From a virus (Duplodnaviria > Heunggongvirae > Uroviricota > Caudoviricetes): a stretch of 64,000 bases of DNA. The stretch covers positions 107,662-171,661 of the IMG/VR virus record IMGVR_UViG_3300028591_000092. One strand, written 5' to 3'. Positions 1 to 64,000 of this stretch are shown here, piece by piece. The stretch's first letter is position 1. Each line of letters begins with the position of its first letter. A program made the translations under genes and the position numbers. The notes under the pieces are model-generated. The model had not been told where the DNA came from and did no database searches. It saw only the letters and a program-made list of their open reading frames with translations.

Positions 1-364
1 TTTTATGATTAGATACCACAACACCGCTATACGTACCGTCAGCAGCACTAATATAAGGTAAGACATCAGGCAGAGGAAGTGTAAGAAGATTTTCACTTAA
101 ATTTCCAACAGGTCTATCATATCCCTCTTCTACCGGATCGTTTTGATAATCATATGTAACACTTAATCCGTGAGAAAGTTTATCTGCTCTAGTAGCATCT
201 AAAATTCTAGTAAATAGAGTATTTCTAGAATAAGGAGTAGTCACATATTCTTCATTTTCATCAATATCAGTAGCAATCTAAAATTCTGTAGAAGCGGTAA
301 CCTAATTATAAATAAGTCCAATAGGAGAATCTTCAAAAGGTTTAGAATCAGGAGAAACGCAAAT

Positions 365-868
365 CTATTTATATCCAAAATCAGGTTCTTCTACATCATC
401 AACTAATTCAACAGAAGTAATTATATTTAATGACGGAACTAGTTTTTCTCCTTTGCAAGCAACAATACTAACAAAACAATCTTTTGTTTCTCCTGCTAAC
501 TGAAGTGCAATATTAAGTTTATCATGATCATTGTAGAATACAACTGCGTTAATTCCACTTAATCCTATATTCAATCCAGAAGCAAATGTAATAATTCCAG
601 ACTCTGCAGATTGTGCATATATATTAGATTCAACAGCCTTCTTAACAACATCTGCTTCGTCAACACACTTAAGATTTAAGAATAACTCATCAAATCCTCC
701 CTCAGCACTTCCATAAGAAAGAGTCGTTTTTATGTCAATCCACTTTACATTGTCCTCAGATATTGTGTGCGTGGGATTAGGAGCAAATAATTCCTTGCAT
801 TTATCACCAAAGGCAGCAAGAAATTCTTTTGTTACTAATTTCTTTGGGTTTAATACTTCTCTAATCAT
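365..868 (-). CDS. hypothetical virion/structural protein. ORF ends at TAG (365-367) and coding-like sequence continues to the window start, so the gene probably extends beyond position 1.
   Basis: ORF track. Stop codon is cta on the plus strand, i.e. TAG, consistent with readthrough elsewhere in this block. Confidence 0.4.
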   Translation of the reverse strand: MIREVLNPKKLVTKEFLAAFGDKCKELFAPNPTHTISEDNVKWIDIKTTLSYGSAEGGFDELFLNLKCVDEADVVKKAVESNIYAQSAESGIITFASGLNIGLSGINAVVFYNDHDKLNIALQLAGETKDCFVSIVACKGEKLVPSLNIITSVELVDDVEEPDFGYK

Positions 869-1470
869 AATACATCACTTAAATCAGATTCAACAGTTAC
901 AGGGTGAGAACTGGTCTAATGACCGTAATTCCAATTACCCATCTCATCTCTTGTTGCTTTATCTAATGTAACATCAAATGTTTTTTCCTCATCGTCTCCA
1001 ACTACAGTATGTTCAATCGATGAATAGATATCAGGAGCTCCTTGAATATCTTCCCAATTAACCGCTGCGGCTAATTCGCCTTTAAGTGCTTTCCATGTGC
1101 AAGTATCGGGGTCTAAAAAGAACATTTGACCTGTTTTTCTATTAATATAAATATTCATTTTTTCACAAATAGTTAGTGTATCAAAATCAACAAGAGGTTT
1201 GCCTAAAATATCTGCAGGAATACGTTCCCCTTCCCCAAAATAAGTAAGTGATACTGGGCAAGTAGGATCTGGAGTAAACGGTCTCGGGTGTAAATCACTG
1301 CCTACAACAACAGAAATTTCATCCCAATCTGCTGGGAATAAATCAGGGGCGTCCCAAACGCGTTTCCACGTATAGTTCGTTTGAGGAGTATTTACATTAA
1401 TGTAATATCCTTCTTGTGGGGTGTGCTCGATTTTAAAATCTCGTTGGCATAAAATATAATTAGTTCTCAT
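865..1470 (-). CDS. hypothetical protein. TAG at 916-918 is probably read through to TGA at 865-867.
   Basis: ORF 916..1470. In-frame TAG followed by 16 sense codons, then TGA. Confidence 0.4.
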
Positions 1471-1652
1471 TTCTTGTATTTTTTTCTATACCGCCTAAGG
1501 AGCATCAAGATAATCACTCCATTCATATAAATCATCTAGAACAATTAAAGCCAATATTTTTTTAAGTCCTTTAGGATCATTATCTCCAAGAAATCTAAGT
1601 CTATTAAATTTGTCTTTAATTGTTTCTAAAATAGTTGCTTTTACGTCAATCA

Positions 1653-2306
1653 TTATCGTCCACAATTACAAGAGTGAATAGGAGGACGTCTATACATTAA
1701 ACCTTCCTCACATTTAGAATTATTACCACAGCAAGATCCTTTACCTCTGCCATTAGAGGGACAATTACCAAAACAATTTCCAATAAGCTTGAAGTAGGCC
1801 TGTGCTGTATCAAGATCTTCTACAGCCATTGCTGCTGTATGCCCATAAAGAAGTAAATATTTTCTAATTACTTCATCAGGTATAAGATCCTCACAAGAAG
1901 TATCAGATTTTTCTTTCATAAAAAGATCATCCATCATACATCTATAAGCATAATTAACATCAGAACAAATTGCTGTACTTGTTAATTCATCTAAGTAATC
2001 TTCATTATTTATAGCCTTAAATGTTCCTATATATATAGCAGCAGTTGAAATTCCCAACTTATCAATTGGAAGTCTTACAACAAATCTTGTTTGATAAGAA
2101 TCTTCATCAGAATCAGTAGAATCGTCTACTGGAAACAAGGCTTGTGATAAATCATAAAACGATGATTTAAAATCATTTCCCTCTACAAATCGAACCTCTA
2201 ATTGCAAAGAGGTGAAATGAAATTCTTCCGGGCAACTAAATACCAAATCAAGATATTTGCTATCACCAGATATTCTAAATAAACTTATACTAATATTTTT
2301 ATTCAT
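1653..2306 (-). CDS. hypothetical protein with Cys-rich C-terminus (CxxC-type clusters)
   Basis: ORF track. C-terminal CCGNNSKCEEG...CNCG. Confidence 0.45.
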   Translation of the reverse strand: MNKNISISLFRISGDSKYLDLVFSCPEEFHFTSLQLEVRFVEGNDFKSSFYDLSQALFPVDDSTDSDEDSYQTRFVVRLPIDKLGISTAAIYIGTFKAINNEDYLDELTSTAICSDVNYAYRCMMDDLFMKEKSDTSCEDLIPDEVIRKYLLLYGHTAAMAVEDLDTAQAYFKLIGNCFGNCPSNGRGKGSCCGNNSKCEEGLMYRRPPIHSCNCGR

Positions 2307-2618
2307 CTTTCTTTTTCTTTTGTTTTGGTAATATAGAAATGCTGCCTCCTTTAAAAACAGAGGTAATTGAACTCAGTCCTAATAAAGAACATGCTGTAAT
2401 AATTAAAACCTATAATAATCCTTCAACACATTTGGAACCTCCTTCTGTTATTGTTAGATATATTATACATCCAAGTGCTACGAGCATGGCAATAGACCCA
2501 ACCAGTCTCTTGCTTGAGCCTATGCCATTCTCACTTAACATCTCTCTAAAAAATTCCTTTGAAGTTTTCATGTTTTTCTATCTTGAACTTCATCATTCTA
2601 CTTATTATTATCAAAAAG

Positions 2619-4778
2619 CTATGCCAGCTCAATTTGATTACGCTCTTTAACCAACTCAAGTTCTTTCTCTTTAGCCTCAGCCTTAGACTTAACATCATAC
2701 CACTTAATAGATTGCTCTGCAGTATTATTCTGTTGCTCGATAGCAAGTTTCTTCTCATTAAGTTGCTGAAGTTTCTTAGTATTAGCTTCAAGCTGTTGTT
2801 GCATTTTCTTGGCCTGATCTTGAGCCTGCTCTAATTGTTGAGTAAGTTGAGCAATTTGATTATTCTCAAGCTTCTTCTGCTTAATAGTCTTTCTAAGAGC
2901 TTCTTTCATTTCTGTCAAGCTCTTGCTTGTAGTAACATCAATAAGAATTTCAGGATCAACTTGATTGTTCTTAGCTAATTCAAGAGCCATTTGTTTAAGT
3001 AATTCCTGCTCTTTCATTATCTCTGTAGAATCAGCAAGATGTACATCATAATCAGTCTATGAATAGTATTCAGGCAAAGCTGTAAAGATTTCTTTTCTGT
3101 TGCCTAAAATTATTTGCCCTGTAAGACCTTTCTTATAAACTTTTCTTGCCAAATTTAATGCATCAGTAAGCATTTCTGCAACAAGAGTATCCATTACTTG
3201 ATAATATTGTTTAGTAATGATATAAGACTATTGCATTCCTGCTTCAACATTTGCCACAGCATCTCTCTGCTGAATACCGCCGAGTCTTTCTCTAAATACA
3301 CCAGTAATAGAGCTTGCTGTAGTTTCAACCATTTCAAGAGCTATTTGTACCGCCTATAAAGCACCGGGCTCAATCATGTCGTTATAACCATTAAATACTT
3401 GATTAATAACATCTCCTTCTTGAGAAGAATCAAATAAAGCCAAGCCAGATTTTCTATAAGCAAGATATTTCATAAGACGCTCTTCCATTTTATCTCCCAA
3501 CATTTCTGGAAGATGCGCTAAATCAACAATAGCACCTTTTGTACCGGAAAGAGCAATCATATTACTTTTAAAGTAATTTAAAAGATCAAAGTCGTCCTAT
3601 AATGAAGCTGTTTTTAGCATTAATGAATAAGGAGCGCCATGTCCATCGGTATAATACATTCCATTAATAGACAAAGTAACTTCATTAGGAGAATCCATGT
3701 CTCTAACAACATTATCGTCTTCGCCATCTAATATGTAAATATCAGATCCAATTCTAGTTACCTTATATCTTTGACCTTTTCTTTTCTTTCCGTCTTTGAT
3801 CCAATCAATCCATTCTACTTCGTAAACAGGAATTAAATCCCATTTACCATAGCGATTGTCGCTGTCAAACGTAACTCCAACACCATCAACAATACCAGGA
3901 TTGCTATAATCTCCATATCTAGCTCCACATGAAGTTATAAGAACATAATTTCTATTATCTTCATCATATACTTTAAGGTCGTCTAACTCATCAATATCTT
4001 TTTGAGTAAGATCATCTCCATATTTCATGATAATTTCTTCTTTAGTCATCCATTTTCTTACAACAGCTTTATATCCGTTTTTAAGATACTAGCTTTTAGG
4101 GTCTTTATCTACCCATGTATTTAAAGGATCTTCAATTTCAATTTGAAAATTCGTTCCAGCAGATGTTGGTATAACTTTATAATAAGCTTCTCCAGCGATT
4201 AATAGATCTAGTAAAATCTATTTTAATTTATTTTTAAAGTCAATTTTTCTTGATTGCAAAATATACTAAACTATGTTCTATCCAGCAATCTCGTAATTAG
4301 ATAGGAAGTTAATATCAACGGACTCCATTAAATCTTTAATCTCCTAATCTATAACAGGATCAATTGTTTTCTCTTCGCCAGGCTTTTTCCCAGCAAGAGC
4401 ATCATAGACGGCATTTGTGAGATATCTAGACACCCACTCTCTAATCTTAGAAGCTTTTTCAAGCTAGATATCCCTAAAAATGTTGGTTAGAGTTTTTTCA
4501 TCTTTACATGAAATCTTTGGTCTGATCTCTGTTGTTAAGAATTCACCAACAATTGCGTCTATGTGTTTTCTAATCAATGGAGTAAAGGAAATTGAAGTAG
4601 GATTTCCTATTCCATAATTTTTTTCAATATGTTCGTATTGATATTTATCTCTGATGGCATTATAATAATTATAAGCTTTAAACAGCCCTTCTTTTTCATG
4701 AACTAAATCGCCTATAACATAATCAGCCATCTCTACAAGATAATCGTCAGAACCTTTTTTACTTTTAGAAATTTCCAT
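2619..4778 (-). CDS. large structural protein, putative portal. One reading frame with at least 5 in-frame TAG codons; C-terminal coiled coil.
   Basis: ORFs 2619..3017, 3354..3560, 3597..4049 and 4464..4778 are all in the same frame. In-frame cta (TAG) at 3057, 3228, 3354, 3597 and 4089. Lies immediately downstream of terL in transcription order. Confidence 0.45.
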
Positions 4779-4786
4779 TTTTATAC

Positions 4787-5065
4787 CTAATTTTCAGGAA
4801 ATGTTTCTATATTTCCGTATATTTTTAAGACAGCATGTTGTGATCTGTCAAGTCTTCTTTTCTTTAATTCAGTCTTTACAAAATCTAAAAATTCTTCATC
4901 TGACTCACATTGGTTAGCCATTACTAAACCGCCAAAATGCTCATCATGTAAATATAAAGTACATTTATACAAACCATCATTTTTTGTGACTTTTAAAGGT
5001 CTAGTATAAATGCAGCAATAAAGAGTTTCAATTAACTCTTTAACTTTTTTCTCTAAACCATCCAT
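4787..5065 (-). CDS. small hypothetical protein
   Basis: ORF track. Confidence 0.35.
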   Translation of the reverse strand: MDGLEKKVKELIETLYCCIYTRPLKVTKNDGLYKCTLYLHDEHFGGLVMANQCESDEEFLDFVKTELKKRRLDRSQHAVLKIYGNIETFPEN

Positions 5066-7361
5066 ATTTCATTGTAGATTGTTGAGGAACATTTTTTATT
5101 ATGCCAAAAACTTTCTGACCGTATTCATTTGTATAATACCCAACATTTTCTAATTTTCTGTCACCAGAATTATCTAATTTAGGAACTTTACCCTACATAT
5201 CTTCATTTGCCAAAAGGCAAATTCCAAAAGCAGCCACAATATCAAACTTTCGTTTGTTTTCAAATGAGTAACTTATTAACTGATCAATTACTTCTAAATA
5301 ATCAATTTGATCATAAAAGTCTTCAACATATTCCTATATTAATTCAATTTGGTGTTCTATAATTGATGTTACTGCAGGAACACCGTATTGTCTTTTATTC
5401 TATTTTGAGGTGGTCAATGTTACAGAAGGTCTTCTCATTAAATAGTATTGTTTCTGATACTAAATAAAATGATTTATTACCCCCACTCTAGTCGCCTCCA
5501 CCAAAGCTTTTGCATTATAGAACTAACATAATTTTAATGCTGTATCAAAAGCTTCTCTTACATCATTAGGTCTTTCTAAATATAAAGCAACTATTTTAGG
5601 CGCCTTCAATCCAACCTATCTTCGCATTACGACGATACAGAACTTAGAAACATCGTCTTGCCCAGTAGAAGTGTCTTTGCCCTAGTCAACAGCGTCTATT
5701 CCTATACAATATAAATTATTAAATGGAATACCTTTATCATCTGTCATTGGCAACTCTGTAATAAGAATCTTTCCTTGATCAGTAAATTCTGCTTTAGGCA
5801 TAGAATTTCTGTCAATTCCTCCTATATCCTTATTGTAATCCCAAGAAAGTCTAATTCTCTTAGGAGGCTCAACTGCTTTTAGTTGTTCTATATTTACTTG
5901 CTGTTCTGTAAGTTTTTCAGTATTAAATACATTATCTCCTTCAAGGATAAATGCATCTTCTGGAGTAAAACAGTACTCTGCCTTATCCTATAATAATTTT
6001 TTAGGGTCTTTTATTTTACTCCAAGTATTTTCATAATATGCCTTAGCTCTTTCTTCGTCTACTACTCCTCTTGAATCAAACCCAGGATTACCAGGGCTTC
6101 CAAACCACATAGTATAAGAAGGAATAAAATATCCAGTTAAAACAAATTCACCATTTCTAGTATAATTATGTTTATAAGGAAGCATAAAATACTCCTCTGG
6201 ATTATAAAACATGTCTTTGAGTGCAGCCAGTTTTGGTCCAGTATCTCCAGACGTTCCAAATACAAATCTAGAACCGACTCTAAATCCATTGATTTCAACT
6301 AAAGCGCGAGATTGAATATAAGACTGTGTTAATTTCTCATTACTACCAGCCTCTTCAAAATAAAGACTATATGTACGACCTCCACGTAATTTACGAGGAT
6401 CATCTATTGTAACGCCTTCTACTCTAGACTTCCATCCAACCTCGTTTTTATCTTTATCTACCTTAGAAGCAACCTTGACTCTAGAAGTATCCGTTTTCAT
6501 TCTTACCCTTCTAAAGCCACCTTGAGTTTGAGTATTAAGGAAGTCGAATTCATTCCACACTTTACTCAAAGTATCATCAACATATCTGTCAGCATAGGCC
6601 GCAACTATATTTCTTGTGTTTTTATGAAAAGTATATGCATCAGCAAGATTACTTGCAGCAATCTAAGAAGCTCCAACACCACGAGATTTAAAAGCTACAC
6701 CATCCATTCCAAGAGCTCGACATAAAGCAAGGTAATGAAAATACTCATACTATTTTGCTAAGAATGTGGGGAAGTTTTCCTCTTGTAACTCTGCACCGCT
6801 TTTATCTAATACAGAAGGAAGTCTAAAATAATTTAAGAAGAAATAATTTTCTCCCGTTAAAGTATATCTTCCAATTGTGACACCGTCTCTACATCTTCTA
6901 AATTCTTCCATCCAGTGTACTCTATGAGCAAATGTTCCAGGAAGCAAACTAGTATATTTTCCAGTCTATCTGTAAGTGTCAGCAGCTACTGTAAATACTT
7001 TAGGGTCAAAATCTAATCCTTCAGTTTTTGTTATAGGCCGATACCCAGTTAATTCATAAGATAAAGTCGGATCAAAATATAAAATAGGATCCCCCTTTTT
7101 TACATCCCAAGAATTGGGATCTTTTTTAACTTTTTTTGGCAATTCTTCTTGCTGAGGCTGTTCTTTATACTCAAGCATTTTCTTGACAAGTTCCTGGGTT
7201 TTTTCTTCTTTTGTTGGAGTTTTTCTCTCACGAAGCCTAATCGCTCTCTCTTTGTCAAGCTGTTTAGCTCTTTCTATAGCCTCTTCAGTAGTCATTTGTT
7301 GCCTTATCTTGCGTTCTTTAGCAGATTGTTTTGCTAGCTTTTCTAGCTCTTCTCTTGTCAT
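5040..7361 (-). CDS. terL: terminase large subunit (T4 gp17-like), translated through multiple in-frame TAG codons
   Basis: Same-frame ORFs 5988..6569, 6750..6947 and 6966..7361 joined by TAG at 5988 and 6966. HWMEEFRRCRDGVTIGRYT resembles the T4 gp17 VEEWKKCRDDIVYF region; LYFEEAG is Walker-B-like. Hand translation of ~5690-5760 gives IGIDAVD-Q-GKDTSTGQDD, a terminase nuclease-like motif. Frame-0 TAA at 5040. Confidence 0.6.
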
Positions 7362-7374
7362 AACTTATTGATTA

Positions 7375-7953
7375 TTAGTCAAATAGACCAGGTGTTGTAT
7401 CTCCTCTTAATCCAGAAGCTTCATCTTGCTCCTCTTTATATTGTGCCTCTAATTCTTTTAATGCTTGTAAGGCTTTTGAAAGATTTTGCATCTCTGTTAA
7501 AGTATCTTTAATTCTAAATACAGGCATTCCTGTATCTGTTCTTTCGTTGTAATCTATACTATCAATAAAGATTTGCATCTTATGAATATTATTAGTATAG
7601 GTTTCTACCATTTGGCCTATTACAGAAGAACTTTTCTATAGGTCTTGATACTTTTTGCATGCTGCTTTAAAGATCGGATCATTATACTCCTCATCAGTAA
7701 GTCTAGATGCTTCTAAAGCATATTTATGGCGATTGGCCGGAGTGTCCTTACTCCCAGGAGCGCCCCAGTCAATAGCCATATAAATATATATAAGTTCTCT
7801 AAAACCTCTTAATTTCTTTTTTCCTGTAGGATCTTCCTTACAGATATTTCTTTCATTAGTCCACAAGTCCGCAAATTCTTTTACCAAAAGAATTTCCGGT
7901 TCATTAATGATTATTTTATTTTCGGCACTATCATATGCGAAAAATTTAATCAT
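7375..7953 (-). CDS. hypothetical protein directly upstream of terL (possible small terminase subunit); one in-frame TAG at 7636
   Basis: ORFs 7375..7611 and 7636..7953 share a frame and are separated only by TAG. Assignment is by position relative to terL. Confidence 0.3.
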
Positions 7954-8222
7954 TATTTAAATATTTTTTGATAGTTTATTCTTCCACCAAGTTTTCTTAA
8001 TCCAACACTTTGATATGCCAAAGCAACATTAGAAGGATAATATTCTTTATCTTCTGTTTTAGCTACCCAATCAGGATCACCAACAAGTGCGCCAACTCTA
8101 TGTTGTCTAGATCCAATAAGTGCGTTACTCTAATAAGGGGCTTCTGTTGCATCATCAAAACTGTCTTGTTTAATTTGCCCTCTTTCTTTAGCTTCGTTTC
8201 TCTACGTCATTTGAAGTAATTG

Positions 8223-9032
8223 CTATTTAGGTAATGCTTGTGCAAAACTACCAGGAACGACAGATCTAGATAAAAGTTCTCTCGGTGCTTTGCGTTCTGC
8301 TTCTATAGCAGCATCATCAATACGTCTTTGCATCGCAAGTCTAGTTTGCCCTCCAAATTTACCATCTACAGCAAGGCCATTGTCCTTTTGGAATTGTTTA
8401 ATGGCGGCAATAGTATTTGCTCCCATCTTTCCATCAGCGCCAGTTCTGCCAACATTATATCCTAAATCAATTAATCGCTATTGAATCTGTTGAATATCAG
8501 TATCTTTAAACCCCTGTCTCTTATACCAATCTAATGGTCCTTCATACTGACCACTTCCACCAAAATACATATCAAGTCCAGCCTTACCAAGACCAAGAGT
8601 CATTTTTGCTTTAGCAACATTATCTTGAAATTCCTACTCATTTTTTTGCTGAATTCTAGTAGCCAAGTCAGGAGCAACTTCAGGAGAGCTGGGATCAAAA
8701 GTACCCGAAACAACTGGCGGGACTGTTCTACTTTTAACTGTATTTGAAAGCATCTCGTCCATGAGCTGGCGAGCCCCGGCAACAGATTCTCTTCTTGCTC
8801 TTTCTTGTGCTGATTTTTCAGCATCTCTTATAGCCCCAGAAGTAAAATTAACACTACCTCTTCCATATCCATCCCATGCTACTTGGTCTGCTTCTACTCC
8901 CCATCTTTTATACATAGGAAGCGCCTCCGCAGCTTCTTTTACTAGATACGCTCGTCTGTTGTCAAGAGGATCAAGAGCTACAGGCGTTAAATAGCCCATT
9001 TTTCTACTACGTTCACTAGAAAGTTCTCCCAT
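8223..9032 (-). CDS. virion-associated peptidoglycan-binding domain protein (PG_binding_1-like at the C-terminus)
   Basis: ORFs 8223..8426 and 8634..9032 share a frame. Motif AIKQFQKDNGLAVDGKFGGQTRLAMQR. Confidence 0.5.
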
Positions 9033-9034
9033 AA

Positions 9035-9220
9035 TTACTTAATTATATTACCGTTACAATCAACATTTACAATCTTGCCTCCAAATTTAGCAAGCCTCTT
9101 CTTACAATTACATGGTTTCATTGCACCACCAATTTCTTTCTTTTTCATCTTGGCACCGCATTTATCTTCCACAACTCCACCGTCTTCTTTGCGTTTGAGT
9201 TTAGCTCCACACTTAGCCAT
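9035..9220 (-). CDS. small Lys/Cys-rich protein (repeated CGAK..K..GG units)
   Basis: ORF track. Confidence 0.4.
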   Translation of the reverse strand: MAKCGAKLKRKEDGGVVEDKCGAKMKKKEIGGAMKPCNCKKRLAKFGGKIVNVDCNGNIIK

Positions 9221-9369
9221 TTGAGCGCCTTGTGATTGTTTTTGCTATTGTGCAACTTGCACTCCCAAAGCAACATACTGAACCAATTGTTGCATTATTT
9301 CTGGATTAGCTGGAGCTTGTTTTATGAGTTCTTCAACTTGTTTAATAAATTGTTCTTGATCGTTCATAG

Positions 9370-9591
9370 TTATTTACTTTTATTAGTTTCTAATTCTTTA
9401 ACTGTTGGAATATTAAGTAAAGAGTCACCGCCAAAAATTTTTAAATAATCAATAACAGATTTGACTTCATCTCTTGTTTTATAAATTGGAGATAACAACA
9501 CTTGTTTAACTGTCGGCTGTTTTACCATAACAGTCTCTCCTAATCTTGGATCTAACGGTGACCACCTAAAAGATAAAAACTTATCTAACAT
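9370..9591 (-). CDS. hypothetical protein
   Basis: ORF track. Confidence 0.3.
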   Translation of the reverse strand: MLDKFLSFRWSPLDPRLGETVMVKQPTVKQVLLSPIYKTRDEVKSVIDYLKIFGGDSLLNIPTVKELETNKSK

Positions 9592-9599
9592 TTTCTTCT

Positions 9600-12180
9600 C
9601 TTTATATTTAGAAAGATCTACATTCTATTCCTATGTAGTATCCGGCACTAATTCCATAGACTCATTATACATCATTCTATTGCCTAGATTTGGGAAATAA
9701 ATGCTATTAAACAACTGCTTAGAAAGTTTTTCTTGTTCTGTATTTGTCATAATTAATCTTCTATTTTACTTAAGTCTTTCGTCGAAAATATCTCTTCCCT
9801 AAATATTCCCTATTTGTCCAAATACCTACAAACAATTCCTTGTAGGGTTTTCTACTTATTATCTCCATCTTTCAGAGTAAGTTCTTTCTTGCGAAGAACA
9901 TACATCTCTGGAGCATCTGCTAATTTGTTGTTCCGAACTTTATCGCCAGGAACAAAGTAACATTTATCTTCAAACATGTTCATTTTATTTAAAATATTTT
10001 GTGTAATTTAATTTTCCTCCCGATTTATATTGCCATTCCATATTTAAAAAATTTTCAGGAACGTTAATTTCATACCATAAGTTTCCTTTTCTATCTAAAA
10101 CGTTTTGCCTCACTGTTCCAGTTCCAAATAACTTTTCATATATTTTTGGGAAGTCAGCATACTTTTTAAGAATAGTTTTATGTGCTTCTGGATAGTCATA
10201 TATTTGTTGAGGAATAGAAGTCCTTTTTTTATTAAGTTCAACTATATCTGGTCGTAACTAAAATTCAGTATTATATATTTTATATTTCTAATCTGAATTC
10301 AAAGAAGGAGACGACAGTCTAGCTCGATTATTATCAATCCACTCATTACGAAGTTTATTATAATGATTGTCTATAATAGACATTTGAGAATCATAATTTG
10401 GATTAGATATATTTGCTTTTTTATAGCCCTCTATTTTTGCTGCTGTTTCTGACATTGGAAATCTAACTCGTTTTAATCCATTTTCAGAAGCATATTTTAA
10501 AATCTCATATATCTGTCGTTGTTGATAGTTTTCTCCCAAATGCTTTAATTCAGAAAAAGGCCTTTGTCCAACAGTCAGTTCATTCTCGAAAGATTTAAGT
10601 AGTTCAGCCTCATCTGACATTAACTCATTTAATCTTTTTACTTCATGTTCTTGCAACGTTCTTCCATCCTAGGCTTTTCCTTCGGCTATCGATTTTTTCC
10701 AAGCAGATAAGTTTTCTTTTATATCCTAAATGCGTGTATTAAGAAATTGTGCTCTCCTGTCTGTAAACTTTTCAAAAGGTTTCCATGTTTTTCTTTGTGC
10801 CCAATCACTTTGGTTTTCTAATATATGCAGAATATCAGGATCTTCTTTTGTAGTATAAGTTCTTACATGCCCCAATGTATTTGAATTAAAATGTGTATTA
10901 TTACCAACAGGAATTTGTCTGGAAGAAAGTGTGAATGTATGTAAATCCGGTGTTTCAGTATAAGAATTATACAAGTCTTCAAATTCTGTACCAAATTTTT
11001 TTCTTAGTTCTTTCATTGTAACTTGTTCTCCGACAACATTAGTAAATGGAGAATATTTACCGGAAATTCCATTAAAATTTCTAAAATTCTACTTCCACAT
11101 TAATTCCGGGTGAGCATTTAAAAATTTATCTGAAGCATCCCCTCCTTTTCCTCTTCCTTTAGTCTAAAACATTAGGCCGTTTATACCATAATCGTCCCAC
11201 ATGTCAGTCGGGGATTGTTCATATTTTACAAGATTTTCTTGAATTACTTTACGAAGATCTTTATAATTAATTTTGTCCTGACCTTCAAAATTTTTTATAA
11301 CTTTTCCAACAATATCTTGAGTCATTTTATCCTATTTTGCCAAATAGGAGTTTAACTATTTTATAGATATTGTTCCATCTTTTGATAACTGTTTTTCTAG
11401 TGGAGAACCTTCCATAAATCCTTTCAACTAATACCCAGGAAGCTCTGCATTGTTATAAGTTATTATTGGATAATTAGATTGTGGCTGTATTTGTGTTGAT
11501 TTATATACTTTAGGACTAAATAATTTAGAAAACTTTGTAGTCTTTCCAATCCTCGGCCCTCCAAGCCTCGGCCCTACTAACATACTAGCATCTAAAGCGT
11601 CTGAAACTAGCTCCTTTCCAAGCGTGCCATTATAAGCTTTTTGACCAAGTCTAGTAGTTGCGCTAGCCAAAAAACCTGACTATACTGCTGGATCAACAAA
11701 AGTTTTTGTAAAATTTAAAGCATTTCCAACTTTTGGAATATAACTTGCTGCCCCCTCTACCCATTTAGATGGAGTATAAAATCTTCCCATCCAATCAAGT
11801 CCGGTTTTAAGTCCATTAGTGGCTGCAGTTCCAACTCCAGCTTCTGCAGCCATAGGAGCTAATGTCCCTAAACTTACTGCAGCCAGCGGAATTCCTATTG
11901 CTCCAGCGGTTATTTTACTTAAATCAGATTCTTTAGATGCTTCTGTATGAGGGGCAAAATGTATATTTTTTGTTCCTTCATCATTAATATATTTTCTCTT
12001 AACTCCAGAAGTTACTACTATCTCAGGAAGTTCTCCGGCATCATATTGCAGATCTTGTGCAGTTCGTTCTATAGCAAAATTAGACGCGCTAGTCCCTTTG
12101 AATCCTAAAGATTCTGCTTTATTTAAATTTTCTTGATATTTATTTGAATTATACTAATCGTCTAATTTTACTTTTGCCAT
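9600..12180 (-). CDS. large TAG-interrupted structural protein gene(s). Same-frame fragments at 10288..10656, 10726..11016 and 11428..11670; ATG at 12178-12180.
   Basis: Three listed ORFs share a frame. Intervening stretches lack ORFs of 60 aa or more, consistent with multiple recoded TAGs. Confidence 0.3.
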
Positions 12181-12189
12181 AATTTATTA

Positions 12190-12558
12190 TTATTTAAATC
12201 TTTCAGTTAATCCTTCTGCAATAACCGCCTTCACGGCCTGTTCATTTACCATCCAATAGCAATTACCCATAAAAGGTACTGGAGTAAGTTGAAGAATATT
12301 TACTAATACATCATCTCCAGCATGTACATATTGACAATCAGGAGCAACTTCAATTACTTTTGCACATTCAATAGTAAGTTTCTTTTCTTCTACTTGACCA
12401 CTATCTGAATTAATAAAATCAGAGTTTAAATCAAGACCGTCTTCAGTTTGTTTGTTAAGATACGGATTTTCATCATAAACATCTACAATAATATTTTTGT
12501 AGATCGGTTTTAATTCTAAAGCATTATTCATAATCATTAAACATTTAATATTGTACAA
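12190..12558 (-). CDS. groS: GroES-like co-chaperonin (longer than canonical); real start probably at the internal MIMNN
   Basis: LKPIYKNIIVDV and the C-terminal AVKAVIAEG resemble GroES; lies immediately downstream of the groEL-like gene. Confidence 0.5.
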   Translation of the reverse strand: MYNIKCLMIMNNALELKPIYKNIIVDVYDENPYLNKQTEDGLDLNSDFINSDSGQVEEKKLTIECAKVIEVAPDCQYVHAGDDVLVNILQLTPVPFMGNCYWMVNEQAVKAVIAEGLTERFK

Positions 12559-14027
12559 TTTGTTGTTAATATAGTTGATGCTACCGAAATAGCATTTTCA
12601 ATTGTTGCTTTTACAACTAGATAAGGATCTATAATTCCTTCTTCGTAATAATTTCCAAAAGGACAACTCCAAAAATCAAAAGTTTGAAAACAATCTTTTT
12701 CTGTATGGTCGAGGCCATACACAATAGTGTTGCACACAGGATCTTTACCAGTTATCATTTTATATGGAGCCCTTAAAACATTTTCTAGTTTCATTTCTAA
12801 TGGGAATTCTCCAATTACTTTTGACAACGCCACACCACCTCCTGGCAGCACTCCACCATCCATAGCACATTTAGTAGCCATAATGGCGTCTTCAAATCTA
12901 TCACATCTTTCCTTCATTTCTATTTTAGAAAAACCACCAACATAAATAGTTGCCATTCCAGATGTAAAGTTTGCTAAACGCTTCTGATGAAATACTTCTT
13001 CGATTTCTGATAAAATAGAGTCTTTAAGAACATCTCTTATAGATTGAATTCTTGCTTCTAATTTATCAGAAGGATGATACCCTATAAATGTGGTAGAATC
13101 TTTTGTAATAACTACTTTTTCGCATTCAGAAGATTCTCCAAATAAAATTCTCATATCTTCTAACATAGTTTCCCTCATAACACCAAAGTTAGGGCTTACT
13201 ACTTCACAAGACATAAGCTTTTTAGAACCATCAGGATTAAACATATTCTTTGCAAGGAATAATGTTAATCCAGATTCAAATTCAGGAGCAATGAGCAGAA
13301 GGCTTTTGTGTTCTCTATAAGCTTTTCCTGCTATAGCTTCCATTTCTTTTCCCTCATCTAGCTTTGTATCAGATATGTAAATAATACAATTCTCTAATAC
13401 ACATTCGTTTTTACTTGTGTTTATAAAGTAAGGAGATTCGTAACCATTATCTATCTTAAATCCTTCCGTATATTCCACCCTATCCTTCACGTCCTCAGAT
13501 TCTTGATATGTTACTAAACCATCTTTCCCTACTTTATAAAAAGCCTCAGCAATAAGACCTCCAATAGTTGGATCATTATTTGCTGCAAGTGTGGCTACTT
13601 TTTTAATATCCTCTAAAGAAGATATGTCTTTTTTATGTTGTTTTAAATACCCAATAATCTCTTCACCCGCTTTTTTTAAATATCTAGATACTTTAATAGG
13701 GTCTGGATTATCTTTATACTGATTTATAATTTCATTTGCTAATATTGCTACAGTTGTAGAACCATCACCAACAGTCTTAGCCTGTTTAATAGACGCTTCT
13801 TTAATAACATCAATACCCATTTGTATATAAGGATCTGGATCATTTACAGAATCCATTACTGTAGCACCGTCTTTTGTGGATTTTAATAGTCCACCTTTTC
13901 TTATCATAACACATGAAGCATTTGGTCCAAAAGTTGTTTCAACAGCTTTCGTTGCCAAATTAGCTCCCTCAATAATTTTAGATCTAGCTTCAGATCCAAA
14001 TTTTACATTATCATATTCCATAACCAT
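12537..14027 (-). CDS. groL: GroEL/Cpn60-like chaperonin
   Basis: VKFGSEARSKIIEGANLATKAVETTFGP and DGSTTVAILA match GroEL N-terminal and ATP-binding motifs. 496 aa. Confidence 0.9.
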   Translation of the reverse strand: MVMEYDNVKFGSEARSKIIEGANLATKAVETTFGPNASCVMIRKGGLLKSTKDGATVMDSVNDPDPYIQMGIDVIKEASIKQAKTVGDGSTTVAILANEIINQYKDNPDPIKVSRYLKKAGEEIIGYLKQHKKDISSLEDIKKVATLAANNDPTIGGLIAEAFYKVGKDGLVTYQESEDVKDRVEYTEGFKIDNGYESPYFINTSKNECVLENCIIYISDTKLDEGKEMEAIAGKAYREHKSLLLIAPEFESGLTLFLAKNMFNPDGSKKLMSCEVVSPNFGVMRETMLEDMRILFGESSECEKVVITKDSTTFIGYHPSDKLEARIQSIRDVLKDSILSEIEEVFHQKRLANFTSGMATIYVGGFSKIEMKERCDRFEDAIMATKCAMDGGVLPGGGVALSKVIGEFPLEMKLENVLRAPYKMITGKDPVCNTIVYGLDHTEKDCFQTFDFWSCPFGNYYEEGIIDPYLVVKATIENAISVASTILTTNCTILNV

Positions 14028-14699
14028 ATTTTATTTTTAAATTACCATTTGCCTAAAACGCAATGTGAACTTGGGCTTGAAGTTTTCTTCTGCATGTAAC
14101 ACCCACAACCACACACAATATTCCTTCCAGGATAATCTACTAATTTTTCGTTTTCTTTATCCCAACATTTTTTACTATCACAAGTGTCCTTTTCCTTATT
14201 ATATAAAGGACACTATATACATATTTTCATCCTAGATTCAGAAAGTTCTTTTTCTCTTCCAAGAGCATAGTTACTCCAACCTTCTGCAATCTAGCCTAAC
14301 TATTCAAAACTATTAATTCCGAACATTATTTAAAGAATTTATAGTAGTTTACAGTTCCGCCATTTTTTTCAACAGGCCTTTGACGTATAAGATCTGTAAT
14401 ATAAGGTATTAAAGAGCGTTTCGGAGTTGTTGTAGCCTTGGATTCTATTTGTTTAATATAATTATTCCAATAATCTGCATCTATATCATTAACAGGAATC
14501 CAGTCTCCGCCGCTCGACTCCCATTGCTAGATTTCATATCCGCCATTTGGAAGATTTCTATATCTTCTTCCAGCTTCTTTAATTTCTTTCCACGGATTTT
14601 CTCTCCAAGGAGCATTATCTGTAAATAAAGTAACTTCTTTTCCTGTAGGAGATTTCATTCTCTAATATGTATTTAACAAACTACCCATTTTATTTATAT

Positions 14700-15260
14700 T
14701 TATTTTATAAACCCACCAATTCCTATTGTTCCATATATACCAATTTCAGGACCATACCCGAATGTGACAGTATTGATATTAGCATGACCGCCAAATCCAA
14801 CACCAACTCCCACTGACCATACAAGACCAACTTTCTTTGGAGGTAAAGTTATTGTTTTAATTTCTTTGTCATATTTATAATCAAGATGGACCTTGTCAAT
14901 ACCAGCCTCAATACCATGATAGTCTATTTCTATCTTCACTTCAGAACTGTCATTCTTTATGGTGTCTTTATATTGGCTCCATTTCATTGGAAGTTCTACA
15001 AATGTCTCTCCATCGTTGGTAACATATACTGAGTCTACTTTCAAAAGTGTGTCTTTAACAAACACTGTCTTTGTTTTTTCTACAAGGCGTTCTGTTGTTA
15101 TAGTAACAGTATCATGTACTGGAACATATTCAATTTTTACGCCTGGTTGACTTCCTCCGCACTTTTGTAGTAGTAACAGTGCTAGTATCGCATTTATCAA
15201 CAAACTCACTAGAAGACTCCAGCGGGTCTTTATCCAACTTGATTTCTTTTCTTGTTCCAT
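14700..15260 (-). CDS. membrane protein with N-terminal TM helix and Gly-rich C-terminus (possible lysis-associated/spanin-like)
   Basis: ORF track; hydrophobic LLVSLLINAILALLLL segment. Confidence 0.4.
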   Translation of the reverse strand: MEQEKKSSWIKTRWSLLVSLLINAILALLLLQKCGGSQPGVKIEYVPVHDTVTITTERLVEKTKTVFVKDTLLKVDSVYVTNDGETFVELPMKWSQYKDTIKNDSSEVKIEIDYHGIEAGIDKVHLDYKYDKEIKTITLPPKKVGLVWSVGVGVGFGGHANINTVTFGYGPEIGIYGTIGIGGFIK

Positions 15261-15354
15261 TTTCTTTTGAATTAGGCTTATAGCCGAATTTTAAATTCCA
15301 CATTAACATTAAACTAACAATAAGTTTCTTAAACCATTTAATCATATTACTCAA
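15130..15354 (-). CDS. small membrane protein
   Basis: ORF track; TM segment LIVSLMLMW. Confidence 0.35.
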   Translation of the reverse strand: MSNMIKWFKKLIVSLMLMWNLKFGYKPNSKENGTRKEIKLDKDPLESSSEFVDKCDTSTVTTTKVRRKSTRRKN

Positions 15355-15562
15355 AATTTAATGAGTTACATTTATCCATCTCTTCTTTAAGCTTTACTGC
15401 TTTAACATGCCATTTCAAAAGCTTTTCAATATCTGTTTTAATATATTCAACTTCAAATTCTTTTTTCTTTCTTAAATTTTCTACTTGAATGATTAAAAGC
15501 CTATCAATAATAAATTCAGGATTTAACTACTATAACATCCAAGCATATAAAGAAAGCTAAAA

Positions 15563-15823
15563 CTAGTAGTGTATACCAGGGCAATCTTCCCAGTCTACTA
15601 AAGGATATTTTAACCTTTTCGTCTTTTTCTTACCCACGTCATATATGCTTTTAAAAGCTATCTTCTCGTCGCTCTTAAAATCTATAATGGTAAGGTGATT
15701 ACCATCTCTGATAATACAATCCACAACACCAACTAACAAAAAGTCATCGTCTAGTGGTATTTCTACTTTAAACTCATTAAATATACCTTTATTTGATTTT
15801 AAAAATTCTTCAGTTCTCTGCAC
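15563..15823 (-). CDS. C-terminal part of a PD-(D/E)xK-type nuclease-like protein; reading frame probably extends upstream to ~16140 through TAG codons
   Basis: VGVVDCIIRDGNHLTIIDFKSDEK resembles the D...(D/E)xK core. Confidence 0.3.
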   Translation of the reverse strand: MQRTEEFLKSNKGIFNEFKVEIPLDDDFLLVGVVDCIIRDGNHLTIIDFKSDEKIAFKSIYDVGKKKTKRLKYPLVDWEDCPGIHY

Positions 15824-16337
15824 AGAATATTTTTCTGTATCAATTCCAAAATCTGTTTTTACAGAATGTAAATTAGTGCAAAAAAGATTATGAATCTGCT
15901 CATGAACTAATGTGCCTGTCTATTTTGCTTCCTCATTCTTTTCTGACCACTCTTTTTCTAATAAAGCTCTTTCTAAATTAAATTTATCAATATCTAAATT
16001 ATTAATCTAATCAAGAATAATCTTCTTACTCTTCAGAAGCTTCATTTTAATATCAGCAAAATAAACTTCTGGCAAAACTTTTTCTAAAGCTTTATAAGAT
16101 AACCAAAAATCTTTAGAAAACGTCTTATACTAATTTAGTAATCCAGTCACTCCAATTCTGTGCATACACATTATACATTTTAACATACAAAATTACAAAA
16201 AATAAATGAAAATAAAAACAAAAAAGCACAGAATCCTAAACAAAGATTCTATGCTTCTTTTATTAATATTACGTATGAAAAAACATTAATATTTTAAAAA
16301 TTAAAGTATTAAAGTGACAATAAAACTCCTAATACTA

Positions 16338-16778
16338 TTATTCCCAAACAGAGTATGTACTATTCTTGTATATAAGAAATTGCTTCCTCTGTTTTCCTTC
16401 TCTATTTTTAAATCCTATATGTAACCACTTTTTTACACCACTATATTCAACTATACATTGATCAAAATCTCTTGAATATAAAAAGTCTCTTGCAAACTCT
16501 TTAAATCTTTCGAAATCTCTGTCAACAGGCCATAAGTCAACCGCTTGTGCCGTGCAATGGCTAGAAGTGGCACTTCCGTGAACTGCCTTATTTAATTTTG
16601 GACCTCTATATCCAGAGTTAACTTTAATAGGTGTTCCCCACGCGCTTCTTAAAGGATCCAAAATCTGTTCTACGAATTCCTCCAACCCAGGCATTAAGTT
16701 GTCTGGGATGGAGTTATCTATTTTTAATCGCTCGGCTGTTTCTGATTTTTCAAATTCTTCTTTTGTAAAATATTCCAT
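16338..16778 (-). CDS. peptidase M15 (D-Ala-D-Ala carboxypeptidase/VanY-like) endolysin-type protein
   Basis: VNSGYRGPKLNKAVHGSATSSHCTAQAVDL motif. Confidence 0.75.
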   Translation of the reverse strand: MEYFTKEEFEKSETAERLKIDNSIPDNLMPGLEEFVEQILDPLRSAWGTPIKVNSGYRGPKLNKAVHGSATSSHCTAQAVDLWPVDRDFERFKEFARDFLYSRDFDQCIVEYSGVKKWLHIGFKNREGKQRKQFLIYKNSTYSVWE

Positions 16779-17082
16779 AATTACTTAATATTCAATACAT
16801 TACACTTAATCTATTTAATTCATCTAACAAATTCAACACTTTGGTTGAAATCTTTCCTTCCATTTTTTCTAATAGAGGTATACATTTCTCTACGCATTTT
16901 ATTGCGTTAGACAATTCCATAATTACAATTTCTTCATTTGACATAATGTAATCTTCCTTTATATAAAATTTCTTTTGCTTGAGGGGATAAAAGATATTTT
17001 ATTTTTATTTCCTTCTAATAATTCGTTTTTATATCATTATTATCTAAAGGAATAATTTCCTAAATGTTAGTTTTTAACATAT

Positions 17083-17409
17083 TCACCAAGATTTTTTTAA
17101 TTTGTTTAAATCTTCTTCTGTATATGCTTCTAATACAGTATTGAAGCTAACTCTATATTTATAAGGACACTCTCTTAAAGAATCTAATTGTTTTGGTTCT
17201 CTTTTTATTCCTTTTAAAGAGTCCTCTAAATCTCTAAGAGCTATAGCAATTTCTTGCATTCCGCTTATTGTTTCATCTATATAATGAAACTCAACATTAT
17301 CATTTTCCATTTCCCTGTGTCTATTAAAAAATTTTTTTGGACGTTCTACTTTAAAGAATTCCCCATTAAATTTTATTACACAAGGCACATTTTTATATTC
17401 TGTAACCAT
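17083..17409 (-). CDS. hypothetical protein
   Basis: ORF track. Confidence 0.4.
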   Translation of the reverse strand: MVTEYKNVPCVIKFNGEFFKVERPKKFFNRHREMENDNVEFHYIDETISGMQEIAIALRDLEDSLKGIKREPKQLDSLRECPYKYRVSFNTVLEAYTEEDLNKLKKSW

Positions 17410-17426
17410 ATTAAAAATATATTATT

Positions 17427-17504
17427 GGTTGCCCTCCAAGGATTCCAACCTTGCTCCCCTGATTTAGAGTCAGGTATAATCAATTGCAAATATACGAGAG
17501 GGCA
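17427..17504 (-). tRNA. amber suppressor tRNA (anticodon CTA, reads UAG); amino-acid identity not determinable by eye
   Basis: Reverse complement TGCCCTCTCGTATATTTGCAATTGATTATACCTGACTCTAAATCAGGGGAGCAAGGTTGGAATCCTTGGAGGGCAACC. 7-bp acceptor TGCCCTC/GAGGGCA; anticodon stem CCTGA/TCAGG with loop CTCTAAA (U33, CUA, A37); T-arm CAAGG-TTGGAAT-CCTTG. Confidence 0.7.
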
Positions 17505-17533
17505 GTACTAGCCTCATTTAAGAGGCTATATAA

Positions 17534-18253
17534 TTAAAGTAAAGTTAATCTTACAGTACCATTCTCATTAGAGAGAAAAATATGATCTTCATGCTGACAC
17601 AAATAATCAGCAACTTCCATATACTCATCATTAGTCATCTCAACAGCTTCTCCTTTCTTAAGCTTCTCAACCATATCTTTTACAACACCGTCTTTTACAG
17701 CATCAGTAATAATACCGCCAAGAATATCATCACTACAGTCTTGGTGCTCATTACGATTCTCTCTAAAAACTTTGAATAAATCTTTACGAATGTCTTCAGT
17801 TAATTTATTAAACCAGTCCTTTTCTCTTTTAGGAACGGCATCATAAAGGTCTTCCAAGAAGATTACAAAATCATCTATAGGATTAGATTTTTTAACGGGA
17901 GTTTCAGTTTGATGGCACTCTTCTTTATCTTTATAGGGATCACTGCATAATGTATTAGCATCAAGTCGATCAAGAATATCTTTTAACACAAAAGCAATTC
18001 CTTCTGGAGCTTTTTCAATACACTCTTCTAATACAGCCTCATCTTGAGTATAGAAAGCACTGATAATCTCTTTCAAAGCTTTTAACTCTTTGTAATCTTC
18101 TTCCGTAAAATTCAGATGATCTTCTCCAAACAAGAACTTCTCCCAGCCCTCATTCATAACTACGTCTTTTTCCTCTTTTGTAAGATCTCTCATAAGATCC
18201 TTTTCTAATAACTCAATTGTCTTGAGCCCTTCTTTCATTTGTTCAATTGTCAT
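17534..18253 (-). CDS. acidic hypothetical protein
   Basis: ORF track, 239 aa. Confidence 0.5.
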   Translation of the reverse strand: MTIEQMKEGLKTIELLEKDLMRDLTKEEKDVVMNEGWEKFLFGEDHLNFTEEDYKELKALKEIISAFYTQDEAVLEECIEKAPEGIAFVLKDILDRLDANTLCSDPYKDKEECHQTETPVKKSNPIDDFVIFLEDLYDAVPKREKDWFNKLTEDIRKDLFKVFRENRNEHQDCSDDILGGIITDAVKDGVVKDMVEKLKKGEAVEMTNDEYMEVADYLCQHEDHIFLSNENGTVRLTLL

Positions 18254-18266
18254 ATTACTATAATTT

Positions 18267-18833
18267 TTACATCCAAAATTGTTGTGCTAAAGCGTCTTTC
18301 CCTATATGAAAATGAGCTCCAGTACCACCTGTTTTATTTAACATCTCTTGTGTTGATTCATCTATAATACCATATCCTTTAGCTTTCATATATGAGCTAA
18401 TAGCAAGATTTGATTTAATCATTTTTGCCAGCATATCAAAGTTTCCATCCTCTGGAACAATATCCATAGCCTCTCCAGAAGCGTGATAAGAAGGCTTTCC
18501 TTGCTTTGTTGTTGCTCCTTCTCTATAACCTGACGTCATTCTAACTTTAATTCCTGCAGAAGCAAACATGTCAAGAAGAGTTTTCAAATCCTAGTTAATA
18601 TCTCCCACTTCTTGTGCTGCAGGAGTTTCCTGATATCCTTCAAACATTTGACGCCAAAGATCAAAGTTAGAAGTCTCCTCTTTAGAATCTTGTTTGTCGG
18701 GAGATTCGACTTCTTCAGAGGAAACATATAAAGGCTCTTCCTTCTTCTCTTCTTTTTTATCTTTGTTTCTAACTGCTCTATCGTAAAATATTTGCTTTGC
18801 TCTTAGTATATTGTTATTATCAAATATCGCCAT
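18267..18833 (-). CDS. peptidase M15-like domain protein (SGYR...H...D...H motif), one in-frame TAG at 18591
   Basis: ORFs 18267..18587 and 18591..18833 share a frame and are separated by TAG. MTSGYREGATTKQGKPSYHASGEAMDI...GAHFHIG. Confidence 0.55.
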
Positions 18834-19053
18834 ATATGTCTAAATAATTAATTTCTCCACCAAATAAATGTTTCCAGCGTCTTGCATTAGCAGCAAACGT
18901 AGCCCTCTTGCGAGTTACTGGATTAGAAGAATGTTTTCCTCTTTGAATACATTCTTCTGTAACTTTGCCACCACAGAAATCAGTAAACTTACCTCTATTC
19001 TTTTTCTTTATATGGATGCCAGATCCATTCTTGTATTCTTCAATATAATTCAT
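18820..19053 (-). CDS. hypothetical basic protein
   Basis: ORF track. Confidence 0.3.
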   Translation of the reverse strand: MNYIEEYKNGSGIHIKKKNRGKFTDFCGGKVTEECIQRGKHSSNPVTRKRATFAANARRWKHLFGGEINYLDIYGDI

Positions 19054-19089
19054 TCTCCAATATGTTTAGCAGTTTCTAATATATAAGCT

Positions 19090-22000
19090 TTTAATTCTGG
19101 CAATTCTTCTTTATTTGACCCATACTTTTTAATAGCCCCATAAATAAATGCCAATGAATCATCTGTAATTCCATATCCCTATATTTTATAGAGATCATTA
19201 TATCTTGGTTCTACTGTTCCCATTTTAAAAATTTTTTCTAAGATTATATTCTTCTCTGTATTTTCTAGTTTTACGTAAAGGTATTACTAATAATAACAGC
19301 ATTATAATAAATTTTATCATTTGAAATAACTTAAATAATTTAATTTTCCGCCGTATTTCTTTTTCTTTTTAAACAAAGATGCTACATCTGAAAAGAACCC
19401 ATTATCTATTGTTTTTAATCCTTCTTTAATTTCTTGCCCAACACTTGGTTTTGGATAATATGTATCCATTGCTTCTTTCCAAGAAACCCCATCCACTCCT
19501 GCTGATTTAACGGTCTGATTCTTCAGATCATTAGCCCAAAAATTGATTTGACTATATGGTGATTTTACTAAAGTATGATGACCAGCATCTATGATACCTC
19601 TTTCATTCGGACGTATGATAACTTTATTATTATCAATTGGTATATAATCTCCACCTTCTCCAGCGCGTCCTGCCCTCTACGCAGGAACATTTGCTTTTCC
19701 AATATAAATATCTTCAATATTGGAATTACTTGCTGCGTTTAACATTGACTGTTCTCCAGACTTAAACTGTTTAGTAATCGAATAAACATCTCCGGAAGAA
19801 GTAGTTATAAACTAATTTGAATCTTGTGGATATTTCTATAAATATTCTTTTGCCGATTCTGGAGTCACTTTATTATAGTAATGAATTAACGTATCTCCAT
19901 ATTGCTATCCAGGCAGCTATTTATCTGAATAATATATAGACTTATCATGTATATATGGCAATTCTTTTTCTGTAACATTTTGTCTTATCTCTTCAGCTAA
20001 CTCCGGAGGCATTTCATACATATTTACACGAGGAGTTTTTTTATAACTGTAAAAAATTCCGGCATTATCACCAGCATATTCATTATTTAGCGGTTTTGTA
20101 TTTCCATTGGTTACTATTTTAATTGGAGATTTTTCATTAGTATTTTGTGTCTATTCCTGTTGAGATTGCTATTGCTGTCTCTATTGCTCTTTTTTCTATT
20201 GTGACACAGGAGGTTGCTGATACTAAATATTATTTTGTTGCGGCTGATAATGCTGCGCTAAATATTTCTAGATAGCTTCTGAACTTATTTCAGGAAATGT
20301 ATAATAAGTTTTTCCGTTTACAACTTTAGCTAAACCAATTGTCTATTGTGGGGTTAATGTTTTAATAATAGGTTTTGGTTTTGGCTAATATGGTCTAGAT
20401 GCTGCCTTCTAAACAGTCTAAGAATTAGAAGACTGAATATCAGTAGTTGTCTACTCAATAGGTTTCGTTGTTGACCGAACAACAAGTTCCTTTTTTACAA
20501 CAGGAGGTTCTGGTGGTTTTTCAACAAAATCTTTAGATCCATTATCAACCATCCATACACCAGCAATATCTTTTGGATTTACTCCTCTAAGCCCATACTG
20601 TATTTGTCCAGATTTTGTCTTAACCACATATGGATTTAACATGCTTCCCCTAGTCTACATTGCACCAGAAGCCCAGGGATTATATAATTTACCAGTGTTT
20701 TGCCAGTTCTATAATTCTTCATCAGATAATCTATATATTAAAGATGTATCTCCGTACTATCCCTAATATCCTGTGCCACCAAAGTCTCCGGAGGCAAGAC
20801 CCTCTGGGACAGAAATCCACGTACTACTTTTCTAGCTCATTCTCCAATATGTTTAGCTTCAATTAATATATACTCTTTTAAATCCTCTAGATTCTCCTTC
20901 TCAGATCCGTACTAAGCAATAGCACCATAAATAAACGCTAATGTATCATCCTGTATACATCCTACAATTGGGTGTAAATCTGTATACTTTGGTTCTACTG
21001 TTTCCATTATTTAAAAAATTTTAGATAATTTATCATTGGAGCTACCGAAACAGTTCTAAACCATGTATTATGCTATTTGTACATTTTCTCAGCTTCTTCT
21101 ATTGATTTAGGAATATCATATCCATATTTTTCAGCAAACTCTTTCGCATTCTATAAGATTTCAGATTTGTTATTTTCTATAAATCTCTCAGATCCTTTAG
21201 GAATTCCCAATCTTTCTGCTTCTGTTAATTTAGAAGTTGTAGGCTAAACAGGCCCGTTTTCAATTTGAGATACAAATCTATTGTCCAATTGTAAATTAGG
21301 ATTTTCTTTCAATAAAGCATTGTAGTAATCAGCCGCTTCAGCTTCTGTTCCTACACCTCTCCCAGTCTATCTTCTTATAAATACGTCTCTAGAAGGTATA
21401 CTAGGAGTATTATCGTAAACAAACTATATTTTACTCGGATTAGATAAAGCTTTATTAGAAATCATTAAAGTTTTACCTTCGTTTGCAGGATTTAATTTCC
21501 AATTAATAACCTCATCGTTAATTAGCTATACATAATCCGGATCTGATACAATTTTTAAATCCTTCGGAGAAACTCCTTTAGATTTAGCCAATTGTTCTAT
21601 TTTTGACCTTACCACATCATCAAAGTCGATTAAAGTAGAATTAGATGCTGTTGTTTTACCCATAGTTGGGCCATAGTATTTTACTTTGCCATATGTTCTA
21701 ACAGGACCGTTTGCAAACAGATCGAGATAATTTCTTTTTGCCGATTGCTATATACCTTTTTGTAACGCTCGCCTTCCAGTAGCGACACCCAGTCCGCCTA
21801 GCAATAATCCCGATACTAAATCCAAAGCCAAAGCTTTCCCTCCAGATAACTAATTATCAAGATTAAAAAGATTATAATAATATGAAGGCATACCTGCACC
21901 AAGTATAGCATTAAAAGCTCTTGCTGCATTTTCTTTCGCTTTCGCTTCTCCTTCTTTCTGTCTTTGTAATTCTTGAAGGTTATTTTTTATAGCAGCTTGT

Positions 22001-22150
22001 TGATTTTGGTAAGCATCTCCATTGTCTTTTATAATAACACCTGGCTAAGAGTTCTTCTTTTCTATTGCAAGAAGCTGTTCTACAGTCATTCTTTTCTGTC
22101 TAGCTTCAGCGGCTCTAGGATGTTCTATAGGTTCTATGTATTTTGACATG
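19090..22150 (-). other. coding-dense minus-strand region with no ORF of 60 aa or more except 20451..20642; interpreted as two or more TAG-rich (Gln-rich if TAG=Gln) structural genes
   Basis: Coding-like codon periodicity; frequent cta triplets on the plus strand; absence of long ORFs despite no obvious intergenic signals. Confidence 0.3.
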
Positions 22151-22544
22151 TTATAATAATTTACATTTTAATATGCAAAATTACAAAAAAATATTTAAAT
22201 AAAAAATTAGAAATCAAATATTCTTAAATACAATATATAAAAAGAATTTAAATATATAATAGTAAAAAGACTATTTAGTAAATATAAAAAAGAAGATTAA
22301 GTTAAACTTTAAACCTTTAATGATTAACTTTCCAAAGCTTCAATTCTAGAAAGTAAAGCATCATACTCTTCTCTTGTTACAAATTTATCTTCAAGCTTTC
22401 TTAAAAAGATCTTGAAAAACTCTCTTGTAAATACAATTATTTCTTTTTCGTTTTCTTCCATAATATTTTATTATTAATTTTTTTTTGATTTCCCTATTTT
22501 ATATAGGTCGGGATAAACATCAAATTCTACTATATAAATACCTC

Positions 22545-23000
22545 TCATTTGTCAACTAATGTGAATGATATCTGTAAATCTTTATTTTCTAACAATTCTT
22601 TTCTTCTAATAGATAATTCTCCTTTCCAAAATATTTCTGGATTTATTTTAAAAGTACCTTTTTCACCAGATATAATATTTAAATCTTTTAAAAGTTTAAG
22701 ATTATTAGTAATCTGATTATTAGCAATTCCTAAATCAGTACCCATTTGGTGTCTTTCCTGAGTAGAAAGAATTACAACACCAGTATTAAATCCTGCATGC
22801 TCACACATCCAATCCAGAACTCTTCTAGTTACTCCCTGCTTTAATTGCCTAACAGGGGCAAAATAATCAAAGAAAGTTATATAAAAATGATCTGGATTAA
22901 TTTTTTCTGTAAATATTTTCTATGAATCATACTTCAATATCTCTCCAGTTTCCTTATCAATTACTTCACTTTGAATTGTTTGTACAATTTTTTTAGCCAT
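22545..23000 (-). CDS. winged-helix DNA-binding protein (regulator/initiator-like), ATG at 22998-23000
   Basis: ORF 22545..22808 plus same-frame upstream extension; sits next to iteron-like repeats. Confidence 0.4.
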
Positions 23001-23027
23001 AAAATAAATTTTTTTAGTGTATTAAAC

Positions 23028-23145
23028 AAATTTATATGTGTACATTTTTTTCATCAACAGTATACACAAGTTTATATGTACACTTATTTGTGTATCATTT
23101 ACACATATATGTGTGCAATATAAATATATATGTGTATAGTAAATA
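23028..23145. repeat. iteron-like repeats of TATATGTGTACA-type units (at least 4 copies, several palindromic TGTGTA/TACACA)
   Basis: tttatatgtgtacat, gtttatatgtacac, cacatatatgtgtgcaat, atatatatgtgtatagt. Confidence 0.5.
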
Positions 23146-23777
23146 TAGGTAACTTATTATAAACCAATAGTTTATTGATTTTTATTATATCTAATAATAT
23201 TATTCATTTAAAATCTAATGCAAAGATACAAAAAAATTTACAATAAAAAAACTAAAGAGCAAGTTTTCTTAATTATCAAATAAAACTTAACTTATAACAT
23301 ATATACATTATAAAAGTGTACATAAATTGAATGTAATAAGTCTAAAATAAATTTTTATAAAATTTCCCAAATTCAAAATATAGCCCCGGGGGTTATAGAA
23401 TGGAAAATTGATATATGGTGGGAGGGAGAGAACACCTACTCAACATGCCCCCCTACCTTTTATGATGGGAAACCGAACTCCCAGCGGGGCCTTGCCCCGT
23501 TGTGAGTCGCTTTTCCGTACCTAACGCAGGGGAACTGCGTAACACCCACAATGGTTGTAGAAGGGTTCGATTCCCTTCGTGGGTTCTACTCATCGCTCCA
23601 ATTCCACTAAAACAAGGCGGTAACTCCTTGTGAGGAAATGGTGAATTCCTAGTGAAGATAGTAGCTAGATGACTGTTGAGCTTGATAACCTCAACAAGTA
23701 ACCAGAGTACCACTGGTAATTCCTTGGAGCAAAACGATCCAGATAAGTCCTTCTGGGGGTAATATAGGCATTACGAT

Positions 23778-24299
23778 ATGACGTGCCGTTTTAATAATGT
23801 GGTATCGTGTATTAATTTGTCAACACAGATGGCTCTCGTGAGCCTGATTACTGATGGCTTTATGCTCACCACGAGGAAATATCATGGCTGGGTAATTGAG
23901 GGCCCAGATGGGCAGGTTGTTAAACTGTCAAAAGGTCTTAGCCTATGGGCAGACGTGTTTAGGACTTGGAAGCCAGAAGTGTTGAGAGATCGGATAAAGC
24001 TCCGTCTTCGCGGGGCCGAGACACAACTGTGGTTCAGGGGATCGGACCAAATTCCTACTGGCCTTCCAGAAGTGAAGGTAATTAAAAGTAGTCCAACCTG
24101 GCTACAGCATCTAGCAGGGGCAGACTGCTCACTGCCGGCCCCAAAAGAGGGGCAAAGAATAATCTTTGGCACCCTCATATATGAGAGGTGTCTTCTCGTC
24201 GGTGGGGACACCGACAGATGGAAACTTATCGAGTTTCCGTCAGAGACTTTAGCCCGCATATGTTGTGGGGAAGTTGATAACTCGACCGAGCGAGTATAA
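23778..24299 (+). CDS. hypothetical protein in GC-rich island (antisense ORFs 23882..24328 and 23453..23713 are probably artefacts)
   Basis: 173-aa ORF; ~50% GC against a ~30% background. Confidence 0.4.
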   Translation: MTCRFNNVVSCINLSTQMALVSLITDGFMLTTRKYHGWVIEGPDGQVVKLSKGLSLWADVFRTWKPEVLRDRIKLRLRGAETQLWFRGSDQIPTGLPEVKVIKSSPTWLQHLAGADCSLPAPKEGQRIIFGTLIYERCLLVGGDTDRWKLIEFPSETLARICCGEVDNSTERV

Positions 24300-24394
24300 A
24301 TAGACTTTAGGCTCGGTGCGTTGCCCAATCAGAAATGGTTGGGCAGGTAGTATTAACTAAAGTGCGTTAAGGAGCGCACGTTAAACAATAAAAA

Positions 24395-24673
24395 ATGAAA
24401 CAGGTGTTTGTTATCTTAGATGGACTTGACAAATTTGGAGGAAAAGGTCTTGTATTCAAAGTAGTGACAAGTTTATCCACTTTTGTTACTTCCGTACCCT
24501 CATGGGTCGGAACAGATTACAGATGCTCTCGTAACCAAGATGGGAGTGATCCTATTTGGTTTCCAATTGATCATCTTGAAGATTACCCTCCATTAAAAGT
24601 CTTCTATATTACGTTTACTAATTCTGAAGGGGACAAACATGTCTTTAGAATTGAAAGACGGAATGTCTATTAA
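24395..24673 (+). CDS. hypothetical protein
   Basis: ORF followed by GC-rich hairpin ACTCCTGCCAGTCAGGAGT. Confidence 0.5.
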   Translation: MKQVFVILDGLDKFGGKGLVFKVVTSLSTFVTSVPSWVGTDYRCSRNQDGSDPIWFPIDHLEDYPPLKVFYITFTNSEGDKHVFRIERRNVY

Positions 24674-24775
24674 TTCGAAACTCCTGCCAGTCAGGAGTCT
24701 ACACTCTTAGGCAAGGTGTACTGATGAGATAGCTCAACATTATTAACCTTTAAAAGTTGCGCACGACACGGATAA

Positions 24776-25024
24776 GTGTATAAAATTATGACAATGAACA
24801 TTGACATTACAGTGAGGTCTCACGGACTTTCCTCAGAAAATGTGTATGGAATTGCAATTTTGCAAGTCTTAAAACGAGACCTGGAAAGCCCTAATGCTTT
24901 CTGGGCGTCTCCCCTTGAGTATTGTTTGTATGCAGAGACAGACGAAGATATCAATTACTTAAGATCTTGGATATATTATAATCTAAGGGCAGATAAGAAC
25001 ATGTTATCCGACTTTGATGAATAA
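24776..25024 (+). CDS. hypothetical protein
   Basis: ORF followed by hairpin CTAGAGGC..GCCTCTAG. Confidence 0.5.
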   Translation: MYKIMTMNIDITVRSHGLSSENVYGIAILQVLKRDLESPNAFWASPLEYCLYAETDEDINYLRSWIYYNLRADKNMLSDFDE

Positions 25025-25103
25025 CAACAGGACTAGAGGCTTTGATCGGCCTCTAGTTCACTATTACAATTAACATTATTAACCATTAAAAGAAAGGAAC
25101 AAC

Positions 25104-25421
25104 ATGTTTACTTATGAAACAGAACTTGCACTATCTGTACTTAAAGGTATTCCTGATAATGTAAGTTATTACAGTGTCTTAAAAGAGGCTGACCGAATTG
25201 CCTGGATTAGAGAAAGAAGGCGAACTACCAATCTTAATGCATATAAAGAGTCCAAATCTTTAGATGCTGTAAGAGCATGGAAACGAGGTTCATATATACG
25301 CCTTGTAAACAGAAGAAGTATTCGAGGTCGTCAGCATTGGGTAGCACCGTCTACATTTAAATCTCATGTTCCAGGTGTGCACTTTATAATTAATGCAGGA
25401 GGATTGACTGCATTTAATTAA
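25104..25421 (+). CDS. hypothetical basic protein
   Basis: ORF track. Confidence 0.5.
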   Translation: MFTYETELALSVLKGIPDNVSYYSVLKEADRIAWIRERRRTTNLNAYKESKSLDAVRAWKRGSYIRLVNRRSIRGRQHWVAPSTFKSHVPGVHFIINAGGLTAFN

Positions 25422-25449
25422 TCCGGCAGGACATCACCTATTGGTTTAG

Positions 25450-26055
25450 GTGGTGTTCACTAAGACCTTGGGCAAGTCTAACAAACAATTAATGGTGTTA
25501 AGGAGCACCGGCCTAAAATATAAAATTATGAATAACAAAATCTTTATTGATCGTTGCGAAACGTTGATCGTAACGATGAAGGCTGGCAACTATGCAGTTG
25601 TTACTTGCAGACAAGTAGCAAGATGGCTTAAGTGCTCTGAAGCTGTTGCTGGGAATTTCTTGGCGAAAATGTGCAAGATGAGTATGTTGCAGAAGCAAGG
25701 AGCTGCATCTAAGACGTCGTATAAACTTACCGAGTGGTTTAGCAACTCGCTCTTAGAAAGCTTAAACAAATGCAATGGCGATGTCGGAGCTGCAGCGAAG
25801 AAGACAGTCGCGTGGTTTGTTGAACACCCGAAAGTTGCCGTGCATGAGATCACGACGGCGACAGGAAATAAAATCACTAAGGTTGTGTCTAGTGAAAAGC
25901 TTTCCGAAGAAGCGCAAACTGCAACAAACTATCTGCTTGCTATCATTAAGCAGAATGGAGACCTACTTGCGGAAGTCCAACTCTTAAGAGAAGAAGTGCA
26001 AAGACTTTCTGAATATGAGCAGAAGTATAAACAAATTAAATCTCTCATGAAATGA
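25450..26055 (+). CDS. putative winged-helix/HTH regulator (two HTH-like repeats)
   Basis: YAVVTCRQVARWLKCSEAVAGNFLAKM and a second similar segment. Confidence 0.45.
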   Translation: MVFTKTLGKSNKQLMVLRSTGLKYKIMNNKIFIDRCETLIVTMKAGNYAVVTCRQVARWLKCSEAVAGNFLAKMCKMSMLQKQGAASKTSYKLTEWFSNSLLESLNKCNGDVGAAAKKTVAWFVEHPKVAVHEITTATGNKITKVVSSEKLSEEAQTATNYLLAIIKQNGDLLAEVQLLREEVQRLSEYEQKYKQIKSLMK

Positions 26056-26306
26056 AAGCAATTCAGCTAATAATAATCTTCGACGAGCCAAAACCAAGGC
26101 TTCCAGAAGAAGAAGATCTGGATCAGCTGTATCAAGATGATCCTGAAGAATATGAATATGGTTGGCAATATACTAATAACAAATAACAATTTACGTACTC
26201 CTCTTGTACCAGGAGGATAAACATGTTGGTATCAAAGTCTGGTGAACGCCAACACCCACTCTATTGGCTCAGAGTGTAATGTTTAACAATTTAAAATCTT
26301 ACAGTT

Positions 26307-26915
26307 ATGAAATCTATTGACAAAACTACTAACTTAGTAGAAGCATCGTTCGAGAACGCTCAGCAGTATAAACTGGGCACGTGTGGACTTGGAACCGGTA
26401 GACGGTTCATCGTTCTTCCTGGCAAGCAGAAAGCCGAGTATTTCAAGGCTGGGACTAAGAATATTCCAGTCTTTAAGTATCGTGCTGCTATGCTCGGCAG
26501 AGACAATGAAATACTTTGCATAGATGCAGTCAACGTATCTGACATGATCCGTAACACATACGGCCAAGTCAAGTACGATGAAGAAGGTAACAGACTGCCT
26601 GCTCCTCAGATAGAGTTTGCTATCTCTACAAACGGCACAAGAGTTCCATCTACGTTTGGAGAGGAAGTTTCATGCGGCTGGGACGTGCGCAAACAGTTCG
26701 TCAAGAAGGAGGGCGATAAATCCTTATATGACGGAGTGATCGACTATCCTCAGGCTTTCGAGGTAGTTGGGCACGAGTTCCACTGGGTATCAGATTTCGA
26801 TCCTATTACATGGACTACCAAGCAGGATGAGAAAGGCTTCGTTGCCATGAGAATTAAGCTGATCCCAATCATCAAGAGAATCGATGTGCCTGAAGGAGTT
26901 AAGATACCTGAATAG
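26307..26915 (+). CDS. hypothetical protein (higher GC)
   Basis: ORF track. Confidence 0.55.
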   Translation: MKSIDKTTNLVEASFENAQQYKLGTCGLGTGRRFIVLPGKQKAEYFKAGTKNIPVFKYRAAMLGRDNEILCIDAVNVSDMIRNTYGQVKYDEEGNRLPAPQIEFAISTNGTRVPSTFGEEVSCGWDVRKQFVKKEGDKSLYDGVIDYPQAFEVVGHEFHWVSDFDPITWTTKQDEKGFVAMRIKLIPIIKRIDVPEGVKIPE

Positions 26916-27052
26916 TCACACTAATAGCCTGGAGTGTAATACACTTCAGGTTATTTTTTTTGGCGACTCAACAAGGTTTCTTATTTTAATTACGGGAGTT
27001 GAAGAAAAAATTTATTCCCAGAATATTATTGTTTAATTTTAAAAATATTATT

Positions 27053-27718
27053 ATGAAACAGATCGTAAATGAATTGAGCAACGGCTATGCAGCCGACATC
27101 AAGCCGATGGAGTTAACCGAGAGTCAGGAACTTGCCTTGTCGCGTATGAGTCGACTTGTAGTAGGTGCAACGTATCTGTTCCCTGCTCAGATTTTCCACG
27201 CTAAGCCAACTGAGAACTCTGCAACGGGTTTCTCGAACCGCGCAGCATGTTATGAGATCGCCGATGATGGCTCGATTACTGGTATTAAGACGTTGAGCTA
27301 TTCTGCTCTTCGTGCTGCGTATCTTGGTCGCGTAACCGCTGATGCTGAGATTCCTGTAATTGAAGCAGAAGAGCGTGAAGGCCTGAAGCGTGCTAAAGCA
27401 GGACAGGCATCATTCGTTAGCAACATTAAGGGCGGTCAAGCTCCTATTCAGAAGCTTGAGAAGGACGGCAAGAAAACCGCAATCATTACTGCACCGTTCG
27501 CATTGAAGGTTACAGGACGTGGCGAGTTCTACACCACTATTCTGGAGCGTCGTGATGACGGCCGCTATGATATGCAGGTTGATGCAAACGGAAACCTTGC
27601 TATTACTAGCCGTAACGACTACGAGTTCGACTATGTCGTTCCTACCAAAGAGATGCTTGAGAGCATTAACCCTGTAAAGGATATGCCGGAGCTGAGCTCA
27701 AAGGGCTTCATCCTGTAA
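27053..27718 (+). CDS. hypothetical protein (ORF 26999..27718; likely start at MKQIVNEL)
   Basis: ORF track. Confidence 0.5.
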   Translation: MKQIVNELSNGYAADIKPMELTESQELALSRMSRLVVGATYLFPAQIFHAKPTENSATGFSNRAACYEIADDGSITGIKTLSYSALRAAYLGRVTADAEIPVIEAEEREGLKRAKAGQASFVSNIKGGQAPIQKLEKDGKKTAIITAPFALKVTGRGEFYTTILERRDDGRYDMQVDANGNLAITSRNDYEFDYVVPTKEMLESINPVKDMPELSSKGFIL

Positions 27719-27950
27719 TGTTCTCCTGTCTCAAAGGTTTCATAACTGAGGATAGAGTATTCGAAAGCGAGAGCCAAAGCTTTCGAGTACTCATCCCTCA
27801 AAGACTTAACTTTAAAGATTGGAATAGAGAAATCTATGCTAACTTTAGAGTAATAGGAAAGAATTATATAATGGACAACTATGTTCTAGCATAATTTTTT
27901 TCTATTCACTCAACAAGAAACAAAACTAGGCAATTTATTATTGCCTTTTT

Positions 27951-28130
27951 GGTCCTATCATCTAGCGGGATCACCCCAATAGCTCTAGTACTAGCCCGTA
28001 AGAGGTTTGCTCTAAGCCGTTATAGCTTTATGGTGCAAAGTATAAGCCGGAAGAAGGAAACAGTGAGGGAGTGGTCAAAGGATAAATACTTCTCAAGTAT
28101 GAAACAGAGGTTCGAATCCTCTTGGGACTA
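27951..28130 (+). tRNA. tRNA-Glu(CTC)-like gene with a ~110-nt insertion in the D-loop
   Basis: Acceptor GGTCCTA/TGGGACT (G1-U72, U6-G67), D-stem ATCT/GGAT, anticodon arm AATAC-TTCTCAA-GTATG, T-arm AGAGG-TTCGAAT-CCTCT, discriminator A, no CCA. Upstream terminator AGGCAATTTATTATTGCCTTTTT. Confidence 0.5.
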
Positions 28131-28241
28131 CAAAGCATGCTTGTGAGCATGTGGTGTTATTCATAATGTGTATATTTTTTCCCCAAGAAAGTGCTATATC
28201 TTTCTTTAAGAGAGTGCGTTGTAAAATGTGCTCTCTTTTTT

Positions 28242-28442
28242 GGTCTTATCGTCTAGCGGTGATAATTGCGGCGAATCTGATACTACCAAGGCATGAGATA
28301 TTTCTATTATAGAATATAGGTTGCCAGAAGTAGGGATACTGGGTCCCGAAGACGCGTTCGGTGTGCACCTGGAACACTCACAGTTATCTTAGGACAATTA
28401 CTTCTCAAGTAAAAAACGTTGGTTCGAATCCAGCTGAGACTA
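28242..28442 (+). tRNA. tRNA-Glu(CTC)-like gene with a ~140-nt D-loop insertion (paralog of 27951..28130)
   Basis: GGTCTTA/TGAGACT acceptor with compensatory C5-T/G68-A change relative to the paralog; D-stem GTCT/GGAC; loop TTCTCAA; T-arm GTTGG-TTCGAAT-CCAGC. Confidence 0.5.
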
Positions 28443-28550
28443 CAAAGGAAGCGCTCGCTTCGTTCATGATAATAGATTAAGTTGGTTTATACAATTCCTT
28501 AATAAGGCCGCTTGGGAAAGTAGCCTTATTTTTTTCTAAAGAAACTCATT

Positions 28551-28763
28551 ATGGAAATAATATTTGAACTAGTGCTAGTATTGCTGCTAGGCTCGGCAAT
28601 ATACACAATCTTCTTCCTTAATATAGAAGATAAACAACAATGCCCACGTTGCGGAAAACTTACAAAGTATCAAGGAGCATATGTGGAAAAAGAATCTGGT
28701 AAAATAGTTTACCAATATAAATGTGACTGTGGATATATGTGGAAATCTTATAAAAGATTGTAA
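28551..28763 (+). CDS. small membrane protein with zinc-ribbon-like CPRCG...CDCG
   Basis: ORF track. Confidence 0.45.
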   Translation: MEIIFELVLVLLLGSAIYTIFFLNIEDKQQCPRCGKLTKYQGAYVEKESGKIVYQYKCDCGYMWKSYKRL

Positions 28764-29012
28764 GTGAAGTGAGGGAGAAAACACTCTTCTCATCTCTAAC
28801 TCCCTCATAATCAATATATTACAGCACATTCCTCCTTTCTTTCCCTTCAAATTTTGCGCGAGTTATTTTAAATATTGATCTTAAATGTAGAATTTGAAGA
28901 TGTTTTTTAATTAAACCTAAACTTTAACTTTCATTTTATCTGTATACATACAGGATGATATTAAAAAACATATCCTATATTATCTATATTGTTTAATTTA
29001 ATTTTTTTTTGA

Positions 29013-29333
29013 ATGGTAAAAGTACTTACTCGTGATCAGATGGAGCATATGAAGCGTGAGATTGCTACTCATTATGCTGCTAATCTGACGTATGGATTTG
29101 AGCAGATGGCTCTACGTTTTGGAAAGACTCCTCAGCAAATTAGGGGTGTTTATTATCGTCATTTAAATAATGGCAAGGGTGCTACATTATTTCATTTACC
29201 CAACTCAAATCCTAATGTAAAGAACAAACGAATCGAACGTGAACAAGCAGTTCCTACTATGCGTACTCGCGCACAGGGAGAGGCTACTGGCATGATTGGT
29301 TCTGCTTTACATCGTCTACGTACACGTCATTAA
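29013..29333 (+). CDS. hypothetical basic protein
   Basis: ORF track. Confidence 0.5.
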   Translation: MVKVLTRDQMEHMKREIATHYAANLTYGFEQMALRFGKTPQQIRGVYYRHLNNGKGATLFHLPNSNPNVKNKRIEREQAVPTMRTRAQGEATGMIGSALHRLRTRH

Positions 29334-29347
29334 TAAAAGAACAGGTG

Positions 29348-29370
29348 TAGTCAAGTAAAGAGATACTTCG
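29348..29370 (+). promoter_or_regulatory. copy a of the conserved 23-nt motif TAGTCA..ACTTCG (abuts the 5' end of tRNA-Gln)
   Basis: tagtcaagtaaagagatacttcg. Confidence 0.4.
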
Positions 29371-29442
29371 ATTTTTTAGCTCATTAGGTAGAGCATAAAG
29401 TTTTGGTCTTTAAGGTAGTTGGTTCAATTCCAACAGAAATCA
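29370..29442 (+). tRNA. tRNA-Gln(TTG)
   Basis: Acceptor GATTTTT/AGAAATC, D-arm GCTC-ATTAGGTA-GAGC, anticodon arm TAAAG-TTTTGGT-CTTTA, T-arm GTTGG-TTCAATT-CCAAC. Confidence 0.7.
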
Positions 29443-29682
29443 ACATTTGTAATACTCTTTACGTTATTCTCACCTTATGGGTATCTCACATTGGTTTGTG
29501 TGATACCTTCTATTTTTTTAAATTGTTACAATTATGGAAGTTAAAGTAGTAGTCAGTCAGAAGGAGGCTGATGTTCAGGAGCTTAATAAGCTTTATGAAC
29601 AAATTCGTATTATTGCCAAAAGATATGGATTTAATCCTAGTAAAATCAACTCATCTTTGGATGAATTAAAAATGGCAATAGT

Positions 29683-30471
29683 ATGAAAGACATTTCTAAT
29701 ATGACCGTATATACAGAAGGTATGCGTAAAACTTTATTTGACAAATGTTATTTTGTTGATAAGGCAGATGCAAATATCTTTGTAGATTACGGTTGTGGAG
29801 ATGGATCATTGATTCGTCTTCTTAGTCAACTTTTTCCTGGTAATCTTTACATAGGATTTGATACTAATGTTCAGATGTTAGAACTGGCAAAGCAAGATAA
29901 AGAGGATAATGCTGTGTTTGTTGGAACTAAAGAAGAACTTATATCATTACTATTTGGGAAAACAGGTAAAAAGTGTCTTATACTTAACAGTGTGATACAT
30001 GAGATTCATTCTTATTGTACACCTGAAGAAATAGAAGAATTTTATTCTTTTATTTTCAGTGGTGTTTTTGACTATATCTGCATTCGTGATATGATGCCGT
30101 CTTACTCTATTAATCATATGAGTAATCCGTCATATGTAGATAAAGTAAAGCATGTTTTATCAACATGTCCTTTACCTTCTGCTATAACATATCTGAATGA
30201 TTTTGAAAGTATTTGGGGTTCTATTAATTTTAATAAGAACATGTATCATTTCTTTTTAAAATACAGATATACAGCAAATTGGAAGAGAGAGGTTGAAGAA
30301 AATTACTTTCCAATTTGTAAAGAAGAATTTAAAGAAACTATACCAAATACGTATGATATTATTTATTTAGAGGAATTTCTTCTTCCTTATTTAAAGAAAA
30401 TCATACAGGAAGATTTTGGTATTGTTTTGGATGAATGTACACACGTTAAGTTTGTATTAAAAAGAAAATAG
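29683..30471 (+). CDS. class I SAM-dependent methyltransferase
   Basis: Motif I VDYGCGDGS; 262 aa. Confidence 0.75.
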   Translation: MKDISNMTVYTEGMRKTLFDKCYFVDKADANIFVDYGCGDGSLIRLLSQLFPGNLYIGFDTNVQMLELAKQDKEDNAVFVGTKEELISLLFGKTGKKCLILNSVIHEIHSYCTPEEIEEFYSFIFSGVFDYICIRDMMPSYSINHMSNPSYVDKVKHVLSTCPLPSAITYLNDFESIWGSINFNKNMYHFFLKYRYTANWKREVEENYFPICKEEFKETIPNTYDIIYLEEFLLPYLKKIIQEDFGIVLDECTHVKFVLKRK

Positions 30472-30479
30472 GTATAATA

Positions 30480-31860
30480 ACCTAACGTTTGGAAGTTCGG
30501 ACATAAAACTTCAAAGAGGCGACGGTACAGACTTAGCTATTTGTTAAGTAGTCTCATAGACTGGTGATGAACTATTCCAGTCACTCTTTTCTCAATAACC
30601 GAAAGTGGGGGTCCTAAACATAAGTAGCGCTAAAATTATGAACAGGAGTATATAATGAAATACACGGAGAAAAGATTTTATTTTACTGCATAATAGTTCC
30701 GTAAGGACAAATCAGAGAGATACTACGTGCAGGTAATGGCTCTGATTTTTTTAATAGTGTTATTACTCCACTTAATAGAGTAATTAAAGTCCAATTCGGT
30801 CATAAGGACCACGAGAGATGATTGTCTAGGCTCTCACTTTTGACGGATGGAAAGACATCTAAGTTTAGTATTTTGAAAACAAAAGTACTCAGAATAATAC
30901 TCTGTGAAAGTATTTTTTTAAAATCAGAACGAATTGCAATAAGTTCTGATGGAGAGGTTGCAAACTCTCATGGATATGTAGTATAAAGGAGTACTCTGCT
31001 GGGCTAGTGGTTATAAATGCTGTACAAGCTACCAGACTACTCGGCGGCGGCGTAGGTTAGAATCCTACCATATCTTCTAAAATCCATCAAATGACACGAT
31101 GGTTGACTCCTATCAATAGAGTAGGTACAGGCTGTTATTAGAAGCCACACGTCCTCCCGTGAGTGTGAGGTGTCCCAAAGTTATTCTTTTACTGGCACAA
31201 AAGTTTTAGTCAAGAACAAAAAAAGACAATTTTGAGCATAGTCGTCTGATCAGGACTATGCCTTCTATCTAGAGTGATTCTCTAAGGTTGATTACCAATC
31301 ATCTGACACTTTAAAAGTAAGCCAATAGGGGAAACTTTGTCAAAGTTTTAATAGTTTACTGACGTAAGATCTCATCAATCGAAAACTATTTGTTAGTAAA
31401 TATGGTAGCTATTGAGTCGCTCTTAATAGTAGAGGTTCGATTCCTCTTTTACTTCTAAATCCAATTCTCACAATTGGTAGCAGGCTGTAATAGAAGCCAA
31501 GTTTATCACTATAATGCATAAAGTGACATCAAAGAGTTAGATGTAAAATAGGACTGGTCAACTCAAAAAAGATCTTGGGCATAATTGCTTGGTTGTAATT
31601 ATGCTTTCTAATTAGAAAATTTCTTAAAACTATGTACATAAGTTTAACATATCTATTGGGTTGGTTGTTGACTTAGTTTTAAGAGATACTTAAAAATCCA
31701 TTCTATGATACCATGTTTTCGTAGAATAAGTAAGTGACATGGCACAATGCAGTTTGGTGGATTCTGCTTATTTTAGATAATATAATATTGCCATATACAA
31801 CTTTGATAACCAATCAATTTTATATCTTCCCCTCCTAGAATCCGCTAGGAGGGGATAACC
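30480..31860 (+). ncRNA. ~1.4-kb ORF-free structured region with duplicated ~80-100-nt units (31055-31155 and 31425-31505), each holding a T-arm-like hairpin and a GGTA(G)CAGGCTGT.ATAGAAGCCA motif; group-I-like AAGTCCAATTC at 30787
   Basis: No ORF of 60 aa or more on either strand. GTAGGTTAGAATCCTAC and GAGGTTCGATTCCTC hairpins. AAGTCCAATTC is shared with the tRNA-Leu intron at 43985. Confidence 0.35.
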
Positions 31861-31868
31861 TAGGTATT

Positions 31869-32252
31869 ATGAAAGAAACAAAACATTATTTTGAAGTGGG
31901 AGGATTAAAAGTTTTTTGGAACTTTTGGCTATTACCTTCTAATTTTATTGCTATAACATTTTTTGGTTGTGTTTTGAGTAATTTAAAGTATGAAAATTTA
32001 AAGAAATATTTAGAGTCATATAAAGGATATGTTATGATTAATCATGAAAGAATCCATATGTTGCAAGCGAATTCTTTTATATTAGGTTATTTCACTTTTT
32101 ATATTTTATATCTTTGGTATTGGATAAAAGAATTATTTAAATATAGATTTAATAATAATCTTTCTTATTATAATATTCCTTTTGAAAAAGAAGCTTTTGA
32201 TAAAGAACTAGATTTTAAATATAGTTCTTCCAAATGGAAAAAATATATTTAA
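31869..32252 (+). CDS. membrane protein with HExxH-like motif (HERIH)
   Basis: ORF track; hydrophobic segments; HERIHMLQ. Confidence 0.45.
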   Translation: MKETKHYFEVGGLKVFWNFWLLPSNFIAITFFGCVLSNLKYENLKKYLESYKGYVMINHERIHMLQANSFILGYFTFYILYLWYWIKELFKYRFNNNLSYYNIPFEKEAFDKELDFKYSSSKWKKYI

Positions 32253-32904
32253 TTTTATTTTAATTTTTATTTACATAAATCAATCGACTACATTGACGAT
32301 GGATTTCTCATAGGAGATTAAATTCGGACAATTCAGTTGGGATTGCCTAAGTGGAATTTAATAATTGTCTATTAGAAAAACTCGTAGCTTTACCACCAAG
32401 TGTTGTTTTTTATTTATACTGGGCTGCTATTTAGCGTTATTCGAAAGCACAGATTGATTTATGTAACAGTTTTTATTATTTTGTACTGTAAACAAAATGA
32501 CGAAATTTATTACACCGATAGACAGTATATATAAGCTGCGTAATTGAGTTTGCTAGTTTCTAAAACAGTAAGTCGCCTAGCGCGTGTAAAACTAGAATCT
32601 TTTTACCTTTCACAAAGTAAGAAGTGTCCCGAATCATAGGGGTGAAAAGGGGTTTGTAATTAGCCTTAATAAAAAGATGAGTTGTGTGAGGTTACGCCGT
32701 CGTTAAAAAAGTAAATAACGAGACGGGGTTGGTAGAAGCTCTTCTGGATGATTACTATGCATTCATCGCACTTTGAATGTAAAGAAGAGGATATTAGTAT
32801 TCTAGTCATATTAAATTTAGATACATACTCTTACTAGAGGAGGATTGTGTTATGTATCTTTTATGCCGGGATAACTCTCGCCTAGTCAGCGGGCCTGGCT
32901 CCAA

Positions 32905-33870
32905 TAGTTGAAGGAAAACAACTTTAAATAAACCCAGTGAAGGTAAACACGTTAAAACCCGTAGTCTGCATCGTAGCAGAATTCATGTCCATGAAGCTTA
33001 TAGGACTAGGGTTTAGCAATTTACCGAAATAAAATTGCATTTTACTATAGTTGAAGGAAAACAACTTAAAAAACCCGTTGAAAGTTCAGCATACTAGTTT
33101 TGAGAACTTTACAAAGAACGATCGGTATAGAGGTTCCAAGAGAGTTGACAGGTAGTACAAGACTCTCAAATTTATAGTTGAAGGGAAACAACTTTAAAAA
33201 CCAAATTGAAATTGTAAATTAGAGAACTATATGCATTCTGGGTAAACCGCTAGGTCAGTGAACGTCTAATTTGCATCTTGCAAGATTTCAATTTTTATTT
33301 GAAGATACCGAGGATGAGTTGCAGATATGCAATCGGTGGAGGTTCACGATGATATTAGAGGTAATGCTCCGTAATCGGAATAATGTGAATGTAGGTATTA
33401 AAATTAGTTGAATGCAACAACTTTAAAAACATGCTACCGAGGCAAAAAGAGGGGAAGGTCCCAATTATCAATGACGTCCACGATAAAAGGGGGATTCGAA
33501 TGAAGATTCTAGAATTGATTTCGTTTCGTAGGTAGCATTCTATAGTTGAAGGAAAACAACTCTAATAAACCCTTGGCAGTGCGGATGTGACAAGTAAACT
33601 AACATTTATCCGCTCCTCGGGTTTTCGTAAGCTTTTGTCCATAAAAATGCTTACTGCGATCTAACACTGCAGAATTGTTAGAAGGAAGATAACACTGGGT
33701 TTATCCGTTTTGTAAGTGTGCGATAGATAACTTACTATGTTTAGATAAATTCATAGTCAAAAATTGTCCGTGTTTTAGTAATTTACCGTGAGGAATAAAG
33801 AACCGAAATTGCATTTTACTACAGTTGAAGGAAAACAACTTTGATAAAACCGTTGATGGAAAACAACTAA
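32905..33870 (+). repeat. array of 6 copies of a hairpin repeat (T)AGTTGAAGGAAAACAACTTTAAAAAACC separated by 130-280 nt unique segments
   Basis: Copies near 32905, 33044, 33174, 33405, 33540 and 33822. Inverted repeat AGTTG..CAACT. Two copies share a longer ATTGCATTTTACTA prefix. Confidence 0.6.
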
Positions 33871-34007
33871 GAAAACCCTTTCTTATAGTTATGAAGTAGT
33901 AGCTATACACGGCAGGCAGTGCTTCCGCCTTAATTTCTCACTTAATCTTAAAGTGATGGCTGATAGGAAAGACTATCAATTTTTATGTTTAATATAAATA
34001 ATATATT

Positions 34008-34862
34008 ATGTTTAAAAATAATTGTTGTGACGGAATTTATCATTCTTACGATGTTCATTTTACATCTGTATGTGATAATAAATGTTCATTTTGTATTGAT
34101 AAAAAATATCAAGGCATAAACTGTAAAAAGCCAAATCCTAATGCTATTGCAAAAACTATTATTGACAATAGTGAAGGTTTTGATGATGTACTTTTTCTTG
34201 GAGGAGAACCATGTTTGTTCCTTGAAGAGTTGATTGAATGTATTGCATTAATCAAAGGGCAAACTAATTTGAAATGTTATATAACAACATCAATGCCAAA
34301 AACATGTTATGACAAAAAAGAATTATTCTTTGAATTAATTAACATGTGTGATGGTATTAATATTTCAGCACAGCATTATAATCAAGATATTGCAGATAAA
34401 ATTCGTGCAACAAAATCTAAATATGATAGAATGGCATTTTATAAATCTTTACCTTATAAAGAAAAATTCAGAATTAATTTAAATATTAATAAACCATATC
34501 TTTATAAGAAAGAAGATTTAATAGAATGTCTAAAATTTTTCGATGATCTTGGTTTTCCTGAGATTAAACTTTCAGAAATTCAGCATGGATCAGAATATTT
34601 TGTTTCATTTGAATCAATTTTTAATATTAAAATGAAATCACCTTATTCTAGCGGATGTCAAACATGGGTTGATATGAAACCGTGGATTCCGGATTTCAAA
34701 GGAAAACTTCTACTTAAAAGAAGTTGTTTTCTTTGTGAAAGTACACTTAAAGCAAGTTTCATGGATGGAGTAAAAGCATTATATAGACAATTTTCAAGAC
34801 CAGATGTAAAATATGGTGTTATTTATGAAAATGGAATGCTTTCTAAAAAAGGATGGATTTAA
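34008..34862 (+). CDS. radical SAM enzyme
   Basis: CDNKCSFC (CxxxCxxC) near the N-terminus and a GGEP SAM-binding motif. Confidence 0.8.
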   Translation: MFKNNCCDGIYHSYDVHFTSVCDNKCSFCIDKKYQGINCKKPNPNAIAKTIIDNSEGFDDVLFLGGEPCLFLEELIECIALIKGQTNLKCYITTSMPKTCYDKKELFFELINMCDGINISAQHYNQDIADKIRATKSKYDRMAFYKSLPYKEKFRINLNINKPYLYKKEDLIECLKFFDDLGFPEIKLSEIQHGSEYFVSFESIFNIKMKSPYSSGCQTWVDMKPWIPDFKGKLLLKRSCFLCESTLKASFMDGVKALYRQFSRPDVKYGVIYENGMLSKKGWI

Positions 34863-35168
34863 ATATGTGGACTAAGTTTGTAATTGCATTGATAAATAAA
34901 AAATTAAGATTCTTTGGTCATTGTGGTGGTTTTGGACATTGTTATTAAAATTACTTTAGTGATTTAAAGATTATCAATTTTTTGTAATCCGAGGTAGAAA
35001 GTAATATATTGTTACTGTAATAGGAAATTGTAGTAATACAAGATGGTTAGGGATACAAAAATCCTTTAATAAAAGGACAATGTATCATTAGGAAAGAGGT
35101 TGGGAATTGCGCAACCGTGTAGGATTACATTTTATATTGTGTAGTATAGTATACTTATAATTATTTTT

Positions 35169-35252
35169 AGCGGGATGTTAGAAGTTGGTCATCTAGCTGG
35201 TCTCATAATCCAGTGCCCTTGTGCCTCGTGAGTTCGAGTCTCACTCCCGCCA
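35169..35252 (+). tRNA. tRNA-Met(CAT)-like with an expanded (~14-nt) variable region and an A1-C72 mismatch
   Basis: Acceptor AGCGGGA/TCCCGCC, loop CTCATAA, T-arm GTGAG-TTCGAGT-CTCAC. Confidence 0.5.
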
Positions 35253-35271
35253 CTAAACAAATTAATTAACA

Positions 35272-35784
35272 ATGACATCAGAACTTTCGAAAGCTTTACT
35301 GAAATTAGCAACTGATTACACTCCTGCTCTTACAACTGAGTCGGATTATTATACAATTGGTTGCATTAAAGTAAGGTTTTCTGATCACATGTCAAATGAA
35401 ATGGACTGTGATCTAGCCGTCTTTTGTAACGGTAAATCAACTTATTGTTTAATTCCTTATATAGGAACTTGGAAAGAAGTAAGATGGTTTACTTCTATCA
35501 AAGAAATAATAAGTTATATTACTAACTTTGAGTATTTTGCTAGGACTTTTGTTAAATCATTCACACCGATTCATAGGGAAGTTACTCCTCAAATGATTAC
35601 GGAAGTAGAATGGGAAAAGAAATTTAAAGTGTATTATAACTCTAAAATTCTTTCTCCTTATTTTCCTAAATTATTCCAACTTTATAAAGATGGAAAGATA
35701 ACGATGAGGGAAATGGGCGAAATGTCTAGTATGTCAAAAAAAAAGCAAGTCGCAAAGTACAAACAATTACTTGGGGAGAATTAA
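35272..35784 (+). CDS. hypothetical protein
   Basis: ORF track. Confidence 0.5.
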   Translation: MTSELSKALLKLATDYTPALTTESDYYTIGCIKVRFSDHMSNEMDCDLAVFCNGKSTYCLIPYIGTWKEVRWFTSIKEIISYITNFEYFARTFVKSFTPIHREVTPQMITEVEWEKKFKVYYNSKILSPYFPKLFQLYKDGKITMREMGEMSSMSKKKQVAKYKQLLGEN

Positions 35785-36014
35785 TCTCTCCAAGTAATTT
35801 TCTTGATGTCATAAAATTTTGAAATTATGAATAACATAATTAAAGATGCTATACAAGAAGGATGGGATGATTATTATTCCAATTCTTCCACAGTTTATTT
35901 AACTGAAGAACCTTTTGAAGAAGGTTGGAAAGAAGGATATGAATGGATTCTTATAGAATTGTCTATTCGCGGATATATCTCCGATGAAATTGTTGAACAT
36001 TATATGAATGTATT

Positions 36015-36455
36015 ATGTGTTTGATTGTAAAACGTCCGGTAAAAATACAAACAGCTAAGGAAAATATGGTTGTTTATAAACTTGTAGAAGAACATAAGAG
36101 TTATTTAAATACAGGTCTTACAAGTTTATATGGTCCATTTCAATGGATTAAATATGGAATAGTAAAATGTCTTCCATTTAGTATAAGAGAAGATGATAAA
36201 TTTCATATTACGCCTTGTTGTTTTTATTTTAATACAGATATGATTACAGGGGGAGGATTTCATACTTTTAAAAATCTTCTTGATGCTGTAGCCTGTAATA
36301 AAACAATGTTCTCCCAATATACAATTTATAAATGTATTATTCCGAAAGGAATTCAATATATTGAAGGAATATTTATTCAACGTGGTACAAAAAGAATAGA
36401 AGAATATTCATCTTATGTTTCAAAAGAGTTAAGATTTGAAGAAAAATGTGTTTGA
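36015..36455 (+). CDS. hypothetical protein, paralog of 36446..36790 (both start MCLI.KR.V)
   Basis: ORF track; shared N-terminus and FHTFKNL/FFAFDNF region. Confidence 0.5.
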   Translation: MCLIVKRPVKIQTAKENMVVYKLVEEHKSYLNTGLTSLYGPFQWIKYGIVKCLPFSIREDDKFHITPCCFYFNTDMITGGGFHTFKNLLDAVACNKTMFSQYTIYKCIIPKGIQYIEGIFIQRGTKRIEEYSSYVSKELRFEEKCV

Positions 36456-36790
36456 TTGATAAAAGAATAGTTAGGTATGCAGATCATAATATACCTATTT
36501 TTAAAGTAGCTATTAAAAAAGGTGATAAATATTACAGTCCTTATCAAAATGATAATAGATTGTGGAGAGTAAATACTACAGATTTTACTATTTATCAATC
36601 TATATGTGTACAAGGATGTACTTTATTTGCTAAAGGATATTTCTTTGCTTTTGATAATTTTGGAGATGCTTTAAGTAGAGCAAGTTATAATCCTGACTTA
36701 GTAATATTAAAGGGATATATTCCAGAAGGAACTCGATTTGCTTACGAAAATGGAGAGATTTGTTCTCATAAAATGATTTTAAATATTTAA
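36446..36790 (+). CDS. hypothetical protein, paralog of 36015..36455
   Basis: ORF track. Confidence 0.5.
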   Translation: MCLIDKRIVRYADHNIPIFKVAIKKGDKYYSPYQNDNRLWRVNTTDFTIYQSICVQGCTLFAKGYFFAFDNFGDALSRASYNPDLVILKGYIPEGTRFAYENGEICSHKMILNI

Positions 36791-36792
36791 TC

Positions 36793-37014
36793 ATGAAAAA
36801 GTTTTTAATAGTTGTTATATGTTTATTAACAGTTACAACTACTCAAGCAGATTTGCTTGATCAAATAATTAAACTTATTGAAGATTATAAACAATCTAAA
36901 GAAATACTTGTCTCTGATACTAAGTATATTGTTAGTTCTGTAGATAGTCTTCAGAATCAATATCTTAATGATTCTACTATTGTAGTTAAAACATTTAAAA
37001 AGATAATTCAATGA
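36793..37014 (+). CDS. small secreted protein (signal peptide)
   Basis: MKKFLIVVICLLTVTTTQA. Confidence 0.45.
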   Translation: MKKFLIVVICLLTVTTTQADLLDQIIKLIEDYKQSKEILVSDTKYIVSSVDSLQNQYLNDSTIVVKTFKKIIQ

Positions 37015-37559
37015 AAAAAATTTATTCTTTGATCGTCTTATTGATGATCGCCACATTTTCTTTTGGCGCTGCTAAAGATGTAACAGCCAAATCTTCTTCT
37101 GTACAAACAATTCATAATGATGTAACTAACGCTATTAGTACTATTCACAATGATGTAAAAGACATTACAACTACTCTTTACGGAGATAGTAAAGATGCCG
37201 TAGCAGCATTGTATCCTGAAGTAAAAAGTGCCGTTGTTTCTATTGCAAAGGCTATTGGTGTAGCAGCAGAGCATGTTTATGGTGTTCTTGTTAAGAAGTT
37301 TGTAGTTGATGGTATTGTTCAACTATTGCCTTTTATTTTAGGATTAGTATTGGTCATAATAGGATGGATTAAATTAAGTAAATATATTAAAGAGCATGAT
37401 AAAATTGAATGGCGTATATTATACCCTGCTTCTTTAATTCTCTTTGGTATTTTTGCATTAACTGCTGTTGATTATGATGTTCTTGTTATGGGATTAGTTA
37501 ATCCTGAATATGGAGCATTAAATTATATTCTAGAGTATTCTAAACAAATGCTACAATGA
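37011..37559 (+). CDS. signal peptide plus C-terminal multi-TM membrane protein
   Basis: ORF track. Confidence 0.5.
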   Translation: MKKIYSLIVLLMIATFSFGAAKDVTAKSSSVQTIHNDVTNAISTIHNDVKDITTTLYGDSKDAVAALYPEVKSAVVSIAKAIGVAAEHVYGVLVKKFVVDGIVQLLPFILGLVLVIIGWIKLSKYIKEHDKIEWRILYPASLILFGIFALTAVDYDVLVMGLVNPEYGALNYILEYSKQMLQ

Positions 37560-38104
37560 GTAGAGTTAGATGGTTGACATTTTTGTATGTTCTTTTAGGA
37601 ATTTCTACAATTATTTTTACTGCATATGATGCTTTAAAAACAGTCAATTGTGAAATTCCTGGAGAAAATACAGAAGTTTATGCCGATAAAGTTTCTTCTG
37701 TAGATTTTTGGGATGTTTCTTTTGTGAATCCTGAAACTGAAGAAATTATTTGGCATGCTCGTTTAGATGATTATCAAAAACAAGTTTTATTTAAAACAAA
37801 AAAATATTTTCCTGAGAAAAATTGTTTTCTACCAAATAATTGGTGGAAATTATTACTGTTTTTTATAACTGTTATATTTTTTGCTATTACAATTCTTTCT
37901 GCTTTAGCTGGTATTATTCCTTGTTATACAAATAAAACATATCCTTTAATAAATAGATTAGAGGCATATAGGGATTGTAAAGAATGTATGTGGAAAAATG
38001 TTTGTTGTTTTAATGATAAACTTATTTTGTATAATCCAGATCTTAGTCCTTTAAAGAACAATTTTAAATCTTTCTTTGGATATGAAACGAGCGATTCTAT
38101 ATAA
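37556..38104 (+). CDS. 2-TM membrane protein, paralog of 38076..38591 (shared C-terminal ..FFGY)
   Basis: ORF track. Confidence 0.5.
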   Translation: MSRVRWLTFLYVLLGISTIIFTAYDALKTVNCEIPGENTEVYADKVSSVDFWDVSFVNPETEEIIWHARLDDYQKQVLFKTKKYFPEKNCFLPNNWWKLLLFFITVIFFAITILSALAGIIPCYTNKTYPLINRLEAYRDCKECMWKNVCCFNDKLILYNPDLSPLKNNFKSFFGYETSDSI

Positions 38105-38591
38105 TCTTTTTTGGATTAGTTTATGGTTAATTCTTTTTTTCTGTATTGAAAGATTTATTTTCTTCAGAGAAGTTGAATTAACATTTGGTGGTCGAATGAT
38201 TACTTACAACTCAGAGTTAATTGATAAGATTCCTGTTCATCGAGTTGTTATTCACGGTACAGATGTTAGATGGAATATCAAACTAACTAATGAACAGTTA
38301 AAGGATTTTATACAAAATCACAAATGTGTTGGATATTTATATAAAGAACATCTTTGGTGGTTTGTAATTGTTTGGATTGCTTTTGCTATTACGGCATTAG
38401 TTTGGATTTGTATTCTTTGTGAAGAAATTACTTATATTTCATATAATCCAAATGCAGATATTGGAAAAAGATTTGACTGGTATAAAAATTGTAATAAAAA
38501 GGATGTTGAATGGTATAATTATTTAGATTCTCTTGATCTTTCTCCATTTACTAATTCAATTAAAGAATTTTTTGGATATGGTATTGCATAA
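38076..38591 (+). CDS. 2-TM membrane protein, paralog of 37556..38104
   Basis: ORF track. Confidence 0.5.
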   Translation: MDMKRAILYNLFWISLWLILFFCIERFIFFREVELTFGGRMITYNSELIDKIPVHRVVIHGTDVRWNIKLTNEQLKDFIQNHKCVGYLYKEHLWWFVIVWIAFAITALVWICILCEEITYISYNPNADIGKRFDWYKNCNKKDVEWYNYLDSLDLSPFTNSIKEFFGYGIA

Positions 38592-39069
38592 TTAGTTTTA
38601 TGCAATATCTCTAATTTTTATATTATGAAAAGAACATTTTTTGTAAGTTATTGTATAGACAGAACTTATATTCATTTTTATAATGATACTATTACTTTAG
38701 TTCATGTAACTAATTTTGATGTTCCTAAAACATTATTTGATGTTTTACAAGCAAAACATTCTGATTATGTTGTGCTTATTAATTTTTGGGAAATAAATAA
38801 TTAATTTAAAGTAAATTGTAGTATATTTTTGGATAAGATAGACTTTATGTCTGTCTTGTCCTGCTTTTTACAATAAGTTCGTACCTTATTGTGTCTCTAA
38901 AACTAAAATAACTTTCCAAGTTGTTGAGGACACCTTAGTTTGTTATAGTAATTCTATTTTATTATTGTAGGTGCTATTGAATCGATAGTAACATTGTAAA
39001 CAACCAATTATTAGTAGTAAAATAGGTTAAATTATTATAATTTTAGGTGTAAAACACAAATGAAACATT

Positions 39070-39810
39070 ATGAAAATCAATAAACAACTTTTTGAAGATG
39101 TTCTTTCGGGTAAATTGAAAGGAACGTTTGTAAGTAGAGAAAAACGGCATTATAGTTCTAGCTTGTTACGCAGAAATTATGATAGATGGAGTACCACTCA
39201 CCCTTATTGTGTGAATGGCATGTCCTACTCACCAAATGGTTTTTTCCGTGTTGAAATTACCAGCGGTCCTCTTGATATTATAGATTTTATACCAGATACA
39301 AATACGAAAGAAAATGAACTAACAATTGAAATTCCCAATGGAAAAATAGTAGATTGGGATGAGTCAAAGAAACAGAACAAGATTGTTTTAAAAGATAAAC
39401 GATTGACTTATGAAGATGTTTGTATCGCATTGTATAATGGTAAAATGGTGTATTATACAGATGCGAAAGGTAATATAAACAGTATACCATTTTCTAAATT
39501 GGATGAAGATAATCCGTATAATTCAAATAATGCTTTTACCAAGCATCAACTTGAATGTATTCTTGCAAAAAATATGCTTGCCAACGTTGCAAAGTATCTG
39601 AACAACGGTTGGCGACCCAATAATAATGAGGAAAAATATGGTTGGTTTATTTACTATAATGGCAATTGTAACGAATTTGAATTTTCAAAGGCTAATGGGT
39701 TTGCTTATGATAGCAATGTATTTTTCAAATCCAAAGAACTTGCACAACAAGCAATTGAAATTCTTGGAGAAGAAACTGTTAAACTTGCATTAGAACCACT
39801 AGGAGTATAA
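39070..39810 (+). CDS. hypothetical protein
   Basis: ORF track. Confidence 0.5.
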   Translation: MKINKQLFEDVLSGKLKGTFVSREKRHYSSSLLRRNYDRWSTTHPYCVNGMSYSPNGFFRVEITSGPLDIIDFIPDTNTKENELTIEIPNGKIVDWDESKKQNKIVLKDKRLTYEDVCIALYNGKMVYYTDAKGNINSIPFSKLDEDNPYNSNNAFTKHQLECILAKNMLANVAKYLNNGWRPNNNEEKYGWFIYYNGNCNEFEFSKANGFAYDSNVFFKSKELAQQAIEILGEETVKLALEPLGV

Positions 39811-39816
39811 AATATT

Positions 39817-40332
39817 ATGGAAACAAAAGAATTAAAAATAACAATCCCTGAAGGATTTGAGATTGATAAAGAGAATTCTTCTTTTGAGAGAATAGTCTTT
39901 AAAAAGAAAGACACTAAACCAAGAAGTTGGGAGGAATATTGTGATAAGTTTAAAGGTCAATTTTATTATATCCAAGATAATAGAGACAATATTGCCACTT
40001 CCTTTGTTCCTAATGGATTGGTTTCTGCATACAAAAACTATGTTCCATCAAAAGAACTAGCAGAAGCGTTCCTCGCTATGATGCAACTTATGTCACTGAG
40101 ACAAGATTGGATTCATAAATGGTCAATAGAGAGTGGAATGACTGATGATTGGAAACCTGATTGGAAGAATGGTAATGAAACTAAATACTGTCTAATTCAC
40201 GTAAAAAATATTATTAAAATATGTGATTTTTATATAGCAAATCATACTTTATCTTTCCCAACAGAAGAAATGGCAGAAGATTTTATGAATTGCTTTAAGG
40301 ATTTGCTAGAAATTGCTAAGTTGTTAATTTAA
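39817..40332 (+). CDS. hypothetical protein
   Basis: ORF track. Confidence 0.5.
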   Translation: METKELKITIPEGFEIDKENSSFERIVFKKKDTKPRSWEEYCDKFKGQFYYIQDNRDNIATSFVPNGLVSAYKNYVPSKELAEAFLAMMQLMSLRQDWIHKWSIESGMTDDWKPDWKNGNETKYCLIHVKNIIKICDFYIANHTLSFPTEEMAEDFMNCFKDLLEIAKLLI

Positions 40333-40718
40333 AATGTGTGAAAACCAATATGAAGTTTCAGAATGCTCATATTCTATTTGTTCTGCAATTGGTTGGTATC
40401 CTGTAATCTGTCCTTATAATCAAGAAGAGTGTCCTAATTATAAACTATCGGATAAGGCTTAGACAGTGGATATTGTGATGAATCAGGAGATATAAATTTA
40501 TAATAGTGCGGTAAAAGTCTAAGAAACTTTCCTATTAAATTAGGTTTGGTATACTGTTCAAATCAGTCGGCTATTATAAGTTACCTATAGGTATATCTTT
40601 CGTACTGGATAGTTTCAATAAACAAACTGGTGTGATGCGAATAGATAGTTTATAATTTTTATTTGCTATAGATCATTGGTTTGATCTATAGTTTCTAGTT
40701 TTAAAATTTATAACAATT

Positions 40719-41165
40719 ATGAAAATAATAAATCATGAATGTTATGTATCTCTTGAAGTAGCAAGACTATTGAAAGAAGCAGGTTTTGATTGGGAAGTCA
40801 ATCACTGCTATCCGAGTTGTGATTCATTAGATAATTCTTGCTCAGGATATATGGAGGATTTGCGATTTTATCACAATATAAACGATGGTAAATATGGCGG
40901 TATGTCTGCCCCAACTCTCGATGTAGCACAAAGATGGTTGAGAGAGGTTAAAAGGTATTATGTTGCTTGGGAATTTAGCATGAATATTAATTTTTGTGGA
41001 CAAGAGTTATATGATTTTACAAATATAAGTGTTTATATTTTTGTTGATAGTGAACAAGGTAATATTTGTAAATGTAAGTTAAAAGAAAACTATAAGACAA
41101 TCGAAGAAGCCCAAGAAGCTGGTATTAAGAAAGCACTTGAATTGATCTTAGATGAAGAAAAATAA
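40719..41165 (+). CDS. hypothetical protein, paralog of 44636..45022
   Basis: Shared MKIINHE.YVSLEVA.LLK.AGFDW and EAGIKKALE motifs. Confidence 0.5.
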   Translation: MKIINHECYVSLEVARLLKEAGFDWEVNHCYPSCDSLDNSCSGYMEDLRFYHNINDGKYGGMSAPTLDVAQRWLREVKRYYVAWEFSMNINFCGQELYDFTNISVYIFVDSEQGNICKCKLKENYKTIEEAQEAGIKKALELILDEEK

Positions 41166-43373
41166 TATTATGAAAATAAAACAACTGATTGAGTATCTTC
41201 AAAAGTTTAATTCAGAAGATAGAATTTGTATTAAAGCGTGGGTAAAAAATAAAGAAGGACAATTTGAAAAACATTTTCTTCGTATAACAGGAATAGATGA
41301 TGATTGTAATGTTGGTCTTTGGAATTTAGTTGCTGATGAATTTCAAAAAAACGAAACTGCGTGGGAACCTGTTATTGATTGGGATAAGACAATTGCTAAT
41401 GAACGACAGCATAAATAAGAAAGTAAAATAAGATTATGACAGAAGAACAAATCAAACAAAATGCAGAAGCGTATGCCGAAGAGCATGCAGTACGCATAGA
41501 CGGTGGAGGTTGGGAAGAAGAATATGATTACAAAGAACAAGAAGCAGCCTACATCGCAGGTGCTCATAGCCGCGATGAGGAGATAGAGAAATTAAAACGT
41601 CTGTATGAGGAAGCACTCCATAAATATTATGAATCTGAATGTAAATTACGCAATCCGTGGATAAGTGTTGAGGAAAGGCTGCCAGAAGAAGATATAGACA
41701 ATAATGGATATTCTGTTAAAGTAATAGGAATGTTTGCAAACGGAGGTATATCTGATTGTTTTTGTTCATTAGATGAGAATATATGGTTCATAGATGGTCT
41801 TACTTGTGATAAACCTACACATTGGATGCAAATACCAAATTTAAACTGTAAATAATTATTATGAACTAACAATATGAGAACACCAATTACATTACAAGAG
41901 TTTCTATTTACTCTTAATCAAGATGAGGATATGCAAATTCTTCTTATTGACTATAAAGAAGATGATGTAATTAATAGTTTCTGGAAATCTGATTATATAG
42001 AATATAAAGAGGAACATAAAGATTGGTTTGTACAAGATTTTGTTCTAATGTCAAAAGGTCTTGAAATAACTATTGTTAAATCTGAAGAAGAATTAGATTA
42101 ATTAGTATGGAAAATACAAAACAAGCAGCCATTGATTTTGTAAACAATGGTGGTAAATGTATCTATCGTTATGGTTGGGGTTGGAAAGGAGCAGGCGCTA
42201 ACTATAAAACAAAAGAATGGGCACTTGATAAATTAAGTAAGTCTAGCTGGGATTTTGGCAAAGGCTTTTATGAGCTTTCTTGGACTAAACGAGATGGTGA
42301 AACTGTTCTTGAGTTTAATGAATTAGATGAAAATGATATGTGGTAATATGAAAACAAAAATTATTCCATTCGACTTGGAGACGGCAAAAAAAATCCAAAC
42401 AGGAATGATTGAAGGAGCGATCAAAACAAAAGATGGAAACCTTGCAAAACTGCTTGTCACTGATTTGAAAAGCGAGCAACCTATAGTTGCTGTTGTCCGC
42501 TGCGGGAGTTCAGAGGAGGTTGTGACGGTGTCAGTAGATGGCTGCTTCTATAAGTCTAAATGGAAAAGCAATTTTGACCTCGTTCTCGAAGTTCCAGACA
42601 ACGAACCGCAGTTCAAGCCATTTGATAAGGTGCTTGTGAGACATCCTTATAAGACAGAATTATGTGTGCCTGAAAACATATGGATACCAGGTATTTTTCA
42701 ATATAAAAACACTTATTTCAATTTATATTTTGTTAGTGGAAAATCTTATTGGGATTGTATCCCATACGAAGGTAATGAACATCTTGTAGGTACAACCAAT
42801 AAACCAAAGGAGGAATGAGTATGGCACATTACAGAAGTAGGTAGTAAGTAAATATTTTTATTTTTAATTTTTTTAATTATGGCTGCTATAGATAAGTTAT
42901 ATTTAAAGAATTATTATTCTTTTGATAAGTTTAGACTTTGGTGTCTTATTCATAAACCTTCTTTACTTAATTCTTTTTATCATTGGAATTTATCTGAAAA
43001 AGAGTGGAATGATTGGAAAGAATATTGTTATAATGAAAGACGTTCTTTATTAAAAGAGATCTATCATAAGTACAAGAATGCTCAAACTCTTGAAGCGGAT
43101 TATAAAAGAATGTATGAGCTTAATGGAAAAAAATTTCCTGGTATTCCAATTGAGCAATTGGAAGAAGAAGTAAAGGCTTTCAAGGAAGATTGGGAGGCAT
43201 TACAAAATAAAAAACAATGGATTGAAAGTTATTCTCTTCCTATTACTAATTTTTCTTGTAAAGAAGATGAATATCTTTTATGGCATTGCCCATTTAGTGA
43301 AATAAGAGAATATCTTATTAAACAATGTGGATATAAAGAAAAATGGTATTATAAATTATTTTTTAAAGAATGA
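41152..43373 (+). other. run of six small hypothetical genes (41152..41418, 41436..41855, 41874..42101, 42107..42346, 42327..42818, 42879..43373), tightly packed or overlapping
   Basis: ORF track; short intergenic spacing. Confidence 0.45.
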
Positions 43374-43627
43374 AAACGATACGAGAAATAGTAACATATT
43401 TGCTTGTTTTTATATCTATTGCAATTATACTTTATTGCATTAGTGGATGTAGTAATTCTTATGAAGAATATACAGTTAAATCTAATGGTACTTATATTGA
43501 AACTATTAGATTTAATTTTGGACAAGGTCAAGTTGTTGTAAAGGAATATACAGCTCCTAATGGAAAAACATTTTATATTTTTAAGAGTCTTTCTTCTGGA
43601 GATATAGATGTTATCTCTGCTGATTAG
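43370..43627 (+). CDS. small lipoprotein (lipobox ISGC)
   Basis: ORF track. Confidence 0.45.
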   Translation: MKTIREIVTYLLVFISIAIILYCISGCSNSYEEYTVKSNGTYIETIRFNFGQGQVVVKEYTAPNGKTFYIFKSLSSGDIDVISAD

Positions 43628-43633
43628 CAGATT

Positions 43634-44235
43634 GCCACCTTGGCGGAATTGGCAGACGCGAAGGACTTAATTATTAATTTGAGTGCACTGAGGGAAACCT
43701 TAGATGTAGAACCTCCCTAATTCGGTGGAAGCTAAGTTAGAATAAAAAAGAAAGTGTAGGTTTTGAGGAAGATTTCACGAGTCTCCGGACAATCCCGTAT
43801 CCTCTCTAAGTTTTTCCTTTTCTAATATGCTAATACCGAGCCAATGTTAAGATAGCGGAATGGGCTTGCTCTTACTTGAAATAATAGTAATGAGATTGTA
43901 GTGCCGTGAAAATAGACAGTGTGTAGAGACTATACAGGAGGAACCTAAGTTGAAATAAATTTAGTATGGAGTATTATGACCCACAAGTCCAATTCTTTGA
44001 AGGATTGCTTATGAATGGGATAAGAGCATAAAGCATTGCATCGAAACATACGCTTGCAAGATTTTAATATGGTTTAGATAGAGTCCAGACTACAACAAAT
44101 AGGTGTAGGTTCGTTGCCTACAGATTAAGTTCGTAATAACTTGCAGACGAAATCTATTTGGCTATGGAAACATAGAGTAGTAAGAAAATCCTTTGGCCCG
44201 AAGGGGCTATCCCGGTTCGATCCCGGGAGGTGGTA
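43634..44235 (+). tRNA. tRNA-Leu(UAA) interrupted after U34 by a ~516-nt group-I-like intron. Exons 43634..43668 and 44185..44235; intron 43669..44184.
   Basis: 5' exon GCCACCT-TG-GCG-GAATTGGCAGA-CGC-G-AAGGA-CTT and 3' exon AAAA-TCCTT-TGGCCCGAAGGGGCTAT-CCCGG-TTCGATC-CCGGG-AGGTGGT-A. Exon ends in U; intron ends in G; GAGT near the intron start can pair with ACTT of the exon (P1 with a U-G pair). Confidence 0.6.
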
Positions 44236-44365
44236 CTAATAAATTATATTAATAAATATTAATATATGGAAAAAATATTAACAAAAAACATTGTATATAA
44301 ACTTGGTTTACAAATTGTCTGTTATTACAGTTGAGGTGATTAGCTAAACTTAAAAATGCATAATT

Positions 44366-44632
44366 ATGGAAACGACAAAAGTAAATATTAATGCTCTTAT
44401 TAGAGTTCAATTAACGAAAGAAGGAGCACATGCAATAAATAAGCATAATACAAAATTAATTAATGACTTTATAATGAAGTTTCCTACAGCTGATACAAGT
44501 TTTTTGAAAACTGACTATGTAGAAGGTGATGTAATAGAAGATTCTTTGTGGTATGTGTTTTCAATAATCGGAGAATATCTAAACGGAAACACAAGGGCTC
44601 CTTTTGTTAATAATGAAATTGAATTTTTGTAA
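44366..44632 (+). CDS. hypothetical protein
   Basis: ORF track. Confidence 0.5.
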   Translation: METTKVNINALIRVQLTKEGAHAINKHNTKLINDFIMKFPTADTSFLKTDYVEGDVIEDSLWYVFSIIGEYLNGNTRAPFVNNEIEFL

Positions 44633-44635
44633 TTT

Positions 44636-45022
44636 ATGAAAATAATAAATCACGAAACTTATGTGTCGCTCGAAGTAGCGAAATTACTGAAACAAGCAGG
44701 ATTTGATTGGAAATGCTCACATCAATTTATTGATGGTAAAATAATTGAAATGCTTTTTTCATATTCAAATTCACAAATGTGTACAGAACATTTTGCTGCG
44801 CCAACTCTCGCTGTTGCTCAAAAATGGTTGAGAGAAATGAAGGGATGGGAAGCACAGGTAGCATACGGATTTGATGAGGACGGTCACAAAACTTATGTTA
44901 CAGAATGCGGAAATCCAGAAGGAGATTTGGAAGATTATAAAGTATATTTTCCGACGTACGAAGAAACTCTTGAAGCAGGTATTAAGAAAGCGCTTGAAAT
45001 AATTTTAGAAAAAGGAGAATAA
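44636..45022 (+). CDS. hypothetical protein, paralog of 40719..41165
   Basis: ORF track. Confidence 0.5.
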   Translation: MKIINHETYVSLEVAKLLKQAGFDWKCSHQFIDGKIIEMLFSYSNSQMCTEHFAAPTLAVAQKWLREMKGWEAQVAYGFDEDGHKTYVTECGNPEGDLEDYKVYFPTYEETLEAGIKKALEIILEKGE

Positions 45023-45025
45023 ATT

Positions 45026-45564
45026 ATGTTGACAGGCGGAAGATTAGTATTAACAAATGGTTATGTAATTGCATATACTGATAATTATAATACCAACTAC
45101 AATGATTGGAGTGGTCAAGATGGGTTTGTTATATTAGATAAGGCTGGTCAACGAATTGGTGGTCTTTATCAGCACGCAGTAGACGCTTTGGAAGATGCGT
45201 TGAAATATGAGGAGGAATAAGATTATGAAAGCAGAAGAATTAGAAAAACACCAGCGAGAAAGAGAAGTACATGCCAAAAAGGCAATAAAACTTCTAAAAA
45301 AGTGTTTAGAACTAGTTGAGAATTCACTAAAGAAAGGGGAATAATAATATGAAAAAGATTTATTACAAACACATCATCATCACAAAAGGAGACCAAGATT
45401 ATGCAGAAAAAGAAATCAACTCCTATATTAAGGATGCAGGAAACATCAACATCATATCACTAAATGTTGTTCCAGAGAGAGTTGGTGTGGTTGATTGTGG
45501 CGGATATGCGTTACCAAAGTATTGGTATCATATTAGTTTAGTATATACATCTAATGAAGAATGA
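45026..45564 (+). other. two small hypothetical genes (45026..45220, 45349..45564)
   Basis: ORF track. Confidence 0.4.
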
Positions 45565-45633
45565 AACATACTATTGTATTTGCATTAAAGTTTCTTATAA
45601 CGTTCTCCTTTAATATAATTAAATAGCTATATT

Positions 45634-45705
45634 TGTCTAATGGTATAAAGGCTATTACGTCAGATTTTGGTTCTGAAGATCTTGGTTCGATTCCAGGTTA
45701 GACAA
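45634..45705 (+). tRNA. tRNA-Gln(TTG), second divergent copy
   Basis: Acceptor TGTCTAA/TTAGACA, anticodon arm TCAGA-TTTTGGT-TCTGA, T-arm CTTGG-TTCGATT-CCAGG. Confidence 0.6.
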
Positions 45706-45731
45706 CTCGTTCATATTAAAAAAAATTAATT

Positions 45732-45995
45732 ATGTCTGAAGAAAAGAAAAAGAAAAGTGGTTATGCAATTTTGCGTGCAAAGTTGAATGACATGGAAAAA
45801 GAAAAAGAGCGTTTGATACAAGATAATGCTGATCTTGTTGCTCAAATTGAAGCTTTAAAAGCTAAGAAAAAAGATGTTGATTGGAAAAAATCATTTGATT
45901 CTTTGAATGAATGTTATGAAGAATATCGTACATTTATTCAAAAAAAGATTTCTAATCTTGGATTTCTTGGTAAAATTCTTTGGAATCGGGCTTAA
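45732..45995 (+). CDS. small coiled-coil protein
   Basis: ORF track; terminator GGGCTTAATTTAAGCCCTTT follows at 45988-46007. Confidence 0.5.
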   Translation: MSEEKKKKSGYAILRAKLNDMEKEKERLIQDNADLVAQIEALKAKKKDVDWKKSFDSLNECYEEYRTFIQKKISNLGFLGKILWNRA

Positions 45996-46007
45996 TTTAA
46001 GCCCTTT

Positions 46008-46119
46008 GGTCCTTTCGTCTAATAAGAGTATGAGACCTTCGCAGTTCGATCTGGATCATACTGGAATAGGACATATAATCGCTCGGTTATAGATGCAAGT
46101 TCGATTCTTGCAGGGACTA
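46008..46119 (+). ncRNA. tRNA-Glu-derived tRNA-like RNA (candidate Y-RNA-like). Acceptor-like GGTCCTT/AGGGACT, ~48-nt D-loop insertion, stem TATAA/TTATA closing a conserved 8-nt loop TCGCTCGG, T-arm GCAAG-TTCGATT-CTTGC.
   Basis: See finding. No CCA; discriminator A. Confidence 0.5.
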
Positions 46120-46185
46120 CAAAATGTAAATAGTTAAATGTATTCATAAAATTTTAACATAATTGTAATAAATAATTATTTTAAA

Positions 46186-46494
46186 TTGGTGTGTCTTCGC
46201 AGCCAACATTTTTATTGTATGTTTAAAAAGAATGATATAGTTTTTATTGATAAAAGGCAGTATATAACATACTTTAGATCTGAATGTAGTTTTAAGGAAG
46301 CTGAAGATGCTTTTAATGAAATTGCAAAAGAATATTCTTATTTTATTGTTAAAGCATTTAATAAAAATAAGAATTTAATTAATTTGTTGCCTGTATACAA
46401 GGATGCAAATACAGTAGTTAAACATCTTTGGTTAGATGTTCCTGCTTTTCTTTTTACTAAAATTTATAGAAATATTATTAATTTAGAAAATTAA
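46186..46494 (+). CDS. small protein of the I-x-(D/N)-L C-terminal family
   Basis: ORF track; ends ..NIINLEN. Confidence 0.4.
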   Translation: MVCLRSQHFYCMFKKNDIVFIDKRQYITYFRSECSFKEAEDAFNEIAKEYSYFIVKAFNKNKNLINLLPVYKDANTVVKHLWLDVPAFLFTKIYRNIINLEN

Positions 46495-46524
46495 GACATA
46501 ATAGTCAAATAAAGAATTTCATCG

Positions 46525-46596
46525 ACAGTGATTAGCTCAATTGGTAGAGTACAAAATTTGGTTTTTGAAGTAGTAGGTTCGATTCCTACATTATTG
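46525..46596 (+). tRNA. tRNA with a 6-nt anticodon loop TTTGGT (anticodon ambiguous: TTG or TGG)
   Basis: Acceptor CAGTGAT/ATTATTG, D-arm GCTC-AATTGGTA-GAGT, anticodon stem CAAAA/TTTTG, T-arm GTAGG-TTCGATT-CCTAC. Confidence 0.45.
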
Positions 46597-46634
46597 TAAC
46601 AAAATTTTCTTTATTACTTTCTTTATGTCTTTAT

Positions 46635-46723
46635 GGTCCTTTCGTCTAATAAAGTATTAGTTATACTGGTTAGGACACAAGATCGCTCGGTTTTGGATGA
46701 ATGTTCGAATCATTCAGGGACTA
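46635..46723 (+). ncRNA. tRNA-Glu-derived tRNA-like RNA, paralog of 46008..46119. D-loop hairpin insert AGTAT..ATACT; stem CAAGA/TTTTG closing loop TCGCTCGG; T-arm GAATG-TTCGAAT-CATTC.
   Basis: See finding. The ORF 46633..46893 N-terminus overlaps and is probably spurious there. Confidence 0.5.
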
Positions 46724-46740
46724 CTACTATATTTATTTTT

Positions 46741-46893
46741 ATGAAAACTCCTAAAGAAAAATTTCAAGAAAACAGTTCGGAAATTGTTCATATGTTGCAT
46801 GATCTTGGATATACTCCTCATACTATTGTACAAGATGCATTAAATGAACATATGGATGTATATGAATATATATCTATTCTTTTTGATTTATAA
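46741..46893 (+). CDS. small hypothetical protein (likely real start MKTPKEKF)
   Basis: ORF track. Confidence 0.35.
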   Translation: MKTPKEKFQENSSEIVHMLHDLGYTPHTIVQDALNEHMDVYEYISILFDL

Positions 46894-46895
46894 TT

Positions 46896-47569
46896 ATGAC
46901 ATTAGAAATTCCTATAAAATATGGTAATACATATTTACGAGTAGAAAGTTTACAGAGAGACATTAATGAAAAAATATATTATTTTCAATTATATCATGAT
47001 TTTAATTGTACAAATAAATTGTCTAATGAAGAATGTAGAATATTTTATGTAAAGTATTGTGGGTGTACAATGAGTGATTTTATCCTTAAAAATAAAAATA
47101 AGTATTTTAAAGGAATAAAACTTACAGAAATTCTTTTTGATGATTCTCCTAATTTCTGTAGTATTGAAGATCTTGTAAAATTTGTTATTATAATGAATAG
47201 AGTATTTTCATATAAAGAAATATATGATCGCGTATTAAAATAAGATATAGTATGATACTTTATTGGGATATAAAAAGTAACGACAGTTCTTCATGTTTTT
47301 GGATTAAGTTTTTTCATGATCCAAATAAAACATCATGTTTTACAATACGAGAAATTCAATCTTTTTGGATATCAATATTAAATAGTCCTCTTTCTATATT
47401 TTTATTTTCAAATAGACATAGTGAAAAAATTTTAAATACTATAAACTTTGCTAATATAGAGCATGTTGACTCCCCTGATTTTTATACGAGAGAAGATTGT
47501 TTTAAATTTATGAAATGGGTAGAATGTAAAATGTTTTACTCTGATTTAAGAAAAAGAATTCTTAATTAA
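46896..47569 (+). other. two paralogous small genes (46896..47243, 47252..47569) with similar C-termini (DSP.F..ED..KF....S....R.L)
   Basis: ORF track. Confidence 0.45.
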
Positions 47570-47581
47570 AAAATTATAGTC

Positions 47582-49273
47582 ATGACAAAAATTAATTCAA
47601 GAAATGCACAATTAAAAAGTGCTTTAGGTGCTATGGCTCCTAAGGAAAGAGTTAAAGAAGTTTTAAATATTCCAAAAGAAGATACTAAGAACCGTCAAGG
47701 TTTTGCAGCATATTCTTTGCCGGAAGAACTTCGTTTAATTAGCATGCTTAACACTCTTAAGGTACAGGAACAATTTTATCGTACCGAAAATAAGCAAATG
47801 CAAGAACTTAGAGATCTTATTGAACGTATAGGATTTAAAGATCCTTATTTTGTAGCTCAGTGTATTAAATACTCTCGATGCATGGGCGAAGGCATGCGTG
47901 ATATTAATAATATTGCTGCAGCTTTATTAGCTCCTTTTGCCTCTGGCCAAGAATGGGCAAAACGTTTCTATAGTCTGTATAATAAGAAAACACAGCTTGG
48001 TGGTTGCATTTTCCGTGCAGATGATATGAATGCAATTAAAACAGTATTTTCTGCTTTAAATACTCCTAAGCTTTCAGCCGCAATGAAAGTTGGTTTTCGT
48101 AATACTTTGGAAGCTCTTGATGCATATCAGTTAGCTAAGTATGCAAAGACAACTCGTGATATTGCAAATCTTGTTCATCCTAATCCTGAGAAATCTAAAG
48201 CAGTTATAACTTTAACTGGTAAAGATCGAGATAAATTTCTTGATGGAAAAGGTTATGATGAAAGTGCTTCTGAAATTACAGTAAAAGTGCTTGATGCTAT
48301 TATGTCCGGTATTACTGTTTCAGCAGATACTTGGGAAGTAGCAAATTCAGAAGCAGGTCAAGAAGTTGCTAAAGCTGTTAAAGCTGGCAAAATTACTGCA
48401 GAAGAAGGTAAAAAGATTTTAGCACAAGCTAAAGATCAGAATTTCCAAGATCTTCTTAAAGAAGGAAAACTTGGTGTTCTTGCTGCTTTGCGTAATATTC
48501 GTCAGATTTTACAATATTCAGATCAGAAAACTGTAGATTTGTTATGTGCTCTTCTTTCCAATCCTGAAAAGATTCGTCAAGGAAAGATCATGCCTTATCA
48601 AATTGATATTGCATATGAAGTATTAAATACTGAATTTCGTTCTTACGATAAGTATACACAAGTTCGTGATGCTTTAGTTCGTGGTTATGAAACTTCTGTC
48701 CCTAATTTAGCTGAAGCTCTTCCTGGAAAGACTTTAGTTATTTTAGATTGTTCTGGTTCAATGTCTGCATTTCTTTATGATTCTGCAAATAAACGTCGTT
48801 TGTATTCTAGTTGTCTTGATAAAGCCTCTTTGATTGCTGCTACTATTGCTAAAGCAACTGGGGCTGATGTTATTCGTTTTGGATCAAGAGCAGAATGGAC
48901 AAGCTACAACAAGAATCATACTGTATTTGATATTGCACAACAATTTGCTGCATCTCGTATGGGATGCACTTATTTGAATTATGCTTGGGATCTTGCTCGT
49001 GTAAGTCATAAAGATTATGATCGAGTAATTATTCTCTCGGATAATGAGTGCAACTCAATGCAAAGAGTGTCAACTTCTTATAAGCAGTATGTGCACGACG
49101 TATGCTCACCATATGTTTATTGTTGTGATATGGCAGCTTATGGAACTACTCCACTTGCAGGCGATAAAGTTAATTATTATTGTGGCTATGGCTATAAGTT
49201 ATTTGACGATATTGCAAGTAACGAGTTTAACCCAATGCAACACATTGAGAAAATAAGAAAGGTAGTCATTTGA
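47582..49273 (+). CDS. Ro60/Rsr-like protein: alpha-helical TROVE-like N-terminal ~370 aa plus C-terminal vWA domain with MIDAS motif
   Basis: 563 aa. VILDCSGSMS (DxSGS MIDAS). Size and architecture match Ro60/Rsr. Surrounded by tRNA-like RNA genes. Confidence 0.6.
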   Translation: MTKINSRNAQLKSALGAMAPKERVKEVLNIPKEDTKNRQGFAAYSLPEELRLISMLNTLKVQEQFYRTENKQMQELRDLIERIGFKDPYFVAQCIKYSRCMGEGMRDINNIAAALLAPFASGQEWAKRFYSLYNKKTQLGGCIFRADDMNAIKTVFSALNTPKLSAAMKVGFRNTLEALDAYQLAKYAKTTRDIANLVHPNPEKSKAVITLTGKDRDKFLDGKGYDESASEITVKVLDAIMSGITVSADTWEVANSEAGQEVAKAVKAGKITAEEGKKILAQAKDQNFQDLLKEGKLGVLAALRNIRQILQYSDQKTVDLLCALLSNPEKIRQGKIMPYQIDIAYEVLNTEFRSYDKYTQVRDALVRGYETSVPNLAEALPGKTLVILDCSGSMSAFLYDSANKRRLYSSCLDKASLIAATIAKATGADVIRFGSRAEWTSYNKNHTVFDIAQQFAASRMGCTYLNYAWDLARVSHKDYDRVIILSDNECNSMQRVSTSYKQYVHDVCSPYVYCCDMAAYGTTPLAGDKVNYYCGYGYKLFDDIASNEFNPMQHIEKIRKVVI

Positions 49274-49301
49274 TTACCTTTCTTATAACTTATATTGACA
49301 T

Positions 49302-49324
49302 TAGTCAGTGATTCACTTACTTCG
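49302..49324 (+). promoter_or_regulatory. copy b of the 23-nt motif
   Basis: tagtcagtgattcacttacttcg. Confidence 0.4.
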
Positions 49325-49326
49325 AA

Positions 49327-49440
49327 TTTGGTCTGCTAAACCGGCGGTCACTGGTTCGAGTCCAGTATATATTATAATATATTAGCTCAGTTGGTAGAGC
49401 GCCTTTTGTTTTATGTGAATTACGTTTTCTATGTCAATTA
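49327..49440 (+). ncRNA. unresolved tRNA-like module. A 3' half (anticodon-arm-like GGTCTGCTAAACC, T-arm ACTGG-TTCGAGT-CCAGT, ATATATT-A) is followed within 2 nt by a 5' half (AATATAT-TA-GCTC-AGTTGGTA-GAGC); the two acceptor strands are complementary to each other.
   Basis: Seen in sequence. Could be a permuted/circularising tRNA-like RNA or two split genes. Confidence 0.3.
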
Positions 49441-49558
49441 TTTTAGTGAGGATAACACTTTAAAACCTTTTATCTATAGTTTTGGGCAAAACTAAGCTGC
49501 TTTAAGAGTTGTGCAGAGGGTAGGATATTCTGCAGATTGCCTATCAAAACTCTTATTC

Positions 49559-49690
49559 GGCGAGCTAGTTAAATAAAAAAGTTTCACTCTAGTCTATATT
49601 CTTCGTAAGATAGTCATGATTTAGAGTTACTTCGGTTATAACAATTTCCTCCTAAGAAATCATATCCAGGTTCGAGTCCTGGGCTCGCCA
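49559..49690 (+). tRNA. tRNA-Arg(CCT)-like with a ~65-nt D-loop insertion that contains motif copy c
   Basis: Acceptor GGCGAGC/GCTCGCC (7/7), D-stem GTTA/TAAC, anticodon arm ATTTC-CTCCTAA-GAAAT, T-arm CCAGG-TTCGAGT-CCTGG. Confidence 0.45.
49611..49635 (+). promoter_or_regulatory. copy c of the 23-nt motif (inside the tRNA-Arg D-loop insert)
   Basis: tagtcatgatttagagttacttcgg. Confidence 0.4.
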
Positions 49691-49700
49691 CTATAAACTA

Positions 49701-49722
49701 TAGTCATAGATGAGTTACTTCG
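49701..49722 (+). promoter_or_regulatory. copy d of the 23-nt motif
   Basis: tagtcatagatgagttacttcg. Confidence 0.4.
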
Positions 49723-49871
49723 TGCATTAGTAAGAAAAAATTATGAATTTTTTCCACGTAGCTGTCACTAATGGGACAGACGTTGTTATACCGTAACGAC
49801 AAGAACGGTATTGACAGATGGCAAAGACCTCTTTCTCATCTAGTTTTCTTAGTTTATTTACTATATCTGTA

Positions 49872-49894
49872 TAGTCAAAAGAACACTTACTTCG
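49872..49894 (+). promoter_or_regulatory. copy e of the 23-nt motif
   Basis: tagtcaaaagaacacttacttcg. Confidence 0.4.
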
Positions 49895-49949
49895 AAATAA
49901 ATTTGGGATTTTATTATATTATAGTGTTTTTATTGTTCTTACAGATTAT

Positions 49950-50025
49950 TCCCTCTTAGCTCAGTTGGTTTTAGAGTACGAAACTTTTAATTTTGGGGTC
50001 CTGGGTTCGAGTCCCAGAGGGGGAA
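49950..50025 (+). tRNA. tRNA-Lys(TTT)
   Basis: Acceptor TCCCTCT/AGGGGGA, D-arm GCTC-AGTTGGTTTTA-GAGT, anticodon arm CGAAA-CTTTTAA-TTTTG, T-arm CTGGG-TTCGAGT-CCCAG. Confidence 0.65.
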
Positions 50026-50054
50026 CTAAATAAATTCTATTAAATTAAAATCAT

Positions 50055-50378
50055 ATGATAATTGAATTTTGTGGATGTAATGGTATTTTAATGGAAGAAT
50101 CTAGATATTGGTTATTGTTCCAACATCATTATGATACAATGTATTATATTTATAATATAATATGTAAAAAATTAAATATAAAAGTAGATGTTTTTGAACA
50201 TAATTGGTCTCCAATTTTACATATTATATTTAAAGAAAGACTAAATAAAGTTCGTTGGTTATCAGGTGAATTTCCGGAATTTTATAATAAAAGAGATCTT
50301 TTTATATTTATTTCTTCTATAAATCAAATTTATGGTACAACAAATAATTTTGTTGATTTAAATTTTTATTCTTTATAA
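50055..50378 (+). CDS. small protein of the C-terminal (I/F)(I/V)(D/N)L family
   Basis: ends ..NFVDLNFYSL. Confidence 0.5.
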   Translation: MIIEFCGCNGILMEESRYWLLFQHHYDTMYYIYNIICKKLNIKVDVFEHNWSPILHIIFKERLNKVRWLSGEFPEFYNKRDLFIFISSINQIYGTTNNFVDLNFYSL

Positions 50379-50451
50379 TAATAAATTTAGCGGCTATCGT
50401 ATAACGGTTAGTACTTAAGATTTTTTAAAAAGTATTGAAATAAAAAATAAT

Positions 50452-50536
50452 GGCGCTATCGACTAGTGGTTTAGGTCGCTGCTCTTTCAAGGCAGTTGGA
50501 TGTAAATCCTCACGAGTTCGAATCTCGTTGGCGCTA
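50452..50536 (+). tRNA. tRNA-Glu(TTC) with a 16-nt hairpin (GGAT-GTAA-ATCC) inserted in the variable region
   Basis: Acceptor GGCGCTA/TGGCGCT (G1-U72), D-arm GACT-AGTGGTTTA-GGTC, anticodon arm CTGCT-CTTTCAA-GGCAG, T-arm ACGAG-TTCGAAT-CTCGT. Confidence 0.6.
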
Positions 50537-50549
50537 CAATATACCATAA

Positions 50550-50572
50550 TAGTCATGTAAATACTTACTTCG
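50550..50572 (+). promoter_or_regulatory. copy f of the 23-nt motif, followed by T-arm-like hairpin GCCAG-TTCGAGT-CTGGT
   Basis: tagtcatgtaaatacttacttcg. Confidence 0.4.
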
Positions 50573-50692
50573 TTTATGCCAGTTCGAGTCTGGTTTTTCG
50601 TACATTACGAAAGTGGCGGAAAGGTAAACGCGCAAATCTGAAACATTTGTTAATAACATCATATCAGTATTTATAATTTTCTTTATGGTTTT

Positions 50693-50826
50693 GGTCCTCT
50701 CGTCTAGTGGGATAACTAGGATATTCAGCAAGTAAGAGATGTAATGATAAGCTTCATCTTATCTATGTTATCAAAGGACATTAAATCGCTCGGTTTAAGA
50801 CAGAAGTTCGAATCTTCTGGGGACTA
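50693..50826 (+). ncRNA. tRNA-Glu-derived tRNA-like RNA, third member of the TCGCTCGG-loop family. ~70-nt D-loop insertion; stem TTAAA/TTTAA; T-arm AGAAG-TTCGAAT-CTTCT.
   Basis: See finding. Confidence 0.5.
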
Positions 50827-50843
50827 CTAAAATTTTTAAAATT

Positions 50844-51290
50844 ATGATTTATATAGCTGGACCTTTTTCTACGGAGCAAGAAAGAGCTTCATTAGAAAAA
50901 ATGATTACATTAGTAAGAAAAAGATATCCTTTAGAAGATCTTTATATTCCTATGGATTTTAAAGTTGAAGGAGATTTTCAAAAATTAGATGGCACTTGGA
51001 ATCTTCCAAATCATGAGTGGGCAAAGAAAGTATATGAAGCAGACGTTGAACATTTATTATCTTCTAGAATGGTATTTGCTATGTATTGTGGTAGAATTCA
51101 TTCTTCTGGTAGTATTTGGGAAATTGGATATGCCTGTGGTAAAGAAATTCCTGTAATTTTATATATTCCTAAGTGGGCTAGTAATGAAATGTCCCTTATG
51201 GTTTTAAATGGAGTTTATGGTTATATAGATGAAAATAGTATGATTTATCCTTTTACTCCAAAATTACTAAAATCTTTTAATCAAAAATAA
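50844..51290 (+). CDS. nucleoside 2-deoxyribosyltransferase-like protein
   Basis: MIYIAGPF and SGSIWEIGYA motifs. Confidence 0.6.
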   Translation: MIYIAGPFSTEQERASLEKMITLVRKRYPLEDLYIPMDFKVEGDFQKLDGTWNLPNHEWAKKVYEADVEHLLSSRMVFAMYCGRIHSSGSIWEIGYACGKEIPVILYIPKWASNEMSLMVLNGVYGYIDENSMIYPFTPKLLKSFNQK

Positions 51291-51291
51291 T

Positions 51292-53644
51292 ATGACTAAA
51301 AAAAATATAAAGTTAGGAGATATTATTAAAACTAGAGAAGGATATTTATATATATATGCTAAATGTAATTTTAGGATTAGATATTTTAGTTGTAAAAAAA
51401 TACTATATTGTCCTCAAACAGGAAAATACTTTGGGCAAGGATTAGATAGTTTTAATAATAATTTAGAATATATATATTATAATCCCAATTCTAGACATGA
51501 TATTATAGATTGTTTTCGTCCATGCTCTAAATTTAAAACTATTAATATATCTGAATCTGATATTGGGAATATTACAACAGAAAAATATCGTATAATGTAT
51601 ATGTTATCTAATTCTTATTCTATTAAAAATTCATGTATAATTGATTTGTCTTATTTAAAATGATTTTTAAAAAATATTTATAGTTAGGAGAAAATTATAA
51701 TATTAATTATATATAGGGTTAGATCTAAAATTTTTATTAAAACATTCATATCCTGTTTATTCTGAATTTGTTGATTTAATTATTTAACAACTATTTTTAT
51801 GATTGAAAAAAAAGATGTTCAATTAGGTGATTTATTTCTTCTAAGTAATGGATATTATTATTTATATGTATATTGTCGTTCTTGGCGTAAAAATATATTT
51901 ATAAGGAATGGAGGATATTATAAAATATCTGGTTTAAATAACTACAATGAATATTTACAATATATTGATCCTTATTTATCACAAAATAATATGTTTGATA
52001 TTTTAAAAATTTATAGACCTTATTCTAAATATACAAAACGAATTATAGAATATACTACAAATTTTTATTTTCCTATTAGTTATATTATACATCATTCTGT
52101 AGATATTACTAATGGTACAAAGTTTACTATTGTTGATTTAAATAATTACTCTTAATATTAGATTTATAGTTTAGTGGTAAAACTAGTGACTCCAAATCTC
52201 CAATCCCTTGTTCGATTTTAAATAGATATACATTATTATTATGAAAAAAAGTGATCTTAAATTTGGTGATATTATAATTACTAAATATGGCTATATATAT
52301 GTTTTAGTATATGTAGATGGTGGTGAAGGAATTCGTTTTGTCAGAAGTAATGGAAATTATTTATTACCTGCTATGTTTGACACTGAACTTCATTGTAAAG
52401 GCAATAGAGATTTAGATATTGTTAAAGTAGTTCGGCCTTTACCTAAAGATAGAATTATTGCTGCTTCCCAAAGACATATTATTAAATATTATGATTTTTT
52501 TGGGGCTGTACGTCGGGGAACAGAGTTAAATTCTTATATTATTGATTTGTCTGTTTATAATGATCCTTGGCGGACAATGAAGGTTGATTCTTCAATGAGT
52601 TCTTTATTTAATATATAATATGTTAAAAGTTATTGGTAAAAATTTTGTTATAAGTATTAAAGGAAAATTATATAATGGAGAAATTTTTGGAGATACTTAT
52701 GATTTTTTTCTTTGTCGTATACGTACTGTAAAAAATAATAGATATGTATATTTTGGCAATGATTATTTATTTTCTTTAGTTAATATTAAAAAAAAAGATT
52801 TAATAGATTTCTATTATTCTATTCTTCATTATTATCCTAAAAATGGATGTTGCCCATGTACAAGAACAAAATCTGATACAATTAAAATATTATCAGCTTT
52901 AGATAAATTATCCAATAATGGTTGTTGTATAGATTTAAATTATATTGAATATGTTTAAATATTCTTCAAAAAATAATTATTTTAAATTTAATATTAACTC
53001 AAAAATATATGAAGGTATTATATGTTCTTCTGATTGCGGATATTATCCAAGATTTTTTGGTGATTATTTTGGGTACGAATATTATGCAATGCCTTTAATA
53101 GATCTTCATTTGTTTGAACAACCCAAAAAAGATAATCTTTTTAGACAAATTTTAGGATATACAAATCATTTAGGTTTTTGGCCTTATTGTAGTTCTAAAC
53201 AAGATGTTATAAAGGTGTTAAAATATCTTTCTAATTTAAGTAATAGAACAATTGTAAATTTAAATTTATATAATGATTAGAGTAATTGTGCCAATATCTT
53301 GGGCATCTGTTTTACGAATAAATTTATTTGATAAACTTAAAGCATTAGGTTATACTTGGAGCAAAGGAGATTCTTTAGATACTTTCCATGAAAAGTACCA
53401 GAATATGGCTTATATTGCTATATATCCTATAGATAAACACATCATTAAGTTTGGTACAAATTTAGAAACAGGAACCAAACTTCATGGAGAATACGGTTAT
53501 AATTATGTTACTGAATATAAAGAAGTAGATCAAATTATAAGTGTAGTTAAACTTGTTTCTATGTTTTTAAAAATTTGTAAAGTAGAATATGCTGAAAAAA
53601 GCTTTGTTCAAGAACATAATTCTTTAAAGAGATATAAAATATGA
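51292..53644 (+). other. tandem array of six small paralogous genes (51292..51663, 51799..52155, 52241..52618, 52620..52958, 52945..53280, 53273..53644) sharing N-terminal K.GD(I/L).......GY.Y and C-terminal I(I/V)(D/N)L(N/S).Y
   Basis: ORF track alignments by eye. Confidence 0.5.
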
Positions 53645-53818
53645 GTAAAGGATGTAAAGTATGGAATATAATTAATTCCATTTTTATTGCTTGTTTATAT
53701 TTTTGGATGCTTCTTACATTAGGAAATTTTCCAAAAATTGAGAAACAAATAACTGAAATTCAATATAAAATACAAAATATTGAATTTTATATAACAAACA
53801 CACAAAATAAAAAATAAT

Positions 53819-54097
53819 ATGACTTATTTTATAATTATTTTAGTACAACTTTTTTTATTATCTGTTGTATTTATGACCTTTGAGTACGAAAATAAGATTT
53901 GGAATGTATTAGCAATATTTAGTGCTGTTGTTCCTATATTAGGAATAATAATATTACCAATTCTTATTGGAGTAAGCGCTGTTAAAGCCTGTGAAGATTA
54001 TAGGTGGCAAACACCAACTATAAAAATTAAAGAAACAAAATTGAATAAATATTTATATTCTACTCATTTTAAAAACAAAAAAGATGAAAAATTTTAA
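53819..54097 (+). CDS. small 2-TM membrane protein (NfeD-like partner candidate)
   Basis: ORF track; overlaps the downstream SPFH gene. Confidence 0.4.
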   Translation: MTYFIIILVQLFLLSVVFMTFEYENKIWNVLAIFSAVVPILGIIILPILIGVSAVKACEDYRWQTPTIKIKETKLNKYLYSTHFKNKKDEKF

Positions 54098-54914
54098 ATT
54101 TCTATTTTCTTTGGCACTATGTATAGTGTCTTTGGCTTTTACAAGTTGTATTACTTGTGTAGATTCTGCAGAAGTTGGCATTAAGTTTAATAAACTGTCT
54201 TTGACAGACCAAGGAACTCTTGATGCTGTAACTGTAACAGGTTATACTAGTTATAATCCTTTTACAACTTCTATTTATACGTACGAAACTCGTGTACGAT
54301 CTGCGAACTATAAACCATTTATAGTTCAAACTAAGGATGGTTCTAAATTTTCTATGGATCCTAATCTTAATTATCATTTGATTCGAGAGAAAGCTATTGA
54401 TGTTTTTTCAAAGTATCGTAAATCTTTGGATTATATTGAATCTAACTATATGCAAACTGCTATATATGATGCTTATCGAATTAATGCTAATAAATATACT
54501 GCAGATGAATTAGTTGCTAATCGAGCACAGTTTGAAGATAATGTTAAAGCTATGCTTGATACAACTTTGCGCGCAGAAGGATTTCATGTAGAACAATTTA
54601 CTTCGCAGATTGAACCGCCTCAAAGTTTAACTGACATGATTAATGCTAAAGTTGCAGCTGTTCAAGCAGCACTTAAAGCAGAAAATGAAGTTAAAAAAGC
54701 TGAAGCAGATGCAAAAATTGCAGTAGCTAAAGCTGAAGGTGAAGCAAAAGCAATGCGTGTGCGTGCTGATGCTGAGGCTTATTATAATATGAAAATCTCT
54801 AGTTCTCTTTCAGATCGCATTGTTCAAGAAGATTTCCTTGAAAAATGGGATGGAAAGATGCCAGGGTATTATATGCCTAGTGGAAATGCTGGAGTATTTA
54901 AAATGCTTCCATAG
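54084..54914 (+). CDS. SPFH/Band-7 (HflK/C, flotillin-like) domain lipoprotein
   Basis: Lipobox FTSC; Ala/Glu-rich coiled segment AEGEAKAMRVRADAEAY typical of SPFH proteins. Confidence 0.65.
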   Translation: MKNFKFLFSLALCIVSLAFTSCITCVDSAEVGIKFNKLSLTDQGTLDAVTVTGYTSYNPFTTSIYTYETRVRSANYKPFIVQTKDGSKFSMDPNLNYHLIREKAIDVFSKYRKSLDYIESNYMQTAIYDAYRINANKYTADELVANRAQFEDNVKAMLDTTLRAEGFHVEQFTSQIEPPQSLTDMINAKVAAVQAALKAENEVKKAEADAKIAVAKAEGEAKAMRVRADAEAYYNMKISSSLSDRIVQEDFLEKWDGKMPGYYMPSGNAGVFKMLP

Positions 54915-55414
54915 AAATGTCTTAAATGAGACATAGGGTAATCCAGGACAAAGCCCCCCTTGTAACTAGCCTGGTAGTTTATTTTGGTAACTGTATTATT
55001 TGATTTGAGATCGTTTTAAAATTAAACTATTACGTATCGTGAAACCAAAAAGCGTGTGTAAGAAATAATCAGAAGGAAATGATAAGAAATACGGTTATGC
55101 TATTGAATTATTTTAGTAATTGCAATAGTTGTAGCTGGGAATCGACAGATAGGTTCCCTGGCCAATAAAACAAAAGTTTGTTAAAGAAAATTAAAAGTTA
55201 ATGGTGGTTTAATAATCTTTTTGTGAGCCAAACTTTTGTAAGAGGGGAGAATGCCTCAATAAGCGATTAAGTGTACAATTAATTGCTTCAAATCCATTAC
55301 TTTATTAAAATAATTTACGAAATATTTCAACCAACTGATAGGAAATCAGCCAACGAAATATTAGTATAGGTCAAAATTATTTTATTAAAGTCTTTCTTTT
55401 CTTTTTTGTTTAAA

Positions 55415-55690
55415 TATATATTATCTGCCGCGATGACCCCGGATAGGCGAGCGATGATAATATATCTTCTTAATAGGATGTTAACAAACAATCGGTTCCA
55501 AGTCCGGATAGCCTGACAAAGCAGGTGAGTCGAAAGCCCGATAGCCTCGGATCGGTGTTAGAGAGTCCGTAAAAGGCCACATCTTTAAGAAGGGATTTAC
55601 TACTGAACGCTGGGAGCTAGCCGAGGATAGTTAGTGACTATCAAGGTATGGTGGGTTCGAACCCCACAGTAGTAACTGATTTCATTAATT
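55415..55690 (+). ncRNA. GC-rich structured non-coding segment ending in a tRNA-like module (55597..55690: acceptor TACTACT/AGTAGTA, arm GATAG-TTAGTGA-CTATC, T-arm GTGGG-TTCGAAC-CCCAC)
   Basis: No ORF. Multiple GC helices (CCCCGGATAGGCGAGCG, AAGTCCGGATAGCC, GCCCGATAGCCTCGG). Confidence 0.35.
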
Positions 55691-55752
55691 AATTCTTATA
55701 GTTGACATAAGGTTTTTTAATGCTTTCTCAATTGAATTTATTATGTTAGAGG

Positions 55753-56055
55753 GTGGAGGGTGGTAATTTTATGAATTATTATACAATAGCAGAACATATA
55801 ATTGACAATTTTCTTTTATGTTATTTTGGCATACAAGATTATTCAAGGGCAAAAGATATCTTTGTGTATTGTGGTACGTTGGCTCGTAGTTTTGATTGGG
55901 GTGATACACCTGAAGGCTTTCGTTTTTGGAGCACACTTGATCATAAACAAAACTATATTTTTGAGAGGCCAATTATTTATAAAAACTTTTTATTAAACTA
56001 TTATTTTCATAGAAATATTATAGATCTTTCTATATATAATGAAAAAACAAATTAA
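55753..56055 (+). CDS. small family protein (paralog of 58170..58451; shared W(G/D).T.EGF.FW and C-terminal IIDLS.YN)
   Basis: ORF track. Confidence 0.5.
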   Translation: MEGGNFMNYYTIAEHIIDNFLLCYFGIQDYSRAKDIFVYCGTLARSFDWGDTPEGFRFWSTLDHKQNYIFERPIIYKNFLLNYYFHRNIIDLSIYNEKTN

Positions 56056-56874
56056 ATTTGTGGAAGAGACGAAGAATAGTAATCCTTCTGCATCCATAAC
56101 TCGTATCAATGAAGATACGTTTTGTGTAGTTAACTTTATGCTTCCTGGTGCTTTTGCTAAAAGAAATTCCAATGCAAACACTAAAGAGGAAATCAAAAAA
56201 ATGAAAATGTCTCCTATCTTGGATGAAAACAAGAAAGGGCGTTTTATTTGTCCTACTTATGGTGCTCCTGGAAGAAAGCTTCAACCTGGCGAGCCTCTGC
56301 CGAAACATTTTTATGTTGGTCCAAAACATTATAATCCGGCCACATATCACACTTGTGCTTTGCGTAGAGTGTATCATTCTGAAGCTTTGCAAGCACTAAG
56401 TTCTGATGAAGCAAGGCCTTACGGCTATACTAAAAAACAATGGGATACGATGGGTGTGTATAATCGTCTTTCTGCTCAATTTAAGATTGATGCAGAAGAA
56501 TTGTTCCCAGGTAATCCAAGTGTTACTTTTGAATTTGTGAACTAATGAAACATGTTATTTCAGCAACGTTGATACCGACAAATGGCATCAATGTCAAATT
56601 ATCCAAAGATCTTTTTTTAGAGAATTTCATTGACACTTCTGAAGATATCTTAGACAGATTTCCTGTAGGAAGCGCTGTTGAAATAATCTACGATCATTTC
56701 TTTTATGATGACAAGGGTGCTCTTCAAATGAAACATTGTAGATGTATTATAAAACAGTCTAAAAGAGGCGTTTTTAATAGGTCCATTGAAAATGTTCAAG
56801 TTGAAAAAAATATTAGATCTTGTTTATATACTTATAATCAAAAAAGAAAATTTCTAAAGAATAAGCTCTCTTAG
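56039..56874 (+). other. two hypothetical genes (56039..56545, 56545..56874)
   Basis: ORF track. Confidence 0.5.
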
Positions 56875-56899
56875 AGGGCTTATTTTATTTGGGCCGTAG

Positions 56900-57214
56900 A
56901 GGAATTGATTCACATGTTAGCTATTATAAGACAGCAGAGTGATGACTTAATCATCAAAACAAAAATAAATGGCAGATCTTATTCTACCTATAGAATGGCT
57001 GCGTAAGCCATTTCTCTGGTTGTTGAGTAACCAAGGAACATAATACTCATAGTTGGTTTCTTTGTTTAGTAAAACAAAGTGGTGGAGGTAGCGAGTCGAA
57101 TAGACCAGTTACCCCGTGATAAGCAACACGTAAAAAAGCAAGCTGTATAGTTCTTATAAAAAGCGGTGGAGAAGACTGGAGTTCGAATCTCCAACGGTCC
57201 ACAATTAATTGAAA
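56900..57214 (+). ncRNA. possible ~315-nt tRNA-like or intron-containing RNA. 5' GGGCCGT pairs with 3' ACGGTCC flanking T-arm TGGAG-TTCGAAT-CTCCA.
   Basis: Seen in sequence; internal structure unresolved. Confidence 0.3.
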
Positions 57215-57227
57215 ATCAAATAGTTAT

Positions 57228-57659
57228 ATGATCACATATCAAGAATTAACATTATGTTATGTTCCTTCTACTGCAAAATTAGCATATAGTATATTTAAAC
57301 CCACAAAAGAAGTGGATTTTAATAAAGTTATTGCTGATTTTGAAAAATCAAATACAAAGTGTTTTATAGCACTTGATAATGAAAAAGTAGTTGGATTAAT
57401 AACACTAAATATTTTTAAACCATTATTTACTGATTTTCCTAAGGCTCATATTTCTTGGATTGCTGTAGATGAAGCGTACAGGCAAAAAGGAATAGCAAAA
57501 ATTCTTATGCAAATGGCAGAAGAATTTTGTAAGCATAAGAAATGTAAATATATGGATTTATCTTCAAGAAATGTTCCAGAAAGAATGGCTGCACATGCCT
57601 TATATGATTCTTTTGGATTTAAAAGTGATACACAGAAATATTTTATTAAACATTTTTAA
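57228..57659 (+). CDS. GNAT family N-acetyltransferase
   Basis: Motif A-like WIAVDEAYRQKGIAKILM. Confidence 0.7.
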   Translation: MITYQELTLCYVPSTAKLAYSIFKPTKEVDFNKVIADFEKSNTKCFIALDNEKVVGLITLNIFKPLFTDFPKAHISWIAVDEAYRQKGIAKILMQMAEEFCKHKKCKYMDLSSRNVPERMAAHALYDSFGFKSDTQKYFIKHF

Positions 57660-57662
57660 GTT

Positions 57663-57986
57663 ATGGAAAAAGATTACACTGTAATTTTTCATCTAGGAGA
57701 AAAACGTGGTACTACTGTAGCTGTTCTTACTTCTAATGAATCTGGAGTAACGTATCGTGGTATTGCTCATTGCAATCCTTCTGATACATATAATCAAGAA
57801 GTAGGAGCTCGTATTGCTGAAGCCCGTGCTCGTAAGAAGTTTTTTAAAGCTGAAGCAAATGAAGCTAAACTCCAAGTTGAAATAGCAAAACGTCTTCTCG
57901 CAGTTGCCGAGCGTACTGCTCAAAAGAAAGTTAATCGTTTTGAACGAGAAAGCAACTGGTTGGATAAATATGTAAAAACTATTTAA
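57663..57986 (+). CDS. hypothetical protein
   Basis: ORF track. Confidence 0.5.
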   Translation: MEKDYTVIFHLGEKRGTTVAVLTSNESGVTYRGIAHCNPSDTYNQEVGARIAEARARKKFFKAEANEAKLQVEIAKRLLAVAERTAQKKVNRFERESNWLDKYVKTI

Positions 57987-57998
57987 CCTAGAATGGTT

Positions 57999-58073
57999 GG
58001 GTCTATCGTCTAGTGGTTTAGGACGTTTCTCTTACAAGGAAAAGATTCGGTGGTTCGAATCCACCTTGACCCA
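57999..58073 (+). tRNA. tRNA-Val(TAC)
   Basis: Acceptor GGGTCTA/TTGACCC, D-arm GTCT-AGTGGTTTA-GGAC, anticodon arm TTTCT-CTTACAA-GGAAA, T-arm GGTGG-TTCGAAT-CCACC. Confidence 0.7.
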
Positions 58074-58079
58074 CAAAAA

Positions 58080-58153
58080 GGGCTTGCAGCTCTAATTAGT
58101 AGAGCCCTATATTTGCAATGTAGTCGTTGCGCGTTCGAATCGAGTCAGGTTCA
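58080..58153 (+). tRNA. tRNA-Ala(TGC) (acceptor carries three G-U pairs)
   Basis: D-arm GCTC-TAATTAGTA-GAGC, anticodon arm CTATA-TTTGCAA-TGTAG, T-loop TTCGAAT. Confidence 0.5.
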
Positions 58154-58169
58154 CTAAATTATATAATGT

Positions 58170-58451
58170 ATGATAAAAAGTAATGAACAATTAGCAAGAC
58201 GTATAATATATTATTTTTTAAAAGCAAATCCTTCAAAAAAACCAATTGATTACCTTAAAGATAATTATGAATTATATTATGCACGTACTTTTTATTGGGG
58301 TTATACTGATGAAGGATTTGATTTCTGGCAAGCTATATATGAAATAAAATTTAAAAGATCAGAAAAACGTGTTAGAGAATTTTTAAAAAAATATTTTTTT
58401 AATAAAGAATATCATCCTAATATAATAAATTTAAATTATGTCGAAGACTAA
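58170..58451 (+). CDS. small family protein (ends IINLNYVED)
   Basis: ORF track. Confidence 0.5.
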   Translation: MIKSNEQLARRIIYYFLKANPSKKPIDYLKDNYELYYARTFYWGYTDEGFDFWQAIYEIKFKRSEKRVREFLKKYFFNKEYHPNIINLNYVED

Positions 58452-58576
58452 TAAAAAGAAATCTTCTTTTTCAGAAAGTGATAAAAAATTAAATTTTTGT
58501 GGTTCTAAAAATAGACACAATAAAATAGACATCAATAATGAATTAGATAATTTTTTATCAGAAGATTATTAATATA

Positions 58577-58664
58577 GGAAGTTTGGCAGAGTTGATCTAT
58601 TGCACTGGACTTGAAATCAAGCGGGCTGTAAAATGTTCCGGAGATTTGAATCATTCAGCTTCCA
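58577..58664 (+). tRNA. tRNA-Ser(TGA), class II
   Basis: Acceptor GGAAGTT/AGCTTCC, loop CTTGAAA, long variable arm; overall resembles canonical tRNA-Ser(UGA). Confidence 0.6.
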
Positions 58665-58666
58665 CC

Positions 58667-58749
58667 GGAGAATTACCAAAGTTGGTGAATGTGGCACACT
58701 GCTAACGTGCTATGTTAGAAATGGCGCAAAGGTTCGAGTCCTTTATTCT
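58667..58749 (+). tRNA. tRNA-Ser(GCT), class II, abutting the previous tRNA
   Basis: Acceptor GGAGAAT/ATTCTTC, anticodon arm GCACA-CTGCTAA-CGTGC, T-arm AAAGG-TTCGAGT-CCTTT. Confidence 0.55.
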
Positions 58750-58789
58750 TCGCAACATTATTCTAGGCCTGAATATGACTAATAGGAAA

Positions 58790-58866
58790 GACTATTCGTT
58801 CGTAGAACAATGGAAGTTCACCAGAATTTAATAGTCTGGAGATTGTGGTTCGAATCCACACGAATG
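58790..58866 (+). ncRNA. tRNA-like element with stem CCAGA/TCTGG closing a 9-nt loop ATTTAATAG; T-arm TGTGG-TTCGAAT-CCACA
   Basis: Seen in sequence; D-arm not resolvable. Confidence 0.3.
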
Positions 58867-59122
58867 TCAACTTGTTACTTGAGTTGGTCACTAGGAGAGT
58901 AACAGCCCTTGGACAAAGACCAATGTCACGAAGGGAGTGGTGAGAGAGGAATACATAACACCCTGAAAGATGCGGTTTCTCCAAACAGGTACCAAAAGTG
59001 GACACGATGCCCTCCTTAAAGCCTGTTTTATTATACCTTCAAGTTTTGCACTCTAATGTGTGCTATAATGGCATGTCTGTATGATCGGTGATACTTTGTA
59101 TTAGAAACCTTTGAAGGTTTAT

Positions 59123-59196
59123 GGTGTTTGTGGCCGAGTGGTTTAGGCGCAAGATTGTGGTTCTTGTTTACGCAGGTTCGACTCCTGTCAAATACC
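59123..59196 (+). tRNA. tRNA-His(GTG) with G-1/C73
   Basis: G-1 plus GTGTTTG/CAAATAC acceptor, anticodon arm CAAGA-TTGTGGT-TCTTG, T-arm GCAGG-TTCGACT-CCTGT, C73. Confidence 0.6.
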
Positions 59197-59201
59197 CTTA
59201 A

Positions 59202-59274
59202 GACACGTTAGTTCAGTAGGTTAAAATGTTAGCCTGTCACGCTAATGTCACGGGTTCGAATCCCGTACGTGTCG
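59202..59274 (+). tRNA. tRNA-Asp(GTC)
   Basis: Acceptor GACACGT/ACGTGTC, anticodon arm TTAGC-CTGTCAC-GCTAA, T-arm ACGGG-TTCGAAT-CCCGT. Confidence 0.7.
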
Positions 59275-59280
59275 CAATAT

Positions 59281-59357
59281 ATGACCGAGATAGCTCAGTC
59301 GGTTAGAACTGCATCTTACAAATGTTCTTGTTAAGAGTTCTAATCTCTTTTGTCATT
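59281..59357 (+). tRNA. degenerate tRNA-like (possible Val-TAC-like): D-arm GCTC-AGTCGGTTA-GAAC, loop CTTACAA, T-arm AAGAG-TTCTAAT-CTCTT
   Basis: Imperfect acceptor and anticodon stems. Confidence 0.3.
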
Positions 59358-59440
59358 CAAAAACACAGAGTAAGGTGACTGATAGAACAGTCCCTGTAAG
59401 TTCTTGTGATTCGCAACAAGTTTATAAATGTTCTGCAATC

Positions 59441-59512
59441 ACTCCGCTAGTTCAATGGATAGAACAGATGGTTACGGACCATCTAATCAGCGTTCGAATC
59501 GTTGGTGAAGTA
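59441..59512 (+). tRNA. tRNA-Arg(ACG)
   Basis: Acceptor ACTCCGC/GTGAAGT (6/7), D-arm GTTC-AATGGATA-GAAC, anticodon arm GATGG-TTACGGA-CCATC, T-arm CAGCG-TTCGAAT-CGTTG. Confidence 0.55.
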
Positions 59513-59528
59513 CTGTAAATTTAATACA

Positions 59529-59885
59529 ATGAATGATTTTCATACTTTAGTCCACACACAAGATTGGAAAGATTATAAATCTCATTATATTTTTGAGATA
59601 AATGGTCATGGAATGATTCGTATTACTCAATATAATAATGAATTTGAACTTTCAGATTTATTTGTAACAGATGGGTATCGTCAACATGGGATGGGAACCT
59701 ATCTATTAAATATTGCAATAGAATATTGCAAAGAGTTAGCAGATCATGGAAGAATTCTAATTTCTACTAATGATCATTCAGAAGAATTTGCTGAAGAATG
59801 GTATAAGAAAATTGGATTTGTATTTGACCATGTTGAAACTCCTATTTGTTATCCTTTTGAAGAAACTGGAGAAATAGAATTTTGA
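59529..59885 (+). CDS. GNAT family N-acetyltransferase (ORF 59502..59885; start probably at MNDFHTL downstream of the tRNA)
   Basis: YRQHGMGTYLLNIAIEY motif A-like. Confidence 0.6.
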   Translation: MNDFHTLVHTQDWKDYKSHYIFEINGHGMIRITQYNNEFELSDLFVTDGYRQHGMGTYLLNIAIEYCKELADHGRILISTNDHSEEFAEEWYKKIGFVFDHVETPICYPFEETGEIEF

Positions 59886-59896
59886 AAAACAAGATA

Positions 59897-59919
59897 TAGT
59901 AGTTAAAGAGATACTTCGG
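59897..59919 (+). promoter_or_regulatory. copy g of the 23-nt motif
   Basis: tagtagttaaagagatacttcgg. Confidence 0.35.
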
Positions 59920-59967
59920 TTATGTGGAAATAATAAAAAAGCTCTCTTTATTGGTTCTTACCTTTAT

Positions 59968-60039
59968 TGCCTCTTGGTATAACGATTATTACGTCTGGTT
60001 TTGGTCCAGAAGATAGAGGTTTAACTCCTCTAGAGTCAA
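59968..60039 (+). tRNA. tRNA-Gln(TTG)-like, third copy with the same loop TTTTGGT
   Basis: Acceptor TGCCTCT/AGAGTCA (6/7), anticodon arm TCTGG-TTTTGGT-CCAGA, T-arm AGAGG-TTTAACT-CCTCT. Confidence 0.4.
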
Positions 60040-60045
60040 CAATTT

Positions 60046-60117
60046 GTGGGTATAGCTCAGTGATAGAGCGAATGACTTCCACTCATTAGGTCGCGAGTTT
60101 GATCCTCGTTGCACGCT
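60046..60117 (+). tRNA. tRNA-Gly(TCC)
   Basis: D-arm GCTC-AGTGATA-GAGC, anticodon arm AATGA-CTTCCAC-TCATT, T-arm GCGAG-TTTGATC-CTCGT. Confidence 0.6.
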
Positions 60118-60153
60118 CTAAAAAATTAATTAGTTATGTAGAAATTAAAGAAA

Positions 60154-60642
60154 ATGTTATTTATTTTATTAGTATTGTTGTCAATAAATATTTACGCCGA
60201 CAATAAAGACCAAAAACCTTATCAAATTGGATATACTACAAAGTATTTACAAGGAAAATATAATTCAGATTATTATATAGAGAATCTTGAACAACCTAAT
60301 ATTTATTATGTTGGATCAATAAAAAGTCCACAAAGACCATTTAGTGGCAACTGGTTAGATGATTTAGAAGACTGGACTAGAATGAATGGAATACTGGGTC
60401 TTGGTTATGATGAGAATTGGCCTAGTTATGTAGATGAAGATTATTGGTTACAGTTTTTATCAGAATATTCAGAATATGAAAATGAAGCTGAGAAATACTT
60501 TGTAGATAGAGGGCAAGCTCCCCCATGGAAAGTTCCTATAGGAAATTCTACAGTATTAATAATATTTACATTGCTCGTCTTTATAAAAAAATTATATATA
60601 CGATTTGTACGACGGTCTAAAAAATATAGTAGTATGGTTTAA
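60154..60642 (+). CDS. secreted/membrane-anchored protein (signal peptide, C-terminal TM)
   Basis: ORF track. Confidence 0.5.
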   Translation: MLFILLVLLSINIYADNKDQKPYQIGYTTKYLQGKYNSDYYIENLEQPNIYYVGSIKSPQRPFSGNWLDDLEDWTRMNGILGLGYDENWPSYVDEDYWLQFLSEYSEYENEAEKYFVDRGQAPPWKVPIGNSTVLIIFTLLVFIKKLYIRFVRRSKKYSSMV

Positions 60643-60780
60643 CTCTCGCTCGTTCCACTTAAATATTATTGTTATGGATAATTATAAAGTAGAAGGAAAT
60701 ATGTTATTTCAGGATAATAAAACTATGTTAACTTGGAGATCCTTTCTATCATTTTAAAGGCAAATAAAAATTTAATATAA

Positions 60781-60857
60781 TGCAGTAGTCGCCTAGTCTG
60801 CTTATGACACCACATTTCCAATGTGGAATAACGTGAGTTGGAATCCCATTTACTGCA
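60781..60857 (+). tRNA. tRNA-like (possible Gly-TCC): anticodon arm CCACA-TTTCCAA-TGTGG, T-loop TTGGAAT, acceptor TGCAGTA/TACTGCA
   Basis: D-arm unresolved. Confidence 0.35.
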
Positions 60858-60858
60858 C

Positions 60859-60931
60859 GGGGATATGGCGTAATGGTTAGCGCAATTGACTGTTAATCAA
60901 TGGGTTACAAGTTCGAGTCTTGTTATCCCCG
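60859..60931 (+). tRNA. tRNA-Asn(GTT)
   Basis: Acceptor GGGGATA/TATCCCC, anticodon arm ATTGA-CTGTTAA-TCAAT, T-arm ACAAG-TTCGAGT-CTTGT. Confidence 0.7.
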
Positions 60932-60986
60932 CTAAACACTTTGTGTTTATTTAAGATATATTTTAAACTTTTTAATTTTTGACATT

Positions 60987-61220
60987 ATGATTTCAGCAAG
61001 TCAAGCACAAGAGTTAACTGGCTATCAGAAAGCCATTGAGTACATTAACAAGAACATTAAGAAAGCTGCTTCTAATGGTGAGAGTACGTATACGTACACC
61101 ACTGACATGAAGACCAAAGCTAGTGCAATTGTTAAAGCACTTAAAGAGTTGGGATTTAGCGTACGTTTTGTACACACTCCTAAAGCTCAACGTGAGCACA
61201 AGGTTGTTGTAAATTGGTAA
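60987..61220 (+). CDS. hypothetical protein, followed by terminator AGCCGGGTAATCCCGGCTTTT (61249-61269)
   Basis: ORF track. Confidence 0.5.
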   Translation: MISASQAQELTGYQKAIEYINKNIKKAASNGESTYTYTTDMKTKASAIVKALKELGFSVRFVHTPKAQREHKVVVNW

Positions 61221-61269
61221 TTTATAACAATAATTAAAGCATTTTGACAGCCGGGTAATCCCGGCTTTT

Positions 61270-61343
61270 AGGGTAGTGGCCAAGTCCGGTAAGGCGCTAC
61301 ATTTGGGATGTAGAGATCGCAAGTTCGAATCTTGTCTACCCTA
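61270..61343 (+). tRNA. tRNA-Pro(TGG)
   Basis: Acceptor AGGGTAG/CTACCCT, anticodon arm CTACA-TTTGGGA-TGTAG, T-arm GCAAG-TTCGAAT-CTTGT. Confidence 0.7.
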
Positions 61344-61358
61344 CTAAAATTTAATATT

Positions 61359-61956
61359 ATGTATTTTGAAGGAGATATTGTTAGAATTAAAGAATTTGAT
61401 AGAAGAGAATGGGGGGCATATCCTTGTACAGTATGTGGTTATATGGCTACACTTTCTGGTAAATGTTTTACAATAAGATATGTTCGCAAAAGACGCTTTG
61501 AAAATAAAGAACATTATGATCGTGTTGTAAAATTGCTTAAAACAACTTATAAATATTTTAATGGCGATACTCATTGGTATCTTTTAAAAGGTATTGGAGG
61601 GTATAATTGGTCTTCTTCTATGTTTGAATTAGTAAAAAGAACTAATTTTATAGATTTAAATTATGTACAAGATTGGAGATAAAGTTCATATAAGAAAAGA
61701 TATTGATATTTATAATGGCTGGAGATATCCTGGAGGTTTTGTTCGTTCTATGATTCCTTTTATTGGAAAAGTACTCACAATATGTAAAATTGAACGAATG
61801 TGCCCACAGGATGCATCTTCTGAATATTATTATTATAATGGTGATCCTCATTTTTATTTTTTAGAAGAAGATCTTCAAAGGCATTATTGGTCTTCTTCTA
61901 TGTTTGAGCCTGTTTATAATAATATTTTCGATTTAGAAGTATATAAAAATAATTGA
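61359..61956 (+). other. two paralogous small family genes (61359..61682 and 61663..61956; shared WSSSMFE.V and C-terminal (I/F)(I/F)DL..Y)
   Basis: ORF track. Confidence 0.5.
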
Positions 61957-61974
61957 CCTGTATTTTTGGACATG

Positions 61975-62055
61975 GTTTATTCCGTAAGTGGTAGCGGGGT
62001 TGATTATAAATCAACTGCTTTCGAGCTCGTGGTGTTCGACTCACTCAACTTCCAC
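61975..62055 (+). repeat. tRNA-arm-containing element homologous to 23540..23610 (CGTGG.GTTC.ACTCA....TTCCACTAAA)
   Basis: Sequence similarity seen by eye; no clean tRNA fold. Confidence 0.3.
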
Positions 62056-62062
62056 TAAATTA

Positions 62063-62137
62063 AACTCCTGTAGCTCAGTTGGTTAGTAGCGTCACACTCA
62101 TAATGTGAGGGTCGGGGATTCAAGTTCCTCCAGGAGT
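62063..62137 (+). tRNA. tRNA-Met/Ile2(CAT)
   Basis: Acceptor ACTCCTG/CAGGAGT, anticodon arm TCACA-CTCATAA-TGTGA. Confidence 0.7.
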
Positions 62138-62138
62138 A

Positions 62139-62213
62139 CTGTCCAGTATATCAGTTGGTTAGATTGTCATCCTGATAAGATGGAGGTCGTTGGTTCAAGT
62201 CCAACCTGGACAA
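62139..62213 (+). tRNA. tRNA-Ile(GAT)
   Basis: Acceptor TGTCCAG/CTGGACA, anticodon arm TCATC-CTGATAA-GATGG, T-arm GTTGG-TTCAAGT-CCAAC. Confidence 0.7.
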
Positions 62214-62229
62214 CAAAATTTTAGAAATT

Positions 62230-62827
62230 ATGAAATTTAATATAGGAGATAAAGTTCTGGTAAATCCAAATAAATATTTTGAATATTTCTCATGGGCTTT
62301 TACAACAAAAGAATCTTGTAATAGTTTTTATGAGAATGTTATAAATATTTATGAATATTTTATTATACTTTCTTGTACTCCTTATGCAGTATTTTGTCAG
62401 GGTATATATAAATGTAAATATTCAAAAGCATTTTATCTTAGATCAGATAAATATGTATGGCCAAAAGAAGTATTAGATTCTTATTTTCAAAATATTATTA
62501 ATTTATCAGATTATGAATTTTGAAGAACTTAAAAAAGGTGATAAAGTTAGTATTGATTTAAGTGCAGTTAAAAAGGAATTTGATTTTAAAGAAACTCAGT
62601 TTAAAAATTTTAACAATTTCTATGAAAAAAGAGTAATTCCTTATAAATATTTTATTGTTGAAAAACGATATAATAATGGCACAATTTGTGGTAGAGGGAT
62701 TTTAAAACTAGAATATGAAAAACTTGGTTATAAAATATTATTTAAAATTCCTATATCTATTATTAAAGTATATAATCCTTGTATAATTAATTTATATGAC
62801 CATATTTATAGTAAGTATTCAGTATAA
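62230..62827 (+). other. two small family genes (62230..62523, 62513..62827) with C-terminal IINL motifs
   Basis: ORF track. Confidence 0.5.
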
Positions 62828-62946
62828 GTTTAGAGAATATAGCTGCCTTATCTCCTATGATAAAGAAATAATTTAAATTTACTCGTCATGGAAATGAGAA
62901 TAAATAAAAAATTTAGCGTTTAGTTTATATTGGATAAAATAGTTAT

Positions 62947-63192
62947 TTGACCTATAAAAGAATTGGGTTCAAATCCCAAAACGTTACTATGATTACAAAA
63001 ATATTAAATAATTCAAATAATAAATGGTTAGATATAACAGAACCTCCTTGTGGAGAGGTTATTCTGTTATTTGCAGATGGATTTATTGCAAGAGGAATAT
63101 ATAATTTTCAAGAAGAATATTGGTATTATTATGATTCTTTTATGAATTTACAAAAATCTTGTGATCATCCTAAATTTTATATTAGTTTATGA
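62947..63192 (+). CDS. small hypothetical protein (N-terminus overlaps a degenerate tRNA-like 3' end; real start may be the internal MITKIL)
   Basis: ORF track; TTGGG-TTCAAAT-CCCAA hairpin at ~62962-62980. Confidence 0.35.
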   Translation: MTYKRIGFKSQNVTMITKILNNSNNKWLDITEPPCGEVILLFADGFIARGIYNFQEEYWYYYDSFMNLQKSCDHPKFYISL

Positions 63193-63325
63193 AATATTTT
63201 ATATTAATACTTTCTTTATTTTTAATAAGTTGTGATGGTTATAAAGGACTTCACAGAGAAAATTATGGTAGAAGTAATTTAACTAAAATGGAACAAAATA
63301 AAGAAATTCAAAATCATTATGTAAG

Positions 63326-63994
63326 ATGAATATATTTCAACGTTTATGGATAAATTTGCAATTATTATTTAATGACTATGCTTATTGTAAATTATTTAGA
63401 TTAGAAGATTATGATATTCCTAAATTAGGCATGGAATCACAAGGAATGGATATATATAATAATCGCTATATTATTCAAGGAAGTGATAACACAGGGAAAT
63501 TACCTAGTTTAGCTATTATTGACATTAAAAATAAAAAAATAATATTAGAATATGAACTGCCTTTTAATGGTTGCCATATGAATAATATTAATTTAGGAAT
63601 TAAATTAAATAAAGATTATTTATTCCCTATTTTTTATATTAGTGAGTGTAGAAATAAACGTCGTTGTTATGTTGTAAATGTCTCTAAAGATCTTTCTTCT
63701 TGTGATTTAATTCAAGAGATTTATTTCGATACTAAATTACATTATAAAAGTTTACAATGCCCATTTGATTGGATTGTTGATCATTTTGAAAATTATATTT
63801 ATACTTTTGGTATGACTGGAAATTATGGGGAAATGGAAATTTGTAAATTTCGACTTCCAGTATTTAATTTGAAAAAGCGTACTTTTACAGATAAGGATGT
63901 TCTTGATTCTTTTACAGTGCAAAATTGTTTTACATATCAAGGAACTAAGATTATAAATGGTAAACTATATGCATTCAGTGGTCTTGATACTTAA
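63326..63994 (+). CDS. hypothetical protein
   Basis: ORF track. Confidence 0.5.
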   Translation: MNIFQRLWINLQLLFNDYAYCKLFRLEDYDIPKLGMESQGMDIYNNRYIIQGSDNTGKLPSLAIIDIKNKKIILEYELPFNGCHMNNINLGIKLNKDYLFPIFYISECRNKRRCYVVNVSKDLSSCDLIQEIYFDTKLHYKSLQCPFDWIVDHFENYIYTFGMTGNYGEMEICKFRLPVFNLKKRTFTDKDVLDSFTVQNCFTYQGTKIINGKLYAFSGLDT

Positions 63995-64000
63995 GAATAT

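What the first reader, a model, noticed from the sequence alone, without database searches (positions are those of the whole stretch)
46008..50826. Candidate phage Ro60/Y-RNA-like module: TROVE+vWA protein flanked by tRNA-Glu-derived RNAs with a conserved 8-nt loop
A 563-aa protein with a helical N-terminal region and a C-terminal vWA MIDAS motif (VILDCSGSMS), matching Ro60/Rsr architecture, sits at 47582-49273. At 46008, 46635 and 50693 are three paralogous RNAs with acceptor-like termini TGGTCCTxTCGTCTA...GGGACTAC(A/T), T-arm TTCGAAT, D-stem GTCT/GGAC with hairpin insertions of different sizes, and a stem whose sequence varies with compensatory changes (TATAA/TTATA, CAAGA/TTTTG, TTAAA/TTTAA) around an invariant loop TCGCTCGG. 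Bacterial Rsr is known to partner with tRNA-like Y RNAs (YrlA). Their UGGUCC/GACUA-type termini recall the Ro-binding helix. A phage-encoded Ro60 with its own tRNA-derived Y-like RNAs in Bacteroidota-type phages would be new.
Basis: partly seen in the sequence, partly recalled or inferred. Interest (0 to 1): 0.85.

Follow-up and report, generated by a model that had tools for sequence, protein, structure and literature searches.

The report
Phage Ro60 gene with tRNA-like RNAs
A large gut-type phage encodes a Ro60-like RNA-binding protein surrounded by odd tRNA-derived RNA genes; phage Ro60/Y-RNA pairs are already known, but the RNAs here (a conserved stem "cassette" wrapped around tRNAs, plus tRNA-Glu copies that have lost their anticodon) appear to be undescribed variants.

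Summary
ORF 47582-49273 is a Ro60 homologue: a family profile and the predicted fold both match solved Ro60/Rsr structures, and the vWA MIDAS motif is intact. The three flagged RNAs are true paralogues with a cloverleaf supported by covariation and an invariant 8-nt loop, UCGCUCGG.

- The flagged RNAs derive from the phage's own tRNA-Glu(CUC) genes. Their "Ro-like" termini also occur in an ordinary tRNA-Glu(CUC) in a related phage, and they have neither YrlA topology nor the GNCGAA motif.
- Better Y-RNA candidates were missed. At least five RNAs next to the gene share a cassette: outer stem, UAGUCA/NUUUUCU internal loop, inner stem, UUACUUC junction. The cassette encloses tRNAs, circularly permuted tRNA-like domains (one scores as Rfam YrlA, E 9.5e-7) or other hairpins.
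- This cassette accompanies Ro genes that are only 24-100% identical, in many gut, rumen and environmental phage contigs, including a published crAss-like phage.
- Phage Ro60 with Y-like RNAs has been known since 2014.

Most likely the flagged RNAs are non-decoding tRNA-Glu mimics within a Ro-associated ncRNA cluster. Their ligand is unknown.

Verdict: new variant of a known kind; moderately high interest.

The parts
47582..49273 (+). Ro60-like protein (TROVE/HEAT ring plus C-terminal vWA with MIDAS DCSGS at residues 389-393)
   Evidence: ORF. Pfam vWA_Ro60 and TROVE hits are below threshold. PHROG 850 'RNA-binding protein' matches at E 1.6e-28. The family profile matches PDB 1yvp, 9l5y and 2nvo. 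An AF2 model searched with Foldseek gives Ro60 structures as the top 13 hits.
46008..46119 (+). Flagged RNA 1: tRNA-Glu(CUC)-derived cloverleaf, 48-nt D loop with hairpin, invariant loop UCGCUCGG at 46079-46086
   Evidence: Rfam tRNA scores 27.9 bits, below the gathering score of 29.
46635..46723 (+). Flagged RNA 2: same family, 25-nt D loop, loop at 46683-46690; starts 6 nt after cassette C0
50693..50826 (+). Flagged RNA 3: same family, 70-nt D loop, loop at 50786-50793; starts 5 nt after cassette C5; the next ORF starts 15 nt after its tail
46496..46628 (+). Cassette C0 (variant junction UUUCAUCG) enclosing a tRNA with a 6-nt anticodon loop (46525-46598)
   Evidence: The minimum-energy fold recovers the outer and inner stems.
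49296..49436 (+). Cassette C1: UGACAU|UAGUCA|GUGAUUCAC|UUACUUCG...GUGAAUUAC|GUUUUCU|AUGUCA. Cargo is a permuted tRNA-like domain (anticodon-like arm, T arm, closed acceptor, D arm). It starts 23 nt after the Ro stop codon.
   Evidence: Rfam YrlA scores 41.3 bits, E 9.5e-7, at 49338-49411. RNAalifold on 7 orthologues finds 16 of 33 pairs compensatory.
49559..49690 (+). C2: tRNA-Arg(CCU)-like cloverleaf whose D arm carries the cassette elements UAGUCA and UUACUUCG, a permuted arrangement
   Evidence: Rfam tRNA scores 29.7 bits on 49625-49682. Motif found; fold. The permuted reading is my inference.
49695..49855 (+). Cassette C3 with non-tRNA cargo of three hairpins; conserved in L007, L009, L011, L164, L173 and L174
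49866..49945 (+). Cassette C4 with a 29-nt cargo, immediately upstream of tRNA-Lys(UUU) at 49950-50026
50544..50688 (+). Cassette C5: cargo is a tRNA permuted at the variable loop (T arm, acceptor closed by ACAU, D arm, anticodon arm with GAA)
   Evidence: RNAalifold on 7 orthologues finds 26 of 37 pairs compensatory.
50452..50537 (+). tRNA-Glu(UUC) with a long variable arm, inside the ncRNA cluster
27951..28130 (+). Paralogue of the flagged RNAs that keeps the canonical anticodon loop UUCUCAA (CUC); 116-nt D loop
28242..28442 (+). Second CUC paralogue; 137-nt D loop

Best explanation
The locus is a phage version of the Ro60/Y-RNA system, embedded in a cluster of tRNA-derived non-coding RNA genes that all lie on the + strand.

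Shown:
- The protein is a Ro60 homologue.
- Six RNAs next to it share a conserved two-stem cassette: a 6-bp outer stem, an asymmetric internal loop (UAGUCA opposite NUUUUCU), an 8-9 bp inner stem, and a UUACUUC junction. The cassette holds a tRNA, a circularly permuted tRNA-like domain or another hairpin.
- This cassette recurs beside very distant Ro homologues.
- The three flagged RNAs form a separate family descended from the phage's tRNA-Glu(CUC) genes. They keep acceptor, D, T and 'anticodon' stems, with covariation. They carry a variable hairpin in the D loop. The 7-nt CUC anticodon loop is replaced by an invariant 8-nt UCGCUCGG.

Inferred:
- The cassette stem with its conserved loop is the Ro-binding module, so the cassette RNAs are the functional Y RNAs.
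- The flagged RNAs are transcribed together with the cassettes and neighbouring ORFs. RNase P cuts them out at the 5' end and RNase Z or exonucleases at the 3' end, since no CCA is encoded.
- They fold into an L-shaped tRNA-Glu body whose anticodon end is sealed or altered, so they cannot decode.
- They act as tRNA-Glu mimics whose invariant loop is read by a sequence-specific partner. The most plausible role is as decoys or competitors in the same tRNA surveillance, repair or anti-defence function that phage Ro60 serves.

The identity of the partner is not known.
For: Protein:
- The family profile matches Xenopus Ro60 1yvp (E 4e-12), Thermus phage phiLo Ro60 9l5y/9kop (E 3.7e-12) and Rsr 2nvo (E 2e-5).
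- Foldseek's top 13 hits are all Ro60 structures, aligned over the full length.
- PHROG 850 matches at E 1.6e-28.
- The MIDAS residues are invariant.

Flagged RNAs:
- The cloverleaf shows covariation in 11 of 21 pairs, is 100% paired, and no shuffle of 500 reaches that.
- The family has 12 copies with the 8-nt loop and 6 with the CUC loop, all with a 72-nt core. One CUC member, L173 2589-2664, is an insert-free tRNA-Glu(CUC).
- L173 11632 (loop UUCUCAA) and L164 (loop UCGCUCGG) occupy the same position after the same cassette. They share acceptor, T arm and D-loop insert and differ only in the anticodon arm.
- The loop lacks U33 and can pair into a 7-bp stem with a GCUC tetraloop.
- ARAGORN does not call them.
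- All nine copies with known context lie within 1.6 kb of the Ro gene. Six of the twelve abut a cassette 3' end, and most of the rest abut a terminator-like hairpin.

Cassette:
- All five exact motif matches in the 64-kb window fall within 49302-50572. None is in the tRNA array at 58-63 kb.
- Both stems covary between copies.
- Single-sequence folds recover them, and so does RNAalifold.
- Across 69 distinct Ro loci, TTACTTC occurs 242 times on the Ro strand and 102 times on the other. The two-stem test is passed by 88 of 242 sites on the Ro strand, 2 of 102 on the opposite strand, and 80 of 1380 random positions. Thirty-five of the 69 loci have a cassette within 2.5 kb, and their Ro identity ranges from 24 to 100%.
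- Five tandem cassettes sit directly upstream of a Ro that is 27% identical (L183).
- In the crAss-like phage csAssE-Sib, cassettes wrap the annotated tRNA-Tyr and tRNA-Lys just upstream of 'Ro sixty-related protein'.

Precedent:
- YrlA RNAs are tRNA-like and lie within 4 kb of Ro60 on the same strand, including in 22 phages (PMC4201824).
- phiLo Ro60 binds Yrl1 and Yrl2 and host PNPase (PMC12135203).
- Bas63 gp130 is Ro60-like, sits upstream of tRNA genes and counters a defence system.
Against: - There are no binding or expression data of any kind.
- The conserved cassette elements do not match the known Ro-binding consensus: GNCGAAN0-1G is absent from all nine RNAs.
- Thirty-four of 69 Ro loci have no strict cassette.
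- In one 410-kb contig, cassettes lie more than 5 kb from the Ro gene.
- Cassette cargo is often an apparently normal tRNA, so the cassette could be a processing signal with no link to Ro.
- The tight linkage of the flagged RNAs to Ro in the close clade is equally what one would expect if they were Ro ligands.
- That linkage is largely inherited synteny, so it is weak evidence either way.
- The decoy role is pure inference. The invariant loop has no identified partner; its only exact complement in the window lies inside the Pistol ribozyme P1.
Confidence: 0.5

Rival explanations
1. One reading: the three tRNA-Glu-derived RNAs are themselves the Ro-binding Y RNAs. Ro60 would grip either the acceptor helix (UGGUC/GACUA-like) or the D-loop hairpin.
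For: - They lie on the same strand within 1.6 kb of Ro in the window, L009, L010, L011, L173 and L174.
- The pairs G1-U72, G2-C71, U3-A70 and C4-G69 match four pairs of the vertebrate Y-RNA helix (sequence; own knowledge of Y RNA).
- One neighbouring tRNA-like RNA (49559-49690) does carry cassette elements in its D arm, so D-loop stems can host the putative Ro module.
Against: - The same type of termini occurs in the insert-free tRNA-Glu(CUC) of related contig L173, 5.4 kb from its Ro gene, and in the window's two CUC paralogues 19 kb from Ro.
- Position -1 varies between U, A and C, and pair 3-70 changes to C-G in L174.
- There is no bulge, no GNCGAA motif and no Y_RNA or YrlA hit at E<=10.
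- The D-loop hairpins share no sequence between paralogues.
- The RNAs are absent from L007 (Ro 81% identical, searched to +-6 kb) and from every locus whose Ro is 61% identical or less. The cassette persists down to 24% identity.
Confidence: 0.2
2. The flagged RNAs are working tRNAs. The 8-nt loop would either decode GAG in a form that resists a host anticodon nuclease, or read a four-base codon as a +1 frameshift suppressor.
For: - CUC sits in the middle of UCG-CUC-GG.
- The total length from position 26 to 48 is the same as in the CUC paralogues: 8+3 nt against 7+4 nt.
- The tRNA-Glu-type D stem GUCU/GGAC is invariant.
- The acceptor and T arms are intact.
- Phage tRNAs with altered anticodon loops that evade nucleases are known (own knowledge).
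Against: - There is no U33.
- Loop positions 1-8 and 2-7 can pair, leaving a GCUC tetraloop.
- ARAGORN and Rfam do not accept them as tRNA.
- GluRS normally needs the anticodon loop (own knowledge).
- No sign of programmed four-base decoding was looked for or seen.
Confidence: 0.1
3. The flagged RNAs are tRNA-shaped punctuation marks or decaying tRNA pseudogenes. They would be kept only as RNase P/Z cleavage sites that separate neighbouring RNAs and ORFs.
For: Most copies sit directly after a cassette or a terminator-like hairpin, and 0-20 nt before the next ORF's start codon.
Against: - Punctuation needs no particular loop, yet UCGCUCGG is identical in 12 copies whose stems differ.
- The loop replaced a CUC arm in an otherwise orthologous gene.
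- Full pairing is maintained by compensatory changes, which argues against decay.
Confidence: 0.12
4. The cassette is not a Ro-binding Y-RNA scaffold. It would be a leader/trailer processing stem for a subset of phage tRNAs (RNase III type, or cut by a phage nuclease), or a small catalytic motif. It would lie near Ro only because Ro genes sit in tRNA arrays.
For: - In several copies the tRNA starts exactly at the G of UUACUUCG (L007 5849, L178 7092, L187 249, csAssE-Sib).
- The motif tolerates circular permutation, as small ribozymes do.
- Some cassettes lie more than 5 kb from Ro.
- A polynucleotide kinase/phosphatase-like gene lies near Ro in L175.
Against: - The 15-tRNA array at 58-63 kb in the same window has no cassette, whereas all the window's cassettes lie within 1.3 kb of Ro.
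- Cassettes sit next to Ro at 24-27% protein identity.
- Many cargos are not tRNAs that could mature: their acceptor is closed, or the cargo is tiny.
- No known ribozyme family matches.
Confidence: 0.25

Closest known systems
Bacterial and phage YrlA RNAs with Rsr/Ro60 (Salmonella, M. smegmatis, mycobacteriophages; Chen et al. 2014, PMC4201824; Rfam RF02553)
   Same: - A Ro60 gene has tRNA-like ncRNA genes on the same strand within a few kb.
- In cassettes C1 and C5 the 5' and 3' ends pair into a long stem that carries a T arm, a closed acceptor-like stem and a D arm, as in YrlA.
- C1 scores 41 bits on the YrlA model.
   Different: - The stem carries different conserved elements (UAGYNA, NUUUUCU, UUACUUC) in place of GNCGAAN0-1G.
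- Cargos include complete anticodon arms, ordinary tRNAs and non-tRNA hairpins.
- There are five or six copies per locus.
- The flagged RNAs have normal tRNA topology and do not match YrlA at all.
Thermus phage phiLo Ro60 with Yrl1/Yrl2 (NAR 2025, PMC12135203; PDB 9KOP, 9L5Y)
   Same: A phage-encoded Ro60 ring with vWA, with Y-like RNA genes beside the gene. It is among the two best PDB matches in both the sequence-profile and the fold search.
   Different: About 16-17% sequence identity. The Yrl RNAs were picked by a CGAA-containing bulge. No tRNA-derived or cassette RNAs were described.
Vertebrate Y RNAs (Ro-binding helix 5'-UGGUCCGA / UUGACUA-3')
   Same: Four or five base pairs at the termini of the flagged RNAs coincide with this helix.
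   Different: There is no bulged C, no conservation of position -1 or pair 3-70, and no Rfam Y_RNA hit. The termini are those of the phage's ordinary tRNA-Glu(CUC).
Phage Bas63 gp130 (Ro60-like, upstream of a tRNA block, counters the ppl defence; bioRxiv 10.1101/2024.10.10.617714)
   Same: A Ro60-like gene adjoins phage tRNA genes, and the authors suggest that some of those 'tRNAs' are Y RNAs. It gives a plausible anti-defence role.
   Different: No RNA partner has been defined there, and sequence relatedness to this locus was not tested.
tRNAs with 8-nt anticodon loops (frameshift suppressors) and circularly permuted tRNA genes of Cyanidioschyzon merolae (own knowledge)
   Same: An 8-nt loop in a tRNA body, and a gene order of 3' half followed by 5' half in cassette cargos. 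One orthologue, L007 7721, even encodes GCCA before the linker.
   Different: Suppressor tRNAs keep U33 and a purine at position 37. Permuted tRNA genes are matured through a bulge-helix-bulge (BHB) splicing motif, which is absent here.

Membership tests
Ro60 / TROVE (protein 47582-49273) | HEAT-repeat TROVE ring followed by a vWA domain in one chain, recognisable by sequence profile and by fold | tested here: met
   The family profile matches 1yvp at E 4e-12, 9l5y at 3.7e-12 and 2nvo at 2e-5. Foldseek's top 13 hits are all Ro60, with 539-594 aligned columns. PHROG 850 matches residues 34-553 at E 1.6e-28.
Ro60 / TROVE (protein 47582-49273) | Pfam PF05731 (TROVE) or PF25045 (vWA_Ro60) above the gathering score on this sequence alone | tested here: inconclusive
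   The sequence scores 17.6 against a threshold of 23, and 24.1 against 27.7. Many homologues at 59-81% identity carry precomputed PF05731 or PF25045 hits.
Ro60 / TROVE (protein 47582-49273) | MIDAS motif DxSxS in the vWA domain | tested here: met
   D389-C-S391-G-S393 is invariant in 18-20 homologues. T463 and D487 are also invariant; their MIDAS role is assigned from conservation only.
Ro60 / TROVE (protein 47582-49273) | Binds Y RNA on the outer surface and misfolded RNA ends in the central cavity | not testable with these tools
   Needs EMSA, RIP or a solved structure.
YrlA (RF02553), applied to the three flagged RNAs | 5' and 3' ends form the Ro-binding stem; internal order is T arm, closed acceptor-like stem-loop, D arm | tested here: not met
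   Ordinary tRNA topology with open acceptor ends. No YrlA match at E<=10.
YrlA (RF02553), applied to the three flagged RNAs | GNCGAAN0-1G motif of the Ro-binding strand (PMC4201824) | tested here: not met
   A regular-expression scan finds none.
YrlA (RF02553), applied to the three flagged RNAs | Encoded within 4 kb of the Ro60 gene on the same strand | tested here: met
   Distances to the gene are 1.46 kb, 0.86 kb and 1.42 kb, all on the + strand.
YrlA (RF02553), applied to cassette RNAs C1 and C5 | Terminal stem plus the order T arm, closed acceptor, D arm; score at or above the gathering score of 69 bits | tested here: inconclusive
   Topology is met, with covariation. The score for C1 is 41.3 bits, E 9.5e-7, over model positions 17-92 only. 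GNCGAA is absent.
Vertebrate-type Y RNA (RF00019) | Conserved bulged helix formed by the termini | tested here: not met
   No Rfam hit at E<=10. There is no bulge, and the terminal pairs are not conserved across copies.
tRNA (RF00005), applied to the flagged RNAs | Cloverleaf with four stems maintained by covariation | tested here: met
   All 252 cells are paired and 11 of 21 pairs are compensatory.
tRNA (RF00005), applied to the flagged RNAs | 7-nt anticodon loop with U33 and purine 37; detected by tRNA finders | tested here: not met
   The loop is the 8-nt UCGCUCGG. ARAGORN makes no call. Rfam scores 27.9 bits, below 29, for copy 1 and gives no hit for copies 2 and 3.

The most novel reading that the evidence does not exclude
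The cassette (UAGYNA / NUUUUCU internal loop plus UUACUUC junction) is a new, widespread class of Ro60-binding scaffold in gut and rumen phages. It is built around real and circularly permuted tRNAs, so phage Ro60 particles would be assembled on the phage's own (pre-)tRNAs. The UCGCUCGG tRNA-Glu derivatives would then be anticodon-less decoys that protect this tRNA pool from a host factor directed against tRNA-Glu.
Probability: 0.25. Interest if true: 0.8.

Novelty: new variant of a known kind. Interest (0 to 1): 0.6.

Why it matters
What Y RNAs do in bacteria and phages, and why they mimic tRNA, is still an open question. This locus offers three things.
- A large natural series of RNAs beside Ro60 genes in which the same conserved stem carries ordinary tRNAs, tRNAs permuted at different positions, or non-tRNA cargo. 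That series makes it directly testable which part binds Ro60 and which part is the effector.
- A lineage in which a decoding tRNA-Glu(CUC) was converted into a strictly conserved non-decoding form. This is a clean case of a tRNA being recruited as a regulatory or decoy RNA.
- A link to cultured or published phages. crAss-like csAssE-Sib carries the cassette next to its Ro-like gene, and isolated Bacteroides intestinalis phages also encode Ro-like proteins (their RNAs were not examined here), so experiments may be possible.

If Ro60 does bind the cassette, the Rfam YrlA and Y_RNA models miss a major branch of the family.

Tried and rejected
- Rfam at gathering score, and at E<=10 over 45500-51300, gave nothing on the flagged RNAs except a sub-threshold tRNA hit. 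No known ribozyme or sRNA family matched the cassette.
- blastn of 45000-52000 against GenBank phages matched only tRNA-Lys.
- The loose pattern TCGCTCGG-N10-14-GTTCGA in IMG/VR returned only chance hits in GC-rich phages.
- The strict pattern found nothing in IMG/VR. In JGI metagenomes it found only 3 true copies among 41 matches, all from one sample.
- My first cassette detector required TAGTCA and missed most distant loci. A relaxed detector produced false positives, such as window 24466, 35467 and 54577. I therefore used a fixed-geometry test with opposite-strand and random-position controls.
- I looked for a partner of the invariant loop. The only exact complement in the window is inside Pistol P1, which I treat as coincidence. 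There is no complementarity to the conserved cassette elements (by inspection).
- I looked for a shared core in the D-loop inserts and found none. They match no Rfam family.
- I considered whether the cassette's 5' loop pairs with UUACU. The loop varies while UUACUUC does not, so there is no covariation, and I rejected it.
- I considered hairpin-ribozyme similarity (A-GUC in an internal loop). AGUC is not conserved in distant copies, so I rejected it.
- I considered whether the YrlA hit is the tandem-tRNA artefact that Chen et al. warn about. The two acceptor strands are complementary and covary, so I rejected it.
- Host assignment to Bacteroidota could not be confirmed. Related contigs are binned with Firmicutes, Erysipelotrichales, Prevotella and Bacteroides MAGs.

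Full report
**1. The observation**

The region reads as described. ORF 47582-49273 (+) encodes 563 aa. Three RNAs sit at 46008-46119, 46635-46723 and 50693-50826. They share:
- 5' GGTCCTyTCGTCTA;
- a D stem GTCT/GGAC interrupted by a hairpin of variable size;
- a 5-bp stem around TCGCTCGG;
- a T arm;
- 3' rGGGACT-A-C(A/T)A.

TCGCTCGG occurs 5 times in the window against 0.14 expected. ARAGORN does not call these RNAs. Rfam gives only a sub-threshold tRNA hit for the first (27.9 bits).

**2. The protein**

On the single sequence, Pfam gives only weak vWA_Ro60 (24.1 bits) and TROVE (17.6 bits) hits. The family is large, with more than 2,198 homologues, many of which carry precomputed TROVE or vWA_Ro60 hits.

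A profile of 20 members matches solved structures:

| PDB entry | Protein | E-value |
|---|---|---|
| 1yvp | Xenopus Ro60 | 4e-12 |
| 9l5y / 9kop | Thermus phage phiLo Ro60 | 3.7e-12 |
| 2nvo | D. radiodurans Rsr | 2e-5 |

An AlphaFold2 model (pLDDT 76) finds only Ro60 structures as its top 13 Foldseek hits, aligned over the full length. Generic vWA domains follow far behind. PHROG 850 'RNA-binding protein' covers residues 34-553. The MIDAS residues DCSGS are invariant. The protein is a Ro60 homologue.

**3. What the flagged RNAs are**

Contigs that encode Ro proteins 67-81% identical to this one, plus three short JGI contigs, gave nine further copies with the 8-nt loop.

I trimmed the D-loop insert and aligned the 12 distinct 72-nt cores without gaps. 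The cloverleaf is 100% paired. Eleven of 21 pairs show compensatory changes and 0 of 500 shuffles reach this. Sliding the 3' partners by 1-3 columns collapses pairing to 30-54%. The loop UCGCUCGG never changes.

The same family contains six members with a normal anticodon loop, UUCUCA(A/U), giving anticodon CUC for Glu:
- two in the window, at 27951-28130 and 28242-28442, with D loops of 116 and 137 nt;
- four in related contigs, including an ordinary insert-free tRNA-Glu(CUC) at L173 2589-2664 that ARAGORN calls.

L173 11632-11788 and L164 (reverse strand, 2322-2476) occupy the same place after the same cassette. They share acceptor, T arm and D-loop insert. One has UGUAC-UUCUCAA-GUAUA-AAAU and the other UGAAA-UCGCUCGG-UUUCA-AAU. 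So the 8-nt-loop arm replaces a working CUC arm.

The loop has no U33, and RNAfold closes it into a 7-bp stem with a GCUC tetraloop. The D-loop hairpins are unrelated in sequence between paralogues and match no Rfam family.

The supposedly Ro-like termini belong to the whole tRNA-Glu(CUC) family, including an ordinary tRNA 5.4 kb from the Ro gene of L173 and the window's CUC paralogues 19 kb from Ro. Position -1 is U, A or C, and pair 3-70 is C-G in L174. There is no GNCGAAN0-1G motif.

**4.

Rfam at a relaxed threshold reports a YrlA match (41.3 bits, E 9.5e-7) at 49338-49411, starting 65 nt after the Ro stop codon. It lies inside an RNA with this layout:

UGACAU | UAGUCA | GUGAUUCAC | UUACUUCG ... 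cargo ... GUGAAUUAC | GUUUUCU | AUGUCA

The motif TAGTCA-N(7-10)-TTACTTCG occurs five times in the 64-kb window, all between 49302 and 50572. A variant encloses the tRNA at 46525-46598.

In each copy the 6-nt and the 8-9-nt segments have complementary partners downstream, and these differ from copy to copy. Single-sequence minimum-energy folds recover both stems. RNAalifold on orthologues recovers them too, along with the cargo structure. For C5 that structure is T arm, acceptor closed by a short loop, D stem and anticodon-like arm, with 26 of 37 pairs compensatory. For C1, 16 of 33 pairs are compensatory. The closed acceptor covaries, so the YrlA hit is not the tandem-tRNA artefact noted by Chen et al..

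Cargo varies widely:
- ordinary tRNAs that begin at the G of UUACUUCG (L007 5849, L178, L187);
- tRNAs permuted at position 26 or at the variable loop;
- non-tRNA hairpins (49695-49855);
- almost nothing (49866-49945).

At 49559-49690 the cassette elements sit inside the D arm of a tRNA-Arg(CCU)-like cloverleaf.

**5. Link between cassette and Ro**

I analysed 69 distinct Ro loci totalling 739 kb. Results:

| Sites tested | Pass the fixed-geometry two-stem test |
|---|---|
| TTACTTC on the Ro strand (242 sites) | 88 |
| TTACTTC on the opposite strand (102 sites) | 2 |
| Random positions (1,380) | 80 |

Thirty-five loci have a cassette within 2.5 kb of the gene, and Ro identity in those loci ranges from 24 to 100%.

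An independent pattern scan of IMG/VR found a 113-kb contig (L183) with five tandem cassettes directly upstream of a Ro that is only 27% identical. In distant copies the loops drift (UAGCAA, UAGUAA, UGGUGU; ACUUUCU, UUGUUCC), but UUACUUC stays fixed.

In the published crAss-like phage csAssE-Sib, the annotated tRNA-Tyr and tRNA-Lys just upstream of 'Ro sixty-related protein' are each wrapped in the cassette.

In the window, the 15-tRNA array at 58-63 kb has no cassette.

Caveats:
- Half of the loci lack a strict cassette.
- In one 410-kb contig, cassettes lie more than 5 kb from Ro.
- Cassette-less alphaproteobacterial loci instead show weak YrlA hits upstream of Ro.

**6. Mechanism**

Shown:
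- a Ro60 homologue;
- a conserved, covarying, strand-specific RNA cassette clustered at Ro genes;
- a tRNA-Glu(CUC)-derived family with an invariant non-anticodon loop, also clustered at Ro in the close clade and often abutting a cassette or lying 0-20 nt before an ORF start.

Inferred:
- The cassette stem and loop are the Ro-binding module, by analogy with the terminal stem of Y RNAs (PMC4201824; PMC12135203).
- The flagged RNAs are processed like tRNAs but cannot decode.
- They act as tRNA-Glu mimics read through their invariant loop.

A role in tRNA surveillance, repair or anti-defence fits three published points. Ro is associated with RNA repair in bacteria and jumbo phages. phiLo Ro60 recruits host PNPase. 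The Ro60-like Bas63 gp130 counters a defence system.

**7. Known versus new**

Phage Ro60 with Y-like RNAs is established: 22 phages in 2014 and phiLo in 2025. Ro-like proteins are already annotated in crAss-like phages.

I found no description of the cassette or of the UCGCUCGG tRNA-Glu derivatives, either in Rfam 15 or in five full-text searches. That is absence from those sources only.

Verdict: a new variant of a known kind, with an unexplained element (the invariant loop) and a testable one (the cassette as Ro-binding site).

Noticed in passing
window 24280-24352 (+): Pistol self-cleaving ribozyme, 68.2 bits against a gathering score of 34.5. Its P1 contains CCGAGCGA (24286-24293), the exact complement of the invariant loop UCGCUCGG of the flagged RNAs.
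   Followed up: partly
window 43634-44237 (+): tRNA-Leu(UAA) gene split in the anticodon loop by an insert of about 540 nt. The insert matches Rfam group I intron below threshold (30.6 bits, E 7e-6). Neither tRNA finder reports the gene.
   Followed up: partly
window 27951-28130 and 28242-28442 (+): Two tRNA-Glu(CUC) genes with D loops of 116 and 137 nt holding structured, GC-richer inserts. The inserts match no Rfam family and share no sequence with each other. It is unknown whether they are removed or kept as an extra arm.
   Followed up: partly
window 17426-17504 (-): A tRNA with anticodon CUA, which ARAGORN labels tRNA-Pyl. It is a candidate amber suppressor, hinting at stop-codon reassignment in part of this genome.
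   Followed up: no
window 46525-46598 (+): A tRNA-like gene with a 6-nt anticodon loop (UUUGGU), enclosed in a cassette. The related permuted copies in L007 and L011 have the 7-nt loop UUUUGGU (anticodon UUG).
   Followed up: partly
window 50452-50537 (+); also L173 11389-11475: tRNA-Glu(UUC) with a 14-nt variable arm, a class-II-like feature that is unusual for tRNA-Glu. It is conserved in a related contig.
   Followed up: no
window 30972-31076 and 58577-58664 (+): Over-long tRNA hits of 105 and 88 nt, suggesting further insert-bearing tRNA genes in this phage.
   Followed up: no
L273 (phage csAssE-Sib OR575929.1) 5585-5870: In this published crAss-like phage, the annotated tRNA-Tyr and tRNA-Lys directly upstream of 'Ro sixty-related protein' are each flanked by the cassette (UGGUGA ... 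UUACUUCG ... GCUUUUCC, with complementary stems).
   Followed up: partly
L007 7715-7875: The orthologue of cassette C1 carries a different cargo. It is a permuted tRNA-Asp(GUC)-like gene whose 3' acceptor strand is followed by an encoded GCCA and a 13-nt linker before the 5' acceptor strand. This layout resembles the permuted tRNA genes of red algae.
   Followed up: no
L175 13108-14034; L002 94-436; L003 1533-1737; L004 131-288: Features of related Ro loci: a polynucleotide kinase/phosphatase-like gene (KTI12/AAA_33/HAD_PNKP), a phage-encoded tmRNA (101 bits), and weak matches to archaeal-type RNase P RNA (29-38 bits, below threshold).
   Followed up: no
window 47570-47590 and 49253-49286 (+): The Ro start codon lies inside UAUAGUCAUG. 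A 15-bp hairpin with UAGUCA near its tip spans the Ro stop codon. This could be coding coincidence or autoregulatory sites.
   Followed up: no
window 12537-14027 (-), 34008-34862, 54084-54914, 50844-51290 (+): GroEL-like chaperonin, radical SAM protein, SPFH/Band 7 protein and nucleoside 2-deoxyribosyltransferase genes.
   Followed up: no

What the first reader, a model, noticed from the sequence alone, without database searches (positions are those of the whole stretch)
49296..49700. Unusual tRNA architectures: adjacent 3'-half/5'-half arrangement and a tRNA-Arg(CCT) whose D-loop insert carries the conserved motif
At 49327-49400 a tRNA 3' portion (anticodon-arm-like, T-arm, ATATATT-A) is followed 1-2 nt later by a tRNA 5' portion (AATATAT-TA-GCTCAGTTGGTAGAGC). 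The two acceptor strands are mutually complementary, as in permuted or circularly processed tRNA-like RNAs. At 49559-49690 a 7/7 acceptor pairing (GGCGAGC/GCTCGCC) encloses a tRNA-Arg(CCT) body with a 65-nt D-loop insertion containing motif copy c.
Basis: seen in the sequence. Interest (0 to 1): 0.55.

Follow-up and report, generated by a model that had tools for sequence, protein, structure and literature searches.

The report
Phage Y RNA cluster beside Ro60
The odd "tRNAs" are most likely not decoding tRNAs but tRNA-shaped Y RNAs, a family of small scaffold RNAs encoded right after a phage Ro60 gene, each carrying the same conserved stem that probably docks Ro60; one of them has a layout not described before.

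Summary
Both observations are real. They sit directly downstream of a divergent Ro60/Rsr gene (47582-49273).

**Element a (49294-49438).** This is a YrlA-type Y RNA. A long 5'/3' stem encloses a circularly permuted tRNA mimic: anticodon-like hairpin, T-arm, closed acceptor hairpin, D-arm. A covariance model built only from other phages finds it at 75.8 bits, E=1e-14.

**Element c (49559-49690).** The "tRNA-Arg(CCT)" is the same RNA kind in tRNA topology. It has an open 7-bp acceptor, and the stem module is a GNRA-capped hairpin inserted at the D-arm. Four unique examples (five loci) occur among these phages.

**The motif.** The repeated motif belongs to a two-stranded module: outer helix / UAGUCA / inner helix / UUACUUCG ... 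inner helix / UUUUCU / outer helix.
- About 100 copies occur in 68 Ro60 loci: 104 on the Ro60 strand, 3 on the other.
- All 14 tested base pairs covary.
- 73% of copies lie within 2.5 kb of Ro60.
- The window holds at least eight copies.

**Cargo.** It ranges from a bare anticodon-loop hairpin to full tRNA-like cloverleaves, in native or permuted order.

**Status.** Ro60 binding is inferred, not shown. This is a new variant of a known kind: phage Y RNAs, tRNA mimicry.

The parts
47582..49273 (+). Ro60/Rsr (TROVE + vWA) homologue, 563 aa
   Evidence: Pfam vWA_Ro60 4e-5 and TROVE 2e-3, both below the curated cutoffs. A profile of 5 homologues hits PDB phage phiLo Ro60 9L5Y/9KOP at 3e-13, Xenopus Ro60 1YVP at 9e-11, human RO60 and D. 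radiodurans Rsr.
49294..49438 (+). Y RNA 'a' (YrlA-type). Layout: outer helix 49294-301/49431-38; UAGUCA 49302-07; inner helix 49308-16/49415-23; UUACUUCG 49317-24; anticodon-like hairpin 49328-44; T-arm 49350-66; closed acceptor hairpin 49367-82; D-arm 49385-400; 3' internal-loop strand GUUUUCU 49424-30.
   Evidence: Rfam YrlA 41.3 bits. Independent model R1 75.8 bits, E=1.4e-14. MFE recovers the stems, z=-2.6. RNAalifold on 7 homologues gives 33 pairs, 21 with compensatory changes. The rotated sequence is a 75-nt cloverleaf.
49559..49690 (+). Y RNA 'c' (tRNA topology). Layout: acceptor 49559-65/49683-89 plus A49690; inner helix 3' strand 49587-94; AUUCU loop strand 49595-602; cap UC-GUAA-GA 49603-10; UAGUCA 49611-16; inner helix 5' strand 49617-26; UUACUUCG 49627-34 (doubles as the D-arm 5' side); anticodon arm (CCU) 49644-60; T-arm 49666-82.
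   Evidence: Rfam tRNA model positions 9-63 at 49625-82, 29.7 bits. MFE cloverleaf plus hairpin, z=-3.2. Minus the 58-nt insert it is ARAGORN tRNA-Arg(CCT). Homologues with covarying GNRA-capped modules are in L178, L133/L140 and L155.
49693..49857 (+). Y RNA 'd'. Outer helix ATAAACTA/TAGTTTAT; inner helix TAGATGAG/CTCATCTA; 3' loop GUUUUCU; 112-nt cargo without an obvious tRNA arm.
   Evidence: MFE recovers both helices.
49865..49946 (+). Y RNA 'e' (short). The module plus a single anticodon-arm-like hairpin (loop UUUGGGA).
50543..50689 (+). Y RNA 'f'. The module plus a permuted tRNA-like cargo: T-arm 50578-94, closed 7-bp acceptor hairpin UUUUCGU/ACGAAAG.
   Evidence: R1 40.5 bits, E=1.3e-6, full length. 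The rotated cargo is called a tRNA by ARAGORN.
46493..46631 (+). Y RNA 'h', about 950 nt upstream of Ro60. Outer helix AAGACATAA/TTATGTCTT; UAGUCA; inner helix AATAAAGAA/TTCTTTATT; variant motif UUUCAUCG; 3' loop ACUUUCU. The cargo is a tRNA-like cloverleaf in native order with an aberrant anticodon loop (46525-46598).
   Evidence: R1 30.7 bits, full length. Sequence. ARAGORN 'tRNA-???'.
29343..29475 (+). The same module wrapped around a complete tRNA-Gln(UUG)-like cloverleaf (29370-29442), 18 kb from Ro60.
   Evidence: MFE shows module plus cloverleaf. Rfam tRNA 64.5 bits. R1 20.2 bits.

Best explanation
The region is a tandem cluster of Y RNA genes serving the phage Ro60 encoded just upstream.

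Each RNA has two parts.
(i) A conserved stem-internal loop-stem module:
- 5' side: outer helix, UAGUCA, inner helix, UUACUUCG.
- 3' side: inner helix, (G/A)UUUUCU, outer helix.
- I infer this is the Ro60 docking site. It is equivalent to the stem-bulge-stem plus CGAA/GNCGAA element of known Y RNAs.
(ii) A variable cargo that imitates all or part of a tRNA.

In element a the cargo is a complete cloverleaf. Its acceptor is closed by a loop, and its ends open at the D-stem/anticodon-stem junction (YrlA-type permutation).

In element c the permutation is reversed. The acceptor is open, as in a tRNA, and the module is closed by a 2-bp helix plus a GUAA tetraloop and inserted at the D-arm.

I infer that the RNP works like other Ro60-Y RNA particles. 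The module holds Ro60. The tRNA-like part recruits or occupies proteins that recognise tRNA shape or anticodon loops (RNase P, CCA enzyme, modification enzymes, PNPase, possibly host anticodon nucleases). This would steer RNA decay, surveillance or counter-defence during infection.

Shown here: the Ro60 homology, the RNA structures and their covariation, the co-location, and the family membership of a.
Inferred: Ro60 binding to the module, expression and processing, and the downstream function.
For: - Ro60 identity.
- YrlA match inside a. A related locus gives a full-length YrlA match in which the motif's CUUCGA aligns to the family's conserved cggCGA.
- Independent covariance model: a at 75.8 bits, E=1.4e-14; f at 40.5 bits. 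All 91 matches in 47 Ro60 loci are on the Ro60 strand.
- Module search: 107 unique hits in 68 loci, 104 on the Ro60 strand and 3 opposite under identical criteria.
- Covariation: 90.7% of cells paired against 35-51% when slid. All 14 pairs show compensatory changes. Covariation score 0.917 against 0.22 in shuffles, 0/500.
- Co-location: 73% of modules within 2.5 kb of Ro60 against 28% expected.
- Loci found by motif alone: the only two with clear modules both carry Ro60.
- A 635-kb phage whose Ro60 is 30% identical has two modules 360-450 nt upstream of the gene.
- The c-type permutation keeps every module part in RNA-meaningful order, with covarying caps UC-GUAA-GA, CCA-GUAA-UGG, UCA-GCAA-UGA and CUC-GAAA-GAG.
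- tRNA mimicry: 34 of 38 permuted cargos become ARAGORN tRNAs after rotation, none before.
- Literature: YrlA lies near Ro60 in 254 bacteria and 22 phages (PMC4201824). Phage phiLo Ro60 binds two adjacent stem-bulge-stem RNAs through a CGAA motif and binds host PNPase (PMC12135203).
Against: - No binding or expression data exist for this clade.
- The a match to Rfam YrlA is below the curated threshold (41.3 against 69 bits).
- The strict GNCGAAN0-1G motif is only partly present: UUCGAA in a and e, UUCGN in the others.
- Modules also enclose high-scoring tRNA cloverleaves far from Ro60 (29343-29475). This fits a general leader/trailer processing stem as well.
- The covariation alignment was assembled from duplex predictions, so it leans towards pairing.
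- Modules and tRNA genes both cluster near Ro60, so the distance test is not fully independent.
Confidence: 0.78

Rival explanations
1. They are genuine permuted or insert-bearing tRNA genes. Processing (circularisation and cleavage, or excision of the 58-nt insert) would yield decoding tRNA-Ser(GCU) and tRNA-Arg(CCU).
For: - The rotated a and the insert-deleted c are textbook 75-nt cloverleaves.
- Acceptor stems are 7 bp in 35 of 38 homologues.
- Two c-type homologues encode A-CCA after the acceptor.
- M. smegmatis YrlA is cut by RNase P and receives CCA (PMC4201824).
Against: - The a 'tRNA-Ser' has a class-I body without the long variable arm.
- Orthologous cargos with near-identical bodies carry UGG, UAG, CAG, AGG, GUG or GCU anticodons, including Leu and Ser on short-arm bodies.
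- The acceptor of a is a conserved closed hairpin, and the conserved ends are the outer stem.
- No bulge-helix-bulge is evident on inspection, and no group I intron family is matched.
- AGG is only 7% of Arg codons, while AGA (43%) has no phage tRNA in the window.
- The D-arm is absent from the c-type homologues in L133 and L155.
Confidence: 0.07
2. The module is a processing or stability stem for phage small RNAs and pre-tRNAs. It would be a leader-trailer helix cut by RNase III or a phage nuclease, and it lies near Ro60 only because both sit in the tRNA island.
For: - The module flanks complete tRNA-like cloverleaves, with the motif ending exactly at tRNA position +1 (29343-29475; L063 tRNA-Pro).
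- The stem is about 16 bp, like rRNA and phage RNase III sites.
- Some modules lie 6-18 kb from Ro60.
Against: - The most conserved nucleotides are single-stranded (UAGUCA, UUUCU, UUACUUCG), which suggests sequence-specific protein recognition.
- Modules hug Ro60 on both sides across 30-57% protein identity.
- In the c-type the module is an internal capped hairpin that cannot act as a leader-trailer stem.
- The architecture equals the Ro60-bound stem-bulge-stem of phiLo Yrl RNAs (PMC12135203).
Confidence: 0.12
3. The motif is a DNA-level signal (a promoter or recombination site) and the tRNA-like pieces are decayed or rearranged tRNA genes.
For: - The motif has a fixed two-box layout (UAGUCA, 8-10 nt, UUACUUCG) on one strand. 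It recurs in front of tRNA-like genes.
- An AGTTA direct repeat flanks the insert in c.
Against: - Helices on both sides of the boxes covary, including sequence upstream of the first box.
- The permuted c-type preserves RNA pairing but not DNA order.
- Homologues are conserved with compensatory changes across distant phages.
- The sigma-70-like scan shows no enrichment.
Confidence: 0.03

Closest known systems
YrlA Y RNAs (Salmonella, M. smegmatis, mycobacteriophages; Rfam RF02553; Chen et al. 2014, PMC4201824)
   Same: - Encoded within a few kb of Ro60 on the same strand.
- A 5'/3' stem plus a tRNA-like domain ordered T-arm, closed acceptor-like hairpin, D-arm.
- A conserved CGA-containing motif on the 5' side.
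- A 7-bp acceptor, as in M. smegmatis.
   Different: - Scores below the Rfam threshold.
- The stem is a two-helix module with its own conserved loop strands (UAGUCA / UUUUCU) and UUACUUCG instead of GNCGAAN0-1G.
- A canonical 5-bp/7-nt anticodon-arm mimic precedes the T-arm.
- At least eight module copies occur in this 64-kb window, six of them within about 1.5 kb of the Ro60 gene.
Thermus phage phiLo Yrl1/Yrl2 with phage Ro60 (PMC12135203; PDB 9L5Y)
   Same: - Phage Ro60 with several adjacent stem-bulge-stem RNAs carrying a CGAA-type motif.
- It is the closest solved Ro60 by sequence.
   Different: - The phiLo RNAs are not described as tRNA mimics.
- Protein identity is low.
- The motif and loop sequences differ.
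D. radiodurans Yrn1
   Same: A tRNA-like domain in the other orientation, with the Ro60 stem in place of the acceptor. This resembles the native-order cargos here (h; L063 1641).
   Different: No such module motif. It is a single dominant Y RNA.
Circularly permuted tRNA genes (Cyanidioschyzon merolae) and two-piece tmRNA genes
   Same: The 3' half is encoded upstream of the 5' half, and the acceptor strands are complementary.
   Different: - Those are processed into functional linear molecules via bulge-helix-bulge or tmRNA-specific cuts.
- Here the acceptor stays a hairpin and the termini form a Ro60-type stem.
- ARAGORN finds no tmRNA.
E. coli phage Bas63 gp130 and Listeria phage CKA15 Rsr-like loci (PMC11482910, PMC12282133)
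   Same: A Ro60-like gene next to 'tRNA' genes or highly abundant small RNAs. The authors suspect these are Y RNAs.
   Different: Those RNAs are uncharacterised. No homology to this clade was detected at the DNA level.

Membership tests
YrlA-type Y RNA | Encoded within about 4 kb of a Ro60 orthologue on the same strand | tested here: met
   Element a starts 21 nt after the Ro60 stop codon, on the + strand.
YrlA-type Y RNA | T-arm, closed acceptor-like stem-loop and D-arm in that order, enclosed by a 5'/3' stem | tested here: met
   Rfam alignment over model positions 17-92. RNAalifold consensus. R1 full-length match.
YrlA-type Y RNA | Reaches the Rfam RF02553 gathering score (69 bits) | tested here: not met
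   41.3 bits in the window and 31.9 bits in L004. It is a divergent clade.
YrlA-type Y RNA | GNCGAAN0-1G motif near the 5' end | tested here: inconclusive
   Element a has CUUCGAAUUUG (CGAA present, first G absent). The family-wide consensus is UUACUUCG/A. Rfam aligns the motif's CUUCGA to the model's cggCGA.
YrlA-type Y RNA | Bound by Ro60/Rsr; carries tRNA modifications; RNase P substrate | not testable with these tools
   Needs RIP, EMSA and enzymology.
Permuted tRNA gene (C. merolae type) | 3' half upstream of 5' half with complementary acceptor strands | tested here: met
Permuted tRNA gene (C. merolae type) | Leader and trailer form a bulge-helix-bulge for the splicing endonuclease, and the body matches its anticodon identity | tested here: not met
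   The termini form a 7-8 bp + 9 bp stem with a 6x7-nt internal loop. The Ser anticodon sits on a class-I body. Anticodons drift among orthologues.
Intron-containing tRNA (element c) | Insert is a group I intron, or sits at the canonical 37/38 position | tested here: not met
   The 58-nt insert lies at positions 9/10 or in the D-loop. No intron family is matched in Rfam. ARAGORN intron mode finds nothing there.
Phage Ro60-clade stem module (defined here) | Two covarying helices separated by UAGNNA / NUUNCU loop strands and followed by UUACUUCR | tested here: met
   Elements a, d, e, f, g and h carry it in linear form. Element c carries it in capped, permuted form.

The most novel reading that the evidence does not exclude
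The module may be a portable Ro60 tag that these phages graft onto tRNA bodies at any junction: acceptor ends, position 9/10, position 26/27, or the variable loop.

Some tagged molecules are full cloverleaves, including c-types with an encoded CCA end. These would be real or semi-functional tRNAs or anticodon-loop decoys whose maturation, repair or sacrifice to host anticodon nucleases is run by Ro60.

That would tie Ro60/Y RNA biology directly to phage tRNA islands and to anti-defence. It would also show living intermediates in the evolution of Y RNAs from tRNAs.
Probability: 0.2. Interest if true: 0.85.

Novelty: new variant of a known kind. Interest (0 to 1): 0.6.

Why it matters
Why bacterial Y RNAs imitate tRNA is still an open question, as is what phage Ro60 proteins do.

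This uncultured large-phage clade offers a natural experiment:
- There are about 100 module-bearing RNAs around one protein.
- The docking module is constant.
- The tRNA-like part is presented in four circular permutations and in minimal form (anticodon arm only).

That gives a direct handle for binding, processing and decoy assays. It also gives a clear rule for annotators: 'odd tRNAs' next to a TROVE/Ro60 gene, flanked by UAGUCA...UUACUUCG, are Y RNAs and not decoding tRNAs or pseudogenes.

Tried and rejected
- DNA similarity to known phages found only tRNA-Lys matches. No cultured relative exists; the best Ro60 in GenBank phages is 30% identical.
- The exact motif scan of viral contigs returned mostly chance hits (14 specified bases) and was of little use beyond L063 and L050.
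- A hammerhead, hairpin-ribozyme or UUCG-tetraloop reading of the motif was considered from the sequence and dropped. The required partner strands are absent, and the nucleotides after UUCG vary.
- A consistent D-arm-like hairpin around the motif was rejected, because the pairing register differs between copies.
- MAFFT/RNAalifold on the four c-type RNAs aligned poorly and recovered only the acceptor, the cap and part of the T-arm. The c-type module was therefore read by hand.
- My regex for D-arms failed. It was replaced by the rotation test.
- The 121-nt spacer 49438-49558 is not unusually structured, z=+0.8.
- The genome-collection scan gave one contig, binned as a rumen Firmicutes MAG. It equals a 410-kb IMG/VR contig in length, so it gives no host information.
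- A review cited for phage Y RNAs (PMC10870794) is not held in the library.

Full report
**Context**

The window is AT-rich (32% GC) phage-like DNA with about two dozen tRNA genes and a Pistol ribozyme. The finding lies immediately after a 563-aa ORF at 47582-49273.

Pfam gives that ORF only weak vWA_Ro60 and TROVE matches. A profile of it and four homologues hits solved Ro60 proteins: phage phiLo Ro60 at 3e-13, Xenopus Ro60 at 9e-11, human RO60, and D. radiodurans Rsr. It is a divergent Ro60/Rsr.

**The observation**

At 49328-49400 there is, in order:
- an anticodon-arm-like hairpin;
- a T-arm;
- an AU-only hairpin whose two strands are the '3' and 5' acceptor strands';
- a perfect D-arm.

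At 49559-49690 a 7/7 acceptor encloses an anticodon arm (CCU), a T-arm and a ~58-nt insert.

ARAGORN and Rfam at gathering threshold call neither element. With permissive thresholds:
- Rfam matches 49338-49411 to YrlA, the bacterial Y RNA family, at 41.3 bits, E=3e-7;
- Rfam matches 49625-49682 to tRNA model positions 9-63.

In silico, rotating element a at its acceptor loop gives a 75-nt cloverleaf. Deleting 49568-49625 from element c gives a 75-nt tRNA-Arg(CCT).

**The module**

The motif TTACTTCG occurs six times in the window against 1.4 expected. Five of the six lie within 1.3 kb on the + strand, and each is preceded at 8-10 nt by TAGTCA.

The sequences around these boxes pair with sequences downstream of the cargo. 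The full layout is:
- outer helix;
- UAGUCA;
- inner helix;
- UUACUUCG;
- cargo;
- inner helix;
- (G/A)UUUUCU;
- outer helix.

The helices differ completely in sequence between copies but stay complementary. Plain MFE folding recovers the module in a, d, e, f and g.

I fetched 67 viral loci encoding Ro60 homologues of 36-57% identity and applied one regex plus RNAduplex filter to both strands. This gave 107 unique modules: 104 on the Ro60 strand and 3 on the other.

On 82 trimmed modules:
- 90.7% of cells pair, against 35-51% for slid controls;
- all 14 pairs show compensatory changes;
- no shuffle reaches the covariation score.
One caveat applies: this alignment was assembled from predicted duplexes.

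Further evidence of association with Ro60:
- 73% of modules lie within 2.5 kb of Ro60, against 28% expected.
- Among 120 loci found by the motif alone, the only two with clear modules both contain a Ro60 gene.
- A 635-kb uncultured phage with a 30%-identical Ro60 has two modules just upstream of the gene.

**Element a**

RNAalifold on seven homologues predicts both module helices, a 5-bp/7-nt anticodon-arm mimic, the T-arm, a 7-bp closed acceptor hairpin and the D-arm. Of the 33 pairs, 21 have compensatory changes.

A covariance model built from seven homologues without the window sequence finds 49294-49440 end to end at 75.8 bits, E=1.4e-14. It also finds f at 50542-50692 at 40.5 bits. In 47 Ro60 loci all 91 of its matches are on the Ro60 strand.

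Element a is therefore a member of a conserved, structured RNA family. Its tRNA-like domain is circularly permuted at the D-stem/anticodon-stem junction, as in YrlA (PMC4201824).

Across the family, 34 of 38 permuted cargos become ARAGORN tRNAs after rotation, and none before. Some are opened in the variable loop rather than at position 26/27.

**Element c**

Read at the RNA level, the insert contains every module part in permuted order:
- inner-helix 3' strand CUCUAGUC;
- UAUAUUCU;
- a 2-bp helix capped by GUAA;
- UAGUCA;
- inner-helix 5' strand GAUUUAGAG;
- UUACUUCG.

The same arrangement occurs in L178, L133/L140 and L155. In each it sits between a perfect 7-bp open acceptor and an anticodon-like hairpin. 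The caps covary: CCA-GUAA-UGG, UCA-GCAA-UGA and CUC-GAAA-GAG. Two of these homologues end in A-CCA.

So c is the topological inverse of a. The acceptor is open and the module is closed. This conservation of RNA order, not DNA order, argues strongly against a promoter or other DNA signal.

In the window copy, UUACUUCGG can also form the 5' side and loop of a D-arm, or the whole insert can sit in a D-loop. The L133 and L155 homologues lack a D-arm, so that feature is not essential.

**Why these are not decoding tRNAs**

- The rotated a is a 'tRNA-Ser(GCU)' without the long variable arm.
- Native-order cargos that are almost identical between phages carry UGG, UAG, CAG, AGG, GUG or GCU anticodons, again including Leu and Ser on short-arm bodies.
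- AGG is 7% of Arg codons. The dominant AGA has no phage tRNA in the window.
- I saw no bulge-helix-bulge on inspection, and no intron family is matched.

The question stays open for full cloverleaves such as g, at 64.5 bits in Rfam. That is why the processing-stem rival and the 'tagged tRNA' reading keep some probability.

**Mechanism**

Known Ro60 proteins, including a phage one, bind a stem-bulge-stem with a CGAA-type 5'-strand motif. They use the rest of the Y RNA to engage PNPase or other factors (PMC4201824, PMC12135203).

The module here has that architecture. In a related locus Rfam aligns its CUUCGA to the family's conserved CGA.

I therefore infer three things:
- Ro60 docks on the module.
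- The tRNA-like or anticodon-loop cargo recruits or decoys tRNA-recognising proteins.
- The 7-bp acceptors make RNase P cleavage plausible, as in M. smegmatis.

Reports that Bas63 gp130 (Ro60-like, next to 'tRNA' genes) counters a defence system fit a role in infection. So do reports of abundant small RNAs next to an Rsr-like gene in Listeria phage CKA15 (PMC11482910, PMC12282133). None of this is shown for this clade.

**Inventory in the window**

- h: 46493-46631
- Ro60 gene: 47582-49273
- a: 49294-49438
- c: 49559-49690
- d: 49693-49857
- e: 49865-49946
- tRNA-Lys
- a small ORF
- tRNA-Glu
- f: 50543-50689
- g: 29343-29475, far from the cluster
- a degenerate copy near 59900

**Verdict**

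This is a phage Y RNA cluster, which is a known kind. Three features are, as far as I could find, undescribed:
- the clade-specific module;
- its copy number;
- the capped, tRNA-topology c-type.

Noticed in passing
window 24280-24352 (+): Pistol self-cleaving ribozyme, Rfam 68.2 bits (gathering score 34.5), overlapping the end of ORF 23778-24299.
   Followed up: no
window 17426-17504 (-) and 1-23000: A suppressor-type tRNA with anticodon CUA (ARAGORN calls it 'Pyl'). Long ORFs are scarce in parts of the first 23 kb. This may mean TAG is reassigned in part of the genome.
   Followed up: no
window 46634-46727 and 50691-50828 (+): Two paralogous tRNA-like elements lie directly 3' of modules h and f. 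They share GGTCCTNTCGTCTA... at the 5' end and ...ATCGCTCGGTTT...GTTCGAATC...GGGACTACTA at the 3' end, and they carry inserts of different length. Neither ARAGORN (with or without intron mode) nor Rfam calls them.
   Followed up: partly
window 50452-50537 (+): A tRNA-Glu(UUC) of 86 nt with a 14-nt extra arm (GGAU-GUAA-AUCC). That is unusual for a class-I tRNA, so it may be another mimic.
   Followed up: no
window 49253-49286 (+): A 15-bp hairpin spans the Ro60 stop codon, with TAGTCA in its apical part and a T-poor tail. It may be a processing or regulatory stem between the Ro60 mRNA and Y RNA a.
   Followed up: no
window 49887-49930; L139 9467, L157 14048, L166 3026, L188 3266: Short-cargo Y RNAs carry only an anticodon-arm-like hairpin. 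Its 7-nt loop is often CUUUUAA, the tRNA-Lys(UUU) loop that PrrC-type nucleases target, or UUUGG(G)A. This hints at anticodon-loop decoys.
   Followed up: partly
window 49567-49571 and 49625-49629: A 5-nt direct repeat, AGTTA, brackets the 58-nt insert of element c. It gives two alternative D-stems and hints that the module was grafted in by recombination at the motif.
   Followed up: partly
window 59900-59960 and 59289-59360 (+): A degenerate short module (TAGTTA-AAGAG-ATACTTCG ... CTCTT) lies just before tRNA-Gln 59968. An uncalled degenerate tRNA follows tRNA-Asp; model R1 hits 59209-59335 at 33 bits, probably a tandem-tRNA artefact.
   Followed up: no
window 29370, 45634, 59968; 30972-31076: ARAGORN calls three tRNA-Gln(UUG) genes, and one of them is the cargo of module g. 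Rfam also calls a 105-nt tRNA at 30972-31076 that ARAGORN misses.
   Followed up: no
L195 / L175: The only hit in the species-genome collection is a 410,106-bp contig binned as an uncultured rumen Firmicutes MAG (RUG343). It has the same length as an IMG/VR viral contig, so it is probably a very large phage mis-binned as a bacterium.
   Followed up: no
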